Assembly: GCA_963765675.1 (NCBI GenBank)
Contig: CAVXXK010000001.1
Span: 27,485 to 91,484, forward strand
Direction: 5' to 3'
From: an uncultured delta proteobacterium
Lineage (GTDB): Bacteria > Desulfobacterota > Binatia > Binatales > Binataceae
DNA length: 64,000 nucleotides
Shown here: piece by piece, positions 1 through 64,000 of the stretch
Layout of the letters: the number at the start of each line of letters is the position of its first letter
How positions within the stretch are numbered: position 1 is the stretch's first letter
The notes under the pieces: model-generated
The model's database searches: none
What the model was told of the DNA's origin: nothing
What the model saw: the letters and a program-made list of their open reading frames with translations, nothing else
Program-made: the position numbers and the translations under genes

Positions 1-1302
1 GCGAATCGTAACCGCGGTCTGATTGTCCTGCGCGGTCGAGAACGTCTGGCTCTTGCGCGTCGGGATAGTTGTGTTCTTCTCGATAAGCTTGGTGAACACG
101 CCGCCCAGCGTTTCGATTCCGAGCGACAGCGGAGTCACGTCGAGCAACAGCACGTCTTTGACTTCGCCCTTGAGCACTCCGCCCTGGATCGCCGCGCCAA
201 TCGCGACGACTTCGTCCGGGTTGACGCCCTTGTGTCCTTCCTTGCCGAAAATCTTCTTGACCCGCTCCTGGACTGACGGCATCCGCGTCATCCCGCCGAC
301 CAGCACGATCTCGTTGACTTCGCTGGCCTTCAGGCCCGCGTCGCGCAGCGCGGTGATGCACGGCGCGTCCAGGCGATCGAGCAACTCGGCGCATAGCGCT
401 TCGAGCTTCGCGCGGGTGAGCTTGATATTCAGATGCTTCGGCCCCGACTGGTCCGCCGTGACGAACGGCAGATTGATGTCGGTTTCCATCACGGTCGAAA
501 GTTCGCACTTGGCTTTCTCGGCCGCTTCCTTAAGGCGCTGCAACGCCATCCGATCTTTACGCAGATCGATTCCCTGATCCTTTTTGAACTCGTCGGCCAG
601 GTAGTCGATGATGCGTTGATCGAAATCCTCGCCGCCCAGGAAGGTGTCGCCGTTGGTCGCTTTCACCTCGAACACGCCTTCGCCCAGCTCGAGAATCGAA
701 ACGTCGAAGGTGCCACCGCCAAGATCGAACACTGCGATCTTTTCGTCCTTCTTCTTGTCGAGTCCGTATGCGAGCGACGCCGCAGTCGGCTCGTTGATAA
801 TGCGCAGCACGTTCAGACCCGCGATTCGTCCGGCGTCTTTGGTCGCCTGGCGCTGTCCGTCATTGAAGTACGCGGGCACGGTGATGACGGCCTCGGTGAC
901 CTTCTCGCCAAGATAGTCTTCGGCGGTCTGCTTCATCTTCTGAAGGATGAACGCCGAGATCTCGGGCGGACTGTATTTCTTGCCGCGGATCTCGACCCAT
1001 GCGGCGCCGTCGTCGTTCTTGACCACCGAGTAGGGAAGAACCTTCTTGGCTTTCTCGACTTCGGGGTCGTCGTAACGCCGGCCCATCAGGCGCTTGATCG
1101 CGAAAACCGTGTTGGTCGGATTCGTGATCGCCTGCCGCCGAGCGATTTGCCCGACCAGCCGTTCGCCTGAATCCGTGAATGCCACGACCGAAGGAGTCGT
1201 GCGGCTGCCCTCTGAGTTGGCGATCACGACTGGATCGCCGCCCTCCATGATTGCAACGCAACTATTGGTGGTCCCAAGGTCGATACCGATTACTTTTGCC
1301 AT
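1..1302 (-). CDS. dnaK: Molecular chaperone DnaK (Hsp70), N-terminal ~434 aa; runs off the window start
   Basis: Minus-strand translation from the ATG at 1300-1302 reads [22 protein letters not shown]...[25 protein letters not shown]...[14 protein letters not shown]. These are canonical Hsp70 motifs. The gene is absent from the ORF track because it is truncated by the window edge. Confidence 0.95.
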
Positions 1303-1356
1303 GATTTATACACGTCCCCGAAAAACTTGTTCGCTCAAATAAAACGTAACCACTGC

Positions 1357-2007
1357 CTAATTGTTTTCAACGTCTGATGCGTCAGTTTCGCCTTCGCTTT
1401 GCCCGCCAGGTCCCTTTGAGACCGAGACGCGCGCGGGCCTTATCACCCGATCGCCAATCTGGTAGCCGCGATGGAACTCCTGCACGATCTGATTCGGTGC
1501 GTGAACCTCGCTCACGACATGATCGACCGCCTCGTGCCGACTCGGATCGAACGGCTGCCCGACCGATTCGAGCGAGGTCACGCCTTGCGCGCGCAGCAGG
1601 TCCATCATCGAGCGCAGAACCATCTCGACGCCGTCGATAATCGTCTTTGAGCCGGCGTCACCGGCGCGCGCTGCTTCCACTGCGCGTTCGAGATTGTCGA
1701 TTATCGGCAGCAGATCGCGCAGGATTGCCTCGCGCTGGATCCGCACAGATTCCTCGCTCTGCTGACGAATCCGTTTGCGCGCATTTTCATTGTCTGCGAG
1801 TGCTCGCAGGTACTTGTCCTTGAGCTCGGCCAGCTCCTGCTCCTTGGCCTCGAGCGCAGCCTGAAGATCGGGCGCGCCGTCGCCCTGAGGAGCGGCGCCG
1901 TCGGCCGCATCTTCGTGCTGCGCGCGATGCTCGTGGTCATGTCCTTGATGATGCCCGGGATGCGCTCCCGCGTGGCTATCGCTGTCGTCTTTATGATGCT
2001 TGTTCAT
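1357..2007 (-). CDS. grpE: Nucleotide exchange factor GrpE with an unusual His-rich N-terminal extension
   Basis: The 216-aa ORF contains the GrpE core (…LRALADNENARKRIRQQSEE…, C-terminal beta domain). It lies immediately upstream of dnaK on the same strand. The N-terminus reads MNKHHKDDSDSHAGAHPGHHQGHDHEHRAQHED. Confidence 0.9.
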   Translation of the reverse strand: MNKHHKDDSDSHAGAHPGHHQGHDHEHRAQHEDAADGAAPQGDGAPDLQAALEAKEQELAELKDKYLRALADNENARKRIRQQSEESVRIQREAILRDLLPIIDNLERAVEAARAGDAGSKTIIDGVEMVLRSMMDLLRAQGVTSLESVGQPFDPSRHEAVDHVVSEVHAPNQIVQEFHRGYQIGDRVIRPARVSVSKGPGGQSEGETDASDVENN

Positions 2008-2192
2008 TACGATGTTTGGCCCCCCAATACAGGGCTAACCACATAGAAGATAAGCACGATTTCCCCGCGCGCCAGTCGTCGCGAAGCTTAATTTGCCGCC
2101 GCGAATCTGTAGTATCTTGCGTGCGGCAACGGCTCAGGCCGAAAATACCTCCGCAGAAGCTCCGCCCCGGCGATCGATTTCGAGGATTCGCA

Positions 2193-3317
2193 ATGCGCAC
2201 AGCCCCATCCATCCGTCCGTCACTTTGGTTGCTCTCCGGCGCAATGGTTGTGCTGACCTGCGCACTCTGCGCGCCCGCGCGTGCCGCCAACGCGAAACCC
2301 TTTGCGCTTCAGGAAACCATCGCGGTGCCGGGCAAGCCGCTGACCGGCTTCGATATTTCGTGGGTCGATCCTAAAACCCATCAGCTCTATCTCTCCGATC
2401 GATCCAACAACTCGATTGACATCTTCGATACGCGCACCCTCAAGTTCATCGCGCGAATCGGCGGGTTCGTAGGCAATGGGCCGGGCGGCTACGATCACGG
2501 CGGACCCAACGGCGTCGTCGTAATCGACTCGCCACATGAGGCGATCGCCGGTGACGGCGACAGTACGGTCAAGATGATAGACCTCGACGCCAAGCCGCCT
2601 AAAATCGCCGCCACGATTCCCACGGGAGGCACGGAGCGCGCTGACGAGCTTTCTTATGACGCGGCCGACGGCCTCGCGATGGTTGCGAATCCGGGCGAGA
2701 AGCCGCCGTTCGTTTCGTTCATCTCAACCAAGTCAAACAAGGTCATTGGCAAGATCGACTTTCCCGACGCGACCGACGGCCTGGAGCAATCGGTCTGGGA
2801 TCCGAGCCGCGACCTTTTCTATCAGGTGGTGCCCGAGCTCAAGCACGGCGATGGCGCGATCGCCGAGATCGATCCCAAGACCATGAAAGTCACTCGCAAA
2901 TTTGTGGTCCGCGAATGTCACGGCGCCGGCCTGACCCTCGGTCCCGACGGCAAGCTCCTCATCGGATGCACCCGAAAACAGTCCGTCGTGATGGACGCGA
3001 TGACGGGCAAAGTCGTCGCTGAGACACCAAAAGTCTCCGGCTCCGACGAGGTCTGGTACAACTCCGGCGACGGCCGTTACTACCTGGCTGCGGTGCGGGA
3101 TCCGGCGGGTCCGGTGCTCGGAATTATCGATGCGAAGACCAACACCTGGGTCGAAAATCTCGCCACCGCCTATCCCGCCCACTCAGTCTCCGCCGATCCC
3201 TCGAATAACCGGGTCTTCGTCCCGATGGGCCCGAATCAAACGAGCTTCGACACCGATCCGGCAAAGCATCTCGACTGCGCAGGCGGATGTATCGGGGTGT
3301 ACTCGGAGAAGCCTTAG
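2193..3317 (+). CDS. Secreted YVTN/YncE-like beta-propeller repeat protein
   Basis: Start chosen at the ATG at 2193, which has GAGGAT 6 nt upstream. The N-terminus MRTAPSIRPSLWLLSGAMVVLTCALCAPARAANA is signal-peptide-like. Repeated …D..T.K.I..I… propeller blades match the YVTN repeat family. Confidence 0.6.
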   Translation: MRTAPSIRPSLWLLSGAMVVLTCALCAPARAANAKPFALQETIAVPGKPLTGFDISWVDPKTHQLYLSDRSNNSIDIFDTRTLKFIARIGGFVGNGPGGYDHGGPNGVVVIDSPHEAIAGDGDSTVKMIDLDAKPPKIAATIPTGGTERADELSYDAADGLAMVANPGEKPPFVSFISTKSNKVIGKIDFPDATDGLEQSVWDPSRDLFYQVVPELKHGDGAIAEIDPKTMKVTRKFVVRECHGAGLTLGPDGKLLIGCTRKQSVVMDAMTGKVVAETPKVSGSDEVWYNSGDGRYYLAAVRDPAGPVLGIIDAKTNTWVENLATAYPAHSVSADPSNNRVFVPMGPNQTSFDTDPAKHLDCAGGCIGVYSEKP

Positions 3318-3387
3318 CGCGCAGCACGGTGCGAACTGATCTGCTCTCTTCCAATGAGATTGGGAGAGGGAATAGGCGGCCGTGCCG

Positions 3388-4428
3388 CTAATGCTCGAGC
3401 AGCTTCGAGAGGGCTTTGGCGGTGTACTCTACCAGCGGGATCACACGGTCGTAGTCCATTCGCACTGGACCCACAATAGCGAGGCTGCCAACCGGCGTTG
3501 CTCCAGTGGCATATGAAGCCGCGATAACGCTGAGGCCCGCCAGGCGCGCGTCGTCGTTTTCCGAACCGATCGATACCGTAAGCCCGCGCCGGGCGAGACT
3601 GCGCTCTAGCAGATCGAGCAGCGCGGTCTTGTCGTCGAGCGCGCGTAGCAGCTCGCGCATCCGCTCGGGATCGGAAAACTCCGGCTGCTCGATAGCCTGC
3701 AGGCTGCCATCGACGTAAAGCTCCGTGCGGCTCGCATGTTCGGCGACCGCGCCGCCCAGAGCCAGCGCGTCGCGCACGAAACGGTCGTACACCGCGCGCT
3801 CCTCGTGCAGGCGCTCTTCGATCCAGCGCCGCGCTTCATCCAGCGTGCGTCCGGCCAGCGACTCGTTCAGATACCGCGCCATCCGATCGAGCTCGTCCTG
3901 CGAATGGTCGCGATCAGTCTCGACGATATGGTTCTGCACCTGTCCCGCCGCCGCGACAAACATCGCGAGCACCTGCCGCTCGCGCAGGCGCACAAAGTTA
4001 ACCCGCTCGAGCATCATCGATTCCAGCCGCGGGCCCATCACCAGCGCGGCCTGCCCGGTAAGGAGCGCCAGCAGCTTGGGCGTGTCGCGCATGATATCGT
4101 CCAAATCACGCGTGCGGGTCGAATAATGCAGCTCAATCTGCGCGCGATCCTCGAATCCGATCCGCGAGACCAGGCTGTCGACGTAATAGCGATAACCCTT
4201 GTCGGTCGGAACCCGTCCCGCCGAGGTATGCGGCTGTCGCAGGTAGCCCCCGTCCTCAAGCTCCGCCATCATGTTGCGCACCATCGCGGAGCGCACCCCG
4301 AGAGGATGCCGTGCGACGATTTGCTGCGAGCCCACAGGCTCCGCGGTCGCGATAAATTCCTGCACCGTCGCGAGCAGCAGCGCCTGTCGCCGTGCGGAGA
4401 GCGCTTTGGTTTCGATTTCCTGGGTCAT
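3388..4428 (-). CDS. hrcA: Heat-inducible transcriptional repressor HrcA
   Basis: MTQEIETKALSARRQALLLATVQEFIATAEPVGSQQIV… is a typical HrcA winged-helix N-terminus followed by the GAF-like C-domain. The start was taken at the internal Met at codon 39 of the track ORF. No recognisable CIRCE (TTAGCACTC-N9-GAGTGCTAA) was found in 4429-4587. Confidence 0.85.
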   Translation of the reverse strand: MTQEIETKALSARRQALLLATVQEFIATAEPVGSQQIVARHPLGVRSAMVRNMMAELEDGGYLRQPHTSAGRVPTDKGYRYYVDSLVSRIGFEDRAQIELHYSTRTRDLDDIMRDTPKLLALLTGQAALVMGPRLESMMLERVNFVRLRERQVLAMFVAAAGQVQNHIVETDRDHSQDELDRMARYLNESLAGRTLDEARRWIEERLHEERAVYDRFVRDALALGGAVAEHASRTELYVDGSLQAIEQPEFSDPERMRELLRALDDKTALLDLLERSLARRGLTVSIGSENDDARLAGLSVIAASYATGATPVGSLAIVGPVRMDYDRVIPLVEYTAKALSKLLEH

Positions 4429-4587
4429 CTGATTGCGGCTTGAGTTTTCACAAGATGTAAACGCCGGCAAGCCGCAGTCTAACTGCTTCAATTCTGACCC
4501 CTCATAGTGGTGGTTATCAAGCGCTGTGGGGTGCAATCGCACCGGAAGGTCGGCTAATCTTCCACAGGAGGGGATGCGTCAAGGACG

Positions 4588-6198
4588 ATGGCGAAAGCGC
4601 GAAAGACAGCCAAGCCGCGGAAGATTTTCGTTCCGGTGGTTCCACAAGGCGCGACTTGGATCGAAAGCGACAGCTACGACCGCCGCGCCTGGAGCGAGAT
4701 TCTGTCCGGCACTCCTGCGTTCAAGGACCTGACCGAGGCGGGCGGCGCGCTGGTCCCGCACTTCGACGCGCTGCTCGCGGATTTTTTCCTCGCGCTGTTC
4801 AAGTTCAACCTCGTATGGCACAAGCCCGGCGCCGTGCGCCGCGCGGCTGCCCTCAACCGCACAATCCTGGATGAAATTTTGCCTTCGCCCGCTTTCGAGG
4901 CGCTGAAAAACCGCACTCTGCTCGAAGAAGACAAGGCCGCGATCGCGGCGATTGTGCTCGGCGAGCGGGCGCTCGAAATGATTCGCAGCGAACGCTTCCT
5001 GAATCGGCGCGAGATGGTCGATCTGTGGGATCTCGAGCATCAGGAACAGGACCTCGCCGCGCGCGCCGACGCGCTCAAGACGATCCAGGAGATGACCGAG
5101 AAGCCCGAAGAGGAAGGCGCCGGCGGCAATCCCAAGGCGAGCGACGACGCAAAAAAGAAGATGGCTGCGATGCTCGAAACGGCGGCGCGCGCCGCGCAGG
5201 TCTCCGAGGCGCGGCTCAATCAGAAATCACGGCAGGTCGAGAGCGATCTCAAGAATAGCGATCACACCGAACTGCGCCGGATGCAGCTCAAAGCCGGAGA
5301 ACTCGCCGCCGAGATCGATCGCGCCGCCGAGGACAGCCACGATTTCAGCCGCGAGTTCGGGCAAGGCGGACGGATGAACGCTGGCGAGCGGCTCGAGCTG
5401 GGACGCCATCTGGCGAAAAGCCGCAAGCTCGGCGAGCTGGCGCGGATGGTCGGCCGCATGAAACAGGACGCGCGCGCGATTCGCCACAAGACGCTCGAGC
5501 GCGGCGTCGCCGAAGCCTACGATATCGAGCGCGGCGCCGACCTCGGCAGGATGATCCCGTCGGAGCTGGTCGCGATGCATCATCCAATTCTCGCGATCGA
5601 TTTCCGTCGCCGTCTGCTCGAATCCGATCTTCTCCAATACCGGCTGCGCGACGACGAGCAGAAGGGCAAGGGCCCGATGATCGTTTGTATCGACGTCAGC
5701 TCCTCGATGCAGGGGGACAAGGAGCTGTGGGCGAAGGCGGTGGGGCTGACGCTGATGGATATCGCGCGGCGCGGGCGGCGCCTTTTTCGCGCCGTGATGT
5801 TTTCCTCGGGCGACACGAGCCTCAAGGTGCTCGATCTGAATCGCGAGCGGCGCTATCAACCCGAGCTCGCGAAGGTGATCGAGATGGCCGAATATTTTCC
5901 GGGCGGCGGCACCGATTTTCAGCAGCCGCTCGACGCTGCCGTGGCGCTGCTCGAAGAGCGCAAGCTGAAGCGCGGCGATATCGTGATAATCACCGACGGA
6001 GAATCGCAAGTCGCGCCCGAGTGGCTCGCGCATCTGAAAGAGCGCAAGGAAGCTTTGCAATTTTCGATCTTCGGCGTGCTCGTCGATGTCGGATCGTCGG
6101 AGATGTCGTCGCTGCGGCAATTCGCCGACCGGATCACGTCGGTAAAAACGCTAAGCGACTCCGCCACCCGCGACATCTTTCTGCACGTGCAATCATGA
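4588..6198 (+). CDS. von Willebrand factor A (VWA) domain protein (CoxE/ViaA-like)
   Basis: 536 aa with a C-terminal VWA fold. It carries the MIDAS motif D-V-S-S-S-M (…MIVCIDVSSSMQGDKELW…) and …IVIITDGES…. GGAGG lies 9 nt upstream of the ATG. No MoxR-type ATPase partner is present in the window. Confidence 0.75.
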   Translation: MAKARKTAKPRKIFVPVVPQGATWIESDSYDRRAWSEILSGTPAFKDLTEAGGALVPHFDALLADFFLALFKFNLVWHKPGAVRRAAALNRTILDEILPSPAFEALKNRTLLEEDKAAIAAIVLGERALEMIRSERFLNRREMVDLWDLEHQEQDLAARADALKTIQEMTEKPEEEGAGGNPKASDDAKKKMAAMLETAARAAQVSEARLNQKSRQVESDLKNSDHTELRRMQLKAGELAAEIDRAAEDSHDFSREFGQGGRMNAGERLELGRHLAKSRKLGELARMVGRMKQDARAIRHKTLERGVAEAYDIERGADLGRMIPSELVAMHHPILAIDFRRRLLESDLLQYRLRDDEQKGKGPMIVCIDVSSSMQGDKELWAKAVGLTLMDIARRGRRLFRAVMFSSGDTSLKVLDLNRERRYQPELAKVIEMAEYFPGGGTDFQQPLDAAVALLEERKLKRGDIVIITDGESQVAPEWLAHLKERKEALQFSIFGVLVDVGSSEMSSLRQFADRITSVKTLSDSATRDIFLHVQS

Positions 6199-6698
6199 AA
6201 TCGACCGAATCGAAAATCGTGCTCGAGCCTATCGATCGCGGGAACTATCGCGCGCTGTTCAGGATGCAACTGCGGCCAGAGCAGGAGAACTTCGTCACTC
6301 CGCCGCGATGGACCCTCGCGCGATGCTACGTGCGGATGTTCGGCGACAACTTCGAGCATCTGCCGCATCTCATCCGCGCGGAGGGTAAAGTCGTCGGCTA
6401 CTGTACCACCGTGTGCGATGCGGCAAGCGAGGAAGAGTACTGGATCGACGACATCATGATCGACGCCGTGCATCAGAGAAAAGGCTACGGACGCGCCGCG
6501 ATGCGCGATACGATCGCGATGATCGCGGCGCGCTATCCGCGATGCCGCGCCGTCCAGCTCACCTGTTTCCGCGACAACCTCAACGCAGCGGCGCTGTACA
6601 AGAGCCTCGGCTTCGAGCCAACCGGCGCAGTAGATAACGAGTTCGGCGAACCAAACTACATCCTGCGCGGCGCAGCCCTCGACGCCTTCCGCCGCTGA
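6195..6698 (+). CDS. GNAT family N-acetyltransferase
   Basis: The ATG at 6195 overlaps the VWA stop (ATGA). …IMIDAVHQRKGYGRAAMRDTIAMIAARYP… is an acetyl-CoA binding motif (Q/R-x-x-G-x-G/A). Confidence 0.8.
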   Translation: MKSTESKIVLEPIDRGNYRALFRMQLRPEQENFVTPPRWTLARCYVRMFGDNFEHLPHLIRAEGKVVGYCTTVCDAASEEEYWIDDIMIDAVHQRKGYGRAAMRDTIAMIAARYPRCRAVQLTCFRDNLNAAALYKSLGFEPTGAVDNEFGEPNYILRGAALDAFRR

Positions 6699-6713
6699 GC
6701 CTCGCCCTCTGTC

Positions 6714-6885
6714 TGATTCCTCGCCCAGTATGGGAGAGGTTAGGTGAGGGACCTTATTCAGCGCGGCGCTCGAGCGCCGCGCGATTATAAAGAAAGCTCT
6801 GAGCAAGGCCGCCCTCACCCACGCGTCACGATGCTTGCGAAAAGAATCGCAAGCATCGCGCCACGCCGCCCTCTGCCGGGGGAGC
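6714..6885 (+). repeat. Structured dispersed repeat, copy 1 of 3 (MITE/REP-like, ~175 bp)
   Basis: CTGATTCCTCGCCCAGTATGGGAGAGGTTAGGTGAGGGACCTTATTCAGCGCGGCGC…CCCTCACCCACGCGTCACGATGCTTGCGAAAAGAATCGCAAGCATCG… is nearly identical to the reverse complement of 22160-22348. Its first ~75 bp recur at 34219-34294 in reverse orientation. It contains internal palindromes (GATGCTTGCGA…TCGCAAGCATC; GCGCGGCGC…GCGCCGCGC). Confidence 0.85.
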
Positions 6886-6920
6886 GTACCCAGCAGCGAT
6901 CCGCAGCAGAAAAAATAAAA

Positions 6921-6951
6921 GGGCCGGCGATTTGATCGCCGGCCCTTTTCC
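6921..6951. terminator. Rho-independent (bidirectional) terminator between the GNAT gene and the convergent diiron-protein gene
   Basis: GGGCCGGCGAT-TTG-ATCGCCGGCCC is an 11-bp perfect stem. It is followed by TTTTCC and preceded by AAAAATAAAA. Confidence 0.8.
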
Positions 6952-6973
6952 TGACATTTCGCGAACTTCGCGC

Positions 6974-7972
6974 TTACGCCGCTGAGGCCATCTCCATCAC
7001 GCCGAGCTGCTTATACCAGGACTCGGTGCGATCGTTGATCAGATCAAGCTGGCGCAGGCACGGGATGATCGTGTCGACGAACAGGAACGAGTTGAACTGG
7101 CGATCGAGCTGGCTCTCGGCCTCGGCCCACGCCGGATTACGATGCATCTCGTCCTCGATATCTTTCATCGAGATACCGACCTCTTCAAACACTGAGCTGC
7201 CCGACAGGAAGCCGTCGCGCGGCACGCCGTCTTCGACCTTGGTCACCATCAGATCGCACGCGGTGAAGGAAAATTCCTCGAGCTCCTTCTTTTCCTTGCC
7301 GTGAAGCTTGCGGACCGCGTCGCGCAGCGCGAGCATCCCGAAGCCCACGTGGCGCGACTCGTCCTTCATGATGTACTCGAGCAGCTCCTTGAGCAGATCG
7401 TCCTTGGTCTCGCGCTGCATGAAACGGAACGCCGCAATCGCCAGCCCCTCGGCGACAATCTGCATCCCGACGTACTTCGGCTCCCATCGCTCGTTCTTCA
7501 TGATCGCAGTAAGCAGCTTTTCCAGCGTCGGATCGATCGGATAGATGCGATCGAGCTTGGTGATGTACTTGCGGAAGCCCTCGACGTGGCGGGCTTCATC
7601 GAAGACCTGCGCCGCGGCGTTCATCTTCGCGTCCAGGTCGGGAACCGCATCGACGAGCTGTCCGCATACCAGCAACGCGCCCTGCTCTCCGTGCAGAAAC
7701 TGCGACAGCCGCCATGCCGCGAATTTGCGGTTGAGCTGAAGCTTCTTCTCCTCGGACAGCGAGCGATAAAGCTCCGTCTGGAACATCGGCATGATCGTCA
7801 TGTCGAGAACTTCCTTCTCGATCGGCCGGTCCCAGTTGATCGTGGTCGAGACGTTCCACTGATCGCGCTTGGCGTTCTCGTACAGGCGGTCCATCTGCGG
7901 AAACCGCACTTCGTAGTTCCAATCGAACACGCTGTCGAGCGGGGTGTGTACGTCAGTCCGTTCGTGAGCCAT
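6974..7972 (-). CDS. Ferritin-like diiron-carboxylate protein (AurF/R2-like oxygenase family)
   Basis: 332 aa with two E-x-x-H containing motifs (…FDEARHVEGF… and …KDESRHVGFG…) spaced as in diiron oxidases. It is adjacent to a TetR regulator. Confidence 0.55.
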   Translation of the reverse strand: MAHERTDVHTPLDSVFDWNYEVRFPQMDRLYENAKRDQWNVSTTINWDRPIEKEVLDMTIMPMFQTELYRSLSEEKKLQLNRKFAAWRLSQFLHGEQGALLVCGQLVDAVPDLDAKMNAAAQVFDEARHVEGFRKYITKLDRIYPIDPTLEKLLTAIMKNERWEPKYVGMQIVAEGLAIAAFRFMQRETKDDLLKELLEYIMKDESRHVGFGMLALRDAVRKLHGKEKKELEEFSFTACDLMVTKVEDGVPRDGFLSGSSVFEEVGISMKDIEDEMHRNPAWAEAESQLDRQFNSFLFVDTIIPCLRQLDLINDRTESWYKQLGVMEMASAA

Positions 7973-7989
7973 AAAAAATCCTCCAGTAA

Positions 7990-8604
7990 TTAACGGTTCT
8001 CGAGACGAACAGCTCGTTCGAGTCCGCCTAATGCGAAGTTAACGGTCGCGTCCTTGAGTTCGTCGAGCGGCAGATCGCCGCGTTCCAAAAGCCACGAGAT
8101 CGCTTGCGACAGCATCCCGATCGTCAGATTAGCAACCACTTCCGCGCGCGCGCCGATCGCCGGCGCGAGTTCGTCGCGTAAGTCGTTGATAAAAGTCTCA
8201 TGCACCCGAACCATCAGGTCCAGGAATGCCGGGCTATGCCCAAATACGATCCGGAAGCCCTCTGGATTCTCGGCGGCGGCGTCGAGAATCGTGCTGATCG
8301 TGATGCGCAGCATGTCCGCCGGGCTGTCGAACCCCTTTTTTGCTTCGGCCAATTTCTCGCGCAGCGACTGCGCGCCGTTCGCGGTGAGCTCGATGAAGAT
8401 TTCGTTTTTGGTCTTGAAGTGAAGATAGAAGGTGCCGAGACCCACGTCGGCGTCGGTCGCGATATCGGCGATCCGCGTGTCGTGGTAGCCCTTGCGCGCG
8501 ATTACACGTTCGGCAGCCTCCAAGAGATCAACCCGCGTCTTCTCACGACGTCGATCAAACCGGGTCGGTGCCTGCTCACTCGCCTTACGTGCAACTTCCG
8601 CCAT
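7990..8604 (-). CDS. TetR/AcrR family transcriptional regulator
   Basis: N-terminal HTH …RRREKTRVDLLEAAERVIARKGYHDTRIADIATDADVGLGTFYLHFKTKNEIF… is the TetR_N signature. Confidence 0.85.
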   Translation of the reverse strand: MAEVARKASEQAPTRFDRRREKTRVDLLEAAERVIARKGYHDTRIADIATDADVGLGTFYLHFKTKNEIFIELTANGAQSLREKLAEAKKGFDSPADMLRITISTILDAAAENPEGFRIVFGHSPAFLDLMVRVHETFINDLRDELAPAIGARAEVVANLTIGMLSQAISWLLERGDLPLDELKDATVNFALGGLERAVRLENR

Positions 8605-8605
8605 T

Positions 8606-8700
8606 AACTGAATATGTACTCGATTATGAATCTTGAGTCAAACACGACCGCGACTTCAATTATGAAATATTATTCAGTTATGAGCTGAGACTCGGCAAAA
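8606..8700. promoter_or_regulatory. AT-rich promoter region upstream of the tetR gene with short palindromes (candidate TetR operator)
   Basis: GATTATGAATC and TTCAATTATGAA palindromes, plus CTGAATA…TATTCAG inverted pair, in a locally AT-rich stretch between 8604 and the convergent gene end at 8755. Confidence 0.25.
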
Positions 8701-8754
8701 GTTCCGCGTAGTAGAACCGTTGTCTAGGCTTAGGCCCAATCGATCGGGAGTAGG

Positions 8755-9483
8755 CTAATTGCCGCCGGGAGGCTCGTCGGGCGGCTGGTCCGAGGTACCC
8801 GGACTGTCAGGCGAGCTTTCGTCGGGTGTGACTTCTTCCGGGACGATTACCGGCTCGGTGAAATCGGCCGCCAGGTTGCAGCACATCACGTAACTCGAAC
8901 CCGCGCGCGGCTGAGCGGCGTAGGCCTCGAGCGATCCATCGGCAAGGACCTTTACCGCCTGGTAGCTGGTCGAACCCGACGCGCGTTCGATCGTGAAGAC
9001 ATAGAATGAGCCGCGGTCGAGTGGTTCCGGCGGCCCTTCGTCCGGAATCATCTGCTGGTAGTGCGAGGGGAGTTTTCCGTACTCGAGGTTCTTCGGCGCG
9101 TAGTCTGCCTTTCCGAATGCAGAAATCTCCTCGGTGATGCCGCGGTCAGATTTTATATCCCAGATGGGCACACCGCCGTCGAAGCGGACCACCGAGGCGA
9201 CCTTGCCGCCGCTTCCCGCCGCGTTCGCGATAATCTCGGCGCCGAAGAATTTCGTCACCGTCGCGCGCACAAGCGTGTCGCCGCTCTTGTGATAGGTGAT
9301 TTCGACGGTGGCCTTCGGCGGCGGCATCGGCTCGCCCGGTCCGGCGTCGGCGGTGTCGTCGGTGTCGTCGTTGTTGGTTGTCGAGCAGCCCGCGACCATG
9401 AGCGCAACCATCAGAATGGCGGCGATCGCGCTGGCCCATAGGCGCCGTCGTGCACTGGCGCGCAGTTCATTATGCATCAGCAT
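8755..9483 (-). CDS. Putative lipoprotein of unknown function
   Basis: N-terminus MLMHNELRASARRRLWASAIAAILMVALMVAGCSTT has a positively charged n-region, an h-region and a lipobox (L-M-V-A-G-C). No recognisable domain. Confidence 0.5.
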   Translation of the reverse strand: MLMHNELRASARRRLWASAIAAILMVALMVAGCSTTNNDDTDDTADAGPGEPMPPPKATVEITYHKSGDTLVRATVTKFFGAEIIANAAGSGGKVASVVRFDGGVPIWDIKSDRGITEEISAFGKADYAPKNLEYGKLPSHYQQMIPDEGPPEPLDRGSFYVFTIERASGSTSYQAVKVLADGSLEAYAAQPRAGSSYVMCCNLAADFTEPVIVPEEVTPDESSPDSPGTSDQPPDEPPGGN

Positions 9484-9509
9484 ACCGATCGGCTAGTCTC
9501 TGCGGCCGG

Positions 9510-10886
9510 GTGGACATCGGGGATAAAAGCGAAAAGATCGGGCTCCGGCCTCTTCTAATCTACGCACAGGGACAGACCGGCCTCAACCTGTGCGCGACGC
9601 TTTCCGCGATGCATCTGCTGTATTTCTACAGCGATCGGCGCGGATTGTCGCCGGCGCTGGCCGGACTCGCATTTTTTATCGCGCTGGTGCTCGACGCTCT
9701 GACCGACCCGCTGGTCGGCAATATTTCGGACAGTGCGCGCTTCAAGTCGGGACGCCGGCGGCCGTTTTTTCTGACCGCGATCCCGATGGGTATCTGCTAC
9801 TACCTGCTGCTCTCGCCGCCGGCGTTGAACAAGGGACTGTTCGCGTGGTTCCTGGTTTTCTACTTCCTGCAACTGACCTCGCGGAAGTTTTACGAGACCG
9901 CGTACGGCGCGCTGATGCCCGAGTTGACGCTCGACTACGACGAGCGCACCCGCCTTTCTACCTATCGGCAACTGTTCGGTACGGCGGGCGATATCAGCGG
10001 AGCGCTGCTGCCGTTCGCCGCCGCCTGGATTTTCGCGAAGGGACTCGATTTCCAGATCACCGGCGGCGTCTGCGCGGTGATCGTCGCGGGCGGTGCTCTG
10101 TTCGCCTACGTCAATCTGCGCGAGCGACCGGGCTTCGCCGACCGCGAACGCTTCAACCTGCGCGAGTCGATGAAGAGCGCGCTCGCGAACCGCCCGTTTA
10201 TCATCCTGATGCTCGCGACCACGCTCGCGATCATGGCGATCAATATCCCGACCGTCCTGATCCGCTTCCTGGCGAAGTATTGGGTGCATGACGAAAACGC
10301 GGCCGCACGGTGGCTTATCGCGTACTTCGCGGGCTCGATGGTTTCGTATCCGTTCTGGTTTCGGATCACGGTGCGGTTCGAGAAAAAGCCCGCGTACGTC
10401 GTCGCGATGCTCGCCAATGCGAGTTGCTCGCTGATGTTCATGCTGCTCACTCCGCGCAACACGCTGTGGATGCTGGTGCTGATGGTGCTCAGCGGATTTT
10501 CCGCGATCGGAATCTGGGTGACGCAGATGTCCGCCGCCGCCGACGTGATCGAATGGGACGAAGAGCGGACCGGACGCCGGCAGGAAGGCGCGTACGGCGG
10601 AATCACCTCGATGGGAATAAAAATCGCGACCGCGCTCTCACTGGTCCTGGTCGGTCCGGTGATGGGATGGATCGGCTACCGGCCCGGGATGGCCGAGCTG
10701 CCGCGCGCGGCGGCCGAAAATCTGCGCACGCTGTTCGCGGTCGCGCCGGCGATAATTTATGTGCTGAGCGCGATCGTGTTTGCGCGCTATCCAATCACCC
10801 GCGCCAGCCATCGCGCGATGCGCGATCGCCTGGCCGCCCGCGGCGCTCCCGGCGAAGAAGCACCCGCCGAAAAATCGATCGCGTGA
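9510..10886 (+). CDS. MFS transporter, glycoside-pentoside-hexuronide (GPH) cation symporter family (MelB-like)
   Basis: …SEKIGLRPLLIYAQGQTGLNLCATLSAMHLLYFYSDRRGLSPALAGLAFFIALVLDALTDPLVGNISD… matches the GPH N-terminal signature, with ~12 TM segments. The track ORF starts at the ATG at 9450, but that overlaps the divergent lipoprotein start. The GTG at 9510 is proposed instead, so the start is uncertain. Confidence 0.75.
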   Translation: MDIGDKSEKIGLRPLLIYAQGQTGLNLCATLSAMHLLYFYSDRRGLSPALAGLAFFIALVLDALTDPLVGNISDSARFKSGRRRPFFLTAIPMGICYYLLLSPPALNKGLFAWFLVFYFLQLTSRKFYETAYGALMPELTLDYDERTRLSTYRQLFGTAGDISGALLPFAAAWIFAKGLDFQITGGVCAVIVAGGALFAYVNLRERPGFADRERFNLRESMKSALANRPFIILMLATTLAIMAINIPTVLIRFLAKYWVHDENAAARWLIAYFAGSMVSYPFWFRITVRFEKKPAYVVAMLANASCSLMFMLLTPRNTLWMLVLMVLSGFSAIGIWVTQMSAAADVIEWDEERTGRRQEGAYGGITSMGIKIATALSLVLVGPVMGWIGYRPGMAELPRAAAENLRTLFAVAPAIIYVLSAIVFARYPITRASHRAMRDRLAARGAPGEEAPAEKSIA

Positions 10887-10975
10887 AAGGTCTGCTTGAG
10901 CCTGTTCGCCAGCGGCGGTAAACAACGTCAATCCGCCAGCACATGAGCCCGCACAAACGCAGGCACCGCCCTACT
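10807..10975 (+). repeat. Direct repeat DR1 (3' end of the MFS gene plus ~90 bp downstream), left boundary of the Rhs island
   Basis: CCATCGCGCGATGCGCGATCGCCTGGCCGC…GGCGAAGAAGCACCCGCCGAAAAATCGATCGCGTGA…CGGCGGTAAACAACGTCAATCCG… recurs at 15153-15320 at ~85% identity. That second copy includes a remnant encoding …GHRAMRDRLAARGAPGEEASAEKSIA*. Confidence 0.85.
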
Positions 10976-10989
10976 GCGCCAACGGCAAC

Positions 10990-12549
10990 GTGACCACCTA
11001 CACTTACGATCCGATGGATCGCCGCGCATCAAGGACCGATGCGCTGGGCGCCGTGGAGAGCTACGCCTACGACGGAATGAGTAACCTTACCAGCCACACG
11101 GATCGCAATGGGAACGTAACCAGCTACAGCTACGACGGGCTGAACCGCAGGACGTTTGCGGGTTTTGGATACAACGGCAGCGGGTATCAGAGCACGATTA
11201 ACTATACGTGGGACGGGGGCGACCGCCTGACGCAGGTGGTGGATTCAATTGCGGGAACCATCTCGCGGACTTACGACGGGCTCGACGACCTGACCGACGA
11301 GCAGACGCCGACGGGCGAGGTCAGCTACGCGTATGACAACGCGAGGAGGCGGACGTCGATGACGGTGGTGGGGCAGCCTGCGGCGGCCTCCTACGCGTGG
11401 GACAACGCCAACCGATTGACCGGAATTACCCAGGGGAGCGCGTCGGTTGCGTTCAATTATGACAGCGCGAGCCGAAGGACTACGCTGACGCTGCCCAACG
11501 GGATCGAGGTGGGGTATAGTTACGACAACAACTCGCGGATAAGCGGGATGACCTGGACGTTGGCCGGCAACCAGATCGGAGACCTCGAGTACGATTACGA
11601 TGCGGATGGGCGCGTGGTCGAGAAGACGGGGAGCCTCGCGCAGACCAACCTGCCGCAGCCGGTGACCGGAAATACCTTCAATGCCGATAACGAGATGACG
11701 GCGTTCAACGGCACTCCGATGACTTACGACGCAAACGGCAACCTGCTCAACGATGGGAGCAACGCCTACGCTTGGGATGCGCGCAATCATCTGAGCGCGA
11801 TCAGCGGTGCGAATGCAGCCAGTTTCGTCTATGACCCGTTGGGGCGGCGGATCAGCAAGACTATCGGGAGTACGACGACGAGCTTCCTGTACGATGGGCT
11901 CAACCCAGTACAGGAACTTCAATCGGGCGCGCCGAGCGCGAACATGCTGACGGGGCTCGGGATCGACGAATACTTCCAGCGCAGCGATGCCTCGGGTGCG
12001 AGCAGCTACCTGACAGATGCGCTGGGCAGCACGCTGGCGCTCGCAAACCCGGCGGGCGGCTTAGCGACCAGCTATACGTATGATCCGTTTGGGACCACTG
12101 CGGTGTCGGGTTCGGGTACAAATCCCTTCCAGTTCACCGGCCGAGAAAATGACCTCAACGGTCTTTATTATTTGCGTGCCCGTTACTACAACCCAGCGTT
12201 GCAGCGATTCCTGAGTCAGGATCCCATAGGAGTCCGAGGCGGGATGAATCTTTATGGCTATGTCGGAAATAACCCTGTAAACTCTTTCGATTTGTTGGGA
12301 TTGGGCGGTACACCCTCGACGACGCCCACGCCGACCAGTTGTCCAACGCCGATTCCCGTGGATCCAACCCAGGCACCAACAACATGCCAAAAGCACCTAG
12401 CCTGTGAAATAGGATGGGAGGGCACATGTGACCAGTGCAACGAATTCGAGAATCCCCAGCCGGTATTTGTTTGTCACGTTGGCTGTGTCATTACAGGGGC
12501 GGTAGTATGCGAGATTGAGTTTCCCTGCAGCCTCCGGGGTAATGACTGA
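10990..12549 (+). CDS. Rhs/YD-repeat protein fragment (5'-truncated): YD repeats, RHS core end (…DPxGL) and an ~80-aa Pro/Thr-linker plus Cys-rich C-terminal tip
   Basis: Repeated YDxxGR/NxxSYxYD motifs and the core signature …GLYYLRARYYNPALQRFLSQDPIGVRGGMNLYGYVGNNPVNSFDLLGL. The C-terminal tip reads GGTPSTTPTPTSCPTPIPVDPTQAPTTCQKHLACEIGWEGTCDQCNEFENPQPVFVCHVGCVITGAVVCEIEFPCSLRGND. The reading frame opens at 10900 inside DR1 and has no N-terminal Rhs region. The first in-frame start is the GTG at 10990. Confidence 0.85.
   Translation: MTTYTYDPMDRRASRTDALGAVESYAYDGMSNLTSHTDRNGNVTSYSYDGLNRRTFAGFGYNGSGYQSTINYTWDGGDRLTQVVDSIAGTISRTYDGLDDLTDEQTPTGEVSYAYDNARRRTSMTVVGQPAAASYAWDNANRLTGITQGSASVAFNYDSASRRTTLTLPNGIEVGYSYDNNSRISGMTWTLAGNQIGDLEYDYDADGRVVEKTGSLAQTNLPQPVTGNTFNADNEMTAFNGTPMTYDANGNLLNDGSNAYAWDARNHLSAISGANAASFVYDPLGRRISKTIGSTTTSFLYDGLNPVQELQSGAPSANMLTGLGIDEYFQRSDASGASSYLTDALGSTLALANPAGGLATSYTYDPFGTTAVSGSGTNPFQFTGRENDLNGLYYLRARYYNPALQRFLSQDPIGVRGGMNLYGYVGNNPVNSFDLLGLGGTPSTTPTPTSCPTPIPVDPTQAPTTCQKHLACEIGWEGTCDQCNEFENPQPVFVCHVGCVITGAVVCEIEFPCSLRGND
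11150..12075 (+). repeat. Internal direct repeat (Rhs core-encoding segment), copy 1
   Basis: ~925 bp at ~90% identity to 13603-14525. Similarity ends at …GCGACCAGCTA (protein …LATSY). Confidence 0.8.
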
Positions 12550-12734
12550 TTGAGTATAGGCTCCTACCAGCAGACGCTATCCATGGCTATCACACGAAAG
12601 CAGTATTACTAAGAGGTGGCTTGCCGTTTCCCATAGATGGGCACGAGTGATTAGCAACTATCAAGTGCTAAGTTGTTTATGAGAATAGATCTCGTAAGTA
12701 TTAGTGGTTGTAAACGTAGCTTATAGGCATTGAA

Positions 12735-13151
12735 ATGCGGGGTGAGAAGAAATATGTCGGCAAGCATGTAGCACTTTTCATTGGTGTAGTGTACGCGATT
12801 ATCTGGTATCGAATTCCATATATAGCGGCTGGAGAAGGCTGGCTTAGTGTCTACTTGCCAGCCATTTCTCTGCTATTTGCGGTAATGCTCGTGCTCACGC
12901 TCTATTCCGATGACACGCCATGGTTGAATCTGACATACTTTTTCCCGGGCGTGATCATCGGCGTATCTATCGATACTCTAGTGTTCCACAGCAAGGCCTC
13001 GAGAATTGCGTGGCTATTCGAATCCCTAAGCCTTTGCGTGTTTCTAGCACCGATCGCTGTTTTGGCGACAGCGCTTGGTCGCTGGATTAGCAGGAGACGG
13101 AAAAGGCCTGGCAATGAAATTCCTGTTCATGATGAAAGCGAGACTCCATGA
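12735..13151 (+). CDS. Small multi-pass membrane protein in a low-GC segment; candidate Rhs immunity protein 1
   Basis: 138 aa, 3-4 hydrophobic helices. The GC content is markedly lower than the genome. It lies immediately downstream of the Rhs tip. No recognisable domain. Confidence 0.4.
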   Translation: MRGEKKYVGKHVALFIGVVYAIIWYRIPYIAAGEGWLSVYLPAISLLFAVMLVLTLYSDDTPWLNLTYFFPGVIIGVSIDTLVFHSKASRIAWLFESLSLCVFLAPIAVLATALGRWISRRRKRPGNEIPVHDESETP

Positions 13152-13602
13152 GATCGGCGGGGGAACGGAGTGATCATCCTCCAGTGCGTTGACAAAGCAA
13201 GCGAGAAGGTTCGACCGGTGCGCGTACGCGACTGGCGATCACACTATACGTTAGAAGCCTAGGGCGGACGGTGAACGGTTACGATCTCGTCGAGATGTTC
13301 TCTGAGGTTGGTAAAGTCCTGAGTTCGCAGATCATCTATGACCGCAAGACGAATCGTTCGCGGGGATTTGGCTTTCTCTTCGCGATCCGTTTTCTCGCGG
13401 CGTTTTCTCTGGTTGCTCTCGTGAGACCCAGCGATATCATTCGAAGTTGGAGATACCGTCCAGGCGATCCGCTCTGAGAAGGAACTCGTAGCAGTCGTGG
13501 TGCGCTCGAGAAGCACCCTGGCTAGCGAAACATGTTCCGGCGAATAATGCTAGGGTTCGACGGTCTTCCAGAACGGGTTAGAAAATATTCCTTACAAACT
13601 CA

Positions 13603-14525
13603 CAGTTGCATTCGGCTACAACGGGAGCGGCTATCAGAGCACGATCGGCTACACCTGGGACGGGGGTGACCGTCTGACGCAGGTGGTCGATTCAATTGCG
13701 GGAACGATCGCGCGGACCTATGACGGGCTCGACGACCTGACCGACGAGCAGACGCCGCCGGGCGAGGTCAGCTACGGGTATGACAACGCGAGGCGGCGGA
13801 CGTCGATGACTGTTGTGGGGCAACCTGCGGCGGCATCATACGCGTGGGACAACGCGAACCGGCTGACCGGAATTACCCAAGGGAGCGCTTCGGTTGCGTT
13901 CAATTATGACAGCGCGAGCCGAAGGACAACGCTGACGCTGCCCAACGGAATTGTGGTGGCGTATAGTTATGATAAAGATTCGCGGGTAAGCGCGATGACC
14001 TGGACGTTGGCTGGCAACCAGATTGGAGACCTCGAGTACGATTACGATCCGGACGGACGCGTGATCGAGAAGACGGGGAGCATGGCGGCGACCAATCTGC
14101 CGCAGCCGGTGACTGGAAACGCCTTCAATGCGGACAACGAGATGACGGCGTTCAACGGTACCGCGTTGAGCTACGATCCGAACGGCAACCTGCTCAACGA
14201 TGGGAGCAACACCTACGCCTGGGACACGCGCAATCATCTGAGCGCGATCACGGGCGCAAATACCGCGAGCTTCGTCTATGACCCGTTCGGGCGGCGGATG
14301 AGCAAGACGATTGGAGGAGCGGCGACGAGTTTCCTCTACGACGGCCTAAATCCCGTGCAAGAGCTTCAAGCTGGAACGCCGAGTGCAAACATGTTTACGG
14401 GACTGGGGATCGACGAATACTTTCAGCGTACCGACGCCTCGGGTGCGAGCAGTTATCTCACAGATGCGCTCGGCAGCACACTCGCATTGGCAAACTCGGC
14501 AGGCAGCCTCGCGACCAGCTACAAC
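13603..14525 (+). repeat. Internal direct repeat (Rhs core-encoding segment), copy 2
   Basis: See 11150-12075. Confidence 0.8.
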
Positions 14526-14672
14526 AAGGCCTTGGTTAGCTGTCTTGAAGGTTTGCGTGACGATCCGCACAACTGGCCTTTCCCGCCGGATCCAAGTGAC
14601 GATCCGGGAGACATTGGCGCACATGAGTATAGAGAAGGCGCAATCTATATATTCCAGCATGGGGTGTGGTGA
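13683..14672 (+). CDS. Second Rhs/YD-repeat fragment (truncated at both ends; no RHS core end; short divergent tail)
   Basis: The frame opens at ~13549 with no start until the ATG at 13683. Its protein is ~90% identical to residues ~60-360 of fragment 1 up to …LATSY. It then diverges into NKALVSCLEGLRDDPHNWPFPPDPSDDPGDIGAHEYREGAIYIFQHGVW*. This is probably a recombinational remnant (pseudogene-like). Confidence 0.7.
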   Translation: MVDSIAGTIARTYDGLDDLTDEQTPPGEVSYGYDNARRRTSMTVVGQPAAASYAWDNANRLTGITQGSASVAFNYDSASRRTTLTLPNGIVVAYSYDKDSRVSAMTWTLAGNQIGDLEYDYDPDGRVIEKTGSMAATNLPQPVTGNAFNADNEMTAFNGTALSYDPNGNLLNDGSNTYAWDTRNHLSAITGANTASFVYDPFGRRMSKTIGGAATSFLYDGLNPVQELQAGTPSANMFTGLGIDEYFQRTDASGASSYLTDALGSTLALANSAGSLATSYNKALVSCLEGLRDDPHNWPFPPDPSDDPGDIGAHEYREGAIYIFQHGVW

Positions 14673-14704
14673 TCTATCAATCGAACGGAAGGAGGGGGCT
14701 GACT

Positions 14705-15028
14705 GTGGGGGCCGCTGACGATAAGCAAATGTTAGTATTTAATGCGTTTCTAGCGGCGTTGGCGGCGCTATTGCCCTTTTGGTTTTATCATATTGGGTTA
14801 GAGTATTCGTTCCTCCAGAAGCTGCCCTACATGTTCAGAGGCTTGGCGTGGGATCCAATCGCCTTGAACGTTCTGCTATCAATTCCTTTCGTATTTCTAG
14901 CAATTCGCGCTCTCAGGTTGGCCGGCTCATTTCGGAGGAGCGTTCGTCTGCTAATTATAGCAGCTCGGGTTTGTGTGTTTCATTTACATTTTGCGAACAT
15001 TGTTCCTGTTGATAGTCTGGTCAATTAA
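14705..15028 (+). CDS. Small membrane protein, low GC; candidate immunity protein 2
   Basis: GGAGGG at 14690-14695, then GTG at 14705 (or ATG at 14729). …MLVFNAFLAALAALLPFWFYHIGLEYSFLQKLPYMFRGLAWDPIALNVLLSIPFVFLAIRALRLAG… is a hydrophobic AT-rich ORF immediately after Rhs fragment 2. Confidence 0.35.
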   Translation: MGAADDKQMLVFNAFLAALAALLPFWFYHIGLEYSFLQKLPYMFRGLAWDPIALNVLLSIPFVFLAIRALRLAGSFRRSVRLLIIAARVCVFHLHFANIVPVDSLVN

Positions 15029-15152
15029 TGGCTTCGCGCCCTAACGGCTGCATCGAAGTCGCGCCCGCAATATAAACACGCCGCCTCGAATGCGTGGTTG
15101 AGCGCGAGACCGAGCGTCCCGCTCACGATGCTGGCAGCGGAATAGGGTACGG

Positions 15153-15320
15153 CCATCGCGCGATGCGCGATCGGCTGGCCGCACGAGGCGCGCCCGGCGA
15201 AGAAGCATCCGCCGAAAAATCGATCGCGTGAGAGTCGGCTTGAGACTGTTCGCGAGCGGCGGTAAACAACATCAATCCGTTGGCACGTGAGCTCGCACCA
15301 GCGAAAGCAGCGCCATACTG
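15153..15320 (+). repeat. Direct repeat DR2 (degenerate copy of the MFS 3' end), right boundary of the Rhs island
   Basis: See DR1. It lies immediately upstream of the flavoenzyme gene start at 15329. Confidence 0.85.
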
Positions 15321-15328
15321 GACCTACA

Positions 15329-16471
15329 ATGCAATTCGACTCGATAGTGGTGGGCGTCGGCGGGATGGGCAGCGCAGCCGCCTATCATTTGGCGCACCGC
15401 GGACAACGCGTGCTTGGACTTGAGCGCTTCGACATCCCTAACGCGATGGGTTCCTCCCACGGCGTCACGCGCATCTTCCGGCTGCCGTACTACGAGGACC
15501 CGGCCTATGTCCCCCTGCTGCGCCGGGCGTTTCAGCTATGGCGCGAAATCGAGACTCGCGCGGGTGAGCCTCTTCTGTTCGTGACCGGCTCGATTGATTC
15601 CAGCCTGGAGGACGACGCGCTGTTTGCAGGCGCGCTTGCCTCCGCGCGCCAGCATAAGCTCCCGCACGAGGTGCTGACCGGCGCGGAAGTGAACCAACGT
15701 TTCCCAGGCTATCGTCTGCCGCCGCGTCATCGCGCGGTGTTTCAGCGCGACGGTGGGTTTGTTGCGAGCGAGCGTGCGATCGTCGCGCATGTGTGCGCCG
15801 CACAATCCGCCGGCGCCGAGATTCATGCGCGCGAGCGCGTGCTCGGCTGGGATGCCAGTAGCGGCGGGGTGCGAGTGACTACCGACAAGGGCCGCTATGA
15901 CTGCGCGCATCTGATTCTCGCCGCGGGCGCGTGGATGAGCGAGCTTGCCAGTCCGCTCGGACGCCTTGCGATTCCCGAGCGCCAGGTTCTCGCGTGGTTC
16001 CAGCCTCTTCGGACCGAGTTGTATCAGCCCGATCGGTTTCCAGTCTTCAATCTATCGGTCGAGGAAGGGCGTTTTTACGGATTGCCGATCTTCCAGGTCC
16101 CGGGATTCAAGGTGGGCCGCTACCATCACCGCGAGGAAACCTCCCCTGCTGACGAGATCCGGCGCGAGATCGACGCGGAAGACGAACGCATCCTGCGCCA
16201 GTTCACCGAACGCTATTTCCCCGCGGCCAGCGGCTCGACGATGGCACTGCGGACCTGCATTTTTACCAACACGCCTGACGAGCACTTTGTGCTCGATCGT
16301 CATCCGCAATTTCCGCAGGTGATCATCGCGTCGCCATGCTCGGGGCACGGGTATAAGTTCTGCAGCGTCATCGGCGAGATAATCGCCGACCTCGCAACTG
16401 GTGACGGAACCACGCGGCACGAGATCGGTTTCCTGAGATTGAATCGATTTACACGGGCCGCCAAAAGTTAG
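15329..16471 (+). CDS. FAD-dependent oxidoreductase, monomeric sarcosine oxidase / N-methyltryptophan oxidase (SolA/MTOX) family
   Basis: MQFDSIVVGVGGMGSAAAYHLA… is a GxGxxG dinucleotide fold. The C-terminal …SPCSGHGYKF… matches the covalent-FAD cysteine region of MSOX/MTOX. Confidence 0.8.
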   Translation: MQFDSIVVGVGGMGSAAAYHLAHRGQRVLGLERFDIPNAMGSSHGVTRIFRLPYYEDPAYVPLLRRAFQLWREIETRAGEPLLFVTGSIDSSLEDDALFAGALASARQHKLPHEVLTGAEVNQRFPGYRLPPRHRAVFQRDGGFVASERAIVAHVCAAQSAGAEIHARERVLGWDASSGGVRVTTDKGRYDCAHLILAAGAWMSELASPLGRLAIPERQVLAWFQPLRTELYQPDRFPVFNLSVEEGRFYGLPIFQVPGFKVGRYHHREETSPADEIRREIDAEDERILRQFTERYFPAASGSTMALRTCIFTNTPDEHFVLDRHPQFPQVIIASPCSGHGYKFCSVIGEIIADLATGDGTTRHEIGFLRLNRFTRAAKS

Positions 16472-16503
16472 CGATCGGCCGCCAGGCAACACCGAGTCAC
16501 AGC

Positions 16504-18165
16504 ATGAGCGCAATCACGGTTTTTCAGGCACGCAAGATCATCACGATGGATCCGGGCCGCCCGGCCGCGGACTCTATCGCGGTCAGAGACGGCCGAATCG
16601 TGTCGGTTGGCACGCGCGACTCGATCGGACCGTGGTTGCGGCGTTATGAACACGTATTCGACGACTCTTTCGCCGACCGGATCATCGTGCCGGGTTTCAT
16701 CGATCCGCATACTCACTTGAGCCAATCAGGCGGTTACATGCTGCTCAACTACGTCGGTCCGATACCGTCTCCGGGAGCCGAAGGAATAAATCCCGCGCTC
16801 CCGACTCGCGAGGCGGTGTGCAATCGGCTGCGCGAGCTGGATTTGGAGTTGAAGGATCCGGACGAGCCGCTGTTCGCCTGGGGCTACGACGCCGCGATGC
16901 AGGGTGGTCATCTGGATCGCGGCGCGCTCGACACGATCTCGAGCGAACGTCCGGTCTCGGTGCTCTCGTACGCACCGCACTTTGTGTACACGAACAGCGC
17001 GATGCTGCGGCTATTGGGGGCGACGCCGGAACTCAAGATTCACGGCGTCGGACGAACCGATGACGGGCGACTCAATGGTGTCTTCACCGAGATCGAGGCA
17101 ATCGGATATGCACTGGCGCCATTTCACGGAAAAATTCTGCGGCCCGAGCAGGCGCGGCAGGGACTTCGGCGGCTGGCTGACGTCGCCAAAGCCGCGGGCG
17201 TCACCACCACCGCCGATATGCTGTTCGGGATGAGAAATTTCGAATCCGAGTGGCGGACTCATCAAGAGGTCGTTGGCAACGAGTCGTTTCCGCTGCGGAT
17301 GCTGCTGGTGCCGTGGGAGGCGCCGATTCGAGAAAAGTTCGCCGCAGACCCAGGCTCATTCATGTCCGACCTCGAATCACGCGCGAGTGAGAAGCTTCGC
17401 TTTCACGGGGTCAAGTTTTTCAGCGACGGATCGTATCCTTCGATGTCGCTGCGGCTGAAGTACCCGGGTTATCTCGACGGCGGCAATGGACTGCGCGCCG
17501 ACATCCCATGGGATCAGCTCGCGCAGCGGATGTTGCCGTTCTGGAAAGCGGGCGTGCAAATTCATGCTCACGCCAACGGCGACGAAGCGATCGAGGCAGT
17601 GCTCGACGCACTTGCGCGCCTGCAATCAATCCATCCGCGCTTCGACCATCGCTTCACCATCGAGCATTACTGCATCAGCTCCCCCGACCAGGCCAGACGG
17701 CTGAAAGCGCTCGGCGGCCTCGCCAGCGTCAATCCATATTTCGTCCACTATCGAAGCCAACTTCATAGCGAGCACGGATTTGGGCCCGACCGCTCCGAGG
17801 CGACCGCGCGCCTGGGCTCGCTCGAACGCGAGGGGGTTATCTTCGCGCTGCATTCCGACTTCTCGCTCGTGGTGGCGCCGATACATCCATTGACGGCCGT
17901 CTGGATCGCGGTAAATCGAATCGCCGCTGATGGAACGACGGTCCAGGCGCCGGGCGAACGTATCGGAGTGGAGCGGGCATTTCGCGCGATCACGATCGAT
18001 GCGGCCTATGTGCTGGGGCTCGAACGCGAGCTCGGGAGCCTCGAAGCCGGCAAGCTCGCTGACTTCACGATCCTTGATGATGATCCGTTCACCTGCGACG
18101 TCAAATCGATTCACGAAATAGGGATTTGGGGCACGGTCCTGGCCGGCCGCAAACAACCGGCCTGA
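16504..18165 (+). CDS. Amidohydrolase family protein (Amidohydro_3-type metal-dependent hydrolase)
   Basis: 553 aa. …IVPGFIDPHTHLSQSGG… is the HxH metal-binding motif. It has C-terminal …HSDFSL… and …AVNR… regions typical of the family. Confidence 0.8.
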   Translation: MSAITVFQARKIITMDPGRPAADSIAVRDGRIVSVGTRDSIGPWLRRYEHVFDDSFADRIIVPGFIDPHTHLSQSGGYMLLNYVGPIPSPGAEGINPALPTREAVCNRLRELDLELKDPDEPLFAWGYDAAMQGGHLDRGALDTISSERPVSVLSYAPHFVYTNSAMLRLLGATPELKIHGVGRTDDGRLNGVFTEIEAIGYALAPFHGKILRPEQARQGLRRLADVAKAAGVTTTADMLFGMRNFESEWRTHQEVVGNESFPLRMLLVPWEAPIREKFAADPGSFMSDLESRASEKLRFHGVKFFSDGSYPSMSLRLKYPGYLDGGNGLRADIPWDQLAQRMLPFWKAGVQIHAHANGDEAIEAVLDALARLQSIHPRFDHRFTIEHYCISSPDQARRLKALGGLASVNPYFVHYRSQLHSEHGFGPDRSEATARLGSLEREGVIFALHSDFSLVVAPIHPLTAVWIAVNRIAADGTTVQAPGERIGVERAFRAITIDAAYVLGLERELGSLEAGKLADFTILDDDPFTCDVKSIHEIGIWGTVLAGRKQPA

Positions 18166-18256
18166 AAATCCTGAACAAATAAGAGGCGCGCGCCCGTGAG
18201 CCACCGTATGGGATTAGATTCTTCGGGGCGAGGATCTGTTCTCCGTTCGCGCGCGC

Positions 18257-19102
18257 CTATTTGATCGGCGGCAGAAAATCCGGGAAATCTTTCGACGGCT
18301 TCATCTTCCATGCTGGCTTGCGTTTTTGCAGGAACGCAGTGACGCCCTCATGCGAGTCCGGCTGCTTGCCGACCCACCAGAAGGCGTTCGAATCGACCGC
18401 CTGCGCCTTCTCGATACTGTCCTCGGCGAGCAGGCCCCACGTGAGCCGCTTGGTCATCGCGACGGAAACCGGCGCGGTATTCTCGGCGATATCGAGCGCC
18501 ATCTCGCGCACCTTGCCCATGAACTCCGCGTCGGGCCATACGTGGCTGACGATTCCGAACTCGAGCGCCTCTTTGGCGTTGATAATCTTCCCGGTCAGCA
18601 GCAGCTCGTTGGTTTTCGCAAGCCCGATCTGCCGCGCGACGGTCCACAGGCTCAGCGCCTCCGGGATAATTCCGCGGCGCACGAAAACGAACCCAATTCG
18701 CGCGCTCTCGGCCGCGACACGAATATCCCACTGCATCGGCAGCGTGATTCCCATTCCGACCGCTGGACCGTTGATCGCCGCGATGATCGGCTTCTTCATA
18801 TTCCAGGGACGCACCGCCGGACGCCGCGGCGTCTCGCCACGTTCGGCGCGTTTATCGGCGTTGAAAGTGTCGCCGCCGCCACCCGAAAGATCGGCGCCGG
18901 CGGAAAACGCGCGGCCCGCGCCAGTCACGACGATCACGCGCACGCTGTCGTCGCCATCAAGATCGGCGAACGCCTGGTAGAGTTCGCCACCCATCGCGGC
19001 GTTGAACGCATTAAGCTTCTCCGGCCGGTTGAGCGTGATCGTTGCCACGCTCTGCTTGATGTCGACGAGAATTGCTGTCTGAGCCATCGCACTAGCCTCC
19101 AA
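18257..19102 (-). CDS. Enoyl-CoA hydratase/isomerase (crotonase) family protein
   Basis: …ATITLNRPEKLNAFN…VIVVTGAGRAFSAGADLS… is the crotonase signature. The true start may be the Met at 19087 (MAQTAIL…). Confidence 0.85.
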   Translation of the reverse strand: MEASAMAQTAILVDIKQSVATITLNRPEKLNAFNAAMGGELYQAFADLDGDDSVRVIVVTGAGRAFSAGADLSGGGGDTFNADKRAERGETPRRPAVRPWNMKKPIIAAINGPAVGMGITLPMQWDIRVAAESARIGFVFVRRGIIPEALSLWTVARQIGLAKTNELLLTGKIINAKEALEFGIVSHVWPDAEFMGKVREMALDIAENTAPVSVAMTKRLTWGLLAEDSIEKAQAVDSNAFWWVGKQPDSHEGVTAFLQKRKPAWKMKPSKDFPDFLPPIK

Positions 19103-19318
19103 TATGATCGCGCCCGCCCTGTCCCGCTTATACCGCGCATCGGCGGCGCTCGAAAAGCCGCAGCGTCCGGGATTCCTCGCGCGCCAGCCACGCGCGGGAA
19201 TGACACGCGAACTGCTTCACACGATCTCAGATCCACCGCCTCTTCGTAGGACCGCGCCGAGACGCGCCCTTCTGATGACATCCCGTTAGTACGCCACTAC
19301 AATCGCATTCGAACGGAT

Positions 19319-19828
19319 TTGCAGGATGCGGAGCACGCAACCGACGATCATCTCACCGCAAGAATCCTCGGTGCTGAAGCCAAGTTGAAAATACAAACGG
19401 CACAGGCGATCGGCTTTCTGGTTGGCGCGGTGGGGGGACTGGTGGGGTTTTCACCGGCCAGCCGAATTGGAGCGGTGCTGTGGGGATTTCCCCCCACTAG
19501 TCGCGGGGGTTGGATGGCCGTCTCGGTCGTTATTCTAAGCCTTGCGACCGCCCATGGGATCGCCGCGATCTTAGCGTTGAACCAGCGACCGGCAGATTGG
19601 CACGGCAGCTTCCGGTCTCAATGGCGCCAGCTTCGGCAGGTCACCGACAAGTGCTCGTTGGGTTTCTTCCTGGCGGTGTTGGGGTGGCTTACGTACAACA
19701 GATTCACGGGCGACATATCGACAGAAAACTTTGTTGTGTCAGGTTCAATATTCCTTCTGATCGTGCTGTTTCTAGGCGGCGGGGTGAACAGCTTTCTGCC
19801 GCATCGACGAGAGAGGGTGCGACGGTGA
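19319..19828 (+). CDS. Hypothetical membrane protein (lower-GC segment)
   Basis: 169 aa with several hydrophobic helices (…AIGFLVGAVGGLVGF…, …FLAVLGWLTYNRF…, …IFLLIVLFLGGG…). No recognisable domain. The region 19300-20080 is AT-richer than its surroundings. Confidence 0.35.
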   Translation: MQDAEHATDDHLTARILGAEAKLKIQTAQAIGFLVGAVGGLVGFSPASRIGAVLWGFPPTSRGGWMAVSVVILSLATAHGIAAILALNQRPADWHGSFRSQWRQLRQVTDKCSLGFFLAVLGWLTYNRFTGDISTENFVVSGSIFLLIVLFLGGGVNSFLPHRRERVRR

Positions 19829-20079
19829 CGCAAAACTTCCTGTCTATAGTACTTCTTTTCGCGGTCGCCGCATTTTCCGCCGTGCTCTGGTATGGCACCT
19901 ATCGGCGATGGCGAGGGCTATGCGACCCTCCTGTCAAAGCTTGGTACTTCTATTCGCACTCCGCGATCAAAAAATTCTTTGGATCGCGAGCAGTCGTTGC
20001 TTTCAACTATTTCCTGGTTTTGTGGGGTATCGGATTCTGCGTGATCATCGTGGTGTCGCTGCTCCACCCGTCGCGCTGA
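19825..20079 (+). CDS. Hypothetical small membrane protein
   Basis: GTG at 19825 overlaps the upstream stop (GTGA). …TQNFLSIVLLFAVAAFSAVLWYGTYRRW…FFGSRAVVAFNYFLVLWGIGFCVIIVVSLL… is hydrophobic. The part of the track ORF upstream of this start is Arg-rich junk. Confidence 0.3.
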   Translation: MTQNFLSIVLLFAVAAFSAVLWYGTYRRWRGLCDPPVKAWYFYSHSAIKKFFGSRAVVAFNYFLVLWGIGFCVIIVVSLLHPSR

Positions 20080-20095
20080 GCGGTTTCCCCTAAAA

Positions 20096-20578
20096 CTACT
20101 TGGTGAATTCGATTGGCTGGCCGCAGGCGTTGCCGCCGGCGTTGTAGTCGTAGACCATCCGGCCGCCATAGTCGGCGCCGCGCGCGAGTACTGCGCACAT
20201 CACCAGCAGGCCTACAAGGAATGCCCACCGAAACCGCGAGGGCATCGGGCGCGCCGCGAGCGCCCAGATTGTCAACGCGGCGGCGATCACGCCGGTTGCG
20301 ATCATCAGATGCTCATGATGCTCGAGCAGCGCGGTGCGCACCGACTCGGCGATCATCACGCCTTCGCCCGCTTCTAGGCCGGTTGCGATCGCCACGGCGC
20401 CGCCCACCGCGCCGAGTATCAGCGACCAGAACGCCGCCCACTTGAGCGACTCGCTGCCGATAGCTGCGGCAAGAAAGTACAGGAGCGCCGCACCACACAG
20501 AAACGCGATCGGAAAATGAACTACGATCGGGTGAAAGTTCTGTAGATGCGACGCTCCGGGAAAGACCCGTTCGAGCAA
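20096..20578 (-). CDS. DUF2231-like integral membrane protein
   Basis: …NFHPIVVHFPIAFLCGAALLYFLAA… is the characteristic DUF2231 N-terminal helix. It has 4 TM segments. Confidence 0.55.
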   Translation of the reverse strand: MLERVFPGASHLQNFHPIVVHFPIAFLCGAALLYFLAAAIGSESLKWAAFWSLILGAVGGAVAIATGLEAGEGVMIAESVRTALLEHHEHLMIATGVIAAALTIWALAARPMPSRFRWAFLVGLLVMCAVLARGADYGGRMVYDYNAGGNACGQPIEFTK

Positions 20579-20582
20579 ACCC

Positions 20583-20948
20583 TTACTTCACGGAATCGAC
20601 GGTCAGGAAATTCACGCCGCCCTTGCTGTATTCCTTGCCCGACACGGTGACCGTGTCTTCCATCTTGCTGATGACGTCGTCGGGCAGTGACTGCGCGTTC
20701 TTGGCCGGGAGCAGGATGTAGATCTTCTTGGTGTCCGATTCGACCAGCGAAACCGGGATTCCCGCCTTGGCGCATCCGATCGCGCACTTCTGATGGCTCG
20801 CGCCGTGCGCGCCCATCGTGCCGTAGCAGAAGCTGTCCTCGAGCGTGCCGGTTACCGACTTAGAGGTTCCGGTCTCCGCCGCCATCGCTACCGACGCGAG
20901 GCCGACTGACAGTATCAAGCCCAGACCAGCAATAAGAAATCGTTTCAT
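20583..20948 (-). CDS. Small secreted protein of unknown function (Cys-containing; possibly a metal/redox partner of the DUF2231 protein)
   Basis: MKRFLIAGLGLILSVGLASVAMAAE is a signal peptide. …CYGTMGAHGASHQKCAIGCAKAG… Its stop is 4 nt from the downstream gene start, so it is probably co-transcribed. Confidence 0.45.
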   Translation of the reverse strand: MKRFLIAGLGLILSVGLASVAMAAETGTSKSVTGTLEDSFCYGTMGAHGASHQKCAIGCAKAGIPVSLVESDTKKIYILLPAKNAQSLPDDVISKMEDTVTVSGKEYSKGGVNFLTVDSVK

Positions 20949-21098
20949 GAGAGTCCTCCCAGGTTACTTGCCCAGCTACTTGTTTGTCGCGACAACGCCC
21001 GCAAAGGCGCCTCAAACTCAAAGCGGAACTCGGATGCGGGTAACTCGTCGATTATTGCGGAAATGGGGCCTTCCCGCCAAGAGAGAAGATTGCGCTCT

Positions 21099-22025
21099 TT
21101 AACGGCGCGCCGAGGGCGCTTCGACCCGCGGATCGACTTCGCCGATCATCTCGCGCCATCGCGCGCGCTTGCCGGCACTGCGCGGACGCGCGCCGAGCTT
21201 CACCAAATGATGCTCGAGGACCTCTTTCAGATCCTCGGCCAGGCGCTCGATCTCGACTTCCTCGGGCATCTTGGGACGTGGTTGTCCCTCGGTCAGGCCT
21301 CCGCGCCGCCGTCCATAGAGCTGCTGGAGCCGCAACTCCGCCTTCGCCAGCATCGCCTTGTACTTGTAATCAAGCCGGCTCAGATCTTCGGACAGATTCG
21401 CGAGCGCCACATAGCGCCGGCGCATCCGCCACCATTCGAACAGTGTGACGATCATCACCCCGAACATCAGCACCGCCGCGACGGTGGTTGAAACCGCAGT
21501 CGCGCGCCACCACGGCATTATTCGCAGGCTCGAGGTCAGGGATTGGTTGTCTTCGCCCAGCTCCTGATTCTTTTCCTGCAGCGCGTTCAGATCGTGCTGC
21601 TCGGTTTCGGCCTTCTGCTCGGCGGTCTGCGCCTCGGCGGCAAGCGAATCGATCTGCTTTTGCATCGATTTCGCCTGCGCTTCGTACGGATTGGGCACTT
21701 TCAACTCGTCGCCGGCAATTAGTTCCTCGTCGGGACTGATCCGATTTGTATGCGCCAATTGCTCGGCCGTGAGCCCGAACATCGCCGCGACGGTTCCGAG
21801 CGTGTCGCCCGGACGAATCGTGTACGGAATGATCGCGCGCGGATGCGGCGGCGGTTTTGGCGCGGTGTCGGCCGCGGCGGCTGGTGCGGCAGGAGCGCTC
21901 GACGCCGGAATATCTTCGTCGGAGAAGCTGCCGCTCTGCGCGAACGCGGGCGCAGCTATAGCGAAGGCAAGAATCGCCGCGAGGCAGATTCGCGAGGTTT
22001 TATCGATTATCCGTAGCGCGGGCAT
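21099..22025 (-). CDS. LysM domain protein with coiled-coil and TM segment
   Basis: Signal peptide MPALRIIDKTSRICLAAILAFAIAAPAFAQ. The LysM domain reads …YTIRPGDTLGTVAAMFGLTAEQLAHTNRISPDEELIAGDELKVP…. A Gln/Glu-rich coiled coil follows, then the TM helix …AVSTTVAAVLMFGVMIVTLF…. Confidence 0.8.
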   Translation of the reverse strand: MPALRIIDKTSRICLAAILAFAIAAPAFAQSGSFSDEDIPASSAPAAPAAAADTAPKPPPHPRAIIPYTIRPGDTLGTVAAMFGLTAEQLAHTNRISPDEELIAGDELKVPNPYEAQAKSMQKQIDSLAAEAQTAEQKAETEQHDLNALQEKNQELGEDNQSLTSSLRIMPWWRATAVSTTVAAVLMFGVMIVTLFEWWRMRRRYVALANLSEDLSRLDYKYKAMLAKAELRLQQLYGRRRGGLTEGQPRPKMPEEVEIERLAEDLKEVLEHHLVKLGARPRSAGKRARWREMIGEVDPRVEAPSARR

Positions 22026-22159
22026 AAAGCGCCACCGGGGGGCTTGACAAACAGGCTATTATAAGCGCGCAGCTAAGCAAATGGGTTAATTTTGCGCCAG
22101 TTCATCGGGGCGTAACTATCGGATGGCGCCGCCGAAAGTGCCATTGGCACGCAAGCGGC

Positions 22160-22348
22160 GCGCCTGCCGATACCCTCTCCCACCGGGAGAGGGCGACGCG
22201 GCGCGATGCTTGCGATTCTTTTTCGCAAGCATCGTGACGCGTGGGTGAGGGTGCTGCTCCGCTCTTCACTTTTATAATCGCGCGGCGCTGCGCGCCGCGC
22301 TGAATAAGGTCCCTCACCTAACCTCTCCCATACTGGGCGAGGAATCAG
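22160..22348 (-). repeat. Structured dispersed repeat, copy 2 of 3 (inverted relative to copy 1)
   Basis: The reverse complement matches 6714-6885 almost base for base. It contains an additional palindrome CCCTCTCCCACCGGGAGAGGG. Confidence 0.85.
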
Positions 22349-22376
22349 ACGGCGGATGCGCGTGCCGGAGGCGTGG

Positions 22377-23345
22377 TCATCGATGCGCGGGGTTCATCGC
22401 CGCGTAGGCGGCGCCTACTACGCCGCCGATCGGGCCTAGCGCTGCGCGGACGATTCGCGCCTGAGCGGCGATCGCGGTGAAGGCGCGCAGGCGAACCTCG
22501 GCGGTCATCGTTTTGCGCATGTAGGGAAGCGCTCCCGCGACTCCTCCGCCGATCACAACCAGGTCGGGATTGAAGACGTTCAGCAGCGACGCGATCGCGA
22601 TCCCCAGGTAGCGTCCCGACGCCGCAAACGTCTCGAGTGCGAGCCGATCGTGCGCGCGTGCACAAACCGTCATCGCGCGCACGCTAAAATTTCCGTCGGC
22701 ATCGAGATACTTCGCCGGAATTCTCCTGCGCGCGCCGATCCGCCGCGCGACCAGCCCGCGTATCCCGCTCGACGACGCGTACGCCTCGACGCATCCGCGC
22801 GATCCGCAATCGCACGGCATCCCGTCCGGCTCGACCGTGATATGGCCCATCTCGCCCGCCATCCCGCTGCGTCCGTGAAAGATCTTTCCGCCGACGATCA
22901 GCCCGCCGCCGATTCCGGTGCCGAGCGTCAGCAACACAACGTCGCGATGACCCCGCGCGGCGCCGCGCCAGAACTCGCCGAGCGCCCACGCGTTGGCGTC
23001 GTTCTCGACCACGACGCGCCTGCCGAGTTCCGCTTCGAGCTTCGCTCTGAGTGGAAATGCGCGCCACGCCTTGACGTGCGGCGCCGCCATCACGATGCCC
23101 TGGTAGACGTCGAGCGGACCGGGAACGGCGACTCCGATCGCGCCCGGCGCGCCCATCCCGCGCCGTCTCGCGTCGGCTTCGAGCGCGCGAACCTGCCGCG
23201 CGATATTCGACGCGACCGCAGGTCCATTCGAGTCCGCCTGCGACGGCGCGCGCCGCATGAACAGCACGCGGCCGTCGTGCGATACTGCGGCGCAGCGGAT
23301 ATTGGTTCCGCCCATGTCGAGTCCGATCACGTAGCGCGCAGGCAT
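22377..23345 (-). CDS. ROK family protein (sugar kinase / NagC-like)
   Basis: MPARYVIGLDMGGTNIRCAAV… matches the ROK N-terminus. …VVENDANAWALGE… and …CDCGSRGC… form the ROK zinc motif. Confidence 0.85.
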   Translation of the reverse strand: MPARYVIGLDMGGTNIRCAAVSHDGRVLFMRRAPSQADSNGPAVASNIARQVRALEADARRRGMGAPGAIGVAVPGPLDVYQGIVMAAPHVKAWRAFPLRAKLEAELGRRVVVENDANAWALGEFWRGAARGHRDVVLLTLGTGIGGGLIVGGKIFHGRSGMAGEMGHITVEPDGMPCDCGSRGCVEAYASSSGIRGLVARRIGARRRIPAKYLDADGNFSVRAMTVCARAHDRLALETFAASGRYLGIAIASLLNVFNPDLVVIGGGVAGALPYMRKTMTAEVRLRAFTAIAAQARIVRAALGPIGGVVGAAYAAMNPAHR

Positions 23346-23406
23346 AGCTCCTCTTCTCACCACGCCGCTCCAGCGCCGCGGGATTTTCATCGTTCGATCC
23401 GTGCGG

Positions 23407-24138
23407 TTATCGCCGCATCACCGCCAGGTACTCGCGATTCCCCTTCGCGCCCTCGATCGGCGATTCGAGCGGGCCGTCAACCGCAAGTCCGAGACCGCGA
23501 GCGAATTCGATGATCCCCGCGACCGCTGCGATCCGCACCGTATCGTCGCGCACGATTCCGCCCTTGCCGACTTTTCCCTTGCCGACTTCGAACTGCGGCT
23601 TGATAAGCGCGATAACTTCGGCCTTTGGGGCGGCAAGTGCAAGCACCGCCGGAATCACGAGTTTCAGCGAGATGAAGCTCGCGTCGATCGTCACGAGTTC
23701 CGGCGCATACGGAAGCTCGCCGGGATTGACGCGCCGAATATTCGTCCGGTCGAGGACGGTCACGCGCGGATCGACGCGCAGGCGTTCGAGAATCTGCCCG
23801 TAGCCGACGTCGAGTGCGATCACGTGCGCCGCGCCGCGCTTGAGCAGCACGTCGGTGAAGCCTCCCGTCGATGCGCCGACATCGAGCGCCCGGCGGCCCT
23901 CAACCGGCACCGCAAAATGATCGAGTGCCGCGATAAGTTTGTGCGCGCCGCGGCTCGCCCACTCGGGCGGCCCGGCCAACACGACGATCTCGGCCTCCGC
24001 GGTGACGCGCTGATCGGGTTTACCGGCGGGACGCGAGTTCACGCGCACGCGCCCCGCCATGATGAGCCGCTGCGCAGCCTCGCGGCTGGGCGCAAGTCCG
24101 CGCCGCGCCATCGCCGAGTCCAGCCGCTCACGCGTCAT
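23407..24138 (-). CDS. tlyA: TlyA family rRNA (cytidine-2'-O)-methyltransferase
   Basis: S4 domain …RLDSAMARRGLAPSREAAQRLIMAGRVRVN…. FtsJ-like MTase …ALDVGASTGGFTDVLLKRGAAHVIALDVGYGQ…. Confidence 0.85.
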   Translation of the reverse strand: MTRERLDSAMARRGLAPSREAAQRLIMAGRVRVNSRPAGKPDQRVTAEAEIVVLAGPPEWASRGAHKLIAALDHFAVPVEGRRALDVGASTGGFTDVLLKRGAAHVIALDVGYGQILERLRVDPRVTVLDRTNIRRVNPGELPYAPELVTIDASFISLKLVIPAVLALAAPKAEVIALIKPQFEVGKGKVGKGGIVRDDTVRIAAVAGIIEFARGLGLAVDGPLESPIEGAKGNREYLAVMRR

Positions 24139-24187
24139 CGTCGGAAGCCTCGGCGCGCGCACGAAATCGCGATAGAAGCTGCGCTAT

Positions 24188-24466
24188 TCAGAACGGAATA
24201 TCGTCGTCGTCAACAGGGGCCCGGCGCGGGGCGGGTTCGCCGTCGTCGAGCAGGCCGGTTGCGAGCTTGCCCTCGGCGTCGCGGGTCAGTACTTCGACTT
24301 TGCGTTCGACCTCGTCGAGTTTCTGGCTGAGCGACTTGACCAGCGCGACGCCGCGCTCGAATGCGCCGATCGATTCGTCGAGCGAGAGCTCTCCGGAATC
24401 GATCTGGTTGACAATCGTCTCGAGGTCTTTCAATTCGTCTTCGAATTTGTTCGTCTTCGCAACCAT
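24188..24466 (-). CDS. xseB: Exodeoxyribonuclease VII small subunit
   Basis: …FEDELKDLETIVNQIDSGELSLDESIGAFERGVALVKSLSQKLDEVERKVEVL… is the XseB signature. Confidence 0.9.
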   Translation of the reverse strand: MVAKTNKFEDELKDLETIVNQIDSGELSLDESIGAFERGVALVKSLSQKLDEVERKVEVLTRDAEGKLATGLLDDGEPAPRRAPVDDDDIPF

Positions 24467-24488
24467 CGAGAGTCTCCCGAAGATCTCG

Positions 24489-25796
24489 TTAATTTCTTCG
24501 CGCAGTTACGCGCGCCGTGAGGCTGCCGTGCATCAGCCTTATGTCCAGTTCGTCGCCCAGCTCGACCGCTGCCGAATCGACAACCACTTTCGCGGTGCGC
24601 AGATCGGTGACGACGGCGTATCCGCGCTCGAGCACCTTGAGCGGCGACATCGAATCCATCCGGCCGGCGAGCTCTGCTACCCGAGATCGCCCCGCCGCGA
24701 TCGTTTTCGCGCCTGCCGCCGCGAGCCTTTGTGCGAGGGCATTTGCGGCGAGTTCATCTTCACGCGCCCGCGTGCGCATCGCACGCGCCAGCGAGAGCAC
24801 GGCGCGCGCGAGATTCTCGCGCGCCTCGATGAGCATCGCACCCGGATGCCGCAGCCTGACCGTGAGATCGTCGAGCGTCTCGCGTAGGCCGTCGAGCGTC
24901 CGCTCCATCGCAACCGACAGCGACTCAGCCGCGGCGGCGACGCGTTCGGCGAGTTCGGCCTTGGCCGCGATCACCATCTGCGCGGCGGCGGTCGGCGTGG
25001 GCGCGCGAACGTCGGCCACGAAATCGGCAATCGTGTAGTCGATCTCGTGGCCGACGGCCGAGATGATCGGAATTACGGAACGAGCTATCGCGCGCGCGAC
25101 GATCTCTTCGTTAAACGCCCACAAATCTTCGAGCGAGCCGCCGCCGCGGCCGACGATCAGCACATGGGCGCGGCCGTCGCGGTTGAGATCGTCGATCGCC
25201 TCGGCGATGTCACTCGCCGCGAATTCGCCCTGCACGATCGCGGGGCGGAAAATCAGATGACGGTCGGGATAACGATCACCGAGCACGCGCAGGATATCGC
25301 GCAAACCGGCGCCCGAGCGCGCGGTGACGATTCCGATCACCGTCGGCAAAAACGGAATCGGGCGTTTGCGTTCGGCGGCGAACAGGCCCTCAGCTTCGAG
25401 CCGCTTCTTGAGCTGCTCGAAGGCGAGCTGCAGTGCGCCCGCGCCGCGCGGCTCGACCGCGTCGGCGATAACCTGCAACTGGCCGCGCGCCTCGAACAGG
25501 TTTGCGCGCCCTCGCACCAGGATCGCCATCCCGTCAGCGACGCGGAATTTGGTCCTCGCGTACGCGCTCTTGAACATCACGACGCTGATCGAGCTGCGGT
25601 CATCCTTGAGCGTGAAATAGAGATGCCCGGAGCCGGGGATGCGCGTGTTCGAGACCTCGCCGGTCACCCAGAATTCATCGAGGCTGGCTTCGAGGGTGCC
25701 GCTGATGAGCCGCACCAGCTCGGTGACGCCGAGCGCCTTGCGCGGCGCGGGAGCCGCGGGCGGCAGCGTCAAATTGAGTTGTGCGTCGGTCGGCAT
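24489..25796 (-). CDS. xseA: Exodeoxyribonuclease VII large subunit
   Basis: OB-fold N-terminus …VTELVRLISGTLEASLDEFWVTGEVSNTRIPGSGHLYFTLKD… and catalytic region …IVTARSGAGLRDILRVLGDRYP…VGRGGGSLEDLWAFNEE…. Confidence 0.9.
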   Translation of the reverse strand: MPTDAQLNLTLPPAAPAPRKALGVTELVRLISGTLEASLDEFWVTGEVSNTRIPGSGHLYFTLKDDRSSISVVMFKSAYARTKFRVADGMAILVRGRANLFEARGQLQVIADAVEPRGAGALQLAFEQLKKRLEAEGLFAAERKRPIPFLPTVIGIVTARSGAGLRDILRVLGDRYPDRHLIFRPAIVQGEFAASDIAEAIDDLNRDGRAHVLIVGRGGGSLEDLWAFNEEIVARAIARSVIPIISAVGHEIDYTIADFVADVRAPTPTAAAQMVIAAKAELAERVAAAAESLSVAMERTLDGLRETLDDLTVRLRHPGAMLIEARENLARAVLSLARAMRTRAREDELAANALAQRLAAAGAKTIAAGRSRVAELAGRMDSMSPLKVLERGYAVVTDLRTAKVVVDSAAVELGDELDIRLMHGSLTARVTARRN

Positions 25797-26036
25797 ATGG
25801 GCAGAGCGCGATTACGCATCGTTCGCCCTAAACTTACCAGATGAGACAAGTGCACTCCTACTGGGATAGCGACTCTGATGTGTCATTCCCGCGCGCGTTG
25901 CTGCCGCGTGCGAGGAGTCCCGGATCTCTTGCGATTACGGCAGACACGCCGCCGGTTGAAGACTTGCGGCGTTCGCAGAGTCCGGGCTTTCTCCCTTCGG
26001 TCGAAATGACGAATCGAGTCTCACTGGGCAGCAAAG

Positions 26037-27185
26037 CTACCTGCCGATGCCAAGGCGGACGCGGGCGTAGGTTTCGGCGGACGAATCGAAATCGATACTG
26101 GCGTGCTGCGCGCCTACGTTGATGTTGCGGAACGCGGCCTGGAGTGGACTCGACTCGTACACTGAATGCGCTCCCGATCCGGAATAGAGCCGCGCGACGG
26201 CGCGACGGCATAGCTCGGCTGAATATGCAGCGTTCCACTTCACCCGCGCACGCTCCGCGAAGTTCATGCCCGCGCCTATTTCCATCAAACGCTCGAACTC
26301 GTTTTGCGTGTCGCCCTCGAGCAGCTCCGCACTGCGGATTTCCGCCGCCGCCTCAGCCAGGCGTATCTGGGTCGGGGCGTGCTCGGCCTTGCTCGCGCCG
26401 GTCAGGATCACGCGGCGCTCGCGCGTTCGCTCGATAAATTTGTCGAGCGCGAATTTCGCCGAGCCCAGCACCGCGGTCGCGACCGAATTCGAGAGCATCG
26501 CCTCGGCCGACAGCCGGTAGAGATTGCTCGCGTGATTGCGCGCGTGCGGACTCGATCCGCCGAACAGCACGCGCGTGTCGATCGCGCGATACGTCGGCAC
26601 AAAGACTCCGTGCGCGACCAAATCCTTGCTGCCCGAGCCGCGCAACCCGAGCACGCGCCAGGTATCGTCGACCTCGATCACATCGCGCGGGATCACGACG
26701 TGAACTTTGGGTCCGCGCGTCTGCGAATCGGCGCATCCGAGCATCACCCAGTCGGCATGGTCGATCCCGCTGCCGAATTGCCATCGCCCATCGATACGGT
26801 AGCCGCCATCGACGTCGCTCGCCGTCCCCTGCCACGAGAGCGTACCCGCGACCAGACCGTCGCTGCCGCCCGTGAAGACGTCATCCTGCGCAGCTTCGGG
26901 AAACGAGCCCATGCACCAATGATGCGCCCCCATCACCATCAGCACCCATCCGCTCGACGGACACGCCATCGAGATCGTCGTGACGGCGTCGGCAAGGGTG
27001 CGGAGCGTAAGCTCGTAGCCGCCGGCGCGCGCGGGAATCGGGATCCGGAACATTCCCGCGTCGCGCAGGATGCGCATGCTCTCGGGCGCGAGCATCCGCG
27101 CCTCGTCGGACGCGCGCGCATTGCGCTCGAGCGCGGGCGCAATCTCCGCGACCCGGCGCAAAACTTCCGCGCGATCGATTTTCAT
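26037..27185 (-). CDS. Acyl-CoA dehydrogenase-like flavoenzyme (ACAD fold; SfnB/HpaH-type monooxygenase-like)
   Basis: 383 aa, start at MKIDRAEVLRRVAEIAPALERNARASDEARMLAPESMRILRDAGMF…. It has the ACAD N/M/C domain architecture but lacks the classic catalytic Glu context. Confidence 0.65.
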   Translation of the reverse strand: MKIDRAEVLRRVAEIAPALERNARASDEARMLAPESMRILRDAGMFRIPIPARAGGYELTLRTLADAVTTISMACPSSGWVLMVMGAHHWCMGSFPEAAQDDVFTGGSDGLVAGTLSWQGTASDVDGGYRIDGRWQFGSGIDHADWVMLGCADSQTRGPKVHVVIPRDVIEVDDTWRVLGLRGSGSKDLVAHGVFVPTYRAIDTRVLFGGSSPHARNHASNLYRLSAEAMLSNSVATAVLGSAKFALDKFIERTRERRVILTGASKAEHAPTQIRLAEAAAEIRSAELLEGDTQNEFERLMEIGAGMNFAERARVKWNAAYSAELCRRAVARLYSGSGAHSVYESSPLQAAFRNINVGAQHASIDFDSSAETYARVRLGIGR

Positions 27186-27295
27186 CGCGGTATGGTTCCT
27201 CCCTGCACGATTCACTCCTAACCCGCGCGCGACGCGTCCGGCAACTGCCGCGGGTGCCTCGCGCGGCGCGGCGGCGGTGTGCTAACAAGCCGCGT

Positions 27296-28657
27296 ATGGC
27301 GTCGATGAAATTTCCTGAGGGATTTTTGTGGGGCACCGCGAGCGCCTCTTACCAGATCGAAGGAGCGTGGGACCACGACGGCAAGGGCGAATCGATCTGG
27401 GACCGCTTTTCACACACACCCGGCCGGATCAAAAACTCGTGGACCGGCGACGTCGCGTGCGATTTCTACCATCGCTTCAAGGACGATATCGCGCTTGAGG
27501 CCGAACTCGGGCTGAATGCCTCGCGCATCTCGCTTTCGTGGCCGCGCATCATGCCCGAAGGCAAGGGGCGCATCAACCAGAAGGGAATCGACTTCTACAA
27601 ACGCGTCGCCGACGAATTGCTCGCACGCAAGATCCAGCCTTGGGTCACGCTCTATCATTGGGATCTGCCGCAGGCGCTCGAGGAGCTCGGCGGATGGACC
27701 AATCGCGATCTCGCGGGCTACTTCGGCGACTATGCCGCCGCGTGCGCCGACGCGCTCGGTGATCGGGTCAAGCATTGGATGGTCTTCAACGAGCCGTGGA
27801 TTTTTACCATCTTCGGCTACCTACTCGGTAATCATGCGCCCGGCCGGCGTGACGGCGCGCAGGCGATCCGGGCGACGCACGTCGTCAACCTGGCGCAGGG
27901 ACTCGGGGTGCGCGCGCTGCGCGAGTCGCGTCACAAGCCGGCGGCGGTCGGAACCGCGTTCAGCATGTCGTCGGTCGAGCCCAACACCAATTCGCCCGAA
28001 GATAAAAGCGCCGCCGAACGATGGCATAGATTCAATAACCTGTGGTTCCTCGACACGGTGATGAAGGGTGAATATCCGAGGATCTACGACACCGGCGACG
28101 TCGCCGACCGGGTCGATATGCGGCCCGGTGATATGGAGACGATCAAGGCGCCGCTCGATTTTATCGGAATCAATCTCTACTTCCGGAGCATTGTCGCGCA
28201 CGACAACAACGCCGCGACACTCAACGTGCGGCAGATTCATCCGGAAACCAAGGAGCTGACCGATTTCGGATGGGAGATTTCGCCGCGCGCGCTTTCGGAC
28301 ATGACGAAGACGATCGCCGCCGACTATCCCGGCCTGCCGATCTATATCACCGAAAACGGATGCTCTTACGGTGACGCGCCGGGCGCCGACGGACGGGTGC
28401 ATGACACGCGGCGGATCGATTTCACCCGGCGCTATCTGGCGGAGCTATGGCGCGCGATCGAGAAAGGCGCCGACGTGCGCGGCTACTTCCATTGGACGTT
28501 GACGGACAATTTCGAATGGGCGGAAGGCTTCGCGCAGCGCTTCGGAATCGTCTACTGCGACTTCGATACTCTTGCCCGGACCGTCAAGGACAGCGGGCGA
28601 TGGTACGGGCAGATCGCGCGTAACAACGCGCTCGATCGCGACCCGGGCGCGCAATGA
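27296..28657 (+). CDS. GH1 family beta-glucosidase
   Basis: MASMKFPEGFLWGTASASYQIEGAW… is the GH1 N-terminal signature. It carries the catalytic acid …MVFNEPW… and nucleophile …YITENGCSY…. Confidence 0.92.
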   Translation: MASMKFPEGFLWGTASASYQIEGAWDHDGKGESIWDRFSHTPGRIKNSWTGDVACDFYHRFKDDIALEAELGLNASRISLSWPRIMPEGKGRINQKGIDFYKRVADELLARKIQPWVTLYHWDLPQALEELGGWTNRDLAGYFGDYAAACADALGDRVKHWMVFNEPWIFTIFGYLLGNHAPGRRDGAQAIRATHVVNLAQGLGVRALRESRHKPAAVGTAFSMSSVEPNTNSPEDKSAAERWHRFNNLWFLDTVMKGEYPRIYDTGDVADRVDMRPGDMETIKAPLDFIGINLYFRSIVAHDNNAATLNVRQIHPETKELTDFGWEISPRALSDMTKTIAADYPGLPIYITENGCSYGDAPGADGRVHDTRRIDFTRRYLAELWRAIEKGADVRGYFHWTLTDNFEWAEGFAQRFGIVYCDFDTLARTVKDSGRWYGQIARNNALDRDPGAQ

Positions 28658-29256
28658 CGCCCGCAATGAACGGCGCGGAAATCCTGGTCTGGATCCACGT
28701 GCTCGCCTGGGCCGCCTACTTCGGCGCTCAGTTCGCGGTCATCTATATGCTGATGCCCGCGGCCGAGGGCGCGCCCGACGAGGCGCACCGCCGCGCGAGC
28801 TTGATAACCGGCTTCAAATTTTACAATCCGTTTTCGATCGGGATGCTGGGGATCGTCGTGATCACGGGCGCGATGCGGCTGACCGATCTCAAGGCGGAGA
28901 TGAAGTTCGATTACTTTGCGCGAATCGGAGAGCCGCTCGCGATAAAGCTAGGGCTCGCGTTTCTGCTGATCTTCATCCAGACCTACATCACGTTCGGCTT
29001 ATCATTCAGAATCGGCCGGCAGGAAGAGGTTGCCGCACACGGCGACGGACCTGCGTTCACGGTCGAGCAGTTGAACTCGATGCTGAAGCGGATTCGCGCG
29101 ATGATCTGGGTAACGATCGTACTGACTGCCGCGGTGGTACTCGTGTCGCTGACTATTGTGCGGCGCGCGGCGGATGAGGCGACTACTGAGTCGCGCATCT
29201 CCGCGCGCGCCGCATTGGATTTGGACTTTACCCGGCCGCAGGTTCCAGCCGGTTAG
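28654..29256 (+). CDS. Hypothetical integral membrane protein
   Basis: Start overlaps the bglucosidase stop (ATGA). It has 4-5 TM helices (…ILVWIHVLAWAAYFGAQFAVIYMLM…, …LAFLLIFIQTYITFGLSF…). No recognisable domain. Confidence 0.45.
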   Translation: MTPAMNGAEILVWIHVLAWAAYFGAQFAVIYMLMPAAEGAPDEAHRRASLITGFKFYNPFSIGMLGIVVITGAMRLTDLKAEMKFDYFARIGEPLAIKLGLAFLLIFIQTYITFGLSFRIGRQEEVAAHGDGPAFTVEQLNSMLKRIRAMIWVTIVLTAAVVLVSLTIVRRAADEATTESRISARAALDLDFTRPQVPAG

Positions 29257-29293
29257 GCGGCGCGCGCGTCGCAGGCGACCCTTGCCAGATCGC

Positions 29294-29473
29294 TCAGGCG
29301 AGCGCGAGGAACGAGCAGACGAGATAGGCGAGCGTGATGAGCCCAAACGCCACGCCGGGAAGCTCGGTAAGGAAGCTATTCTGCGCGTAACGGATGTAGT
29401 CAGTCGGCGCCGCCGTCTCAGTCGCGGGCGTCAGTCCTGCAAACCGGGTACGGTTGGTGGTCGTCGCATTCAT
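29294..29473 (-). CDS. Small tail-anchored membrane peptide, paralog A (59 aa) of a tandem triplicated family
   Basis: MNATTTNRTRFAGLTPATETAAPTDYIRYAQNSFLTELPGVAFGLITLAYLVCSFLALA*. RBS GGGAGA lies 11 nt upstream of the ATG. It is below the 60-aa cutoff and so is absent from the ORF track. Its differences from paralog B in the C-terminal half are almost all synonymous (gcg/gcc, aat/aac, ctt/ctg, acc/acg, ccc/ccg). Confidence 0.7.
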   Translation of the reverse strand: MNATTTNRTRFAGLTPATETAAPTDYIRYAQNSFLTELPGVAFGLITLAYLVCSFLALA

Positions 29474-29506
29474 GGTCGTAATTCTCCCGTGAGTTATCTT
29501 TTCGTG

Positions 29507-29686
29507 TTATGCCAATGCCAGCAGGGACATCGCGATGTACGCCAGCGTGATAATTCCGAACGCCAGGCCCGGAAGCTCCGTCAGGAAGCTGTTCTGGGCG
29601 TAACGGATGTAGTCGATCGGCGCCGCCGTCTCAGTCGCGTGAGTCAATCCTGCAATCTCGGTACGGTTGGTGGTCGTCGCATTCAT
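29507..29686 (-). CDS. Small tail-anchored membrane peptide, paralog B (59 aa)
   Basis: MNATTTNRTEIAGLTHATETAAPIDYIRYAQNSFLTELPGLAFGIITLAYIAMSLLALA*. It has its own RBS (GGGAGAAGA). Confidence 0.7.
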   Translation of the reverse strand: MNATTTNRTEIAGLTHATETAAPIDYIRYAQNSFLTELPGLAFGIITLAYIAMSLLALA

Positions 29687-29717
29687 GGTCGTCTTCTCCC
29701 TTCGATTGTTTCGGTTG

Positions 29718-29897
29718 TTATGCCAAGGCCAGCAGGGAAGTCACGATGTACGCCAGCGTGAGCAGCCCAAACACGAGTCCCGGCACTTCGTCGAGCCAGC
29801 TGTACTGCGCCAGCCGAACGGCATCGGTCGACGCCGCGGCTTCTGCCACTTCCTCATACCCAGCCAGCCTTGCCTCATTGGTCGTCGTCGCGTTCAT
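29718..29897 (-). CDS. Small tail-anchored membrane peptide, paralog C (59 aa; most divergent)
   Basis: MNATTTNEARLAGYEEVAEAAASTDAVRLAQYSWLDEVPGLVFGLLTLAYIVTSLLALA*. RBS GGAGGA lies 7 nt upstream. It is the first gene of the array, next to the AT-rich control region. Confidence 0.65.
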   Translation of the reverse strand: MNATTTNEARLAGYEEVAEAAASTDAVRLAQYSWLDEVPGLVFGLLTLAYIVTSLLALA

Positions 29898-30209
29898 TTT
29901 AAGTTCCTCCGAAACTTGACTTCGGGAGGTAAAGCAGGACCTGTGCCATTGGAAAAACTCTCGATTTCAGAAGGATTTTGCTTTCGCAGCCTGTGCATAA
30001 TCTCAGTCAAAAGCCAAATAGTTAAGGATTTGTAAGGATTTTTCTGGAATCGCGTTTTGCGATACGCAAATTTCTTGTTTTCGACATTCGCGTGAATTTT
30101 CGGTTTTTGCGAAACACTGCAAGCAATCCAATGCAGTAAACTGATTGCATTAGACCCTCCTTCACGGAGTCTTTTAACCGTCATCACAATCTGCGACAGT
30201 GCCTTCATC
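29898..30209. promoter_or_regulatory. AT-rich divergent control region between the peptide array (-) and the ICMT-family methyltransferase (+)
   Basis: GC content is far below the genome average. It contains palindromes and repeats (TTGCGATACGCAA; TTTTGCGA x2; CAATGCAG…CTGATTGCATTAG). Confidence 0.5.
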
Positions 30210-30971
30210 ATGGACGACACGCCACCTGCTCCTTCGCCTCGCACGACCGGCGAGCTAATTGCTCCGACCGCAATCGCATCCGACGCGCCCCAGAGCGACC
30301 ACCGGACCGCATTGACCCGCGAGTCGATTGTGCGCTTCGGCGAGCAAATCATTTTCGTCACGGCGGTCGTCGGCGCGGTGGCGCTCGGGCTCGGTATCAC
30401 CGACTACTTTCGCGACCACCGGTACATCTCGGCCTATCTGATCGCGTACATCGGATTTCGTTTTGCGGAACTGATGGTCGGCGAGGATCCGCGGCATCCG
30501 GCCGAGGCTGCCCAGGCGCACGCGCAGCGCATCCAGACCCAGATCGCGGTGCTGATATTGTTTGCGGCCGCTCCGTTCGAGCGGACCTATCTATACGGCG
30601 GCGACCCGGAGAAATGGGTTGGCGCACTTGGACTGTTGCTCGAGCTTGGCGGCCTGTGGCTCGCGCTGGGAGCGCGTATCCAGTTGCATTTTTTTTCGTC
30701 CGACAAAAGCGGACGCGAACGGATGATCCTCGTAAAGACCGGATTTTTCCGCTACGTGCGCCATCCGGTTTACGCCGGCGTGCTGCTGGTGATGCTCGCG
30801 TGGCCGCTCGTGTTTGCGGCGCCGATCGTCGCGATCGCGACGCTGGCCGTGGGACTCACTATCGCGCGGCGTCAAATTCGCGCCGACGAAGCGATTCTGG
30901 CCGCGCGCTTTGGCAAAGAGTTCGAGGAATACTGTCACACGACGGACGCGCTCATCCCGAGCATCTGGTGA
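30210..30971 (+). CDS. Isoprenylcysteine carboxyl methyltransferase (ICMT) / phospholipid methyltransferase (PEMT) family membrane protein
   Basis: C-terminal …ERMILVKTGFFRYVRHPVYAGVLLVMLAWPLVF… and …EEAILAARFGKEFEEY… are ICMT/PEMT signature regions. It has an ~55-aa hydrophilic N-terminal extension followed by multiple TM helices. Confidence 0.75.
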   Translation: MDDTPPAPSPRTTGELIAPTAIASDAPQSDHRTALTRESIVRFGEQIIFVTAVVGAVALGLGITDYFRDHRYISAYLIAYIGFRFAELMVGEDPRHPAEAAQAHAQRIQTQIAVLILFAAAPFERTYLYGGDPEKWVGALGLLLELGGLWLALGARIQLHFFSSDKSGRERMILVKTGFFRYVRHPVYAGVLLVMLAWPLVFAAPIVAIATLAVGLTIARRQIRADEAILAARFGKEFEEYCHTTDALIPSIW

Positions 30972-31001
30972 GCTTGGCAAAAACCAATTCGCGATACGTG
31001 A

Positions 31002-31574
31002 TTATGCGGTGCGGGCGCGGCGCTGGCAGCGGACTTGATTGCAAAACTTCTCGTCGGCGCGCGCGGCGATGAATTCGCTGCCACATCGCGCACACTTCAC
31101 GATCGATTCTCCCGCCGCGAGCTGCGGCGGGGGCGCGGATTGCGCCACCGCGGCGGTCATGCTCTCGGTCGATTCGCCGTGCGCGCCGAGAGTTGCCAGA
31201 GCGTCGGCGCGTTCGTTGAGATCGTCGCCGGCGTGGCCGCGCACCCATTCGAATTCGACCTTGCGCTGCGCAGCTTCGGCGTCGAGCTGGCTCCACAGCT
31301 CCAGGTTCGCTTTGCGTTTCCATGCGCGCGTCATCGTGTTGACGACGTACTGGCTGTCGCTGCGCAGGATCACGCGCGCGCCAGGCTGGATCGCGCGCAA
31401 GGCCTGAATCGCCGCGGTCAGCTCCATCTGGTTGTTGGTGGTATGGCCGCCGTGGCCGTTGATCTCGCGGCGCGATCCGTCGGGCGCAATAATCACGACG
31501 CCCCATCCGCCGCGCCCGGGATTTCCATGGCACGCGCCGTCGGCGTACGCGAGATAGGCATCGCGAGAGGGCAT
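31002..31574 (-). CDS. rnhA: Ribonuclease HI with a C-terminal Cys-rich (zinc-ribbon-like) extension
   Basis: …AYADGACHGNPGRGGWGVVI…HGGHTTNNQMELTAAIQALRA…DSQYVVN…WVRGHAGDDLNERADALA… are RNase H catalytic motifs. The tail reads …CARCGSEFIAARADEKFCNQVRC…. Confidence 0.85.
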   Translation of the reverse strand: MPSRDAYLAYADGACHGNPGRGGWGVVIIAPDGSRREINGHGGHTTNNQMELTAAIQALRAIQPGARVILRSDSQYVVNTMTRAWKRKANLELWSQLDAEAAQRKVEFEWVRGHAGDDLNERADALATLGAHGESTESMTAAVAQSAPPPQLAAGESIVKCARCGSEFIAARADEKFCNQVRCQRRARTA

Positions 31575-31583
31575 CGTGAGATT

Positions 31584-33042
31584 CTACGCTGCGCCCCGCG
31601 TACGAGTTAAGGCGTCGAACCAATCGAGATAGCGGCGTGCGGATTGCGCCCAGGAAAAATCCTGCGCGAAGCAGTTCGTCACGAGCTTGCGCCACGCCGG
31701 CGGCTTCGCGAATGCGGCGGTCATCCGCGTGATCGCGGCGACCAACTCGTCGGCGGTCATATTTCTCGAACACAAAACCGGTTCCGCGTCCGGTCGCGGG
31801 ATCAAATTCGGTGACGGTGTCGCGCAAGCCTCCGGTCGCGCGGACGATCGGCGCGGTGCCGTACTTGAGCGCGTACATCTGGGTCAGCCCGCACGGCTCG
31901 AACCGCGACGGCATCAGGAACGCGTCGCAGCCAGCCTGGATGCGATGCGCCATCGGGTTGTCGAATTCCAGAATCACGCGGAACTGGTCCGGGAAGCGTT
32001 TGCGCGCGGCGCTGAAAAATTCCTCGAGCGCCTTGTCGCCACTCGCCAGCATCACGAGCTGCACCCCGAGCGCCATCACCTCGTCGAGCGCGTCGCGCAA
32101 CAGGTCGCAGCCCTTTTGCGTGGTAAGCCGCGTGACCATCCCGATAAGCGCGCGATCGTCCCATCCCGGCAGTTCGAGCGAGTCGCGCAGGTCGCGCGCG
32201 CATACGCGCTTGCCGTCGGGCATCGCCGGCGTATATTGCGCGGCGATCAGATCGTCGTGCGCGGGGTTCCATTCGCGATAGTCCGCACCGTTCAAGATTC
32301 CCACAAAGCGCTCGCCCTTGTTCCGCAGCACGCCTTCGAGGCCAAAACCGAGATCAGGATCGGCGGTGACTTCGCGCGCGTAGCTCGGGCTGACGGTCGA
32401 GACACCATCGGCGAGGATGATTGCGCCCTTCATCAGATTCATGCGGCCGAAGAATTCGAGCCCGTCGATTCCGAAGTACGCGGGATCGATTCCGAGCAGC
32501 GGAAATTTCGCGGCGTCGTAGATTCCCTGGAAGGCAAGATTGTGAATCGTAAAGGCGGTCGTGGCGCGCGCAAAACGTTCGCGTATCGCCGCGTCGGCGC
32601 GCGCAACGATCGGCGCGACCGCGGCATGCCAGTCATGCGCATGCAAAACGTCGGGCCTGATAATTTCGGCGGCCGCCATCGCAGCGGCTTTTCCGAAGAA
32701 GGCGAAGCGGCGCAGATTGTCGGGAAAGTCGCCTTCCTTGTCGCCGTATACTCCGTCGCGCGCGAAGAACTCCGGATGGTCGATCATAAAGATCGGCACG
32801 CCGTGGGAATCCTCGGCGCGCAGCACGCGGAACCGATGCGCCTCAGCGCCGAGATGCGCCGTCATCGCGGGGCCGACCGGCTCCGCCTTGAGCTTCGAGG
32901 TGATTGACTTGTAACCGGGAACGATAACGGCAGCCTCGGCGCCCGAATCTTTCAATGCGGCCGGCAGCGCACCGATGACATCGGCGAGTCCGCCGACTTT
33001 CGCCCACGGAGAAATTTCTGCTGCGACGATCGCGATCTTCAC
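31584..33042 (-). pseudogene. glgA: Glycogen synthase GlgA, reading frame interrupted by a 1-nt insertion near 31755-31768 (possible sequencing error)
   Basis: The N-terminal frame MKIAIVAAEISPWAKVGGLADVIGALP…GTGFVFEKYD then becomes junk. The authentic C-terminus (…TADELVAAITRMTAAFAKPPAWRKLVTNCFAQDFSWAQSARRYLDWFDAL) is in the +1 frame (track ORF 31584-31805). The track's 696-aa ORF is an artefact of read-through. Confidence 0.8.
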
Positions 33043-33126
33043 TACATGATCAGTAAAACATCAGAAGCCATCGCGCGCCAGAGAATCATATGAGGCGCGG
33101 CTCTTTCTGAAACCCTCTCCTTCGAA

Positions 33127-33975
33127 TCAGGGATAGAGCTTTACCGACTCCACATCCGAGCGAAATGCTGTGGTAGACAACGCGAAGCGCGGCGACGATG
33201 AGCAGTTCAATGCGGGCGCATGCAGGATCATCGGATGCACGAGGATTACGTCGCCGGGTTCGCCGGTCATCTCAACCACCCGCACCTCGACTCCGTCAAT
33301 CACCGTTCCCTCACTCATAAACCTCTGAACCCGATTCCCTGCCTCGTCCATCGAGCACAGCTTCTTCACCCAAGGATGTGCGCTGATCAGACGCTTGCGA
33401 GCATCATGAGAAGAGAGACGTTCGTCCTCGCGCACGAGCTTTTGGACGAGCCGATGCGAGCCGGCCACGAAGAGAGTCCCGCCCATCATCGGCGACAATT
33501 TCGCCAGGCATGTGAAGATCCGCACCGCCGTGAGTCCCAATGAAGAATGCGATGCGGGAAGATCCAGGTGCCAGGCGCTGCTCGGAACGTCCCACTGGCC
33601 CGTGGATTCCGGAAACGTGACGAGAAGCGATCCCCATCGCTTCGGTCGTTGCCACTGTCCCGAGCCCAGAAGTTCATCAATCGCGCCACAGACAACAGCG
33701 TTACCGACTTGTTCGAACGTCACCGACTTGGGCAGGTGACGAGTGCCAAGGAACCCATGAGTTGCGCGAGTCTGCTCCATCCGAGTGCTTCCAGCCTTGG
33801 GTTCCGGCCAGGTATTCGGTGCGTCGCGGTGGATGTAGTGTCGGTCGCGAAGGCAGTTCCAGATCGTCCGCAGCATATCCTCGGCGGCAGATTCGGCGAC
33901 GGCGCCGCGCATTCGGACAATTCCGCTTCGATCGAATTCCTGCCGCTGTTCAGTCGTAAGCATTGAGCACCTCAC
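33127..33975 (-). CDS. Phytanoyl-CoA dioxygenase (PhyH) family Fe(II)/2-oxoglutarate oxygenase
   Basis: …RDAPNTWPEPKAGSTRMEQ…WHLD…AGSHRL…LVHPMILHAP… is the HxD…H facial-triad arrangement typical of PhyH. The start may be the Met at 33963. Confidence 0.6.
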   Translation of the reverse strand: MRCSMLTTEQRQEFDRSGIVRMRGAVAESAAEDMLRTIWNCLRDRHYIHRDAPNTWPEPKAGSTRMEQTRATHGFLGTRHLPKSVTFEQVGNAVVCGAIDELLGSGQWQRPKRWGSLLVTFPESTGQWDVPSSAWHLDLPASHSSLGLTAVRIFTCLAKLSPMMGGTLFVAGSHRLVQKLVREDERLSSHDARKRLISAHPWVKKLCSMDEAGNRVQRFMSEGTVIDGVEVRVVEMTGEPGDVILVHPMILHAPALNCSSSPRFALSTTAFRSDVESVKLYP

Positions 33976-34007
33976 TTTTGATTATTTACATCCGCTCCAA
34001 CGAAAAC

Positions 34008-34063
34008 GCCCCGTGCTTGCCCATTTTTGATCTGGATGGGCAAACACGGGGCATCCCCGTGTT
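34008..34063. promoter_or_regulatory. Nested perfect palindromes upstream of the PhyH-family gene
   Basis: GCCCCGTGCTTGCCCAT-(11 nt)-ATGGGCAAACACGGGGC is a 17-bp inverted repeat with 1 mismatch. It overlaps ACACGGGG-CAT-CCCCGTGT (perfect 8-3-8). Confidence 0.45.
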
Positions 34064-34218
34064 CAGGCCTGCTTCGATACCGCGGAACAGGCGCAGATAT
34101 TTATTTTACAATCTAGCGGGAATTATGAAGCCCGCTCGATTTCAGAGATCATTTCTTCCAGAGTCTCGGCGCCGCGTCAACTCCGAGAACGATAGCCCGC
34201 GTTTTCAAGGCACCTTTT

Positions 34219-34294
34219 AATCGCGCGGCGCTGGCACGCCGCGCTGAATAAGGTCCCTCACCTGGCCTCTCCCTTTCAGGGCGAGGAATCAGAG
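34219..34294 (-). repeat. Structured dispersed repeat, partial copy 3 (left-end ~75 bp only)
   Basis: The reverse complement CTCTGATTCCTCGCCCTGAAAGGGAGAGGCCAGGTGAGGGACCTTATTCAGCGCGGCG…GCGCGATTAAAAG matches the first ~75 bp of copies 1 and 2. Confidence 0.75.
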
Positions 34295-34295
34295 A

Positions 34296-35048
34296 TCACG
34301 ATTTGCGGGACTTCGAGGTGAATGCTGCTATGCGCTCGCGCATGTCGGGGCCCACTCCGGCGCTGCGATAGACTTCGTGCGCGAGGCCCGCTTCGAGCGG
34401 GAGCGCGTCGGTCTCGATTAGCAGGCGCTTGTTCGCGCGATGACTATGCCACGAGTTGGCGAGGATCATCTTCGCGAGTCCAGCGAGCTCGCGATCGAAT
34501 GCGTCGTCGGCGACGCAAAAGTTCGCAAGGCCGATCGCAAGCGCCTCGGCGCCGGGATATGTGCGGCACGTGAACATCATCTCGCGCGCCTTCGACGGAC
34601 CGACGCGACGCGGCAGCCGCTGGCTCATCCCCCACGCGGGAGTTAGCGCCCAGCGCGCATGCGTGTCGGCGAACTTCGCGGACTCGGCGGCGAAAATAAT
34701 ATCGCCGGCCAGCGCAAGCTCGAGCGCGCCGGTGTAGCAATGCCCATGCACCGCCGAAATGACCGGTTGCGGAAGATTAGCCAGACGCTCGATCGTGTCG
34801 GCCTGAAAGTTCGGGCGCGGAGGCCGCTCACCAGCCGCGATATCGGCCAGATCGTGACCCGCCGAGAAACACTTGCCCGCGCCGCGCACGACGACCAGCC
34901 CGACGCGATCGGTCTCGCCCGCGATCGCATCGACATGCTCGCGCAGCTCTACGAACATCGGCACGTTGAGCGAGTTGAGTTTCTCGGGGCGGTTCAGCGT
35001 GAGCGTCGCGAGCCCGTCCTTGTCTTCTCGGAGCACGAGTCCTGCCAT
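34296..35048 (-). CDS. Enoyl-CoA hydratase/isomerase (crotonase) family protein
   Basis: …LATLTLNRPEKLNSLN…VVVRGAGKCFSAGHDLADI…AVHGHCYTGALELAL…. Confidence 0.85.
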   Translation of the reverse strand: MAGLVLREDKDGLATLTLNRPEKLNSLNVPMFVELREHVDAIAGETDRVGLVVVRGAGKCFSAGHDLADIAAGERPPRPNFQADTIERLANLPQPVISAVHGHCYTGALELALAGDIIFAAESAKFADTHARWALTPAWGMSQRLPRRVGPSKAREMMFTCRTYPGAEALAIGLANFCVADDAFDRELAGLAKMILANSWHSHRANKRLLIETDALPLEAGLAHEVYRSAGVGPDMRERIAAFTSKSRKS

Positions 35049-35156
35049 GGCGATTCCTCCCGCAAAATTCGACTCTACCTGAGCATCGGAAACCGCGTCG
35101 AGGGTCGCCGCACCGCGCCGCGTCTGCGCTATAGATGCAGGTTGAGGAATAGATCA

Positions 35157-35949
35157 ATGACAGCCCCGCACTATGGCGACGTATCGATCGCCGTGAATGA
35201 AACCGACCATGTCGCACTCGCCGAGATTCATCGGCCGCCGCACAACTTTTTCGATCATCAATTGATCAAGGATCTCGCCGACGCGTTCGAAGCCCTCGAC
35301 ACCGACGCCGGATGCCGCGCGATCTTGCTCGCAGCGGAGGGGAAATCATTTTGCGCAGGCGCGGACTTCAGCAAGCGTCAGACGCCCGCGGCCGGCGCCA
35401 CGCCCGCGACCGGGAATCCGCTCTACTCGGAAGCGGTGCGGCTCTTTCGATGCAAGAAGCCTGATAGTCGCGGCGATCCAGGGTGCCGCGATCGGCGGAG
35501 GCTTCGGCCTTGCAATGGCCGCCGACTTTCGCGTCGTCACTGCCGACGCGCGCTTCGCAGCGAACTTCGTCAAGCTCGGAATCCATCCGGGCTTCGGACT
35601 GACCTATACGCTGCCGCGGATTATCGGTATCCAGAAAGCGAATCTGATGTTCTACACCGGGCGCAGGATCAACGGCGAAGAAGCGCTTGCGTGGGGACTC
35701 GCTGATTCGATCGTCGCGCCAGAAAAGCTCCGCGAGACCGCTCGTGCACTCGCCGCCGAAATCGCGGAGAACGCGCCGCTTGCCGTCCTCTCGACGCGCG
35801 CGACGATGTGCGCGGGCCTCGCCGACGCGGTCAAGGCGCAGACCGATATCGAGTTCCGCGAACAGAGCTGGCTGATGCGTACCGAGGACCATCGCGAAGG
35901 CGTCAAGGCTGTCTCCGAGCGCCGCCCCGGCCGCTTCCAGAGCCGCTGA
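35157..35949 (+). pseudogene. Enoyl-CoA hydratase/isomerase family gene with a 1-nt insertion frameshift near 35460-35470 (possible sequencing error)
   Basis: ATG at 35157 with GAGGAA 8 nt upstream. MTAPHYGDVSIAVNETDHVALAEIHRPPHNFFDHQLIKDLADAFEALDTDAGCRAILLAAEGKSFCAGADFSKRQ…RLFRCKKP is followed by junk. The +1 frame continues …IVAAIQGAAIGGGFGLAMAADFRVVTADARFAANFVKLGIHPGFG… (track ORF 35515-35949). Confidence 0.8.
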
Positions 35950-36277
35950 ACGCGCAGAGGCCAAGCGCATCGTCGTTGCTGCTGATGCGTCATTCCTACG
36001 CGGGGCTGCCGCGCAATTGTAAGCGAAGTCTGCAAGTGCTACGAATACGCCATTCCATTGAGGGAGGTGCGTTTGATGGTCCTTGAACATAAAGAACTTG
36101 CGCCCGAATTCCGCGAAGCGCATCTGCCGCCTCGTTGCCGCTGACCATTTCGCGCCATTCGAAGATCGGCTGAGCGTTTCGCGCAGGCCCCGCTGCGTCC
36201 GCGGTACGCGGTTTCGCATCAATGCGCAACCGCTCCGCGCAAGAGAAACGACCGATGATCACGAATGGTGCAGAGAA

Positions 36278-36976
36278 ATGAGCAATCCTTTTCTTGAATT
36301 GAAAGATCGCGAACCGTGGGGGCCTGGATCCTTTGAGATGGCGTTGCCGCTGGTCGAGGATGTGGGAATCGCCGGCGGGATGCGCGTGCTCGAAGTCGGT
36401 GGAGGCTCGGGACAAATCGCCGTCACGCTCGCCAAGCATTGGAACGTCACCGTTTTCACGCTCGAGCCGTGGTTCGGTGGTGAGCAGATCCAGGCGCGGG
36501 CGCAAGCCGCGGGCGTTTTCGACCGCGTGATCGCACTCAAGACTCGTGCGCAGAATCTGCGCTTCGCCGACGCGACGTTCGACGCGGTTATCAGCATCGG
36601 CTCGTTCGAGATGATCGCGGAGGATCGCGCCGCCGCGCTCGCGCAGATGGTCCGAGTCGCGAAACCGGGCGCGCGAATCGGAATCGCGGAGCCGATGTGC
36701 CTGCCAGCGCCGATTCCGGAGGCTGTCCGCGAGCTCGATCGCGTACGGTTCCCCGACGGCCGGGGATTCGAGTTTCACTTCCGCTCGGTGGATTGGAATG
36801 CGGAGCTTTTCGAGCAGGCCGGTCTCAGCGTGATCGAGCGCCGATATTTTCCGGAAGCCGCCAAATGGTGGCGTGAGTACAGCGAGCGTGTTTCCGAAGC
36901 CGAGCGCGCGCTGATCAACGCCGACGCCGGCGGATGGGCGACCCTCGGAATGGTGGTCGGGGAAAATCGAGGTTGA
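36278..36976 (+). CDS. Class I SAM-dependent methyltransferase
   Basis: …MRVLEVGGGSGQIAVTLAKHW… is motif I (E/DxGxGxG). …FDAVISIGSFEMI… is motif II/III. The start is at MSNPFLELKD. Confidence 0.75.
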   Translation: MSNPFLELKDREPWGPGSFEMALPLVEDVGIAGGMRVLEVGGGSGQIAVTLAKHWNVTVFTLEPWFGGEQIQARAQAAGVFDRVIALKTRAQNLRFADATFDAVISIGSFEMIAEDRAAALAQMVRVAKPGARIGIAEPMCLPAPIPEAVRELDRVRFPDGRGFEFHFRSVDWNAELFEQAGLSVIERRYFPEAAKWWREYSERVSEAERALINADAGGWATLGMVVGENRG

Positions 36977-37013
36977 CAAAAGAAACTCGCGGCGAGTCCC
37001 GCCGCGAGTTTCC

Positions 37014-39459
37014 TCAGTTCAGAATCGTGCGTTCCGTGCGCGGGCCTGTCGCAGGCTTTTCTGGCGCAGGCGCGGCGGCTTGCGCGGCGTCGCCATTGAC
37101 CAGCGCGGCGGCCAGGACTTCATCGACGGTGTCGACGAAGATCATTTTCAGCTCGCCACGGACCTCTGCGGGTATGTCCTCGAGGTCGCGCTCGTTTCGA
37201 CGAGGCAGAATGATCGTCTTGATTCCTGCGCGACGTGCCGCGAGCACTTTTTCTTTGACTCCGCCGACCGGCATCACCTTGCCCCGCAGCGTGATCTCGC
37301 CAGTCATCGCGACTTCCGCCCTGATCGGACGGCCGCTCAGGAGCGACGCGAGCGAAGCCGCGAGCGTCACACCAGCGGAGGGACCGTCCTTGGGAATCGC
37401 GCCGGCGGGAACGTGAATGTGGATGTCCGACTTTTCGAAAAAGTCGGCCGGGATTCCAAGTCGCTCGGCGCGCGAGCGCACGTAGGACATCGCGGCCTGC
37501 GCCGATTCCTTCATCACGTCGCCCAGCGACCCGGTCAGCATAAGACCCTTTTGCCCCGCCATCCGGGTGGCTTCGATAAACATGATCTCGCCGCCGTTGG
37601 GCGTCCATGCAAGCCCGGTTGCGACACCGGTTTCGTTGGTGCGTTCGGCGACTTCGGAGAAAAACCGCGGCAGCCCGAGATAGCGCGAGACGTCTTCCGC
37701 CGTGACCTGCGTCGGCATCGCACCGCCTTCGGAGGTGGCGCGTGCGATTTTGCGGCATACGCGCGCGATCTCGCGCTCGAGGTTGCGCAGCCCCGACTCG
37801 CGCGTGTAGCTGCGGATAATCTCGGCGATCGCGCCGGCGGTGAACTCGATCTTCGACTCGCCGAGTCCGTTTTCTTCAAGCTGCTTGCGAATCAGGTGGC
37901 GCTCGGCGATTTGCAGCTTTCTCTTCCTCGGTGTAACCCGGCAGCTCGAGCACTTCCATTCTGTCCCGCAGCGCCGGCGGAATCGGATCGAGCATATTGG
38001 CCGTGGTCAGGAACAGAACCTTCGAGAGATCGAACGGCACATCGAGATAGTGGTCGGAGAACGAATTGTTCTGCTCGGGATCGAGCACTTCGAGCAGCGC
38101 CGAGGCGGGATCGCCTCGGAAATCCATCCCGAGCTTGTCGACCTCGTCAAGGATGAAGAGCGGATTGTTCGAGCCCGCGTTGCGCAGCCCTTGGATAATC
38201 CTGCCGGGCAGCGAGCCGATGTAAGTGCGGCGATGGCCGCGGATCTCGGCTTCGTCGCGGATACCGCCGAGCGACAGGCGCACGAACTTGCGTCCGAGCG
38301 CGCGCGCGATCGATTTGCCCAGCGAAGTTTTGCCGGTTCCCGGGGGGCCGACGAAGCATAGGATCGGACCCTTGGTGTCTTTCTTGAGCTTGCGCACCGC
38401 GAGGAATTCGAGGATGCGCTCCTTAATCTTGTCGAGGTCGTAATGATCCTCGTCGAGCACCTTGCGCGCGTTGGCGATATCGAGGTTGTCCTCGGTCGAG
38501 ACGCTCCACGGCAGGCTCACCAGCCAATCGATATACGTGCGGACGACGGTATGCTCCGCCGATTCGGGCGGGATCATGCGCAGGCGTTCGAGTTCCTTGT
38601 CGGCGGCCTTGCGCGCCTCGGGGGGCATCTTGGCCTCTTCGATTTTCTTCTCCAGCTCGTCGATCTCGCTGGTGCGCGCATCGCCTTCGCCGAGTTCTTT
38701 CTGGATCGCCTTGAGCTGCTGGCGCAGATAGTACTCGCGCTGATTCTTGTTGAGCTCGGTCTGGACCTGCGACTGGATTTTGTGGCCAAGCTCGAGCAGC
38801 TCGATTTCGCGGCCCAGGATAGCGATCAGCTTTTCCAGGCGCGCGCGTACGTCAACCGTGCCGAGCAGATCCTGCGATTCCTCGACCGCGATCTTCAGAT
38901 ACGACGCGACCATGTCGGCCAGCCGCCCCGGCTCGCGAACCTTCATCGCCTGCACCTGCAATTCGTCAGGCAGGTACGGCACGAGCGAAACGAACTTCGA
39001 GAATTGGCTCACCAGATGCGCGTGCAGCGCTTCGATTTCCTTGTCGGGTGCGGATTGATCGACCACGCGGGTCGCGCGCGCGATAAAATATGGCTCGGCC
39101 TGGATATAGTTGGTCAGCTCGATCCGCGCGATTCCCTGCACCAGCACCCGAACGCTCTGATCCGGGTAGCGCAGCATCTTGAGAATCTGCACCGCGGTGC
39201 CGTATTGGAACAGCCCGTCGGCGTGAGGAGATTCCTCTTCGGGATTCTTCTGCGCCGCGAGCGCGATAATCTTTTGCGTCTGTCCGACATCCTCGATCAA
39301 CTTGAGCGAAGACGCGCGAGAGACCAAAAACGGATGAATCTGGTTAGGAAAGATTACGATACCGCGCAGCGGCAGTACCGCCAGGACATCGGGGATCTCA
39401 ACCTTGCTGAGATCTTCCTCGATATCGAAACCTTTTTCCCCTTTGGGTTTATCCGCCAT
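37014..39459 (-). pseudogene. lon: ATP-dependent Lon protease, frame interrupted by a 1-nt insertion in an A/T triplet at ~37915-37923 (almost certainly a sequencing error)
   Basis: The LON N-domain plus AAA+ domain (…CFVGPPGTGKTSLGKSIARALGRKFVRLSLGG…, …LFILDEVDKLG…) runs to …PGYTEEEKA and then junk. The C-terminal proteolytic domain (…[58 protein letters not shown]…, catalytic Ser-Lys) is in the +1 frame (track ORF 37014-37718). Removing one A of GAGAAAGCTG restores …[22 protein letters not shown]…. Confidence 0.85.
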
Positions 39460-39609
39460 AGGACGATTGAAACCTCATTCAGGAGGGGACGCCGCCGCCC
39501 GTCGCTTCCACCCAATCCACATTTTACCGTAGTATATGGATGCCGGGCAGACAAGGTAGCCTCTCTTTATTTGAAGGTAACCACGGTTTATTCCGGCGCC
39601 ACTGGCGAG

Positions 39610-40041
39610 GTGATCTTGTCCAAATCCCGGTTCGAAAAGCTTTTCAGCCCCGACGAAGCGAACCATCTCATCCCGCGGCTCGAGATCATCATGCGCGACC
39701 TCCAGCTCATGGCGAATTTCGTCCGCGCACGTATCAACGAGCTTGCAACCGAGGATCCCGACCTGCTCAACCATACGCTGCCGGAGATCGTCGAGCTTCA
39801 TCCCGACCTCGACGAGCCGAGCACGCGGATGGCGCAGGCGGTGGAGCAGATCGAGGAGCTCGGGTGCTTTCTCAAGGATATCGATCAGGGCCTGGTCGAT
39901 TTCCCGTTCGACAACGGCGAGGAAGTGGTCTTCCTGTGCTGGCAGTTCGGTGAGCAGAGCGTGATCGCATGGCATCCGATCGAAGGCGGCTTCGAGGGCC
40001 GGCGTCCGCTGCCGGGCGCGCCCAAGCCGTGGCTCAACTAA
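39610..40041 (+). CDS. DUF2203-like protein
   Basis: GTG at 39610 (or TTG at 39616), preceded by GGCGAGG. …SKSRFEKLFSPDEANHLIPRLEIIMRDLQ…ELGCFLKDIDQGLVDFPFDNGEEVVFLCWQFGEQSVIAWHPIEGGFEGRRPL… The upstream ~390 codons of the track ORF are antisense lon. Confidence 0.5.
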   Translation: MILSKSRFEKLFSPDEANHLIPRLEIIMRDLQLMANFVRARINELATEDPDLLNHTLPEIVELHPDLDEPSTRMAQAVEQIEELGCFLKDIDQGLVDFPFDNGEEVVFLCWQFGEQSVIAWHPIEGGFEGRRPLPGAPKPWLN

Positions 40042-40099
40042 GTCGGTAGCTAAGTCTCGATGCTCCGCGCGGCGAAATGCGCGGGCGGAAATATCAATC

Positions 40100-40567
40100 A
40101 TGATTGCACTCTTCGTCTATCTGGTCGCGATCGCATGCTGGCTTGGCGGAATTGTGTTCTTTTCGTTCTTCACGGCACCGGTCATCTTCACCCAGCTCCC
40201 GATCGCGGAGGCCGGCAAGGTCGTGCACACGATCTTTCCGCGCTACTACGCGCTGGGTTACGTCGCGGGGACGATCGCGCTGGCGCTGGCAATCTACTTC
40301 ACGGCGGTTCGCGATTCACGGCTATGGTGGGGCTTAAGCGTCGTGGCGCTCGTGCTTGCGCTGGGACTCACGTTCTATGCGGGCGCGGTCGTGCGGCCGC
40401 GAGTTGACGCGATCCGCGGCGTCGCCGAAGAGCAGAACCCCGATCCCACGCGCAAGGCGGAGTTCGATCATCTGCATCACCTGTCGGTTTACCTGAACGG
40501 CGCGGTGCTGCTGCTCAATCTCGCCGCGCTGGTTGCGACAGCAGAGGCGCTGACTCGCCGTGGCTGA
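40100..40567 (+). CDS. DUF4149-like integral membrane protein
   Basis: 155 aa, 4 TM helices. …WLGGIVFFSFFTAPVIFTQLPIAEAGKVVHTIFPRYYALGYV…. Confidence 0.5.
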   Translation: MIALFVYLVAIACWLGGIVFFSFFTAPVIFTQLPIAEAGKVVHTIFPRYYALGYVAGTIALALAIYFTAVRDSRLWWGLSVVALVLALGLTFYAGAVVRPRVDAIRGVAEEQNPDPTRKAEFDHLHHLSVYLNGAVLLLNLAALVATAEALTRRG

Positions 40568-41315
40568 CCCGCGCTTCAAGGCTATCGTCCTGGACCTGTT
40601 CGATACGCTCGTCACGTGGAACCCCGCGTTGCTGCCGATGGTGAATTGGCGCGGACGTGAGTTCCGCAGCACCACCCCTCTGTTGTATCCGATCCTCGAA
40701 GATTCGCTCGGTGCGCGCTTTGACCGCGAGGCGTTCATGGACGCGCACAGCAAAGTGTACGAGGAGATTTTCGACGCACGCTCGCGCGACGAGATCGAAA
40801 TCTCGTGCCTGGATCGCTTTACGCGCACGCTCGTGCGAACCGGCGTCGAGCCTGCTCTCGCCGCTCCTCTTGCCGAGCGCCTGCGCCGCACGCATATGGC
40901 GCGCGTGCGCGAAGTCACCGCCGCGCCCGCCGCGCGACTGGAAGCGGTGCGCAGGCTGCACAAGCATTACCGGCTCGGCCTGCTCTCGAACTTCGACGAC
41001 GCCGCGACCGGCCACGAAATCATGCACGACACCGGAATTCGCGAGCTGTTCGACGTCGTCGTCATCTCGGCCGAGCTGGGCCTGCGCAAACCGCATCGCG
41101 ATATCTTTCGCCACACGCTCGACGCGCTGGGGCTGAAGCCCAGCGAGATCCTGTTCGTCGGCGACACGCCGCACGAAGACGTTCTCGGGGCCAAGCGGAT
41201 GGGAATCCATGTCGCGTGGATCAACAAGCATGGCAAACCGTTTCCAGAAGGAATCGGTGTGCCCGAAATTGAAATCGGCGACCTGACCGAGCTGCCGGAG
41301 CGACTCGGATGCTGA
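40560..41315 (+). CDS. HAD-superfamily hydrolase (subfamily IA)
   Basis: …FKAIVLDLFDTLVTW… is motif I (DxD). …GLLSNFD… is motif II. …KPHRDIFRHTLDALGLKPSEILFVGDTPHEDVLGAKRMG… covers motifs III/IV. Confidence 0.85.
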   Translation: MADPRFKAIVLDLFDTLVTWNPALLPMVNWRGREFRSTTPLLYPILEDSLGARFDREAFMDAHSKVYEEIFDARSRDEIEISCLDRFTRTLVRTGVEPALAAPLAERLRRTHMARVREVTAAPAARLEAVRRLHKHYRLGLLSNFDDAATGHEIMHDTGIRELFDVVVISAELGLRKPHRDIFRHTLDALGLKPSEILFVGDTPHEDVLGAKRMGIHVAWINKHGKPFPEGIGVPEIEIGDLTELPERLGC

Positions 41316-41333
41316 CGCGGCGCTGAAATCGCG

Positions 41334-41744
41334 ATGTCCGCAAAAGATCGCAAAGCCTCTTTCGAGTCGATCGAGCGCGCGCCCTTCGCCGCGATACTCG
41401 CGCTGCGGATCGAATCGTCCGAGGACGGCGTGGTAGTCGCGCGGATGCCGTTTCGTCCGGCGATTCTGAATCCCGGCGGCCCGTCGGCACCCGTTCATGG
41501 CGGCGCGATCGCGACACTCGCTGATTTTGCGGCGTGCGCTGCGGCCTGGACGCTCGAGCAGACGGTGCGCAGCGCAACAATCGCGATGTCGATAAATTTC
41601 ACCGGCCCCGCGATCCAGAGCGATCTCATCGCGCGCGCGACAGTGAAACGCGCGGGCAGACGTATCGCGAGTATCGCGGTCGAAATTCGCGACAGCACGG
41701 ACGCGCTGATTGCCGACGCGCTCGTGACCTACAAAATCAGCTAG
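41334..41744 (+). CDS. PaaI/YbgC-type hotdog-fold thioesterase
   Basis: …NPGGPSAPVHGGAIATLADFAACAAAW…. Confidence 0.75.
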   Translation: MSAKDRKASFESIERAPFAAILALRIESSEDGVVVARMPFRPAILNPGGPSAPVHGGAIATLADFAACAAAWTLEQTVRSATIAMSINFTGPAIQSDLIARATVKRAGRRIASIAVEIRDSTDALIADALVTYKIS

Positions 41745-41745
41745 G

Positions 41746-42516
41746 GTGACAATGCCCGCTGCGATAATTATCGAGAAGATCCGCCGCGCCGGCGCGCCCT
41801 ACGGACTCAACCTTGTCGCGACCGCCGCGGTCGAGCGCTATGACGCCGCGGTAACAGAACCCTATCGCGCGCGCGCAATCGCTCCAGACGCGCGCACGAT
41901 CATCGTGGTCGCCAATGGCGGCGGTGAATTATGGGCCGCGCTGAAGCGCCACGCCGACAGCCATCCCGGATGGTGGCAGCGCGCCAATCCGCTCGACGAC
42001 TTCACGCACGAGATAGTCGAGCACGAGATCGCACCCGCCGCACGCGCCGGCGGCGCAAACGTGCGCATCGTTTATCCATTCATGAACAACGCCGCGACGC
42101 TTAATTTTATCGAGCTCGGAAAAGCCGCAGGCCTTGCCGGGCCGAGCATCCTTGGCGTCGTCGTGCATCCGGTATACGGACCGTGGATCGCGTTTCGCGC
42201 GGCAATCCTGATCGATCAATCGATCGACGCGCCGGGTGCCGCGGTCGCGTTCGATCCCTGCCCCTCGTGCACCGTGCGCAGTTGCATTCCCGCCTGCCCG
42301 GTTGGCGCGGTCGCGTTTCCAACCGGATGGGACATCCCCAGATGCCTAACGCATCGCGTCGAAGACGAACCCGACTGCGCGCCGCGATGCCACGCGCGCG
42401 CGGGATGCGTGCTCGGCCCCGAGCATCGCTATCCCGACGACGAACTCGCCCATCATCAAGCGCGCGCCCTGCGCGCGATGCGCCCGTGGTACGAGAAGAA
42501 CGTGAAGCCGAAGTAA
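41746..42516 (+). CDS. Putative Fe-S cluster-binding protein (Cys-rich ferredoxin-like C-terminal region)
   Basis: …DPCPSCTVRSCIPACPVGAV…CLTHRVEDEPDCAPRCHARAGC… are cysteine clusters. Function unknown. Confidence 0.4.
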   Translation: MTMPAAIIIEKIRRAGAPYGLNLVATAAVERYDAAVTEPYRARAIAPDARTIIVVANGGGELWAALKRHADSHPGWWQRANPLDDFTHEIVEHEIAPAARAGGANVRIVYPFMNNAATLNFIELGKAAGLAGPSILGVVVHPVYGPWIAFRAAILIDQSIDAPGAAVAFDPCPSCTVRSCIPACPVGAVAFPTGWDIPRCLTHRVEDEPDCAPRCHARAGCVLGPEHRYPDDELAHHQARALRAMRPWYEKNVKPK

Positions 42517-42556
42517 AACAAAACCCAACCGGCCACAAAGACACCAAGACACGAAG
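42513..42556 (+). repeat. Left inverted repeat flanking the GxxExxY gene
   Basis: GTAAAACAAAACCCAACCGGCCACAAAGACACCAAGACACGAAG. The reverse complement of 42964-43013 (CTTCGTGTCTTTGTGTCTTAGTGGCCGCCCGG…TTGTTTTTTAC) matches it with few mismatches. Confidence 0.75.
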
Positions 42557-42952
42557 ATGAAAGGGTTTGATCCGATTCCTGCCGCGACCGAAGAGGCTGC
42601 TGCCATCGTGATCGACGCTGCCTTTGCCGTTCACCGCTCACTTGGACCGGGATTGTTGGAATCGATCTATGAGGCATGCCTGGCGCACGAGCTCTTTCTC
42701 AGACACATTCCGTTTCAAACGCAGGTCTCGCTTCCGATTCAATACAAAGACCTGAAATTGGAAAGTGCGCTCAGATTGGATCTTTTGGTGGCGGATTCTC
42801 TCGTCGTCGAACTGAAGGCGACCGAGAGAATGTTGCCCCTATATAAAGCGCAACTGCTGACCTATCTAAAGCTATCGGGACTCAGGCTCGGTCTCCTGAT
42901 CAATTTCAATGTCGGTATAATCAAAGAAGGAATTAAACGAATCGTGCGTTAG
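42557..42952 (+). CDS. GxxExxY family protein (PDDEXK-like nuclease fold)
   Basis: …AAAIVIDAAFAVHRSLGPGLLESIYEACLAHELFLRHIPFQTQVSLPIQYKDLKLESALRLDLLVADSLVVELKATERMLPLYKAQLLTYLKLSGLRLGLLINFN… carries the eponymous G-x-x-E-x-x-Y. The stop overlaps the palindrome CGTGC-GTTA-GCACG. Confidence 0.8.
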   Translation: MKGFDPIPAATEEAAAIVIDAAFAVHRSLGPGLLESIYEACLAHELFLRHIPFQTQVSLPIQYKDLKLESALRLDLLVADSLVVELKATERMLPLYKAQLLTYLKLSGLRLGLLINFNVGIIKEGIKRIVR

Positions 42953-42963
42953 CACGATTCGCC

Positions 42964-43013
42964 TTCGTGTCTTTGTGTCTTAGTGGCCGCCCGGTCTTCG
43001 TCTTGTTTTTTAC
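42964..43013 (+). repeat. Right inverted repeat flanking the GxxExxY gene
   Basis: See 42513-42556. Its 3' end overlaps the hemB stop codon. Confidence 0.75.
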
Positions 43014-43984
43014 CGCCCGAGCTTGCGCGCCACTTCCTTCGCGAAGTAGGTCAGGATCAAATCCGCGCCGGCGCGGCGGATGCTGGTCAGCACTTCCATT
43101 GTCGCGCGCTCTTCGTCGATCCAACCGTTGATTCCCGCCGCTTTGATCATCGAGTACTCCCCCGAGACGTTGTACGCCGCAACCGGAACATTGAATTTCT
43201 GCTTCACCCGCCAGATCAGATCGAGATACGGCAGAGCCGGCTTGACCATCACGATATCGGCGCCCTCCTCGAGATCGAGCGCGACCTCGCGCAGCGCCTC
43301 ATCGCCGTTTGGCGGATCCATCTGGTATGAGCGGCGATCACCGAACTGCGGGGCCGAATCGGCCGCATCACGAAACGGACCATAGAAAGCCGATGCGAAC
43401 TTCGCTGAGTACGCCATTATCGCGACATGCGCGAAGCCGTTTTCATCCAGCGCGCGGCGAATCGCGCCGACGCGCCCGTCCATCATATCCGACGGCGCGA
43501 CGATATCGGCGCCGGCGCGCGCGTGCGAAAGCGCTTCGCGCACGAGCAGCTCGAGGGTCGCGTCGTTATCGACGTCGCCGCCTTTGACCGCGCCGCAATG
43601 CCCGTGGTCGGTGTATTCGCACATGCATACGTCGGTGATAACCGCGAGTGCGGGGACGCGTTCCTTGACTTCGCGAATCGCGCGCTGCACTTCGCCGTCG
43701 TCGTTCCACGCCTCGCTGCCGATCGCATCTTTACGCTCCGGGATTCCGAACAGGATCAGCGCGGGCACGCCGGCCGCGTGAAGCTCGCGCGCCTCGGCGA
43801 CAATATTGTCCACCGACATCTGCGCGACTCCCGGCATCGAGGGGATCGGCCGCTTGATTCCGCGGCCGGGGCATACGAAGAGCGGCTGGATCAGGTTGTC
43901 GGCGGCGAGCCGCGTCTCCCGCGTCATCCTGCGCAGCGTTTCGGTGCGCCGCAGGCGCCTTGGGCGATTTATCGGAAATGCCAT
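43010..43984 (-). CDS. hemB: Porphobilinogen synthase (delta-aminolevulinic acid dehydratase)
   Basis: …[20 protein letters not shown]…[17 protein letters not shown]… is the active-site Lys/zinc-Cys region. Confidence 0.92.
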
Positions 43985-44041
43985 TTTTGAACTGACCCCG
44001 CTTGCGAACCCAGCGGACGGATTATATCGCGCGCGCGAGTC

Positions 44042-45616
44042 TTAAAAAGCCCCGCGGGCTCGCGGCCTGGCCGCGGTTTCGTAGTGTTCGCGAATCGCCC
44101 CGATCAACGCCGGAACCGTGTATTCCGAGGGCTGCACCACAACTTTGAACCCGCGCGCGACCGCGGTCGCCGCCGTGATTGGACCGATCACCGCAGCGTT
44201 GAGTCCGCGAGCAGAGGCGCCGACCAGGTCGCAAAAATTCTCGACCGTGCTCGAGCTTGTGAATGCGACGAGATCGATCTCTCCGGCCGCCACCATCGCG
44301 CGGATCCTCGCGGACTGCGCGCCCGATGGTTTGACTGTGCGATAGACTGGCGCAACTTCTACCATGCGCGCGCCCTGCTCGAGCAGAATTTTCGGCAGAA
44401 TCTCACGCGCTACCTGCGCGCGCGGAATCAGGATACTCGCACCGCGAATCCGGCGCGCGCCGATCGCCGGGATAATCGCCTCGGCGCGGTACTCGGACGG
44501 CACCGCCGCGACGCGCAGCGCGTAATGCTCGAGCGCGCGCGCCGTCGCGGGACCGATCGCGCACAGGCGCGCACGTCCGAGGCCGCGCAGATCGTGGCCG
44601 AGCGCGCGCAGGCGCGCGACGAAGCCATCGACCCCGGTCGCACTGGTGAAGATCACCCAGTCGAATTTCTCGATCTTGGCGATCGCGCGGTCCAGCGCGG
44701 AGTAGCTTGACGGTTCCGCAGTGGCGATAGTGGGAAACTCGATCGCGTCAGCTCCGAGGGCGCGCAACTCCATCGCGAATGCGCCGCCGTGGGCGCGCGA
44801 CCGCGTCACAACGATCCGCCGACCGAACAGCGGCATCTTCTCGAACCATCCGAGCTCGCCGCGCAGCGCGGCGCATTCGCCCACAACCAGGACGGCCGGT
44901 GCGCCGAGCTTTGCGCGTTCGCATTCAGCCGCCAGCGTCTTGAGAGTCGCCAGTACCGTCGCCTGCGCGGCGGTCGTGCCCCACTGGACGGCGGCGGCGG
45001 GTGTCGCGTCGGGAAGGCCTGCGGCTGAGAGGCGTGCAAGCACTGAGCGCATCCGCGAGGTGGCCATCAGGATAACGATCGTCCCGCGATTTTTCGCCGC
45101 GCGCGCCAGATCGGTCCACGGTATCGAGCCGCGCGCCGTCTTCGACTCGTCCTCGTGTCCCGTGACGAACGCGACGAACGAACCTAACCGGCGATGCGTC
45201 AGCGGGATACCCGCGAATGCGGGCGCGGCAATCGCGGACGTGATTCCGGGAACGATCTCGAATTTCACTCCGGCTTTCGCAAGCGCCTGCGCCTCTTCAC
45301 CGCCGCGGCCGAAGATAAACGGATCGCCGCCTTTGAGCCGCACGACCTGATGTCCCTTGCGCGCACGCTCGATAAGCATCCGGTTGATTTCGGCCTGCTC
45401 GACAATTTCTCCGCCACCGCTCTTCTTTCCGGCGTAAATCAATTCCGCGCCGGAGGGCGCGAGTTCGAGCAATTCGGGATTCACCAGATTGTCGTACAGA
45501 ACCACCTCGGCGCGCCCGAGGCACTGCGCGCCGCGAACGGTTATCAGGTCCGGCGCGCCGGGTCCGGCGCCAACCAGATATACTGTGCCGGCGCGCGCGC
45601 TCCCGCGCTCACTCAT
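44042..45616 (-). CDS. Bifunctional uroporphyrinogen-III C-methyltransferase / uroporphyrinogen-III synthase (CobA-HemD fusion)
   Basis: N-terminal …VYLVGAGPGAPDLITVRGAQCLGRAEVVLYD…VVRLKGGDPFIFGRGGEE… is a SUMT. The C-terminal ~250 aa have the HemD fold. Confidence 0.88.
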   Translation of the reverse strand: MSERGSARAGTVYLVGAGPGAPDLITVRGAQCLGRAEVVLYDNLVNPELLELAPSGAELIYAGKKSGGGEIVEQAEINRMLIERARKGHQVVRLKGGDPFIFGRGGEEAQALAKAGVKFEIVPGITSAIAAPAFAGIPLTHRRLGSFVAFVTGHEDESKTARGSIPWTDLARAAKNRGTIVILMATSRMRSVLARLSAAGLPDATPAAAVQWGTTAAQATVLATLKTLAAECERAKLGAPAVLVVGECAALRGELGWFEKMPLFGRRIVVTRSRAHGGAFAMELRALGADAIEFPTIATAEPSSYSALDRAIAKIEKFDWVIFTSATGVDGFVARLRALGHDLRGLGRARLCAIGPATARALEHYALRVAAVPSEYRAEAIIPAIGARRIRGASILIPRAQVAREILPKILLEQGARMVEVAPVYRTVKPSGAQSARIRAMVAAGEIDLVAFTSSSTVENFCDLVGASARGLNAAVIGPITAATAVARGFKVVVQPSEYTVPALIGAIREHYETAARPRARGAF

Positions 45617-46604
45617 CGGCGATCAACGCCTTCGCGCCGCGCGCGAGCATCCGCTCGGCCAGCGCCCGTCCGGCGCCAGCCGCGATCGGTGGCGACAGAT
45701 TGAACTCTACCGGCGCTTCCAGATCGTCGGCGATCGACTGCTTGCCGTCCGGGCTGAAGAGGATCGCGCGAATCGAGAGCTTCTCGTCGTCGGCGATCGC
45801 GCGCACTCCGAGCGGCGTGGTGCATGAAGCTCCAAGCTTTGCCAGAAACGCACGCTCGGCCGCAGTCTCGTAATGCGCACGCGAATCGTCGAGAGCTTCG
45901 AGCGCGCCGCCAAGCTCTGCCGAAATTCCGCTGGAACGGATTTCGATCGCAAGGGCGCCTTGCCCTCCGGCCGGTATGAAATCGCGCTCATCGAGGATCG
46001 TGAATTTGATCTCGGCCGCCCGCCCGAGGCGATTGAGTCCCGCAGCCGCGATTATGATCGCATCGAAGGTGCCCTCAGCCACTTTTTTGAGCCGCGTATC
46101 GACATTGCCGCGCAGCGCAACGATTTCGAGCGCGGGATTTTTTCGCAGCGCCTGAAATCGCCGCCGCATTGAGGAGGTTCCAACCCGCGCGCCCGCCGGC
46201 AATGCGGCAAAATCGCCACCCGCCGCCGACACCAGGATATCGCACACGTCCTCGCGCTCCGGCACCGCCGCAATTCGGAAACCGTCGGGAAGCACCGCGG
46301 GTAGATCCTTCATCGAATGCACCGCGAGATCGATCTTCCCGTCGGCGAGCGCCTGCTCGAGCTCGCGGATGAAAAGCCCCTTGCCTCCCACGCGTGCGAG
46401 CGACGCGTCCTTCATTTTGTCGCCACTGGTGCGAATCGGAGTGATCTCGATCGCTTTGCCCGGCATAACCGCCGCCAGGCGCGACTTGACGTACTCGGCT
46501 TGTGCTGTCGCGAGCGCGCTCGGACGCGTCCCGATTCTGATTGTGGCAAGTTTTGACGCGCGCGCGCCCGGACTAGAACTCATCGTCCTGGTCGTCCTGA
46601 TCAT
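45609..46604 (-). CDS. hemC: Hydroxymethylbilane synthase (porphobilinogen deaminase)
   Basis: …IRIGTRPSALATAQAEYV…KGLFIRELEQALADGKIDLAVHSMKDLP… The start may be the Met at 46583, which overlaps the hemA 3' end. Confidence 0.9.
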   Translation of the reverse strand: MIRTTRTMSSSPGARASKLATIRIGTRPSALATAQAEYVKSRLAAVMPGKAIEITPIRTSGDKMKDASLARVGGKGLFIRELEQALADGKIDLAVHSMKDLPAVLPDGFRIAAVPEREDVCDILVSAAGGDFAALPAGARVGTSSMRRRFQALRKNPALEIVALRGNVDTRLKKVAEGTFDAIIIAAAGLNRLGRAAEIKFTILDERDFIPAGGQGALAIEIRSSGISAELGGALEALDDSRAHYETAAERAFLAKLGASCTTPLGVRAIADDEKLSIRAILFSPDGKQSIADDLEAPVEFNLSPPIAAGAGRALAERMLARGAKALIADE

Positions 46605-47925
46605 CCTGATCGTCGGCGCCTAATGCTTCCAGCTCAGCGCTGGCGGCGGAGATCTCGCCGCACAGAAGCTTGCGCGCGACTTCGGCCGCGTATGCGCCCT
46701 CGGCGGCGTTTGCGCCGCTGGTACGCAGGCCCTGCAAAATCCGATGCAGCAGCTTGTTGGTGAGGCCGCGGGTCAGCACCTCGACCCGCTCGCGCTCGGC
46801 AGGTTCGAGCGCCGAGAGCCATCCGCGATGCCGCCCCATTTCGAGGTCGCGCAGACGGTCGATACTGTAGCGGATATCCTTGATCGTCGGCACGAGATCG
46901 AGCCCGTTCATCCAGCGCCAGAACGCTTCGAGTTCGAGTTCGACGATCTCCTCGGCCTTCGCGGCTTCGCGTTCGCGTTCGGCGCGCGATTTGTGCACCA
47001 CCTGCGCGAGATCGTCGATATCGTAGAGGTAAACGTTTTCGAGCGAGTTCATCCGCTCGTCGAAGTTGCGCGGCACGCCGAGATCGATCAGGAAGATCGG
47101 CTTGTAGCGCCGCTCCTTTATGATCGTTTCGAATTCATCGAGTGCGATTACCGGACGCGTCACCGCGACCGAACCGATCACGACGTCGGCAATCTTGAGA
47201 TAGGGCCTGTAGTTGTCGAACGGGACCGCGGTGCCGCCAAGCTCGCGCGCGAGCGCGACCGCGTGATCGAAAGTGCGCGAGGTGATGATGAGCGATTCGA
47301 TTCCGATCGCGCGCAATTGCCGCGCGGTCAGCTCCGCCATCTTTCCCGCCCCCATCAGCATCACGGTCTTGTCTTTGAGCGAGTCGAAAATCTGTCCGGC
47401 CAGCGCCACCGCAGCCGCGCTCACCGAGACCGAGCCGTGCCCGATGAGAGTTGCCTTGCGAATTCTCTTGGCGACCGTGAAGCCCTTGTGGAATGCGCGA
47501 TGCAGCACCAGCCCGACGGTGCCCGCCTCCGCCGCGTTCGCGTACGCGAGCTTCACCTGGCCCAAAATCTGCGGCTCTCCGACCATCATCGAGTCCAGGC
47601 TCGCGCCGACGCGAAACAGATGCCGCGCGGCCTCGCGCCCCGTCAGGCGATAGAGCGCGGGGGCGAACGCCTCGAGCGCGACTGCGCGATCAGTCGCGAT
47701 AAATTCAGCCGCGTCCGCCAGTGCGCGCTCGCAATCCGCGGCGACGCCGACAATCTCAACCCGATTGCAGGTCGAGAGGATTGCCGCTTCGCTGATCGAC
47801 GCCACGCGCTCCCTCAGGCGCACGAGCGCCGGCGCGATATCGCCGTCCGCGTACGCCAGCCGCTCGCGCACCGCGACCGCGGCAGTGCGATGGTTCAGCC
47901 CGAGTATGAAGAGATTCTGCTCCAT
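46573..47925 (-). CDS. hemA: Glutamyl-tRNA reductase with an acidic DDQ-repeat C-terminal tail
   Basis: …LFILGLNHRTAAVAVRERL…STCNRVEIV…. NADP domain …VMLMGAGKMAEL…. C-terminus …GADDQDDQDDQDDEF. Confidence 0.92.
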   Translation of the reverse strand: MEQNLFILGLNHRTAAVAVRERLAYADGDIAPALVRLRERVASISEAAILSTCNRVEIVGVAADCERALADAAEFIATDRAVALEAFAPALYRLTGREAARHLFRVGASLDSMMVGEPQILGQVKLAYANAAEAGTVGLVLHRAFHKGFTVAKRIRKATLIGHGSVSVSAAAVALAGQIFDSLKDKTVMLMGAGKMAELTARQLRAIGIESLIITSRTFDHAVALARELGGTAVPFDNYRPYLKIADVVIGSVAVTRPVIALDEFETIIKERRYKPIFLIDLGVPRNFDERMNSLENVYLYDIDDLAQVVHKSRAEREREAAKAEEIVELELEAFWRWMNGLDLVPTIKDIRYSIDRLRDLEMGRHRGWLSALEPAERERVEVLTRGLTNKLLHRILQGLRTSGANAAEGAYAAEVARKLLCGEISAASAELEALGADDQDDQDDQDDEF

Positions 47926-47928
47926 CGC

Positions 47929-48756
47929 CTAACCGAAACTGCCTCCGTGCTTGCCCGGATAAATCAGCGACACGCCCACGAACGAACCCACCAGTACCAC
48001 GAAAACGACGATTGTCAGCGCAGCGGCGCGCCGCCCGCGCCATCCTACCGTCAGCCGCGATTCGAGCAGGCCGGCGTAGAGGATCCAGATCGCGAGCGAC
48101 CACGACTCGACCGGCTCCCATGACCAGAAATGGCCCCAGGTCGCATCCGCCCAAATCGCGCCGGTCACGATCGCGAGGCTCAGCAGCGCGAAACCCCATC
48201 CGAGCAGCGAATAGTTGATCCGGTCAAGCTTCTCGAGGCTCGGCAGCCGCTCTGACGGCGGACCGAGCGGGCGCTTGGCCTTGAGCCGCGATTCATACGC
48301 CAGATACACCAAGCTCACGCTGGCTGCCAGCACGAACATCGAGTAGCCCAAAATCGCGAGCGTGACGTGGATCGGCAGCCACACGCTTTGCAGGGTCGCG
48401 GGCAGCACGATCCTGCCGCCTTTCATAATGATTGTCGACGCACCCAGGGCGAGCGCCACTGCCGCGGCCGTGTACGCGCCGATCGCGGCCATCTGCAGCC
48501 TGACGATCAAAATCAATCCGGCCAGAGCAGTCAGCCACGCCAGAAACGACAACGCCTGCGGAAAGTTCGCGACCGGGATATTGCCGGCCTGGAGTCCGCG
48601 CGTCGCCAGATCGAACGCGTGAAAAACCGCGCCCGCACCAAGCAGCAAGGTGGCCCATCCGGACGCGCGCGAGACTCGCGCGACCCGGCCAACGATAAAA
48701 ATCGCCGCCGCGAGCGCGTAACAAACCAGCGCCGGTGCGAGCCACAACGTTTCCAT
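47929..48756 (-). CDS. Cytochrome c assembly (CcsA-like) / HemX-type membrane protein
   Basis: 275 aa, ~8 TM. The conserved Trp-rich region …WGHFWSWEPVESWSLAIW… is the WWD-like motif of CcsA-family proteins. Its position between sirC and hemA matches hemX in hemAXCDB operons. Confidence 0.7.
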   Translation of the reverse strand: METLWLAPALVCYALAAAIFIVGRVARVSRASGWATLLLGAGAVFHAFDLATRGLQAGNIPVANFPQALSFLAWLTALAGLILIVRLQMAAIGAYTAAAVALALGASTIIMKGGRIVLPATLQSVWLPIHVTLAILGYSMFVLAASVSLVYLAYESRLKAKRPLGPPSERLPSLEKLDRINYSLLGWGFALLSLAIVTGAIWADATWGHFWSWEPVESWSLAIWILYAGLLESRLTVGWRGRRAAALTIVVFVVLVGSFVGVSLIYPGKHGGSFG

Positions 48757-48782
48757 AATAATCAGACGGCACTCAGCGGCGA

Positions 48783-49496
48783 TCAGCCGCCGCTCGAGGC
48801 CTCATGCGGCGCGAAGCGGAACCACTCGCGCGCGTCCTCGCCCGTGCCCTTCGCGAGCGTATCAAGCCCTACGCCAAGATGTGCCATCAGAATCCGCTCG
48901 ACAGCCGCGCGATCGCCGGCGCGCAACTGGCCGGTGAGATCCGACGCCGCCAGCGCCGCGAGCTTTCTTCCGCGCGAAGAAATATCGTCGTCGTTCGCCA
49001 ACAGAAACTCGCGCGCGACGCGCAACAGCTTGAGCGCCACTGCGTATTCCCATCCGAACTGATCCTCGAGCTCGCGCCGGATTCGCGCCGCCGTGGCGGG
49101 ACTCGCGCCCGAGGTCGACACTGCTATTTGCAAATCGCCGCGCCGCACGACCGCGGGCGCGATAAAGTCGCACAGCTCGGGCTCGTCCGCGACGTTGAGC
49201 ATGACGCCAAGCTCGCGCGCTTCAGCCGAGATCTCGCGATGCACTCCCGGATCATCAGTAGCGGCGAATGCGAGGTCGAATCCGCGCAGGTCGCCGCGCT
49301 TCCATTTGCGCGCGTGATAAGTGATCGCCGCCGATTCGGCCAGGATCGCCAACTCCCGCACCAGCCGCGGGCTGATGACGGTGACCTGCGCTCCCGCCGC
49401 GAGCAGTTGCGTGACCTTGCGCGCGGCAATATCGCCGCCGCCGACCACCACGCATCGGCGCCGTTCCATCGCGAGAAATATCGGCAGATAGCCCAT
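48783..49496 (-). CDS. Precorrin-2 dehydrogenase / sirohydrochlorin ferrochelatase (siroheme synthase N-domain, SirC/Met8-like)
   Basis: …LPIFLAMERRRCVVVGGGDIAARKVTQLLAAGAQVTVISP… is a Rossmann fold. …VSTSGASPATAARIRRELE…. Confidence 0.85.
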   Translation of the reverse strand: MGYLPIFLAMERRRCVVVGGGDIAARKVTQLLAAGAQVTVISPRLVRELAILAESAAITYHARKWKRGDLRGFDLAFAATDDPGVHREISAEARELGVMLNVADEPELCDFIAPAVVRRGDLQIAVSTSGASPATAARIRRELEDQFGWEYAVALKLLRVAREFLLANDDDISSRGRKLAALAASDLTGQLRAGDRAAVERILMAHLGVGLDTLAKGTGEDAREWFRFAPHEASSGG

Positions 49497-49607
49497 CGAA
49501 TCAGGCTGATTCTAGTACAGGCGGTAAATCCTAGACAGTCCCGCCGCAATGCCCGTATTGACGACCCTGCCGCGCGCGCCGACAATCTGGCGGGTTACAC
49601 AGCCATC

Positions 49608-49988
49608 ATGGAGCATCCGCTGCGCGCGATTAATCGCACTCGGAGCACCGTCGTGTGCGAATTCCTGGAGGACGCGGGCGGCCTGAGCGGACAGAGCCGC
49701 GGGCTGCTCGGGCGCGAGCGCCTCGATCCGGGCCACGGGTTGCTGTTCAACAATGGCCGCTTCACGCCGTTCATGTGGATGCACATGTTCTTCATGAAGT
49801 TCGCGATCGACATCGTATTTCTCGGCCGCGGCGGACGGGTGCTCAAGATCAGCCACGTGCTTAAGCCGTGGCGAGTATCCGCGATGGTCTTTGGCGCGCG
49901 CCAGGCGCTCGAAATCGAAGCGGGCGCCGCGGCCGCGAGCGGCACGCAGATCGGCGACATCGTCGAGCTCGAGCCGCGCACCGCCTGA
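49608..49988 (+). CDS. DUF192 domain protein
   Basis: …GLSGQSRGLLGRERLDPGHGLLFNNGRFTPFMWMHMFFMKFAIDIVFLGRGGRVLKI… The upstream 268 codons of the track ORF are antisense sirC. Confidence 0.6.
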   Translation: MEHPLRAINRTRSTVVCEFLEDAGGLSGQSRGLLGRERLDPGHGLLFNNGRFTPFMWMHMFFMKFAIDIVFLGRGGRVLKISHVLKPWRVSAMVFGARQALEIEAGAAAASGTQIGDIVELEPRTA

Positions 49989-50044
49989 GCCTCTCGCGAT
50001 TCACTTTGGATCAACCCTGCGGGAATCCGCTATGCTCGCGCGTC

Positions 50045-50968
50045 ATGGGGATCGCGGACACTACTGACAGCGAGCCGTGGCATTTTGAGAAGCTCGTCCT
50101 CGCCTCCGGACTGAACATGCGGATCGCGCGTGCGGGCGCCGTCGGAGCGCCGATGGTTGTGATGCTGCACGGATTTCCGGAGTGCTGGTACTCGTGGCGG
50201 CATCAGCTACGCGCACTGTCGAGCTCGTTCGATTGCGTGGTTCCGGAGATGCGCGGCTATGGCGAGACCGACGCGCCGCACGGAGTTGCGAATTACACCC
50301 TCGACAAGCTGGTTGGCGACGTTGCCGATCTGGTGCACGCGCTCGGGCGCGAGCGTGCCGTGATCGTCGGACACGATTGGGGCGGAGGCGTCGCGTGGGC
50401 GACCGCGCTCAAGCGGCCCGAGGTCGTCGAGCGGCTAATCGTGCTGAACTGCCCGCATCTGAAGCGGATGTCCGAGGAGCTCCGGCACAACCCGCGCCAG
50501 ATGATGCGGAGCTGGTACATGGCGTTCTTCCAGCTTCCGTGGCTGCCGGAGGCGATGTTCCGTGCAGGGAATTTTCGCGCACTCGACCGCGCGCTTAAGG
50601 GCAACTCGATCCGCAAGGACGCGATCACCGACAACGACCTGCGCTACTTCCACGAAGCGTTTCGCAATCCTTACTCGATGACCGCCGCGATCAATTACTA
50701 TCGCGCCAACTTCCGCTCCGGGTTCATGGCGCGGACCGGAAGCGACGACTGGATCGATCGCAAGATCGCGGCGCCGACGATGCTCATCTGGGGCGAGCAG
50801 GATTTCGCGCTCGGCAAGGAGCTCACCTACAACATGGAGCCGCTGTTCACCGGACCCTTCGAGATCGACTATATCCCGAGCGCGGGCCACTGGGTGCAGC
50901 AGGAAGAGCCCGAGCTGGTGAGCGCCTACATGCGCGAGTTTCTCAAACCGCTGCTCGCGTCCAGGTAA
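50045..50968 (+). CDS. Alpha/beta hydrolase fold protein (epoxide-hydrolase-like)
   Basis: …VVMLHGFPECWYSWRHQ… contains HGxP. …VIVGHDWGGGVAWA… is the nucleophile elbow (Sm-x-Nu-x-Sm with Asp, as in epoxide hydrolases). C-terminal …SAGHWVQQEEPE…. Confidence 0.85.
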   Translation: MGIADTTDSEPWHFEKLVLASGLNMRIARAGAVGAPMVVMLHGFPECWYSWRHQLRALSSSFDCVVPEMRGYGETDAPHGVANYTLDKLVGDVADLVHALGRERAVIVGHDWGGGVAWATALKRPEVVERLIVLNCPHLKRMSEELRHNPRQMMRSWYMAFFQLPWLPEAMFRAGNFRALDRALKGNSIRKDAITDNDLRYFHEAFRNPYSMTAAINYYRANFRSGFMARTGSDDWIDRKIAAPTMLIWGEQDFALGKELTYNMEPLFTGPFEIDYIPSAGHWVQQEEPELVSAYMREFLKPLLASR

Positions 50969-50991
50969 ATGCTCTCTGTGAGGTACTGACG

Positions 50992-51372
50992 ATGGAAAAG
51001 GTGATGGCGAAGTTCGACCACATGGGTCTGCCGGTCACGAATCTGCGGCGCTCGCGCGACTGGTACGTCAAGAATCTGGGCTTCACGGTCGAGTTCGGAC
51101 ACGCCGATGTGATCGCGATTCAGGATAGCGCCGGCTTCACGATCTTCCTGACCAAGGCGGCCAAGCGGCTTACGGGCGCCAAGTGCACGCTGACGATTCA
51201 GGTCAAAGACGTGGACCAGAAATCGCGCGAGCTCGAGCGCAGAGGCGTTAAATTCGTCAATACTCCGCGCCGATTGTTCTGGGGCTACGGCGCGGAGCTC
51301 CTCGATCCCGACGGCTACATGATCAACCTGTGGGATCGCGTCTCGATGCGCCGCGCGTCACGAATGCCTTAG
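50992..51372 (+). CDS. VOC (glyoxalase/bleomycin resistance/dioxygenase) family protein
   Basis: …FDHMGLPVTNLRRSRDWYVKNLGF…YGAELLDPDGYMINLWD…. Confidence 0.75.
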   Translation: MEKVMAKFDHMGLPVTNLRRSRDWYVKNLGFTVEFGHADVIAIQDSAGFTIFLTKAAKRLTGAKCTLTIQVKDVDQKSRELERRGVKFVNTPRRLFWGYGAELLDPDGYMINLWDRVSMRRASRMP

Positions 51373-51378
51373 CACGCG

Positions 51379-52980
51379 TCAGATCTTCGGCGCGGCTCCC
51401 GAGCGCTGCATCTCCTGATCGAAGCCTGGCGTGATTGCCTGCACGAACGCGTTGCGCACCAGCTCTACGATTGCTTCCCAGGTGCTGACGTCGGGCTGAT
51501 CGACTTTTCCGGACAGCTGCACTTCGGTGGCGACGTTGCCGGTCGAGCGATTCTTGAATAGGTGAGCCGCCCCACCAATTAACAATTTGTATGCCTGGGT
51601 CGTAAGCGGCTTTCGTTTATCCTGTTCCCAACTGTAAACCTGCAGGTTGCTGAACAGCGGCTTCACGTAGCCGTGAATCTCGCCCTCGCGCACACCCATC
51701 TGCGTATACAGCGAGAGCGTTCCCGAGGCGACGTCGATTTTTTCATACGCGCGCAGCACGTCGTTGAGCGATACCAGGTTCACATTTTCCGCGCGCGCGT
51801 CGATATCGAAATCAGGCCCGCTCTTTACCGAACGGAAATCTCCGGAAATCGTGGTCGCGCCGGTCCCCATGAGTTTTCCGGTGAGATCGAAGTGCGTAGG
51901 CTGCGGCTCGCTGCGATTCGAGATCGAGGTCGCCTTCACATTCAGGCTGGTGACGAAAATCTTGTAATTGGGATCCTTGGTCTGGTCGATGTAGGCGAGC
52001 GAGCTTCGTCCGATATCAAATTCGTCAACCGCGAGCTCCATGGTCTGCGACTTGGCGACTTTTTTCGCACTTTGCTTGACCTCGTCGATTCGGCGCTGCT
52101 CGCCGGCTTCAGTTTTCGGCGAGTGCGTGTAGTCGATATCGACTCCGTCGAGAAAGGCGTATTTCACGCGGGCGCGCTGGACCTTGGGTCCGTACTCGAA
52201 CTTGCCGTCGCTGGCGAGAGTTCCGCCGCGAATCGAAAAATTGGCGCGCTTGATCTCCGGCTCGAACTCCGCGAGCGGAACCTGGCGCATCGAGTAGTTT
52301 GCTTTGACTGACGCGAACGGCTTCTCGAGAAAATTCGCGTGGCCGTCAAGCCGCATCCTGCCGGTTCCGAACGCAACCATCGTCGCATGGATCGGCGACG
52401 GGTAGGCGTCCGACGCCGCGTGGACGTTGCGGATATTGTCGGCATTAAGCTCGAGCTCCGTCACATGCAGCGCGTGATGCGGATCGGTATCGACGTAGAC
52501 TAAATCGCCATCAACGATACTCATACGATTGATCTTGAATGGATATACCGCTTGCAGCGCGTCCTGCCATCCGACCTTTGATAGCGAAACTTTGGCCGAC
52601 GCCTGCTCTTGGAGCTGCGGCAAATCGATATGTACCTTCGGCCGCGTGAGCGTCACGTCGGCCACCACGTGCAGCGAAACCAGTTCGCTCCACTGGATAT
52701 GCACGTAGAGAATCGGAAGATCGGCGACCGCGGGATGCGGATGCGCGTCCTGGCGCACAATCAGATTGGACAAGGTGAGCGCTCCGCCGAGCAATTGCAG
52801 ATGCGCGTGGCCGAGGGTCGTGTGGTAGCCGGTCAGCTTCGCATTCATCGCGCTTTCCATCCGTCCGCGCAGAAATGGATCGATCAGGTACGACGCCGCA
52901 AAAATCGCGACCACCAGGACGACGACAGCGACGATCCAGCGCGCGGCGCGCGTTGGAGGTGATTGCGGTGACGAACTCAT
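51379..52980 (-). CDS. DUF748/AsmA-like envelope protein with N-terminal TM anchor
   Basis: 533 aa. N-terminal helix …WIVAVVVLVVAIFAASYLI…. It has a long beta-rich body with repeated …LTLSNL…, …VDGDLVYVD… segments. Confidence 0.5.
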   Translation of the reverse strand: MSSSPQSPPTRAARWIVAVVVLVVAIFAASYLIDPFLRGRMESAMNAKLTGYHTTLGHAHLQLLGGALTLSNLIVRQDAHPHPAVADLPILYVHIQWSELVSLHVVADVTLTRPKVHIDLPQLQEQASAKVSLSKVGWQDALQAVYPFKINRMSIVDGDLVYVDTDPHHALHVTELELNADNIRNVHAASDAYPSPIHATMVAFGTGRMRLDGHANFLEKPFASVKANYSMRQVPLAEFEPEIKRANFSIRGGTLASDGKFEYGPKVQRARVKYAFLDGVDIDYTHSPKTEAGEQRRIDEVKQSAKKVAKSQTMELAVDEFDIGRSSLAYIDQTKDPNYKIFVTSLNVKATSISNRSEPQPTHFDLTGKLMGTGATTISGDFRSVKSGPDFDIDARAENVNLVSLNDVLRAYEKIDVASGTLSLYTQMGVREGEIHGYVKPLFSNLQVYSWEQDKRKPLTTQAYKLLIGGAAHLFKNRSTGNVATEVQLSGKVDQPDVSTWEAIVELVRNAFVQAITPGFDQEMQRSGAAPKI

Positions 52981-53145
52981 CGTGATGCTGTCGCCGTCAT
53001 TGCATCGCTCTGCTTATTTCTTTTCGGGCCGGGCCGAGCCCGGAAATTTCTGCCGGTTTCCATATTCCTGATAGCCGCGCATCTGCGATTTGATAGGTTC
53101 GATCGCAACTCGCGGCTGATTACTCGCGGATGGCGCTTTGGTATC

Positions 53146-54054
53146 GTGCAGGGCGTGCAAAAACCGAACCATCGCTATTACCGCTCGTTTCCCGGCATTT
53201 TCTGCCCTCGCACGAACCGCCTCGCGGTATTCGCGCTGCTGATTGCGTCCTCGGCGCTGATGCTTTCGCTCGCGGCCGCGCCGTCCGCGTCCGCCGACGA
53301 CAGCGTGCCCTCGCAGACGCTGCGCAATGTCGCCGGAATCGTGGCGCATCGCAATGGCCATTCGGTTCCGATCGGCACAGCATTTTTCGTCTCGGTACCG
53401 AGCAGAGTATTCGAGGGTCGCTCGTTTGTTTACGTCGTGACCGCGCATCACAACCTGCTCGATTCCGCCGGCCAGCCCGCCGCCGGACTGTTCCTCACGC
53501 TCGAGGATTCTGGCACCGGCGCGATGCGCGAAGAGGCGCTGCCGCCGGAATCACGATGGGTCCTTGATCCGGTGACGCAGAATTCCGACGTCGCGGCGAC
53601 TCCGCTGAATCCCGCGGGCGCCCGAATCGCGCCGATCTCGCTCGATTCGATCATGGTATCGAGCGCCGAGATGAACGCTCTCGCCGACACCGGCGCGCAG
53701 GCCTACTACCTGACTGCCGCGAGCGCCGGGATCGCGCATCCGCGGTTCGAAGCGCTGGCGAGGTTCGGGCGCGTGTCGGTCTCGCGTCCCGTCGACGCCG
53801 AGGTTCCGGGCGCCGGAACGCAGCAGCTATGCTTCATGGACGGCGGCATCACGCCCGGCTTTTCGAGCGGCGCGCCGGTGTTCGTGCAGGCTGGCCTGCG
53901 CTTCGTGCTGTGGGGAATCCTGGAATCGTCCAACTCAGCCAGCGATTCGCCGGTGTTCGAGGGACTCTCCGGAGTGCTGCCGGCGAGTTACGTCGCGGAG
54001 ACGGTGATGGCGATGGCGGAGGCGCAGGAGAAAGGCCTGCAGAAGAAGAAGTAG
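53146..54054 (+). CDS. Secreted trypsin-like (S1 family) serine peptidase
   Basis: Signal peptide, …VVTAHHNLL… (catalytic His) and …GITPGFSSGAPVF… (G-x-S-G-x-P catalytic Ser). Confidence 0.65.
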   Translation: MQGVQKPNHRYYRSFPGIFCPRTNRLAVFALLIASSALMLSLAAAPSASADDSVPSQTLRNVAGIVAHRNGHSVPIGTAFFVSVPSRVFEGRSFVYVVTAHHNLLDSAGQPAAGLFLTLEDSGTGAMREEALPPESRWVLDPVTQNSDVAATPLNPAGARIAPISLDSIMVSSAEMNALADTGAQAYYLTAASAGIAHPRFEALARFGRVSVSRPVDAEVPGAGTQQLCFMDGGITPGFSSGAPVFVQAGLRFVLWGILESSNSASDSPVFEGLSGVLPASYVAETVMAMAEAQEKGLQKKK

Positions 54055-54136
54055 AGCCGCGCGCGGTTTTATCGCGCCACGGGGCGCGCCACTTGATTTG
54101 GTTCGCCAAGCTGGATAGCAAAGAAGGTTCCGGTTG

Positions 54137-55432
54137 TTATCTGAGTGCTCCCCGGTAGCTCAGTCGGTAGAGCAGACGGCTGTTAACCGTCGGGTCGCTG
54201 GTTCGAATCCGGCCCGGGGAGCCAATCCTAAGTGATTGATATTCCAAGCTTTTGTTATCGCTCTGGGACAAAGCAGTAGATCCGTTAGCAGGCGACTGTG
54301 TGGACTTTTGTGGGGACCCGCTCCTTGGACCGGAATGATCCACCGTTACGTCCGGTTCAAGCGTTGCGATCGCATCGCGGCGCGCCTGCACGCGAATGTG
54401 CGCATACCGACCGAGCATTCGCGGACTGACGTGCCCAGCCAGTTGACGAATCGTTTCCTCCGAGACGGTCGGATTCTCCGCGAGCCGGGTAACGAACGTA
54501 TGGCGGGCGTCGTAAAAACGGATGTTGACGCCCGCCTTCGCGCGAGCGGTATCGAACGCCGTCCGATAGCTCGAATAACTCATGGGCCGGTCGGCATTAA
54601 CGCCATAGATGTGCGGGATGCGGTCGTTTCCTGCGATTGCGACATGATGGAACGGGAACACAAACGATTCTGGATTGGCGTCCGGAAAATGCGACAGCCA
54701 GAGCGTCAGCGCGGCGCAGGCTCGTTGGGTCAGTGGGATCATGCGACCGGTTCCCGCCTCCGTCTTCGAGCGTCCAACTACGATTTCACCCTTGGCGATC
54801 ACGGCATCGCGCCATTCAAGCAGAAGACTCGAGCGGCGCAGCGCGCGAGTCTCGGACGGCCGCAGGCCGGCGTCGATCGAAAGAACGAAGAAGGGATATA
54901 GCGAAGCCGAGCGGCTTTGCCTGATCGCATCAAGCAGCCGCTGCTCATCTTCTCGGCTAAGTGCCTGGCCCACATCCGATCGCTGACGTAACATCCTGAC
55001 GCGACCAGAGATGTGGGACCAAATACCGAAGTGGCGAAGTATCGCGCGAAGCGTGCCGACTTCGGCATTGATCTGGCGCCCGGAAAGCCCCTCAGCTTGG
55101 CGTTTGCGCTGAAGGTCCGCAACATCATCAGCCGAAAAGTCGGTAACCAGCCGGCTCCCAAACTGGCGTGAAAGCTTCGCGATGTATTGCCGGTAATAAC
55201 GTTCCCCCAGAGGTGAGAGGCCGGTCTTGGATTGAAACCATTGGCGCGCTGCCGCCGAGAAGAGCGGTCTTTCCCGTTTCGTCAGACCGTTAACGCCGAG
55301 TTCGAGATCGCGTCGGCGGGCAAGCTCCGCCTGACGGGCAATTGTCTTCGAGTCGGTGCGTGTGCTCTCTCGAATTCGAGCGCCGTCGAATTCAAACTCG
55401 AACCACCAAATATTTCCTCGCTTGTAGAGCAT
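54137..55432 (-). CDS. Tyrosine-type site-specific recombinase/integrase (tRNA-Asn-associated)
   Basis: MLYKRGNIWWFEFEFDGARIRESTRTDSKT… is an integrase SAM-like N-domain. The catalytic region reads …LRPSE…R…YDARHTFVTRL…HVSPRMLGRYAHI… (R…HxxR…Y). The ORF has no stop before it reads through the tRNA 3' half, so the true 3' end is probably earlier. Confidence 0.85.
   Translation of the reverse strand: MLYKRGNIWWFEFEFDGARIRESTRTDSKTIARQAELARRRDLELGVNGLTKRERPLFSAAARQWFQSKTGLSPLGERYYRQYIAKLSRQFGSRLVTDFSADDVADLQRKRQAEGLSGRQINAEVGTLRAILRHFGIWSHISGRVRMLRQRSDVGQALSREDEQRLLDAIRQSRSASLYPFFVLSIDAGLRPSETRALRRSSLLLEWRDAVIAKGEIVVGRSKTEAGTGRMIPLTQRACAALTLWLSHFPDANPESFVFPFHHVAIAGNDRIPHIYGVNADRPMSYSSYRTAFDTARAKAGVNIRFYDARHTFVTRLAENPTVSEETIRQLAGHVSPRMLGRYAHIRVQARRDAIATLEPDVTVDHSGPRSGSPQKSTQSPANGSTALSQSDNKSLEYQSLRIGSPGRIRTSDPTVNSRLLYRLSYRGALR
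54149..54224 (+). tRNA. tRNA-Asn (anticodon GTT)
   Basis: 76 nt. Acceptor TCCCCGG/CCGGGGA, D-arm GCTC-AGTCGGTA-GAGC, anticodon arm GACGG-CTGTTAA-CCGTC (GTT), T-arm GCTGG-TTCGAAT-CCGGC, discriminator G plus CCA. Confidence 0.92.
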
Positions 55433-55539
55433 GGCGTCACCTGTTTTTCGCGATCCGGGTGGATCGCTCCGCCCTGAGGTCACGGGATTTTAGGATGAAG
55501 GAAATGATTCTCGGAGAGCATCGGGTTAAAGCATTTCGG

Positions 55540-55773
55540 TTAATGCACGCTGCTTGCCTCAGCGACGTAACGGCGGACTTCGGGATCTAGCACGACGACT
55601 CGACGGCCAAAATGGGCGGCTCGCAGGTGGCCGCGCTTGATCTCAAGACGCAGGAAGGGAACCGAGACGCTCAGGCTCTGAGCCAGATCGTTGAGGGTCC
55701 ACCCCAGTTTCGGAGCAACGTGCCGGGCGGCGTCGGAATTGGATGGGATTGGAGAATTGGTATGAACAAACAT
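55540..55773 (-). CDS. AlpA/excisionase-family helix-turn-helix DNA-binding protein
   Basis: …LNDLAQSLSVSVPFLRLEIKRGHLRAAHFGRRVVVLDPEVRRYV… It lies between the integrase and relaxase genes. Confidence 0.7.
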   Translation of the reverse strand: MFVHTNSPIPSNSDAARHVAPKLGWTLNDLAQSLSVSVPFLRLEIKRGHLRAAHFGRRVVVLDPEVRRYVAEASSVH

Positions 55774-56000
55774 GATGACAAAAAACCTCGGAGATTGCTT
55801 TCACCGGACGGAAAGAGCGTTTCAGTGGAGTTACTAGCTACATAGCTATATCCACGCATTATGTCAAGCCCCGCTGCACCAGGTCGCGCGTGCGAACCGC
55901 GATGGCAGGGAACGGCACGCGACTGTCCGCGCCCGCGTCCCGAAGGGAAGGGCGCTCCGATACCTGCTTGGGTGCGCAGCATTTTGAAAGCGCCGCCCTC

Positions 56001-58985
56001 TCAACCGAGTCTGGAGGGCGGCGCAGGATTCTGAGACGCGTGTGGCGGAGCGTAGCAACCGTGCCGAGCGCAGCGTCCGGCGCGGGTGCCGGCGGCGCGG
56101 TTGCCCGCGGAGCGCGCGCCACCTTTACAGCGGCGCGAAGCGGAGCGCGAGGCGTGCGATGCACGCCGTGTCCGAGCGGCGAAGCTTGCGGAGCCCGAGC
56201 GTCCGCGCTCATAGCGAAGCGCCGATGAAAAAATGATTCGACGACAGCGTTCGGCAAGACCAGTCACCTTCTGATGCCGTGGGCAGGGGTGATGCTCTGG
56301 CGCGGCGGTTCTGGAACCATCTTGAGGTCTCGCGCCCAGGTTTAGGTTGAGCCGTTCCAGGGCGATCGACTTTTCGCGGTTGCGGCCGACCGCGTGCCGG
56401 AGGGCGGAACTGTCGTCGGTGTAGACGGTGACCCCGTGGCGCGCGCGGCTGATCGAGACGTAAAACTGTTTGCGGTTCACGAGTTCAGCCGAGCGAGCGG
56501 TATCGATGTTGACGATGACGCGGTCGACCGTCGCGCCCTGGCTGGAATGCGAAGTCGAGGCGTAACCGTAGTCGATGTGGCGGAGCCGACTGGCCGCGGC
56601 TTTGACTTCGCGCCCGTCGTCCATCCGCAGCGCGGCCTTTCGGTCGTCGATTGCAACGACCGTCGCAAAATCTCCGTTCGCGACGCCGAGCGCGCGGTCG
56701 GGTGCGCGGAACTGGATGCGGTCGCCCTTGGCGATGACTCTGCGCTCCTCGCGGAACAGATCGACGCCGGTGAGCCGCGCTGGGTTGTATTCAACTGCTC
56801 GACCGTCTTCGGTGCGCACGGTGATCCGGTTGAGATCCGAGTCTGTACTCTCGACTCGTGCGTACGTGTCCTTGCCGAGCCCAAGATGGCGGCTGCCACG
56901 GCGGTAGCGAATCACGTCGCCAACTTCGTAACTCTGAGCGCGCTGGCGCTGTGCGGTGGTTAGGTTGCGGTTGACGAGGATGATCTGCTCTTTCCCTTCG
57001 GCGCCGACATGGGAGCGCTGCTTCAGGAGTTCGCGAATGGCGGAGTTGAGTTGCCGGCGCTCGTCGTTGGCAGGACTGACGACCAATACGCGCTCTCCGG
57101 CCTCGTGCGCGGTGACGTATTCCTGTGCGATGGATTTATATCGCGCATCAGGATTGTCGATCTCGCGGATGCGGTCATGCTGCTCGAGCAGCGCGAGCGC
57201 GCGATCGATCTCTCCTTTGGCCGCAAGCTCCACTGCTTCGCGAAGGATAGGGTCCCGCTGGCGGCGAATCGTGTCCAGCCGCGCCACCGCATCCCGGCCT
57301 GCTGCATCTGGTGGATCGGGTCGTCCCGCCTCGATCGCATGGTGCTGATGCTGGTCGCCGACGAACACGATCCGTTCCACGCCTGCGTCGCGGGCCTGAT
57401 GAAGGAGGCGGTTGACCTGGCGCGTCGCGAGCAAACTCGACTCATCGACGATCCATAATTCCTGACGGCCAGAAGCGGAGATTTTATTTTCGATCAGACT
57501 TGCCACGGTTCGGGACTCGACTCCGGCTTCGGATAGCGCCTTGACCGCGCGCGTGGTCGGAGCAAAGCCGCGCACGGCGTAGCCGTGCTCTTCGGCGAAC
57601 TCGCGGATCGCTCCGACCGTGGTGGTCTTCGCGCTGCCGGCGCGGCCTTCGATCGAGGTGAGCCAGTCGGGCGTCGTGAGGATAAGTTGCGCGACTTCGA
57701 TTTGATCGGCGAACAATCCTCGGTCCGTTGCCCATCGGCGAATCTCTGTGTCATTCGCGATGGGCAGAATTTGGCCTTGGCCCGCGCGCATCAGGTCGAG
57801 GTTATCGCGCTCAAGGGCGAGCATCTCGGAAGTGGTGAAGGTGCCGCCCGGTGAGGCGATGGAAGCGTCCAGGACGATCAGCGCGCGGCGTTGTTCCCAA
57901 GCCATGCCCTCGCGGCGCAACTGGTCGAGATCAATTACTCCCATCGCGTGCTGGAGGGCGGTTGCTTCGAGCGCGCGACGGTCGATCACCGCCTCGCGCT
58001 CGGTGCTGTGCGCCACGGCGAAGCGAAGCGCCTCCTCGATCCTTGCCTGGGTGGAGACCCGAACGGCGGCCTGGGTGTGGGAATGGCCCTCGAAGCGGAT
58101 TCCGTAATCTCGCGCGCGCATGCGCCACTCCTCGCGAAGCTCGCCCTCGTCGCGCTGCTGCTTTGAGAGCCGGCTCTGATGAGCGATATTCTGCGCCGCG
58201 GCCGCTCCGCTGAGGCCGTTTCGCGCGAGCGTCTGCTCGATGTCCCGGCGGCGGCGCGAGAACGCCATCACCTGTTCTCGGCTATAACCTTCGAGCTCCC
58301 AGCGTCCATCGCCGCCGGTAACCGTGATGCCGTAGCCAAGTGAACGTACTTCGCGAGCCAGCTCGGAGCGATAAACCGCGCTGGCGAAGCTCTGTGAGCG
58401 ATAGATCTCGACCGGGTCGAGCCCACGCCATGCGCCGTCGGGCCGGCGAGTCATGTTGGCGATGACGACGTGGGTGTGGAGATGCGGATCGGGACCGTAG
58501 CCGTCATCTGCACCTTTGGCTGGACGCGCCGCGATATGGTCGAAACGCGCGGCGACGATGTTCCGGGTGAGTACCCATTCGCTGCCGCCCTTCTGACGCG
58601 ACAGCGCGTAATGCTCCAGCTCCGTCAGCGCGGTGCTGACCGCGCGGCGATGCGCATCGGTCAATCCGGCGTCTCCACCCGCCAGCGCCTGAATGCTGAC
58701 CGACTTGGGCGCGTTGAAGGTCGCGTCCCATCCCGCGCGGCGTTCGGTTCGTCCATTGGCGTTGCGGACGAGAACTTCGGCAGTGCCCGGCTGTTGGCCG
58801 CGAAGTATCGCGCGAAAATCTTCGGGAGCGACTTCGTCAGAGAGCCCGAGTGCGTCGGCGCCCTGCCCGAACCATTGACCGACGACTCGATGTTCTTCGG
58901 TGTAGTAATCGTCCTGCGAGTACTTCTCTTCGTAGTAGGTCTCGGCCTGACCGGCGCTGAGCGCCCCGCTCGACATGACCAGCAT
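56001..58985 (-). CDS. Conjugative relaxase-helicase, MobF family (TrwC/TraI-like)
   Basis: N-terminal …AETYYEEKYSQDDYY…NAPKSVSIQALAGGD…HLHTHVVIANMT… is the 3-His relaxase motif. The central/C-terminal RecD-like helicase carries the Walker A motif GRAGSAKTT. The ORF tail beyond ~residue 850 is low-complexity. Confidence 0.9.
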   Translation of the reverse strand: MLVMSSGALSAGQAETYYEEKYSQDDYYTEEHRVVGQWFGQGADALGLSDEVAPEDFRAILRGQQPGTAEVLVRNANGRTERRAGWDATFNAPKSVSIQALAGGDAGLTDAHRRAVSTALTELEHYALSRQKGGSEWVLTRNIVAARFDHIAARPAKGADDGYGPDPHLHTHVVIANMTRRPDGAWRGLDPVEIYRSQSFASAVYRSELAREVRSLGYGITVTGGDGRWELEGYSREQVMAFSRRRRDIEQTLARNGLSGAAAAQNIAHQSRLSKQQRDEGELREEWRMRARDYGIRFEGHSHTQAAVRVSTQARIEEALRFAVAHSTEREAVIDRRALEATALQHAMGVIDLDQLRREGMAWEQRRALIVLDASIASPGGTFTTSEMLALERDNLDLMRAGQGQILPIANDTEIRRWATDRGLFADQIEVAQLILTTPDWLTSIEGRAGSAKTTTVGAIREFAEEHGYAVRGFAPTTRAVKALSEAGVESRTVASLIENKISASGRQELWIVDESSLLATRQVNRLLHQARDAGVERIVFVGDQHQHHAIEAGRPDPPDAAGRDAVARLDTIRRQRDPILREAVELAAKGEIDRALALLEQHDRIREIDNPDARYKSIAQEYVTAHEAGERVLVVSPANDERRQLNSAIRELLKQRSHVGAEGKEQIILVNRNLTTAQRQRAQSYEVGDVIRYRRGSRHLGLGKDTYARVESTDSDLNRITVRTEDGRAVEYNPARLTGVDLFREERRVIAKGDRIQFRAPDRALGVANGDFATVVAIDDRKAALRMDDGREVKAAASRLRHIDYGYASTSHSSQGATVDRVIVNIDTARSAELVNRKQFYVSISRARHGVTVYTDDSSALRHAVGRNREKSIALERLNLNLGARPQDGSRTAAPEHHPCPRHQKVTGLAERCRRIIFSSALRYERGRSGSASFAARTRRASHASRSASRRCKGGARSAGNRAAGTRAGRCARHGCYAPPHASQNPAPPSRLG

Positions 58986-58988
58986 GAC

Positions 58989-60800
58989 TCATGCCCTCAA
59001 TCTGCGGGGAGGACGTGGCGGTCGCGGGCCGCCGCTTCCCGGCGGCACAAGGAGCGGCCCGCTGCTGTCGTTTGGCGAGTCCGGCGGCAAGTCAGCGGGT
59101 TCAGTCCGGCAGATGAACCCCGGATGACGCCGGAGCGGCGCGAGATACGGAATCGTGACTTTCGCTCGACGGTAGCCGGTGATGCAGAGATAACCCTCGA
59201 ACGGGCGCAGCATCTGAACCTCACTCGCGAGCGCGACGCTCTCCACCTGCCGATGCGGGTGGATAGTAAAGCCGTCGCGGGAGTCGCCCAGCCGGGTGCT
59301 CTGACCGACGAGACCTCGGCTGACTTCGCGCTCACCGATCTGCGCACTCGACCACCGCGCGGTCTCGGCCTCGCCGGTACGCAGGATCAGCTTGGTGGCG
59401 GGCGCGGCGGCCAGAGTTGCGGTCTGGTCGTGCCCGTAGATGGCGCGAAGCTGGGTGATGGCTTGAAGGCCCAGCACCGCGCAGAGCCCGCGCTTGCGTC
59501 CGCGCACCACCAGCGTTTCGAGCTCGGCCTGACGGCGGAGCACGGGCAGCTCGTCGGCGATGATCCAGACTTTGCCGCGTGATCCGTCGTCGGTCATCAG
59601 ACGTCGCACGATGCAATCTAGCCAGACGCTCTGGAGCGGCAGCGCCGCCTCGCGCGAGTCCTCGGTTGAGCTGAGAAACAGCCACCCCTCACGGGTTCGC
59701 GCCCATTCGAGCGCGCTCCAGGCGTGGACGGCGGATCGCGGAAGATGCCGAAACGAACTGGTCGCGTTGAACGCCGTCGCGACGATTCCGGCGCCCTGCT
59801 CGTGCGCGCCTGGATCGATGAGGACCTCGGCGGGAGTCCCTCGGAGCGCTTCCTTCAGCTTGGCGCGGGGCAGCGCGAGCAGCTTCGGAAGCTCGCCCGG
59901 TTCCCTGGACTTGGCCGCGTCGAGCAGGCCGACGATGAGCGTGCGGGCCGACTGCCGGAAGAAGAAGTCGGCGCCGCCCTGACCGAAGGTATTCGCCGGG
60001 TCGGGAACCAGCGCCGCCGCGAGCGCTTCGGCGTCCATCGCCTCGCTTCCGGGTCTGAGCTCCGACCATGGTGTCCACGCCGGGCAGCGGGTATCGAGCG
60101 GGTTGAGGATCAGATCGCCGCGCTCGGGCCGGAAGAACTCAGGCAGGTACTCGCACTCGGGATCGAGCACGACCGCACTCTCTCCGCGTGCTTCGATCTG
60201 CCGGAGCATCCGCCGGATCGCGGTGGACTTGCCCGAGCCGGGCGCGCCGACCAACAGAAAGTGTTGCGACTCCAGCGCGCGGGGAATCAAGACGCCGCCG
60301 AGTTCGACGCCGTCGCCGCTTAAGTCCCGGCGCAACCGCCGGCTCGGGATTACATCGGTCCCGCGCACGTACTCGTCTTCATCTCCTGCGCCACGGGGCG
60401 GAAAGATGATCAGGAGGCAGGCTCCGACTATCAGAGCGGTGATGACCGCGCCCCAAGGTGCATAATGCCAGAACCAGCCCGCGAACGAGCCGCCGAGGTA
60501 GTACCTGCGGTTGAGGAAGTCGTACATGCTGGCGATGGTGTAGCGCTGGCCGCGGTACGGCAGTGACGCGAACGTTAGTAGAATCTCCTGGGTTAGAAAC
60601 CACGCCAGGAACCATCTCACGAAGTACCGGTGCGCCGCGGTCCCGCCGTAGTGGCCAGTCCAGTACCAGACCAGCGCAACCGTCAAAAGCGCCCACAGAA
60701 GCGCGATGAGGAGCACCGCGCGGAGCGCCGTTTGCGCCCAGACATGCAGCGATGCGAGGTCGGCGCGTCGTCTGACCGCCCGATCAACATATGCGTTCAT
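58989..60800 (-). CDS. Type IV coupling protein (TraD/TrwB/VirD4 family)
   Basis: N-terminal TM helices. Walker A …FLLVGAPGSGKSTAIRRML…. Walker B …VWIIADELPVL…. The start ATG overlaps the upstream stop (ATGA). Confidence 0.88.
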   Translation of the reverse strand: MNAYVDRAVRRRADLASLHVWAQTALRAVLLIALLWALLTVALVWYWTGHYGGTAAHRYFVRWFLAWFLTQEILLTFASLPYRGQRYTIASMYDFLNRRYYLGGSFAGWFWHYAPWGAVITALIVGACLLIIFPPRGAGDEDEYVRGTDVIPSRRLRRDLSGDGVELGGVLIPRALESQHFLLVGAPGSGKSTAIRRMLRQIEARGESAVVLDPECEYLPEFFRPERGDLILNPLDTRCPAWTPWSELRPGSEAMDAEALAAALVPDPANTFGQGGADFFFRQSARTLIVGLLDAAKSREPGELPKLLALPRAKLKEALRGTPAEVLIDPGAHEQGAGIVATAFNATSSFRHLPRSAVHAWSALEWARTREGWLFLSSTEDSREAALPLQSVWLDCIVRRLMTDDGSRGKVWIIADELPVLRRQAELETLVVRGRKRGLCAVLGLQAITQLRAIYGHDQTATLAAAPATKLILRTGEAETARWSSAQIGEREVSRGLVGQSTRLGDSRDGFTIHPHRQVESVALASEVQMLRPFEGYLCITGYRRAKVTIPYLAPLRRHPGFICRTEPADLPPDSPNDSSGPLLVPPGSGGPRPPRPPRRLRA

Positions 60801-61176
60801 TGCCTAATACCTCCGTCGCCTCCGAGGCGGTCGATGTAGTCGCGCGCGGCCTTCTCCGACGCCTCGATGATCTCGTCCACCGCAGACTCGCTCAGGCTCT
60901 GGTCGAGCGCGTGCAGGAACGCCGAGCGAGTCTTCACCACCTCGAATAACAGCCGCGTGAATCTCTCCGAGCGTTCTGTTCGAGCCGTTCGCAGGCTTTG
61001 CTGAGTGCGGCGGAGCCGCCAACTGCTGTTTCGGCGAGGTGCATGTACGTATCGACGACCAGCGACTGAATCAGCGTGGTCGGCGATAAGCCTGAACTTG
61101 CCGCCTGCTTTTCGACTCGCGCGGCGAGCGTCTCAGGCAGCCTGATCGTGTAGGTTCTCTTGCTCTCCTGGCTCAT
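60797..61176 (-). pseudogene. TrwA-like relaxosome accessory protein (ribbon-helix-helix), frame interrupted near 60985-61000
   Basis: The N-terminal frame MSQESKRTYTIRLPETLAARVEKQAASSGLSPTTLIQSLV… is an RHH fold, then terminates. A second frame with no start codon continues …FTRLLFEVVKTRSAFLHALDQSLSESAVDEIIEASEKAARDYIDRLGGDGGIRQ* and ends in ATGA overlap with the T4CP start. This implies a single-nt indel. Confidence 0.6.
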
Positions 61177-61415
61177 CTGACTGGACCTCCGCGCTGCAAG
61201 CATCTGTTTGCAATGGAAAATCAAGGGTTTCCGACGGTTCGCTGATTCGCTTCCACGTCTGTGTACACGTCGCGAAGCACGCGTTTACGCTGAAAGATCG
61301 CGGGCTTTTCTCCATCTCCGTACTCGTTGCTGCAAGCAGGCTTCATTCGCGAATGAGTGACGTGTCATCAACTCACACGCGCAAAGCGCGTCTGCGCATT
61401 TGGTACTGCTGCGAG

Positions 61416-61691
61416 TCAGCCTTGTGACTTGGCGTCGCCGTTGGACAAAGAGGAACTGGGGCGGCGATGATGACTGCCGCCGCCGCTGGAACGTGACCAG
61501 GTCTGGAACTCACGGTCAGCTTGCAGGAAGGCACTGAGAATCTCCGGAATCAGCGCCTTCGAATCCACGGCGTCGCCGTGAACGTGCTCGTAGTAGCGCG
61601 CGTAGCCCTCGAGCGCGGCATTCAGGTCGCCGGCCAGCGTCACGCGCACCTGTAGGGAACGAAGCGGCTTTGCGATGCGTGCGAGTTTCAT
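61416..61691 (-). CDS. DUF2274 domain protein (ICE-associated)
   Basis: MKLARIAKPLRSLQVRVTLAGDLNAALEGYARYYEHVHGDAVDSKALIPEILSAFLQADREF… is the characteristic DUF2274 found beside T4SS genes in ICEs. Confidence 0.75.
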   Translation of the reverse strand: MKLARIAKPLRSLQVRVTLAGDLNAALEGYARYYEHVHGDAVDSKALIPEILSAFLQADREFQTWSRSSGGGSHHRRPSSSLSNGDAKSQG

Positions 61692-61728
61692 ATCGGACCT
61701 CCATTAATGGTTACTCGGAAAGGACTGC

Positions 61729-62058
61729 TCAGAAGGGCGCGAGGTAAGTCAGCAAATGGACCGCAATCAGCGCGGCCCAAGCTGCTACTCCGCCAGCCAG
61801 CAGGCGCCCTGCTCGCGGGTAGCTGCCGATCGCGTACAAGATCGCCGACAGCGCGAAGTTCAGCGCTATCGCGGCGTGAGCCACGGGGCCGACCAGGATG
61901 CCTTGAATCGCGCCGAGCGTCTGGTCCCATGGCATGGCACCGGCGTATTGTGCGGCCCACGATGGCTCGGCTCGAAGCGCGAACAGCGCGGCGGCACAGG
62001 CGGCGATGAGCCATCTGACGTTCGATTTCGGCGCTTGCTTTACTGCGACTGGGATCAT
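61729..62058 (-). CDS. TrbC/VirB2-family T4SS pilin-like protein
   Basis: 109 aa. Signal-like N-terminus …WLIAACAAALFALRAEPSWAAQ…, then two hydrophobic segments (…ILVGPVAHAAIALNFALSAILYAIG…, …AAWAALIAVHLL…). Confidence 0.55.
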   Translation of the reverse strand: MIPVAVKQAPKSNVRWLIAACAAALFALRAEPSWAAQYAGAMPWDQTLGAIQGILVGPVAHAAIALNFALSAILYAIGSYPRAGRLLAGGVAAWAALIAVHLLTYLAPF

Positions 62059-62169
62059 GGGGAGTACTTTTGCGTGGCTACGTGACTAGCTCGCTATGTA
62101 GCGAGATATCGGACGAGTGTCAAGCGTGAAGATCGATCAGCGCGAAACGGTCGGGAGCTTGTTGGCGGG

Positions 62170-62836
62170 CTACTCGGTCAGATAGCCGAGCTGGGAGAGC
62201 CGCACGGTGGCGGCTTCGACGGATACATCGAACGCAAGCGAAATACGCTGGCAGAGCGCTGACGCTTCAGGCGATCCCTTGGCCACCGGCGGGCGCTCAG
62301 AGCGATTCTGGAAATAAGCCTCGACCGCGCGCCGCGCGAAGCTCTCCGGCATCAGCAAGGCACCCGAGGCATAGCCCGCCTGCCATTCAAACCAGTCAAC
62401 GACCGCGCTCGGTCGGAAGCAGGCTCTGCCAGTAACAGCGGTGCGGACTGCGGGCAGCGCCGTACTTGTCGTACAGCCAAGCGTGGAGCATCACGTGGCC
62501 ATATTCGTGGGTCAGGGTCGTGCGCAACCGGTTGTTACGATGCCGTTGCTCCCACAGTTCCCGCGCGATTGTGACCCGCGGCTTTCGGCCGCGCTCGAAC
62601 TGGGTGAAACCAAAGACCTCGTGAATGTCATCGGAAAGATCCGTCGCCAAGTCGAGGTCGGCGGCGTCACGCTCGATCAGCATCGTGACCGCCTCGGTCG
62701 GCACCGGGATGCGTTCAAATCCGAAGTGCTGGCGCAGAAAGGAGGTGATCGTCTCCTCGCACATCTGCTCAAGCTCGCCGATCTCCCAGTGCGGACGCTC
62801 CGGAAAGCGCCCGGTCCTGTCCGGTATCATCTTCAC
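62170..62836 (-). pseudogene. ImmA/IrrE-family metallopeptidase (HEXXH), frame interrupted by a 1-nt insertion near 62420-62460
   Basis: …LTHEYGHVMLHAWLYDKYGAA… contains the HEXXH motif, then the frame is lost. The +1 frame continues …AVVDWFEWQAGYASGALLMPESFARRAVEAYFQ…VEAATVRLSQLGYLTE (track ORF 62170-62358). Confidence 0.7.
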
Positions 62837-63156
62837 GGCTTCTTCCTGCGCTTTACTTCCCGCCGGAACGCCTTCCAGCCTGCGGCGAGTTCCTGCGCAC
62901 TGTTGACGGTCGTCGCGCTGAGGTCGGCTGGAAACCGCCCTGCCAGAAAGTAGAGCACATCCGAATCGACCTTGAGAACCTTGGCGAGTTGTTCAAGGAC
63001 TTCGTCGGAAGGCTTGCGCCGGTCGTGTTCGAGGTCAACCAGGAACGGAATCGAGATCGGCTTGCCATCGGAGTTGCGCACCTCCGCCACCACCTCGCGT
63101 CCCGCCAACCCCAGCTCCTTGCGCCGCTCAACGATGAACTGTCCGAGTGTCTGCAT
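62833..63156 (-). CDS. XRE-family HTH transcriptional regulator (ImmR-like repressor partner of ImmA)
   Basis: MQTLGQFIVERRKELGLAGREVVAEVRNSDGKPISIPFLVDLEHDRRKPSDEVLEQLAKVL… is an HTH_XRE. It overlaps the immA start by 4 nt (ATGA-type coupling). Confidence 0.75.
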   Translation of the reverse strand: MQTLGQFIVERRKELGLAGREVVAEVRNSDGKPISIPFLVDLEHDRRKPSDEVLEQLAKVLKVDSDVLYFLAGRFPADLSATTVNSAQELAAGWKAFRREVKRRKKP

Positions 63157-63279
63157 TAATAGCTATGTAGCATAATGGAATGTGATTAGGAAGATATGCT
63201 GCTCACATCATCCTCTTGCCGTAAGTGTGACACAACTATTCGACTTTTAAACAGTCTCCGCTCCGCTTTGTCTCAAAAC

Positions 63280-63375
63280 CTAATTCTTCTTTTTCCTCTT
63301 CTTTCTTTTCTCCCCCTCCCCCCTCTCCCCCCCTCACCCCCTCCCCCCCCCTCTCCCCCCCGGAGATCTCCCCGA
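63280..63375. repeat. ~95-nt polypyrimidine (C/T) tract with multiple C5-C8 runs (poly-G on the transcribed minus strand)
   Basis: CCTAATTCTTCTTTTTCCTCTTCTTTCTTTTCTCCCCCTCCCCCCTCTCCCCCCCTCACCCCCTCCCCCCCCTCTCCCCCCCGGAG contains only three purines. It explains the spurious Pro-rich +strand ORF 63196-63408. Confidence 0.9.
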
Positions 63376-63565
63376 TCCGGTGCTTGTCACGTTGCGTCTA
63401 AACATTGAGGTATGGAAGGTTGGCCGGACCCCGTCGCGCGTCGGACGACCCGACGTGCATCAATTGTGGCAGCAGCGCGTATCCCATTGCTGAACAAGCT
63501 GGCCGATCGGTCATCGAGTTTCGTTGAAGCCGCTCGCGCAGAGAATTTCGCACAATATCGGCTCC

Positions 63566-63579
63566 CCCCCCCCCCCATA
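63566..63579. repeat. C14 homopolymer (G14 on minus strand) in the immR-upstream intergenic region
   Basis: GGCTCCCCCCCCCCCCCCATATAT. Confidence 0.9.
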
Positions 63580-63581
63580 TA

Positions 63582-63941
63582 TCAGGCCAGGTTCCATCGA
63601 CATTGGATTTCCTGACTGTTCAAGACGTCGATCACGCGCACTGGTTCGCCGAGATCGCTCCATTCGCATCCGTGAACCGGAAGGACCGCAAGATTCGTCG
63701 GACGCCTCGCCAAAACGTCCCGTGAAAAGTCCGTGTCATAGGAAGCGTACAGGATCTCGACGAATCGCTCCTCCGAGCTGGTCAGGAGTGCTCGACTTAC
63801 GCGTGCGAAGGAGCGGTAGAGTTCCGGCGCCGATACCATGATAAGTCCCAAGAGCGTGGACAAACCAGCCACCATCACGAAGCTATTCCAGAGGCACGCG
63901 CGCTCCAGAAGTGTTTTGGCCAACTTCGGCGACGGTTTCAC
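63582..63941 (-). CDS. Hypothetical protein (within the ICE, upstream of immR)
   Basis: 119-aa ORF with one hydrophobic helix (…FVMVAGLSTLLGLIMVSAP…). No recognisable domain. Confidence 0.3.
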   Translation of the reverse strand: MKPSPKLAKTLLERACLWNSFVMVAGLSTLLGLIMVSAPELYRSFARVSRALLTSSEERFVEILYASYDTDFSRDVLARRPTNLAVLPVHGCEWSDLGEPVRVIDVLNSQEIQCRWNLA

Positions 63942-64000
63942 ATCGCGAATGCCGGTATAATCCGCACCTACAGCCGGCCCCGGTTCGATCCAGCCGTAGG

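Follow-up and report, generated by a model that had tools for sequence, protein, structure and literature searches.

Background

Orphan immunity genes and islands can be kept without toxins, as in the acquired interbacterial defence clusters of Bacteroidales. Polymorphic-toxin loci that decay to immunity-retaining remnants are of an ordinary kind, and the locus described here, which comes from an uncultured lineage that has been little studied, adds to them.

In Rhs proteins the PxxxxDPxGL motif closes the core and marks off the tip that follows it (PMC3150448), and Rhs families diversify by C-terminal displacement (Jackson et al. 2009, as cited in PMC3150448), which retains the core and swaps the part after DPxGL (PMC3150448). 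Orphan rhs-CT/rhsI modules, or 'silent cassettes', are described in enterobacteria at the rhsC locus of Dickeya dadantii 3937 and at STM0292 of Salmonella LT2 (PMC3150448, PMC3967940); the Salmonella rhs case that was shown to recombine involves 522 bp of homology at 95% identity (PMC3967940). In the window analysed here (the whole stretch of DNA, 64,000 nucleotides from an uncultured delta proteobacterium), an island of 4.2 kb probably represents two adjacent orphan rhs toxin/immunity modules that retain a YD segment, the second module having lost its toxin by internal deletion.

Results and Discussion

Organization of the island

The island (approximately 10977-15151) has a GPH-family transporter gene on its left and a solA-like oxidase gene on its right and is flanked by direct repeats of about 165 bp, DR1 and DR2. 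Its features are as follows:

10807..10976, + strand: DR1, left flanking direct repeat; 170 bp, 87% identical to 15152-15320 by self-BLAST
10977..12549, + strand: orphan rhs fragment 1 (PF05593, TIGR03696), starting abruptly at the end of DR1
11164..12074, + strand: repeat copy 1, a segment within fragment 1 that codes for YD shell, delimited by self-BLAST
12735..13151, + strand: membrane ORF 1; 138 aa, four hydrophobic segments, low GC3 (0.51)
13271..13477, + strand: remnant of an RRM (RNA-recognition motif) gene; PF00076 (RRM_1) E 9e-7, NF058537 E 2e-9
13593..14523, + strand: orphan rhs fragment 2, YD repeats only; contains repeat copy 2 (13611-14521)
14524..14672, + strand: probable deletion junction (codons N-K) and 47-aa tip remnant with stop, from comparison with rhs array L003 and homologue P0123
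14705..15028, + strand: membrane ORF 2; three hydrophobic segments, probable start GTG at 14705, AGGAGG at 14690-14695
15152..15320, + strand: DR2, right flanking direct repeat; displaced transporter 3' end and intergenic DNA

DR1 consists of 80 bp from the 3' end of the MFS/GPH transporter gene (9450-10886) and approximately 85-90 bp of intergenic DNA; its coding part is 93.75% identical to DR2, and the homology fades at about 10968. DR2 ends just before the ATG (15329) of the downstream gene, which encodes an N-methyl-L-tryptophan oxidase-like protein (NF008425, E 8e-145). No other rhs sequence was found in the 64-kb window, where tblastn of fragment 1 finds the two fragments only, and no full-length rhs gene lies upstream within the window, the upstream neighbour being the transporter gene. 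Rfam gave no match between 10000 and 16000, and counts of promoter and terminator consensus sequences did not exceed those of shuffled sequences.

Both rhs ORFs are 5'-truncated, start-less gene fragments; in each, the first in-frame start is an internal GTG codon (10990 and 13683, respectively). Fragment 1 has no credible start codon, the GTG at 10990 being the first in-frame start, and no N-terminal domain, with 523 codons as against the more than 1,200 aa that are usual for complete Rhs proteins. Its YD repeats (PF05593 E 1e-32; TIGR01643 E 8e-28) run to 12078 and are followed by an Rhs-associated core at 12079-12303 (TIGR03696 E 6e-25; residues 368-442 of the 523-residue translation), which ends in PVNSFDLLGL, with Leu where the (P)xxxxD(P)xGL motif usually has Pro. 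Directly after DLLGL comes tip 1 (12304-12546), 81 aa made up of a Pro/Thr linker and a Cys-rich part, which we assume to be a putative toxin. A word-index search produced no candidate relatives of tip 1, and none of the best 120 homologues shares it. Fragment 2, with 360 codons, consists of YD repeats (PF05593 E 4e-19; TIGR01643 E 1e-20), has in-frame stops just upstream on its 5' side and has neither a start before the GTG at 13683 nor an N-terminal domain. Pfam and NCBIfam contain no match for tip 1, for the family of tips to which the end of fragment 2 is related (the tip-2 family), or for either membrane ORF.

Membrane ORF 1 is a candidate immunity gene of tip 1. Its single homologue (P0122, 65% identity) stands alone beside a GHMP-kinase gene, not beside rhs; the dN/dS of membrane ORF 1 is 0.45. 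The RRM remnant that follows matches positions 14-44 only of the 70 in the profile.

The repeated YD segment

The original prediction of two Rhs fragments that share a YD segment of about 0.9 kb, differ in their C-terminal ends and are each followed by a membrane ORF, with an RRM remnant between the fragments, was borne out in every part, the remnant by its match to Pfam RRM_1. The predicted repeat (about 925 bp; 11150-12075 and 13603-14525) is real and its coordinates were essentially right: self-BLAST of the window aligns 11164-12074 with 13611-14521 over 911 bp without gaps (E = 0), and the homology extends back to about 11148/13593 if one 3-nt indel is allowed. The nucleotide identity is 86.3%, not the approximately 90% predicted, a level reached in the first 300 bp of the repeat only; the amino-acid identity of the two fragments is 88.8% over 303-304 residues. 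Altogether 125 positions differ between the copies, mostly third codon positions (28, 9 and 88 at the first, second and third positions, respectively).

The repeat is a conserved YD-shell coding stretch common to two adjacent orphan rhs toxin/immunity modules, not a duplication made in place. An expansion of the repeat during assembly, raised beforehand as a possible refutation, carries nothing in its favour beyond the general risk in metagenome assemblies and is contradicted by the 125 differences between the copies and by two further assemblies: an ENA contig of 4,219 bp (L001) is 100% identical to 10935-15153, and a Logan contig of 2,301 bp (L088), 100% identical to 11451-13751, bridges copy 1 and copy 2. 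With the arrangement concordant in three assemblies, the probability of such an artefact is negligible. The presence of two direct copies on the same strand, 2,447 bp apart, might suggest that one rhs fragment was recently duplicated in place, in tandem or segmentally, and that the two products are now drifting apart. This origin is unsupported because the copies have a dS of 0.56 and a dN/dS of 0.11 and lie as far from each other as from copies in other genomes (fragment 1 versus fragment 2, 85.3%; either fragment versus the copies in L002 or L003, 81-85%). The concentration of differences at third codon positions also speaks against it, as do the differences between the fragments in tip, immunity ORF and 5' break point, and we consider it scarcely credible. 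In all comparisons of YD fragments dN/dS is 0.09-0.115 and dS 0.54-0.66, indicating purifying selection. The two YD segments may be alleles that diverged within a pool of rhs modules, where purifying selection acted on them as components of functional genes, and would have been brought side by side rather than copied in place.

That the repeat is a substrate for further deletion, as proposed, is conceivable in principle, but at 86% identity, with longest identical runs of 38, 36 and 30 bp, it is a weak one. No hybrid protein occurs among the homologues found.

The break at LATSY and the fate of the second toxin

The two fragments diverge from residue 366/367 of fragment 1 onwards, after the residues LATSY. 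Fragment 1 continues with TYDPFG... into the Rhs-associated core, whereas fragment 2 continues with NKALVSCLEG... to a stop at 14670-14672. The break was originally read as the footprint of tip displacement, with fragment 2 lacking the RHS core end and bearing an unrelated tail of 45 aa. The absence of the core is confirmed by profile search, which found no TIGR03696 match (NCBIfam) in fragment 2; the tail measures 49 aa, and the remaining parts of the claim are not supported. The break lies two codons before the start of the core and some 76 codons upstream of the DLLGL, or DPxGL-type, boundary. Nor is the tail unrelated: L003 contains a related rhs ORF whose last 47 residues match it at 74% identity (E 5e-14), and the C-terminal end of P0123 matches it at 72% (E 7e-18; residues 155-204 of 204). 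In both, LATSY or its equivalent is separated from the tail-like stretch by an intact core and then some 85 residues of tip; the counterpart of the tail is the end of a toxin tip of approximately 130 aa.

Compared with L003, 465 bp (an in-frame stretch of 155 codons) are missing from fragment 2, corresponding to the whole Rhs core and about two-thirds of the tip, and the junction shows 2-3 bp of microhomology. We regard the LATSY break as a deletion scar because of these missing 465 bp and because the tail matches the end of intact tips; as part of the overall explanation, the tail of module 2 is probably the leftover of its own toxin after an internal deletion, not a newly acquired tip. Module 2 would once have had the order YD-core-tip-immunity, and the loss of 465 bp by illegitimate recombination would have killed the toxin and spared the immunity gene. 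Membrane ORF 2, which has a good ribosome-binding site, shares 63% identity (E 2e-35) with the ORF found after the intact toxin of L003 and is a candidate immunity gene of the deleted toxin; its dN/dS is 0.09, and that of the tail versus L003 is 0.11. The tip-2 family has PLA2-like motifs (NYGGxxWTGG and DICYAAHDxCFDSC), which are a lead only: comparison with the PDB gave non-significant matches only (rice sPLA2, E approximately 4), and profiles gave none.

Canonical tip displacement, in which homologous recombination within the YD region gave fragment 2 an unrelated tip and left its footprint at LATSY, would account for the different C-terminal ends and downstream ORFs of the two fragments by a process already known in Rhs families (PMC3150448). 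It is nonetheless very unlikely, for displacement would keep the core, which is absent as a whole; the tail corresponds to the final third of a tip which, elsewhere, comes after an intact core; and a junction with 2-3 bp of microhomology is not a homologous crossover. A somewhat better case, though still an unlikely one, can be made for illegitimate fusion of the YD segment of one orphan to the tip remnant and immunity gene of another module. Compared with other copies, L003-A, the bearer of the related tip, offers no closer match to the YD segment of fragment 2; dS versus L003 is 1.3-2.7 for the tail and immunity region, as against approximately 0.55 for the YD part; and scars of fusion exist in relatives, such as P0002, in which core DPLG runs into a YD repeat. 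Fusion needs more events than one deletion, however, and, since recombination should homogenise YD segments, the missing affinity says little. Fusion and single deletion give the same outcome, a dead toxin and a retained immunity gene.

Origin and present role of the island

Neither fragment would be able to make or export a toxin alone, and the likely present role of the island is to keep two putative immunity genes. Alternatively, module 1 could be a silent cassette, active only after recombination with a full-length rhs gene elsewhere. Both reading frames are still open, somewhat surprisingly for dead DNA.

A tandem duplication was rejected as the origin of the whole island, the order being DR-rhs1-...-rhs2-DR and not DR-rhs-DR-rhs. 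A scan of genome contigs with the oxidase protein found neither a conspecific genome nor a clean empty site; the best oxidase relatives, on L004 and L011 (75% amino-acid identity), have in common only the oxidase-amidohydrolase synteny, without the transporter. A metagenome scan with a 23-mer from the flanking repeat recovered L084, a relative at about 90%, in which the transporter is directly followed by a homologue of 18240-19158 of the window; this arrangement is informative, yet is not a simple empty site.

Some observations hint at a mobile cassette. Both frames are open although the flanking repeats are only 87% identical, a combination with a chance of about 0.035 x 0.10 if the repeats began identical and drifted neutrally; an rhs fragment in another genome, L002, in an unrelated context, begins at nearly the same position in the gene, to within about 25 bp; and a second sample yielded the island as a contig of its own, 4.2 kb long and ending at the repeats. 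On such grounds the island could be a transferable 'orphan cassette' that passes between related genomes by a Campbell-type single crossover through a carried copy of the approximately 165-bp target. Its fragments would then be a silent toxin/immunity archive without a linked main gene, in which selection, or repeated gene conversion against full-length genes, keeps the frames open. We hold this scenario to be improbable.

The main value of the preferred reading, two orphan modules of which the second suffered an internal deletion, is in correct annotation: fragment 2 should be described as a probable deletion derivative from which the toxin is gone and a probable immunity gene is left. Moreover, before a break in Rhs homology is called tip displacement, its position with respect to the core and the DPxGL boundary should be established.

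Comparison with known systems

Like the enterobacterial orphan rhs-CT/rhsI silent cassettes, the fragments of this island are 5'-truncated and without translation start or export signals; a conserved rhs stretch stands upstream of a tip, of which module 2 retains the end only, a small ORF follows each fragment, and the common stretch is a potential recombination substrate. Unlike the classical layout of a main gene with orphans, there is no full-length rhs gene upstream within 64 kb, and the homologous stretch, 95% identical over 522 bp in LT2, is here 86% identical over 911 bp. Module 2 also differs from the enterobacterial modules in lacking the core and most of the toxin, and the pair differs from them in lying between housekeeping-type genes as a small island with direct repeats on either side, and in its host, which probably belongs to Candidatus Binatia. 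The locus resembles the products of C-terminal displacement (Jackson et al. 2009, as cited in PMC3150448) in combining related YD regions with unrelated tips and immunity candidates, as that process generally produces over evolutionary time; the displacement boundary, however, follows PxxxxDPxGL, whereas the LATSY break, upstream of that boundary, is probably a deletion scar.

Module 2, with its constrained immunity candidate beside a destroyed toxin, recalls the orphan immunity genes of the Bacteroidales type, the islands of which contrast with the present two genes only, accompanied by no recombinase or integron-like structure. The same YD family (68-87% amino-acid identity) occurs in the rhs arrays L003, L086 and L087 of related uncultured genomes (ENA ERZ25039477, ERZ25039540 and ERZ25039555), which likewise have a small ORF after each fragment, and fragments of decreasing length. 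These arrays comprise 4 to more than 10 modules, as against two here, and that of L087 follows a DUF6531 N-terminal fragment; one array module is an intact version of module 2.

Two diverged rhs copies

Self-comparison of the window yields one long direct repeat (11164-12074 versus 13611-14521) of 911 bp, ungapped and 86.3% identical, with similarity reaching back to about 11148/13593 if a single 3-nt indel is allowed. The repeat is thus confirmed with small numerical corrections: its two copies and their coordinates agree with the original prediction, as do the two Rhs fragments with a common YD region. The YD repeats are in frame in both copies; the ~90% nucleotide identity first proposed is confined to the initial 300 bp. 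The copies are 88.8% identical in amino-acid sequence and differ at 125 sites (28, 9 and 88 at the first, second and third codon positions).

Features of the island
10807-10976: left flanking direct repeat (~165 bp, 87% identical to the right)
~10977-15151: island bracketed by the flanking repeats
12274-12303: end of the fragment 1 core, PVNSFDLLGL
directly after the fragment 1 core: tip 1, 81 residues, a Pro/Thr linker and a Cys-rich part
15152-15320: right flanking direct repeat

An assembly duplication artefact is contradicted by these differing sites and by two contigs that are 100% identical to the window: L001 (ENA, ERZ25039501 contig_50773, 4,219 bp, another assembly) over 10935-15153, and L088 (Logan, 2,301 bp) over 11451-13751, the latter running from copy 1 across tip 1, its membrane ORF and the RRM remnant as far as copy 2, with both ends inside identical runs of the repeat (38 and 36 bp). 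The arrangement is the same in three assemblies. Duplication in place is likewise ruled out: between the copies dS is 0.56, dN 0.059 and dN/dS 0.11 (Nei-Gojobori), and they are no closer to each other (85.3% in a joint alignment) than either is to rhs fragments on two foreign contigs, L002 and L003 (81-85%; dS 0.54-0.66, dN/dS 0.09-0.115). On these figures the two segments are best read as diverged alleles that would have separated mostly under purifying selection within working genes and are now adjacent.

L001 presents the island alone as a contig ending at the flanking repeats, which would fit a graph bubble (only some of the population having the island, or the flanks differing), though a simple break in the assembly could produce it as well.

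A probable toxin remnant in fragment 2

After LATSY, where the fragments cease to match, fragment 2 reads on as NKALVSCLEG... and reaches a stop after 49 residues. The original prediction interpreted this as recombination-driven displacement onto an unrelated 45-residue tail without the core end; the core is indeed absent, but the tail is longer than stated and neither unrelated nor displaced. On L003 (642 kb), a contig from the genome of an uncultured relative, an rhs ORF (4445-5617) runs from YD repeats through LATSY-TYDPFG... and an intact core (...IDYIDPTGF) into a tip of ~127 residues ending in ...CNQALIICLQGLPDDPHKWPLPPDPSDDPGDYGARQYREGAIFIFKHGLW, the last 47 residues of which are 74% identical to the tail (E 5e-14). 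When 1.84 billion representatives were searched exhaustively with the tail (HMMER), P0123 (E 7e-18) was the only other clear relative, and there too the match is to the C-terminus of a tip behind an intact core (residues 155-204 of 204). Compared with the L003 DNA, 465 bp (155 codons, in frame) are missing from the window between two homologous blocks, and all that the junction holds is two codons (N-K) and 2-3 bp of microhomology. The boundary of Rhs tips follows PxxxxDPxGL (PMC3150448), whereas the LATSY break lies ~76 codons upstream of that boundary, two codons 5' of where the match to the core model begins. This position, together with homology to the ends of the intact L003 and P0123 tips, argues that the tail is the remnant of a predicted toxin of which the core and first two thirds have been deleted. 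The deletion appears recent relative to the divergence from L003, since dN/dS against L003 is still 0.11 for the tail and 0.09 for membrane ORF 2. The latter, whose start is most likely GTG 14705, nine bases past AGGAGG, is 63% identical (E 2e-35) to the ORF following the L003 toxin (5652-5990).

Intact tips of this type (P0123; L003 5150-5617) carry the motifs NYGG(K/R)xWTGG and DICYAAHDxCFDSC, which are reminiscent of the calcium loop and His-Asp site in secreted phospholipase A2; in a PDB sequence search the best match, rice sPLA2, was not significant (E ~4). The putative catalytic part is exactly the part that the window has lost.

Fragment 1 and its membrane ORF

Fragment 1 passes from LATSY into the Rhs-associated core (TIGR03696, residues 368-442 of a 523-codon open frame). 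Its core end has Leu at the position of the DPxGL Pro of its relatives, which read DPTGF (L003), DPSGF (P0123), DPTGL (P0006) and DPWGL (P0004). Neither the homologues found nor a word-index search with tip 1 provided a relative of tip 1. Membrane ORF 1 (compared over window 12657-13094) has a single homologue, 65% identical in amino acids, on L085 (ENA ERZ27257556 k141_943021), with 78 bp of upstream sequence also in common; since it follows a GHMP-kinase gene there and no rhs sequence is near, this type of ORF also occurs as a free-standing unit.

Boundaries of the island

Both fragments lack a start: the first in-frame start codon of fragment 1, which sets in abruptly at the end of the flanking repeat, is an internal GTG, and in-frame stops precede fragment 2. 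No further rhs sequence occurs within the 64-kb window. The G+C content of tips, spacers and membrane ORFs is 43-55%, against about 60-67% around them, and GC3 is 0.51 in the membrane ORFs but 0.7-0.8 in neighbouring genes. The flanking repeats consist of the last 80 bp of the GPH-family transporter gene (94% identical) and intergenic DNA (81%), the right one stopping just short of the solA-like oxidase gene start; candidates for their origin are Campbell-type integration, duplicative insertion or something else. Had the flanks started out the same when the island inserted and then drifted to 87%, stops would very probably be expected in both rhs frames; in simulation, fragment 1 remained open with a probability of about 0.035 and fragment 2 with one of about 0.10. 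Both frames are open nonetheless, so either the island came with a target copy that had already diverged, for example by Campbell-type integration from a relative, or else both frames have been maintained.

Related loci

The best named homologues come from Candidatus Binataceae, on which a tentative assignment of the host rests. L084 (JGI Ga0307374_10060336), a ~90% identical relative compared with window 9809-21317, is without the island and the oxidase and amidohydrolase genes, and ~114 bp after the transporter gene continues into a homologue of window 18240-19158 (enoyl-CoA hydratase gene); that stretch holds a short repeat also found at window 6817-6884 and 22163-22246. Long arrays of rhs fragments, with small ORFs behind each one, occur on L003, L086 and L087, which come from related genomes in the same ENA project.

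On L002 (a Binataceae MAG; 9606-10004) an rhs fragment is fused straight onto the 3' end of an HTH gene, starting within ~25 bp of the fragment 1 start point (window 10977-11005) in an unrelated context. A homologue of this HTH gene (window 62833-63156, minus strand) is paired with an ImmA/IrrE-like gene (62396-62836). Beside that pair and close to the window's right end are pieces of a conjugative element (56001-60800, minus strand) that encode a TrwC-type relaxase of 994 aa and a 603-aa TrwB/T4SS coupling protein.

A 30-nt element (GGAGCCTGYCCYGAGC...GCCGARGGnAC, translated GACPERSRRN-like) occurs on L003 (4328, 4580, 4709, 4793, 6382 and 8152) and in proteins P0002 and P0031, solely within rhs fragments and always in place of the 6-nt TAYGAY encoding the YD-repeat Tyr-Asp (+24 nt, in frame); none was found in the window or the other ~1.3 Mb of loci examined. 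In P0002 (JGI; residues ~90-110) a core fragment, ...RFISQDPLG, runs straight into a YD repeat (NTTYLFDDAAGRL...), which looks like a recombination scar between the core DPxG and the repeats' DPLGN.

Functional interpretation

From the last third of the shell onward, module 1 has all its structural parts, and it could in principle be activated via recombination with a full-length rhs gene; in Salmonella LT2, 522 bp at 95% identity was enough for activating recombination (PMC3967940). Recombination between the two copies, also foreseen originally, is possible but expected to be inefficient (86% identity, identical runs of at most 38 bp), and the homologues found include no hybrid protein. Module 2 cannot provide a toxin, and its useful remainder, membrane ORF 2, is a probable immunity gene. 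With that toxin lost and the membrane ORF left, we infer that the island is a decaying cassette pair whose retained value would be mainly immunity, both immunity and toxin functions being candidates. In anatomy the locus matches the already known orphan rhs-CT/rhsI cassette (PMC3150448): its fragments are headless yet retain conserved rhs sequence, their ends vary, and small ORFs follow them.

Follow-up and report, generated by a model that had tools for sequence, protein, structure and literature searches.

A T4SS-less, probably mobilizable element with a MobF relaxase and its own coupling protein at a tRNA-Asn gene of a Binataceae genome

A tRNA-Asn gene followed by genes for a tyrosine integrase, a MobF relaxase and a coupling protein raises the question of whether the integrated DNA is a complete integrative conjugative element (ICE) or an element that would depend on another one for its transfer. 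The locus lies in a 64,000-nucleotide stretch of DNA from a Binataceae genome (the whole stretch that was analysed is referred to below as the window). The original prediction, made from the letters alone, was that of an ICE with an ImmR/ImmA-type switch. Every gene that it listed is present, on the minus strand after tRNA-Asn(GTT), and an integrated element with a MobF relaxase, a T4CP and an XRE/ImmA pair is indeed there; a T4SS of its own and attR were not found. The overall explanation that we consider likely is a ~9-9.4 kb T4SS-less, ICE-derived mobilizable element at tRNA-Asn, in a copy that is most likely decaying.

Gene content and boundaries of the element

The integration target, tRNA-Asn(GTT) (54149..54224, plus strand), is the sole tRNA found by ARAGORN within the 64-kb window. 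The tyrosine integrase gene that adjoins it (54137..55483, minus strand; PF00589, 71 bits) is apparently intact, with an uninterrupted ORF and a product 90% identical to the integrase of L014, a relative with the same tRNA-Asn site. The integrase ORF had been predicted to reach into the 3′ half of the tRNA and in fact spans the entire tRNA, in antisense; since the C-terminal ~30-80 residues lack conservation at the protein level in L014, which is the closest relative, this read-through looks incidental. The HTH_17 excisionase-like (Xis/AlpA-type) gene located upstream of the integrase gene (55540..55773, minus strand) is weak in the window (PF12728, 19 bits with a cut-off of 27; TIGR01764 weak), its product is 91% identical to that of L014, and its counterparts reach 44 bits in L006 and 24 bits in L005. 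Together, the integrase ORF and the HTH_17 gene make up the element's own integration/excision module. Comparison with genomes that lack the insert, a check proposed with the original prediction, fixed the attL junction at or before 54227, where L020 and L023, whose site is unoccupied, diverge from the window. That a mobile element is integrated at the tRNA-Asn 3′ end is supported.

The MobF/TrwC relaxase-helicase is encoded at 56001..58985 (minus strand). Residues 11-293 match PF08751 (TrwC, 278 bits), AAA_30 (154 bits) and UvrD_C_2 are also found, the NCBIfam MobF model NF041492 is matched at 253 bits (cut-off 100), and the PDB matches include TrwC (1omh, E=2.6e-47) and TraI (5n8o, E=2.7e-68). 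Both strings quoted in the original prediction, HLHTHVVIAN (which includes HLHTHVV) and GRAGSAKTT, are in the translation, along with an N-terminal YY...Y...YY, and the layout is that of MOBF proteins, i.e., an N-terminal HUH relaxase domain and a C-terminal SF1B helicase. The closest annotated relaxases (37-39% identity) are found on Acidobacteriota plasmids. Downstream of the relaxase gene are the remains of a small ORF, orfX (55990..56331, minus strand), recognized from ORF maps of relatives and disrupted in the window; in intact relatives it is 112-137 aa long, and it has no Pfam match.

The predicted VirD4/TraD coupling protein is present as an intact TrwB/VirD4-type T4CP (58989..60800, minus strand; PF10412, TrwB_AAD_bind, 299 bits; TraG-D_C, 60 bits; PDB match TrwB 1e9r, E=2.2e-35). 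Its translation shows GAPGSGKS (Walker A) and hydrophobic N-terminal segments, and it aligns with relatives as a single tblastn HSP. The TrwA-like RHH gene, a relaxosome accessory gene (60800..61224, with an ORF at 60934-61224, minus strand), gives a weak match to RHH_5; its homologue from L016 matches the RHH_1 and NikA-like models. The candidate oriT core (61353..61391, minus strand) consists of a hairpin, ACGCGC-TTT-GCGCGT (61391-61377), followed by an invariant 14-mer, GACACGTCACTCAT (61366-61353). All 15 elements that span the oriT region, the ICE L016 included, have a single occurrence of the 14-mer. Hairpin variants show C-G to T-A covariation and nested extensions, and the DNA fold z-scores of the hairpin are weak (-0.6 to -2.0).

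Two further predicted genes were found, the DUF2274 gene (61416..61691, minus strand; PF10038, 47 bits; dN/dS 0.18-0.55) and the TrbC/VirB2-like pilin gene (61729..62058, minus strand; dN/dS 0.22-0.54). The pilin matches PF04956 at 27.2 bits, just under the cut-off of 27.9, and pilins of relatives lie above it (35.1 bits for that of L005, which is 82% identical, 28.8 for L015 and 52.2 for L016); the translation has a signal-peptide-like N-terminus and two hydrophobic stretches. The pilin gene is kept in the window element without any other T4SS gene. Among otherwise near-identical elements the pilin cassette is exchanged (35-41% vs. 80-90% identity). For a pilin in a T4SS-less element, a role can at most be proposed from such data.

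The original prediction had the element running on past the window end; its conserved part stops inside the window, near 63174. In every copy compared, group-1 DNA homology has edges at 63172-63176 and 55930-55974, and past the latter homology continues, to 54148, in L014 alone, the copy that shares the integrase and the tRNA-Asn. In about a dozen related copies shared homology ends no more than ~150 nt from 63174, a position immediately ahead of the XRE gene, and past the XRE end the flanks of relatives have at most ~150 nt in common before they become unrelated to each other. Their genes have ordinary functions (SulP, Na/H exchanger, sigma-54 activator, P450, KaiC, DMFase and, by sequence reading, IlvD). 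The last ~420-820 bases of the window are occupied by a spacer and an NTP_transferase-like chromosomal gene, which is also chromosomal in other contexts. The right junction zone (63175..63581) contains a 20-nt stretch common to the window and L007 (63223-63204), a CT-rich tract (63257-63360) that is missing from the orthologous copy L083, and a poly-C run (63565-63577). The best explanation of these boundaries would be an element of ~9-9.4 kb that extends from 54225 to a point between 63223 and 63581, though there may be a larger element with >7.5-10 kb of variable cargo. No attR-like repeat of the tRNA-Asn 3′ end was found in the window, the right junction zone or L083, and no direct repeat of at least 13 nt or attR in ~10 related loci. 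Intact copies are among the latter, and discrete excision is therefore unproven.

Mating-pore genes in the window element and its relatives

Of the genes expected of an ICE, the relaxase and the T4CP are present, with the scores given above. A mating-pair formation system of its own was found neither in the window and 29 other loci, where the L016 VirB4-like, VirB6, VirB8, VirB9, VirB10 and VirB11 proteins gave no tblastn match, nor in the flanks of six relatives, which contain no T4SS Pfam domains. The orthologous L083, which served as a proxy for the source contig, aligns colinearly with the window through the right junction (93.7% and 83%). For ~10 kb past the window end, where T4SS genes and attR had been presumed to lie, it contains no T4SS, tRNA or attR; glycolytic-type genes and an IS3 are found there.

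A full ICE, with T4SS genes and attR located just beyond the window end, would account for the presence of an integrase at a tRNA, a relaxase, a T4CP and a pilin gene; attR is absent from the window itself, and the downstream region was read only through the orthologous L083. We nevertheless consider a full ICE very improbable, since conserved synteny stops at 63174 in all group-1 relatives, the next gene is the chromosomal NTP_transferase-like gene, and L083 is without a T4SS for 10 kb further. In addition, T4SS genes of L016 and of plasmid pACPOL1 lie directly upstream of the pilin/T4CP genes, between these and the element end and not past the regulatory module, whereas the window has the XRE-ImmA pair and then flanking DNA; the T4SS-free flanks of the six relatives argue in the same direction. 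A relaxase and a candidate oriT without a complete T4SS are what is expected of an IME. The original prediction is supported in part: the locus is probably a compact T4SS-less mobilizable element and not an ICE, and it would need a helper to move.

The T4CP is carried by 16 genome loci, with two copies in each of two genomes. The family comprises three integrase types in at least four tRNA contexts, the family genes tested are under purifying selection (dN/dS 0.04-0.55), and fully intact copies exist, e.g., L005, L006 and L015. By these signs, i.e., purifying selection, intact copies, and several integrases and tRNA sites, the family has been functional. Among the relatives, only the distant L016, also from Binataceae, carries VirB4/6/8/9/10/11, directly upstream of the pilin gene; its gene set consists of VirB4-like, TrbL, VirB8, VirB9, VirB10, an S26 TraF-like peptidase and VirB11, together with TrbC, DUF2274, RHH, T4CP, relaxase and integrase. 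The ancestor of the family was apparently a Trb/VirB-type ICE that lost its mating-pore genes, and the window element is probably a member of this Binataceae group of ICE-derived mobilizable elements without a T4SS.

Purifying selection on the pilin, DUF2274, T4CP and relaxase genes and the spread to several tRNA sites with no T4SS nearby could also be expected of a new, minimal and self-sufficient type of transfer, in which the T4CP, pilin and relaxase move DNA without a VirB4-type pore. This is hardly credible, as every conjugative T4SS characterised to our knowledge needs a VirB4-family ATPase and channel subunits, and a related complete ICE from the same bacterial family (L016) is an obvious helper. 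Moreover, IMEs are well documented to pirate the T4SS of a helper (PMC5704250).

Putative regulatory switch and lesions of the window copy

The ImmR-like XRE repressor and the ImmA-like HEXXH protease had been predicted, and the pair is present. The gene of the XRE-family HTH repressor (ImmR/DdrO-like; 62833..63156, minus strand; HTH_3, 22 bits) is intact and overlaps the start of the peptidase gene; its product is 96-99% identical among relatives (dN/dS 0.04-0.10), and its best natural PDB match is DdrO. The gene of the ImmA/IrrE-like metallopeptidase (62173..62836, with an ORF at 62396-62836 that contains HEYGH, minus strand) is frameshifted. Relatives of the peptidase at 60-79% identity carry PF06114 and the NCBI name ImmA/IrrE; the sequences closest to the window peptidase reach 17 bits with the M78 model (cut-off 22). 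Peptidases of intact relatives contain HEYGH and EWQAGY..GALLMP, which a profile aligns with CapP (HExxH, E..A...LLMP); in the window peptidase, the downstream E..A...LLMP motif is out of frame. An AF2 model of an intact relative's peptidase (pLDDT 87.7) matches CapP (7t5t, E=4.8e-6, TM 0.59) and also IrrE (3dti/3dte). Since pairs of XRE and M78-peptidase proteins such as IrrE/DdrO and CapP/CapH are already known outside Firmicutes, the presence of this pair in a Gram-negative-type genome is less notable than originally claimed.

A motif search found three matches to the dyad GCTAnnTAGC in the window (0.05 expected). One belongs to a putative promoter region ahead of xis-int (55837..55867, minus strand; TTGACA at 55867-55862, dyad GCTATGTAGC at 55846-55837) and another to that ahead of the trbC-DUF2274-RHH-T4CP-relaxase operon (62093..62123, minus strand; TTGACA at 62123-62118, dyad at 62102-62093), each being 15 nt downstream of the TTGACA hexamer. 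The third operator-like dyad (63162..63171, minus strand) is directly upstream of the XRE start codon, where we propose autoregulation. In group-1 loci, the dyad occurs at the three equivalent positions only, wherever the loci cover them. Group-2 relatives, with the gene order XRE-ImmA-xis-int, have another palindrome, TGCATACATGCA, at the equivalent site. The proposed promoters were not called by a simple promoter scan.

Comparison with five relatives revealed six frameshifting indels in 7.2 kb that are unique to the window copy and are not in long homopolymers. In the peptidase gene, a +1 at 62402 truncates the 221-residue product through an early stop after residue ~146; the RHH gene is frameshifted by a -1 at 60970; and orfX, with a -2 indel at 56084, is split across frames (tblastn). 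In the relaxase gene, a compensated +1/-1 pair (57317/57290) leaves a scrambled stretch of 9 residues, and owing to a +1 at 56334 the C-terminal ~22 residues are replaced and the fused ORF is 994 aa long (902-906 aa in intact relatives). The orthologous copy L083 has a different set of lesions and, as judged from them, is decaying independently of the window copy. Because the peptidase, the RHH gene, the relaxase C-terminus and orfX are frameshifted, there is no recognizable attR and L083 is decaying as well, the window copy is probably an immobilised, decaying remnant.

With a length of 2.44 Mb, the source contig probably comes from a long-read MAG, and some of the six indels could be assembly errors. 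Such an origin, and the frame breaks also common in related MAG copies, would suit a reading in which the window copy of the T4SS-less mobilizable element is both active and intact, the frameshifts are long-read consensus errors and the recombination core is too short to detect. The integrase, xis-like gene, T4CP, pilin, DUF2274, XRE, oriT and three operator-like sites are intact, and a long direct repeat is absent family-wide, so its absence here is not diagnostic. An intact copy is still unlikely, given the number of unique indels and their location outside long homopolymers, the lack of frameshifting indels in the neighbouring 302-aa chromosomal gene (three comparisons with relatives), the many uninterrupted chromosomal ORFs of 400-700 aa, the different lesions of L083, and an XRE promoter -35 region unlike that of intact relatives. 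We prefer to see the window copy as a decaying one.

Proposed mode of transfer and comparison with known systems

The element retains what resembles the DNA-processing module of R388, i.e., oriT, RHH (TrwA-like), T4CP (TrwB-like) and MobF relaxase (TrwC-like), and, in addition, the pilin, DUF2274, the xis-int module and the XRE repressor with its ImmA/IrrE-type peptidase. In intact members, an XRE dimer bound to the GCTAnnTAGC dyad at three sites would keep three units silent, namely its own operon, xis-int and the transfer operon. The peptidase would be activated by a signal (DNA damage or ssDNA, by analogy) and would cleave XRE; the element would excise, and the relaxase would nick at the hairpin/14-mer oriT. 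A helper ICE resident in the same cell, for instance one of the L016 type, would then supply the T4SS, to which the element would attach its own T4CP and perhaps also its pilin, in the manner of IMEs. A more far-reaching version, which we put forward tentatively and consider rather doubtful as a whole, is that a persistent Binatia family of pilin-carrying T4SS-less elements plugs its own relaxosome, T4CP and pilin into the helper ICE pore, that the exchanged pilin cassette sets helper specificity or evades exclusion, and that one XRE/M78-peptidase switch acting on three operator-bearing promoters governs the programme as a whole; such a family would be the first of MobF-type IMEs and would include the first IME known to bring a pilin of its own.

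For the window, the annotation is corrected from a conjugative to a compact mobilizable element, probably in a dying copy. For an uncultured soil phylum, the family yields a set of parts: a candidate oriT (the hairpin and GACACGTCACTCAT), a three-site operator-like regulon under an XRE/ImmA-like pair, and a pore-less module of MobF relaxase, T4CP and pilin that is maintained by selection. Further elements of this type can be searched for with the oriT and operator motifs.

The gene order of the R388 Dtr region (oriT-trwA-trwB-trwC, MOBF) is the same as in the window element, with oriT upstream of RHH, T4CP and relaxase-helicase genes, and both have a hairpin ~8-11 nt before the conserved candidate nick region. 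Unlike R388, the window element is chromosomal, integrase-borne and without a trw/virB T4SS, and its candidate oriT sequence is, we presume, unrelated to that of R388. L016 has a homologous T4CP (53%) and relaxase (61%), TrbC pilin, DUF2274, RHH and the same 14-mer, and in pACPOL1 of Acidisarcina polymorpha the MobF (relaxase 39% identical) and T4CP genes are adjacent; both differ from the window element and its 14 closer relatives in having a VirB3/4/6/8/9/10/11 set directly upstream.

IrrE/DdrO of Deinococcus and CapP/CapH of CBASS are alike in that the peptidase model best matches CapP and IrrE and the XRE protein best matches DdrO. They share only 14-17% identity with the window family and control DNA repair or immunity genes, whereas the window pair would control a mobile element. 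As in ICEBs1, an XRE repressor gene is followed by that of a HEXXH peptidase, and the XRE-ImmA-xis-int order of group 2 recalls immR-immA-int. In ICEBs1, the repressor has sites at the promoter of its own gene as well as at those for excision and transfer (PMC5812530), the arrangement that the dyads predict here. The window element differs in that all its genes are on one strand, with three separate operator-bearing sites, and in that its peptidase subfamily is weakly similar to the M78 model and the window peptidase is frameshifted; no RapI/PhrI-type genes were identified among its ORFs.

Conversion of conjugative to mobilizable plasmids by MPF gene deletion is frequent in the MOBF and MOBP types, and the resulting pdCONJ plasmids are described as short-lived (PMC9185392). 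The gene-loss route of pMOB/pdCONJ plasmids is similar to that proposed here (PMC9185392), but the window element is integrated, and its T4SS-less state seems to have persisted and diversified under selection.

With IMEs, the window element shares its own tyrosine recombinase, its own relaxase and candidate oriT, and the lack of a complete mating pore. A 2017 review knew of no canonical IME with MobF or MobH and lists IMEs with their own coupling protein or T4SS subunits, i.e., Streptococcus IMEs (VirD4 and MobC), SGI1 (TraN/TraH/TraG), GISul2 (TrbJ/K/L) and an IncP island (PMC5704250). In keeping one pore or pilus component, SGI1 and GISul2 are like the window element (PMC5704250). The latter differs in its MobF relaxase, in the combination of relaxase, RHH, T4CP and pilin, in that the retained subunit is a VirB2/TrbC pilin, and in its host from an uncultured phylum. 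A MobF relaxase, a T4CP and a pilin without a pore are outside the IME types catalogued in 2017 (PMC5704250) and, if confirmed, would extend the remodelling of a helper's mating apparatus by hitch-hikers such as SGI1 to a pilus subunit.

Conserved core and relatives of the tRNA-Asn element

The genes named in the original prediction were all recovered to the right of tRNA-Asn(GTT) (54149-54224, plus strand), the sole tRNA in the window; all lie on the minus strand and belong to the families claimed. They encode an integrase (54137-55483; PF00589, 71 bits), a xis-like HTH_17 protein (55540-55773; weak match), a relaxase-helicase (56001-58985; TrwC 278 bits, AAA_30 154 bits and MobF NF041492 253 bits, with a cut-off of 100 bits for the last), a TrwB-type T4CP (58989-60800; 299 bits), an RHH protein (60934-61224; weak match), a DUF2274 protein (61416-61691), a TrbC-like pilin (61729-62058; 27.2 bits, just under the cut-off of 27.9), a HEYGH peptidase (62396-62836) and an XRE protein (62833-63156). 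Searches against the PDB matched the relaxase domain to TrwC (1omh, E=2.6e-47) as well as TraI, and the T4CP to TrwB (1e9r, E=2.2e-35). A prophage or satellite was dropped as a reading since no phage-type genes were seen among the element's ORFs, and an integrated plasmid since no replication gene was seen.

When genomes were searched with the T4CP as a query, 16 loci were recovered, nearly all from MAGs of Binataceae or uncultured delta proteobacteria. Nine of them share with the window the gene order XRE, ImmA-like peptidase, TrbC, DUF2274, RHH, T4CP, relaxase, small ORF, HTH_17 and integrase (group 1); in six others (group 2) the XRE-ImmA pair is relocated between the relaxase and the xis-int genes, and a single distant relative, L016, stands outside both groups. 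The small ORF (orfX, 112-137 aa) follows the relaxase in both groups (window 55990-56331; L006:14527-14901; L010:14536-14949), has no Pfam match and, in intact copies, overlaps the relaxase stop codon.

DNA homology to every group-1 copy ends on the XRE side at 63172-63176, 18 nt upstream of the XRE start codon, and at the opposite side at 55930-55974, directly past the relaxase. It runs on to 54148 in L014 alone, which lies at the same tRNA-Asn and whose integrase is 90% identical. On the far side of XRE, the copies have mutually unrelated flanks, save for at most ~150 nt, with genes of ordinary function, for example those for a sulfate permease, a Na/H exchanger, a sigma-54 activator, a P450, a KaiC-like ATPase, a glycosyltransferase and a DMFase-like protein. 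The same core is joined to integrases of three types and lies next to tRNA-Asn, -Pro, -Arg or -SeC; two MAGs carry two copies each. Fully open copies include L005, L006 and L015. The dN/dS values were 0.04-0.10 (XRE), 0.12-0.22 (T4CP), 0.11-0.20 (relaxase), 0.22-0.54 (pilin) and 0.18-0.55 (DUF2274). Since the pilin segment (61701-62167) is just 35-41% identical to those of L006, L014, L015 and L019, compared with 80-90% for neighbouring genes, we consider the pilin an exchangeable cassette.

Several further features of the relatives were recorded. In both two-copy pairs (L004 and L018 from the same MAG, L015 and L019 on the same contig), a largely open copy is paired with one full of frame breaks. 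In the closest relative, a tRNA-Leu(TAA) (L007:2181-2269) lies 140 nt off the XRE end, its 5′ end pointing toward the element, and in L005, L015 and L018 the 5′ end of tRNA-SeC abuts the integrase end, an orientation unusual for tRNA-targeting integrases. Two independent relatives (L003:555-977 and protein P0064) share a foreign sequence (YAD[F/S]RIMPR...) that breaks the ImmA-like gene directly after HEYGH, which may reflect a small mobile element that has inserted recurrently; upstream of XRE, L003 also carries a fragment of a DDE transposase.

Elsewhere in the window, YD/RHS-like repeat ORFs at 10990-14672 are interleaved with small ORFs (12735-13151 and 14666-15028) whose GC3 is about 0.51 versus 0.7-0.8 elsewhere; judged on translations alone, this region resembles toxin/immunity cassettes. 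Beside the tRNA, the segment 51353-53254 with its 533-aa ORF (51379-52980) is a presence/absence polymorphism, being absent from the related contig L021, where the flanks are joined directly.

Probable decay, junctions and T4SS genes

Unique indels in the window copy were scored against five relatives. A +1 change at 62402 stops the peptidase after ~146 of 221 residues, with loss of the third metal ligand motif, and a -1 change at 60970 breaks the RHH gene. In the relaxase, a +1/-1 pair at 57317 and 57290 scrambles nine residues, and a +1 change at 56334 shifts the C-terminus, giving a 994-aa ORF versus 902-906 aa in intact copies; orfX has a -2 change at 56084. The frame breaks were confirmed by tblastn with the intact L005 proteins. 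XRE, pilin, DUF2274, T4CP, the xis-like gene and the integrase are open. Three comparisons of a neighbouring chromosomal gene revealed no frameshifting indels, and long ORFs of the chromosome are in many cases intact, which makes pervasive assembly error a less likely source of the lesions. An intact repressor together with a broken peptidase would lock the element in a repressed state. The window copy is an ordinary island that is probably degenerate.

Between positions 63998 and 56670 the window and the contig L083 are colinear (83% identity in the flank, 93.7% in the element), so L083 shares the window's right junction. Its peptidase and RHH genes are intact and its T4CP and relaxase genes are shredded; the two sets of lesions differ, which points to independent decay. 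At the window end, a truncated ORF (63582-64000) encodes an NTP_transferase-like fragment (mannose-1-phosphate guanylyltransferase-like) with a 100% identical protein on a 2.44 Mb contig and a 74% identical homologue on L083. This sharing had suggested that it is cargo, an idea that was dropped because other homologues lie in unrelated chromosomal contexts; the gene is therefore flank. The spacer between it and the XRE end contains a ~104-nt CT-rich low-complexity tract (63257-63360), which is missing from L083 and is thus an insertion or expansion specific to the window genome, and a 13-nt poly-C run (63565-63577).

T4SS genes had been expected downstream of position 64000. The next 10 kb of L083, taken as an orthologous proxy for this DNA, encode a GH15 glucoamylase, a HAD hydrolase, a phosphoketolase, IS3 and an aldolase, and contain no T4SS genes, no tRNA and no tRNA-Asn repeat. 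Such genes are found in L016 (T4CP 53% and relaxase 61% identical to those of the window), where a VirB4-like C-terminus, TrbL/VirB6, VirB8, VirB9, VirB10, an S26 TraF-like peptidase and VirB11 lie directly upstream of TrbC, DUF2274, RHH, T4CP, relaxase and integrase, which makes L016 a real ICE. Its T4SS proteins had zero tblastn matches in the 64 kb window and 29 other loci. The closest annotated plasmid relaxase (39%) is that of the Acidisarcina polymorpha plasmid pACPOL1, in which VirB3/4/9/10/8/11 genes immediately precede T4CP-MobF. Thus, pore genes of conjugative relatives occupy the place of the window's XRE-ImmA pair and foreign DNA. From the open copies, dN/dS in the purifying range, several integrases and tRNAs, and two-copy MAGs, we conclude that the T4SS-less architecture is persistent and has spread.

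At the other junction, the suggested comparison with relatives lacking the insert was made with two metagenome contigs, L020 and L023, which match the chromosomal flank of the window at 88-91% identity and share its 302-aa gene and tRNA-Asn. Their homology to the window is lost at 54227 and is followed by an NHL-repeat gene with no integrase; hence, the tRNA-Asn site is empty in some relatives and the insertion starts either at the 3′ end of the tRNA or inside it. The reading of the integrase ORF into the tRNA had been taken as a classic attL sign. The overlap is real and covers the whole tRNA in antisense, but we treat it as incidental since the nearest relative shows no conservation of the ORF tail at the protein level. 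The anticipated attR, a direct repeat of the tRNA 3′ end, was not found: the 3′ 25-mer has no second copy in the window at up to 3 mismatches, the tRNA region shares no candidate k-mer of at least 10 nt with the rest of the window, and its Smith-Waterman score against 63157-63600 was below those of shuffles. Exact and blastn-short searches of 10 related loci were likewise negative, as was a comparison of the two ends for common substrings; no direct repeat of at least 13 nt was found in any related locus. Members of this family have either a very short recombination core or variable cargo that carries them past the DNA analysed.

Putative repressor sites and a candidate oriT

In intact relatives, the peptidase is 221 aa long with HEYGH and EWQAGY..GALLMP motifs, both of which aligned to CapP (7t5t, E=0.013) in a profile search. 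It has 1705 homologues; many carry PF06114, and the NCBI name for them is ImmA/IrrE family. An AlphaFold model of an intact relative's peptidase (pLDDT 87.7, pTM 0.88) matches CapP (E=4.8e-6, TM 0.59) and IrrE. For the XRE protein, the best natural PDB match is DdrO, which partners IrrE.

The window contains three copies of the decamer GCTAYRTAGC versus 0.05 expected by chance: directly before the XRE start (63162-63171), before trbC (62093-62102) and before HTH_17 (55837-55846), in the latter two cases 15 nt after TTGACA. Every group-1 locus covering these positions has it there and nowhere else. Upstream of trbC in group 2 (L008-L011 and L017; e.g., L010:8880-8915), a different palindrome, TGCATACATGCA, follows a TTGC hexamer at the position equivalent to that of GCTACATAGC in group 1, and this change goes in step with an XRE only 43% identical to that of group 1. 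The pattern fits a putative single repressor acting on the operon that encodes it as well as on the transfer operon and xis-int; XRE would bind the three dyads and be cleaved by the peptidase. The putative promoters are proposed solely from the conserved TTGACA hexamers and their spacing, and a simple σ70 scan did not call them.

Upstream of the RHH gene, a non-coding region is kept even in group 2 and L016. In it, the 14-mer GACACGTCACTCAT (61366-61353) is invariant and present once per element in 15 of the 15 elements that include the region. A hairpin, ACGCGC-TTT-GCGCGT (61391-61377), lies 8-11 nt before it, and in other subgroups the stem has nested extensions and a C-G pair replaced by T-A. 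DNA folding gave weak z-scores, the energies alone not being significant, and scanning viral_contigs with the 14-mer returned 59 single matches, i.e., chance level. We put forward the hairpin and 14-mer as an oriT candidate on comparative rather than thermodynamic grounds.

Comparison with known mobile elements

The layout of the hairpin and 14-mer, together with the RHH-T4CP-relaxase order, parallels the oriT-trwA-trwB-trwC order of R388. We infer that the element works like an IME. A literature search found no paper connecting Binatia with conjugative elements. According to the 2017 IME review, no canonical IME is known with a MobF relaxase and a few have their own VirD4; SGI1, GISul2 and the IncP island supply some T4SS subunits that remodel the helper apparatus (PMC5704250). 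In its regulation, the putative repressor logic over own, transfer and excision promoters is similar to the ImmR/ImmA control described for ICEBs1 (PMC5812530). Among MOBF plasmids, the loss of pore genes that turns conjugative replicons into mobilizable ones is well documented (PMC9185392).

Follow-up and report, generated by a model that had tools for sequence, protein, structure and literature searches.

Background

ImmR and DdrO are repressors known to regulate their own synthesis and to be cleaved by a partner protease (PMC6868357; PMC5812530). In ICEBs1 of Bacillus subtilis, repression is relieved through proteolysis of the repressor (PMC5812530). DdrO is a dimer that binds a palindromic motif located at transcription starts or close around them, also at its own gene, and it is cut by a COG2856 protease before its C-terminal helix (PMC6868357).

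The DNA considered here is a 64-kb stretch of a Binataceae genome (the window), which contains a mobile element linked to tRNA-Asn (Table 1). Three intergenic copies of a 10-base palindrome, GCTA-NN-TAGC, lie within this element. These copies are probably the operators of its XRE/ImmR-like repressor, overlapping the -10 region of three sigma-70 promoters, with repression presumably relieved by an M78 protease. This reading is proposed because the palindrome is conserved at the same promoters in related elements and co-varies with the type of repressor.

Table 1. Genes and predicted regulatory sites of the mobile element, in window coordinates.
Feature	Position	Strand	Remarks
Predicted operator at PimmR	63162..63171	-	reads TG-C-TACATA-GC, i.e., GCTACATAGC preceded by T
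immR-like gene	62833..63156	-	107-aa XRE-family HTH repressor; proposed palindrome binder
immA-like gene	62170..62836	-	M78/COG2856 (SprT/M78-like) metalloprotease
Putative -35 box of trbC-operon promoter	62118..62123	-	consensus TTGACA, 17 bp upstream of TACATA; invariant in relatives
Predicted operator O1	62093..62102	-	promoter of trbC-like/DUF2274/RHH/T4CP/relaxase operon; core of 16-bp palindrome CTCGCTACATAGCGAG; overlaps TACATA -10
Degenerate second site O2	62077..62086	-	GTCACGTAGC; 16 bp downstream of O1, start to start
TrbC/VirB2-like pilin gene	61729..62058	-	first gene downstream of O1
DUF2274 gene	61416..61691	-	
Candidate oriT core	61340..61366	-	conserved hairpin block GACACGTCACTCATTCGCGAATGAAGC; upstream of RHH gene; outside palindrome regulon
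RHH (TrwA-like) gene	60797..61224	-	frameshifted in window
TrwB-type type IV coupling protein gene	58989..60800	-	
TrwC-family (MOBF) relaxase-helicase gene	56001..58985	-	
Putative -35 box of Pxis	55862..55867	-	consensus TTGACA
Predicted operator at Pxis	55837..55846	-	GCTATGTAGC within TAGCTATGTAGCTA; overlaps TATGTA -10
xis	55540..55773	-	excisionase-like HTH_17 gene
int	54137..55483	-	tyrosine integrase gene; ORF 3' end overlaps tRNA-Asn
tRNA-Asn(GTT)	54149..54224	+	adjoins int; one element boundary

The palindrome in the window

GCTATGTAGC matches the window exactly three times, on the minus strand at 55837-55846 and on the plus strand at 62093-62102 and 63162-63171, compared with 0.03 matches expected from shuffled sequence, and none of 100 shuffles gives three. 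The looser pattern GCTANNTAGC finds the same three sites in the window and no further ones, and the palindrome is not found in the 54 kb of host DNA that the window includes. When one or two mismatches are allowed, the window holds 27 matches against 33 expected, i.e., no excess over chance. Read on the coding (minus) strand, all three copies lie upstream of operons.

The original prediction of a palindrome repeated in three intergenic regions thus describes a real feature, and its gene identities are as claimed. Two of the extended strings that it quoted, TAGCTACATAGCTA (55835-55848) and CTCGCTATGTAGCGAG (62090-62105), are found where it placed them; the third, TAGCTATGTAGCA, is present, but occupies 63159-63171 rather than 63160-63172. 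The distance of four nt to the immR start needs correction, as the 10-mer core ends 5 nt from the ATG (63156, minus strand). The copy described as lying between xis and the relaxase gene does lie there, though on the coding strand it is upstream of xis, 63 nt before the ATG, and therefore in a Pxis-type position. A similar frequency of the motif elsewhere, which had been named as evidence against the proposal, is not seen, as there are no extra copies in the window and two stray copies in the 785 kb formed by the window and the related loci.

Promoter geometry

On the minus strand, the copies before xis-int and before the trbC-to-relaxase operon read TTGACA-N15-GCTAYRTAGC (two occurrences of TTGACA-N15-GCTANNTAGC against 0.00 expected). 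This places a TAnnTA hexamer (TAYRTA) 17 bp from a -35 TTGACA at both promoters, the arrangement of sigma-70-type promoters, while the TGcTACATA of PimmR corresponds to an extended -10 element (TGn). The two classes are complementary among relatives: the T preceding GCTA, which creates the TG, occurs in all 50 unique PimmR contexts, which have no good -35, and in none of the 46 TTGAC-type contexts. In 41 of these 46, TTGACA and palindrome are separated by 15-16 nt. Three contexts have the palindrome displaced by 4 bp (TTGACA-N19-GCTA), with another hexamer, TAGCTA, at the 17-bp position, which indicates that the palindrome moves as a unit independently of the -10 register. Since the last base of the proposed -10 hexamer is A instead of the usual T, the promoter assignment rests on this geometry and on the complementarity of TG and -35 box. 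A generic promoter scanner called none of these promoters.

The putative second site, O2, would sit just past the predicted transcription start and may be functional; the closest relatives conserve GTCAyrTAGC. The half-site centres are 6 bp apart, which is short in comparison with classical Cro/cI-type operators. Flanking symmetry differs by promoter class (CTC..GAG or TA..TA), and judging from it the real contact surface may span 14-16 bp.

The repressor and protease genes

The ImmR-like protein has an N-terminal XRE/Cro-cI HTH domain, although its score against Pfam HTH_3 (22.1 bits) is slightly below the cut-off of 23. Its sequence matches in the PDB are DBP48 and DdrO. The AF2 model (pLDDT 88) consists of a five-helix XRE domain, a linker of lower confidence (residues 72-86), and a C-terminal helix (residues 87-103), an architecture compatible with cleavage near a C-terminal oligomerisation helix. 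The top Foldseek match of the model is 9a7f_A (RGHR-DLDH1 integrative model; E 3.7e-4), and the informative matches are DdrO, SinR, P22 c2, and the DNA-binding domain of ICEBs1 ImmR (7t8i).

The immR ATG is backed by homology to the genes of sister elements (group B, see below), which have a leader and GGGAGG. The ATG follows the TACATA hexamer at a distance of 7-8 nt in 40 of the 50 contexts. Since the palindrome core ends 5 nt before the ATG and there is no Shine-Dalgarno sequence, the immR mRNA is probably leaderless. Both autoregulation and a leaderless message, as proposed originally, fit the conserved gap of 5-6 nt to the ATG and the missing Shine-Dalgarno sequence.

Adjacent to immR, and overlapping it by 4 nt, is a gene for an M78/COG2856 protease with the HEXXH motif HEYGH. 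The window copy is frameshifted near 62400, its C-terminal part lying in another reading frame. A full-length homolog of 221 aa from a related locus (L002) scores 22.5 bits against Peptidase_M78 (cut-off 22), and a Pfam search of this protein matched nothing beyond the M78 domain. The frameshift may have inactivated the induction arm in the window, or it may result from an error in sequencing.

Conservation and co-variation with the repressor

Related elements with an ImmR at least 69% identical to that of the window (group A) comprise about 50 metagenome loci and nine genomic loci, the latter with an ImmR of at least 87% identity. All nine genomic loci carry GCTA-NN-TAGC at PimmR and before trbC, and the copy in the post-relaxase promoter is present in eight of the nine as well as in the window; L015 has no third site, and the L004 contig stops within the relaxase gene. 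No copies occur outside these promoters in the nine loci, and the sequence flanking the palindrome is not conserved. A set of 75 metagenome loci (422 kb) contains 84 occurrences, of which 83 belong to these promoter classes. Where ImmR is 69-99% identical, the immR ATG is preceded at 4-10 nt by an exact copy in all distinct loci except two; the immR sites of L024 and L026 contain one mismatch (GCTACAAAGC), as does one trbC-class site. The trbC-operon promoter of related loci keeps TTGACA-N15-GCTACATAGC, and TTGACn-N15/16-GCTA-NN-TAGC follows the relaxase gene even where xis and int are unrelated. The motif search across related elements that the original prediction had called for thus places the palindrome at the same promoter positions wherever ImmR is at least 69% identical.

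Throughout these relatives the half-sites do not vary, but the two central bases are free (CA, TG, TA, AG, AA, CG, TT, GA, GG, or TC). This is the pattern expected of a symmetric dimer site and agrees with the suggestion that the inverted half-sites suit a dimeric HTH protein. ImmR homologs of 56% identity or more all share an unchanged recognition helix. For one of them, P0080 (57% identical), the gene follows a second HTH gene on a contig of 1.8 kb that lacks GCTANNTAGC.

In elements whose ImmR is 41-49% identical (about 43%), GCTA-NN-TAGC is absent. These group B elements, sister elements from the same host family, instead have the palindrome CTGCAT..ATGCAG, as CTGCATGCAG or CTGCATACATGCAG, at the immR, trbC, and xis promoters. 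The recognition helix likewise differs between their ImmR and the window type (ISAPYLNDLEHN versus ISIPFLVDLEHD). In group B the immR-immA module occupies another position, and the palindrome has moved with immR. Of the two roles first suggested for the palindrome, an ImmR operator or an oriT-associated site, the former is favored by this co-variation.

Alternative explanations

It is unlikely, though the least so of the alternatives, that the palindrome is merely a conserved promoter core (-10 and discriminator) read by RNA polymerase holoenzyme, with no repressor and only incidental symmetry. The near-constant spacing from TTGACA, the TA..TA in -10 register, and the TG extension found exactly where the -35 is weak are all expected of such a core. 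However, the invariant G and C that flank TAnnTA and the free centre are unlike a -10 hexamer, and the 4-bp shifts place another hexamer at 17 bp. Sister elements of this host family combine -10 boxes of the usual kind (GATAAT, TAnnAA) with a separate and different palindrome, and the host DNA of the window is devoid of the motif.

Another protein encoded by the element could bind the sites in place of ImmR, either the TrwA-like RHH protein or the excisionase. RHH proteins are often repressors of transfer operons that act on short symmetric sites, and the element encodes one. However, its DNA-reading beta-strand, K/R-TYTIRLPE (KRTYTIRLPE), does not differ between groups A and B, whose palindromes do. 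Nor does RHH identity to the window protein partition with the motif (39-77% within group A, 46-54% in group B), while Xis and Int are non-homologous or only about 25% identical among loci that share the palindrome. On sequence comparison, then, the palindrome does not track Xis, Int, or the RHH protein, and its staying with immR after relocation in group B also makes this explanation very improbable.

That the palindromes are oriT/nic or recombination sites of the TrwC relaxase or the integrase is hardly credible. Relaxases do recognise inverted repeats, and one copy lies directly downstream of the relaxase gene. Yet each element has three copies, all spaced alike from a -35 box (15 nt after TTGACA). 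The palindrome also differs between groups A and B, whose relaxases are about 66% identical, and it is not part of any direct repeat related to the tRNA att site. The palindrome therefore does not look like an oriT of the MOBF (TrwC) type, and the oriT-associated part of the original prediction is not supported. The hairpin block upstream of the RHH gene is the better oriT candidate. It occurs once per element in group A, group B, and L013, shows a compensatory stem change, and accompanies the relaxase module next to the relaxosome genes; its position matches that of the R388 oriT, upstream of trwA.

Proposed switch

Under the operator reading, one operator would lie in the core of each of PimmR, the trbC-to-relaxase operon promoter, and Pxis. 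PimmR, with TGn-TACATA, would start transcription at the ATG or 1-2 bases from it and yield a leaderless immR-immA mRNA. The trbC-like/DUF2274/RHH/coupling-protein/relaxase operon would be driven by TTGACA-17 bp-TACATA, and xis-int by the TTGACA-17 bp-TATGTA of Pxis. A repressor dimer on the palindrome is predicted to cover about -14 to -5 and to shut out RNA polymerase, silencing the excision and DNA-processing genes and restricting synthesis of the repressor itself (negative autoregulation). By analogy with ImmA acting on ImmR and IrrE acting on DdrO, induction would presumably occur through cleavage of the repressor by the co-transcribed M78/COG2856 protease.

More tentatively, at somewhat less than even chances, the palindrome may be -10 element and operator at once, with TAnnTA kept symmetric despite its non-consensus last base. 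Each of the three operons would then have a one-site, non-cooperative switch, its promoter strength being set separately by TTGACA or TG, and sister elements would have re-coded half-site and recognition helix together. If so, one short sequence serves both RNA polymerase and a repressor dimer, and Binatota, to our knowledge a phylum without genetics, holds naturally orthogonal repressor/operator pairs.

Comparison with known systems

As in ICEBs1, a gene for an XRE-type repressor is followed in one operon by a gene for a COG2856/M78 HEXXH protease, the repressor is predicted to control its own promoter and Pxis (excision and transfer genes), and the repressor model matches the ImmR DNA-binding domain in fold. 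However, the HTH domain has no more than about 25% identity to that of ICEBs1 ImmR. In ICEBs1, immR-immA is divergent from Pxis and several ImmR sites lie within one divergent region, whereas the Binataceae element has immR-immA co-directional with the transfer genes, three separate promoters, and a single 10-bp palindrome per promoter, fused to the -10. Its int accompanies xis rather than immR, its host belongs to the Binataceae and not the Firmicutes, and no RapI/PhrI analogue is seen.

The DdrO-IrrE system of Deinococcus provides the closest solved relative of the repressor HTH (36% identity over 69 residues), and DdrO shares the linker and C-terminal helix of the AF2 model. In contrast to the element's regulon of three mobile-element promoters with a conserved 10-bp core, DdrO is chromosomal and governs DNA-repair genes through the 17-bp RDRM. 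The Binataceae protease also differs from IrrE, being 221 aa long with a Pfam match to the M78 domain only.

The order of the genes for the RHH protein, the TrwB-type coupling protein, and the TrwC relaxase is that of trwA-trwB-trwC in R388, and the hairpin block directly upstream of the RHH gene is a further likeness, which concerns the oriT candidate and not the palindrome. Among leaderless repressor genes, lambda cI, when expressed from PRM, has its start codon at the transcription start or directly beside it, no Shine-Dalgarno sequence, and an operator in its own promoter. The immR gene likewise lacks a Shine-Dalgarno sequence and has a predicted operator in its own promoter, and its predicted transcription start would lie at or close to the ATG. 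Whereas CI bound at OR2 activates PRM and acts through three operators cooperatively, PimmR has a single predicted operator over its -10, which would imply simple negative autoregulation. The proposed switch is a clear but unremarkable case of a known type.

Palindrome Copies and Gene Order

The palindrome GCTA-NN-TAGC, searched as GCTATGTAGC, has exactly three matches in the 64-kb window, where dinucleotide-preserving shuffles (n = 100) give an expectation of 0.03 and none of the 100 yields three; chance is thereby ruled out as their origin. The degenerate pattern GCTANNTAGC returns the identical three sites and no further copy in the window, which answers the concern that the motif might be similarly frequent elsewhere. 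With one or two mismatches allowed, 27 matches are found in the window against 33 expected, so that degenerate copies do not rise above background. The extended strings of the original prediction are all present; the third is correct in sequence, though its coordinates were one base off, and its core ends 5 nt, not 4, before the immR ATG.

All genes of the region lie on the minus strand.

Features of the tRNA-Asn-linked element in the window
Feature	Position	Strand	Remark
XRE/HTH_3 protein, 107 aa (immR)	63156->62833	-	
SprT/M78-like HEXXH protease (immA-like)	62836->	-	4-nt overlap with the XRE gene
TrbC/VirB2-like protein	62058->61729	-	
DUF2274 protein		-	after the trbC-like gene in transcription order
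Ribbon-helix-helix (RHH) protein		-	after DUF2274
TrwB-type coupling protein		-	after the RHH gene
TrwC relaxase-helicase		-	after the coupling-protein gene
HTH_17 excisionase (xis)	55773->55540	-	
Tyrosine integrase (int)		-	after xis; ORF runs into tRNA-Asn
tRNA-Asn	54149-54224		overlapped by the integrase ORF
Palindrome, xis site	55837-55846	-	
Palindrome, trbC site	62093-62102	+	
Palindrome, immR site	63162-63171	+	
Degenerate second copy, trbC promoter	62077-62086		16 bp downstream
Candidate oriT block	61340-61366	-	in intergenic 61225-61415

The protease gene of the window is frameshifted; its intact homologs, of 221 aa, contain HEYGH, and their match to Pfam Peptidase_M78 reaches the threshold. 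Relative to intact homologs, frameshifts fall at ~62400 in the immA-like gene and ~60950 in the RHH gene (~135 aa when intact), the C-terminal part of each being read in a different frame. Related MAG loci (L001, L011, L015, and L016) are likewise frameshifted, and the cause could be sequencing indels or element decay. At 54137-54224 the integrase ORF reads for ~29 codons through tRNA-Asn, which is on the other strand, placing the attachment core probably inside the 3′ end of int. Where relatives have other integrases, they adjoin tRNA-SeC, tRNA-Pro, or tRNA-Arg. The immR promoter is closely preceded by a long C/T-rich low-complexity tract (63283-63362; on the minus strand it resembles poly-G) and by a run of 13 C (63566-63578), both suggestive of a mis-join or of an artefact of sequencing or assembly. 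Such an artefact may account for the lack of any relative matching there and of a second attachment site.

Between 61416 and 62058 the window element has only the TrbC-like gene and DUF2274, where relatives carry more genes. In L054-L056 and L061 (ImmR 71-74% identical to that of the window) and in L095 (43%), immR-immA stands directly upstream of a full virB11-trbC-virB3-virB4-trbL-virB8/9/10 operon, and the related locus L013 also has a full VirB/Trb type IV secretion operon with the same module. The promoter of this operon reads TTGACA-N15-GCTACTTgGC in L054-L056, and in L061 a related palindrome follows TTGACA by 17 nt. No secretion-system genes occur within 7.6 kb upstream of immR in L002. 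From its gene content, the window element looks like a mobilisable deletion derivative that has lost its secretion system, not a complete ICE.

Predicted Promoter Anatomy

Read 5′ to 3′ on the minus strand, the xis and trbC sites both have the form TTGACA-N15-GCTAYRTAGC, a 31-nt pattern found twice in the window against 0.00 expected from shuffles. Such an arrangement would make TTGACA a consensus -35 box, separated by 17 bp from the hexamer TAYRTA, and place the palindrome at about -14 to -5. The distance to the start codon is 63 nt at the xis site (ATG of xis) and 34 nt at the trbC site (ATG of the trbC-like gene); the degenerate second copy at the trbC promoter is GTCACGTAGC. The third site, at the immR-immA promoter (PimmR), reads TGCTACATAGCTATTAATG on the minus strand, with a TGn-type extended -10 and a weak -35. 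The immR ATG that follows it lacks a Shine-Dalgarno sequence. With TACATA as the -10, transcription would start at or beside the A of this ATG, giving a leaderless mRNA. Gene callers faced with such a start probably extend the repressor ORF upstream, adding spurious N-terminal extensions; many database records of the repressor (e.g., P0002, P0003, P0006, P0010, and P0014) are 113-162 aa long, not 107 aa.

The final A of the hexamer kept a generic promoter and terminator scan from calling the three promoters, and the promoter reading thus rests on comparative geometry. A T precedes GCTA in 50/50 PimmR contexts and in 0/46 TTGAC contexts, as would be expected if an extended -10 is traded off against a consensus -35. 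The palindrome lies 4 bp further from TTGACA in three contexts, TAGCTA then falling in the -10 register, which argues that the palindrome is a unit of its own and more than a hexamer. In many loci a conserved GCT-NN-TAT (..GCTGATATGCTACATAGC) lies directly upstream of the immR operator (e.g., L003 7560-7590 and L017 7966-7995). The window lacks it; it may belong to the promoter or act as an auxiliary half-site.

Conservation and Co-variation With the Repressor

A query with the coupling protein returned 16 loci from Binataceae and 'delta proteobacterium' MAGs, which split into two groups by ImmR identity. In group A (nine loci, ImmR at least 87% identical to that of the window), GCTA-NN-TAGC precedes immR and, as TTGACA-N15, trbC in 9/9 loci, and also follows the relaxase gene in eight (TTGACn-N15/16). 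The third site was not found within the fetched DNA of L015, and the L004 contig stops inside the relaxase gene. Nowhere else do these loci have the palindrome, over 363 kb. A metagenome scan with an ImmR alignment added 75 loci (422 kb), in which 83 of 84 GCTANNTAGC occurrences belong to these promoter classes. Where ImmR is 69-99% identical, all distinct loci except two have an exact copy 4-10 nt, mostly 5-6 nt, before the ATG; the two, L024 and L026, have GCTACAAAGC, with one mismatch. The half-sites do not vary among unique contexts, the central dinucleotide is CA, TG, TA, AG, AA, CG, TT, GA, GG, or TC, and the flanks hold almost no information except the -35 box.

ImmR is 41-49% identical to that of the window in six genomic loci (group B: L005-L008, L010, and L014) and ~20 metagenome loci, and GCTANNTAGC is missing from the promoters of all of them. 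Their immR has a leader of ~30 nt, a Shine-Dalgarno sequence (GGGAGG), and a GATAAT -10 closely preceded by CTGCATGCAG. Upstream of trbC, a TGCTAnnAAA box is closely followed by CTGCATACATGCAG; a similar box ahead of the xis-side genes is followed by CTGCATGCAG or CTGCATGCAA. The immR-immA module of group B has changed place and stands between the relaxase and xis-int. Judged from these promoters, both groups appear to share one logic, with control of the repressor's own gene, the transfer operon, and the excision genes, and to differ in operator sequence and register. The half-site spacing of CTGCATGCAG and CTGCATACATGCAG differs by 4 bp, a difference not obviously accounted for by one dimer geometry.

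The predicted recognition helix ISIPF/YLVDLEHDRR occurs in all homologs at least 56% identical and is different in groups at or below 52%, being ISAPYLNDLEHNLR in group B. Four more distant homologs lack GCTANNTAGC, and three of them have other recognition helices, consistent with co-variation. P0080 (L092 726-1447) is 57% identical and has the same helix; it is translationally coupled behind a second HTH gene and lies beside an SSB gene on a 1.8-kb contig without GCTANNTAGC. Given this different gene context, it is uninformative or mildly contrary to co-variation.

Alternative Roles and the Putative Binder

The original prediction offered oriT-associated sites as an alternative to ImmR operators. 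That role is better filled by the block GACACGTCACTCATTCGCGAATGAAGC, a single copy of which precedes the RHH (TrwA-like) gene in each element; groups A and B as well as L013 conserve it, and it tracks the relaxase module. Its stem shows a compensatory change (TCATT..AATGA vs. TCATC..GATGA), and its position corresponds to that of oriT upstream of trwA in R388. An inverted repeat, ACGCGC..GCGCGT, precedes it. The block is therefore a likely oriT candidate, and an oriT role for the palindromes, which neither need nor fit one, was rejected. A role as attachment sites or direct repeats was dropped, as the tRNA-Asn end has no repeat in the window or within 7.5 kb upstream of immR in relatives. As to RNA, the tRNA is the sole Rfam match in 53.5-64 kb, and the 16-bp palindrome CTCGCTACATAGCGAG, with a centre of 2 nt, allows no stable hairpin loop.

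The binder could also be another protein of the element. Xis and Int can be excluded, being unrelated or ~25% identical among motif-sharing loci. For the RHH protein, identity is 39-77% within group A and 46-54% in group B, and the two groups have the DNA-reading strand K/R-TYTIRLPE in common; the protein thus does not partition with the palindromes and was ruled out by this cross-locus comparison. Among Xis, Int, RHH, and ImmR, the last alone partitions with them, making ImmR the putative binder. In its model (pLDDT 88), an XRE domain of five helices is followed by a linker of lower confidence and a C-terminal helix. Of the Foldseek hits, 9a7f_A, an integrative model of RGHR-DLDH1, ranks first (E 3.7e-4), and the informative ones are DdrO (36% identity over 69 residues), SinR, P22 c2, and the ICEBs1 ImmR DNA-binding domain.

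Proposed Mechanism

An ImmR-like dimer on GCTA-NN-TAGC would cover the -10 of the three promoters and occlude RNA polymerase, keeping xis-int and the DNA-processing operon off and, at PimmR, limiting the leaderless transcript of the repressor itself; repression is presumably lifted by the M78 protease. To the observed sites, with their geometry, conservation, and co-variation with the repressor, this proposal adds binding, a dimeric state, transcription starts, and proteolytic induction, which we infer. Its weak points are half-site centres only 6 bp apart, a hexamer ending in A on which the generic scanner is silent, and the motif-free context of P0080.

Comparison With Known Systems

The repressor family is small, with 135 matches, all unnamed 'XRE-family' proteins from metagenomes and Binataceae MAGs, and a literature search found no paper on it. 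The three promoters, one operator, and one repressor form a concrete, testable regulatory map for an uncharacterised mobile-element family of Binataceae (Binatota) from soil and peat. In sister elements repressor specificity and operator sequence changed together, and the pairs GCTA-NN-TAGC/ISIPFLVDLEHD and CTGCAT..ATGCAG/ISAPYLNDLEHN could be used as orthogonal parts. None of this alters the general view of how ICE immunity is controlled, which was already established for ICEBs1 and related XRE/COG2856 systems. Unlike ICEBs1, the element has co-directional genes, three separate promoters, one short palindrome fused to each -10, and a predicted leaderless repressor gene. DdrO is a dimeric, palindrome-binding repressor of its own gene that is cut by the COG2856 protease IrrE (PMC6868357), and ICEBs1 ImmR represses Pxis, autoregulates, and is cleaved by ImmA (PMC5812530). 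By its sequence, the switch of this element appears to be of the ImmR/ImmA or DdrO/IrrE type, with host lineage and element family both new.
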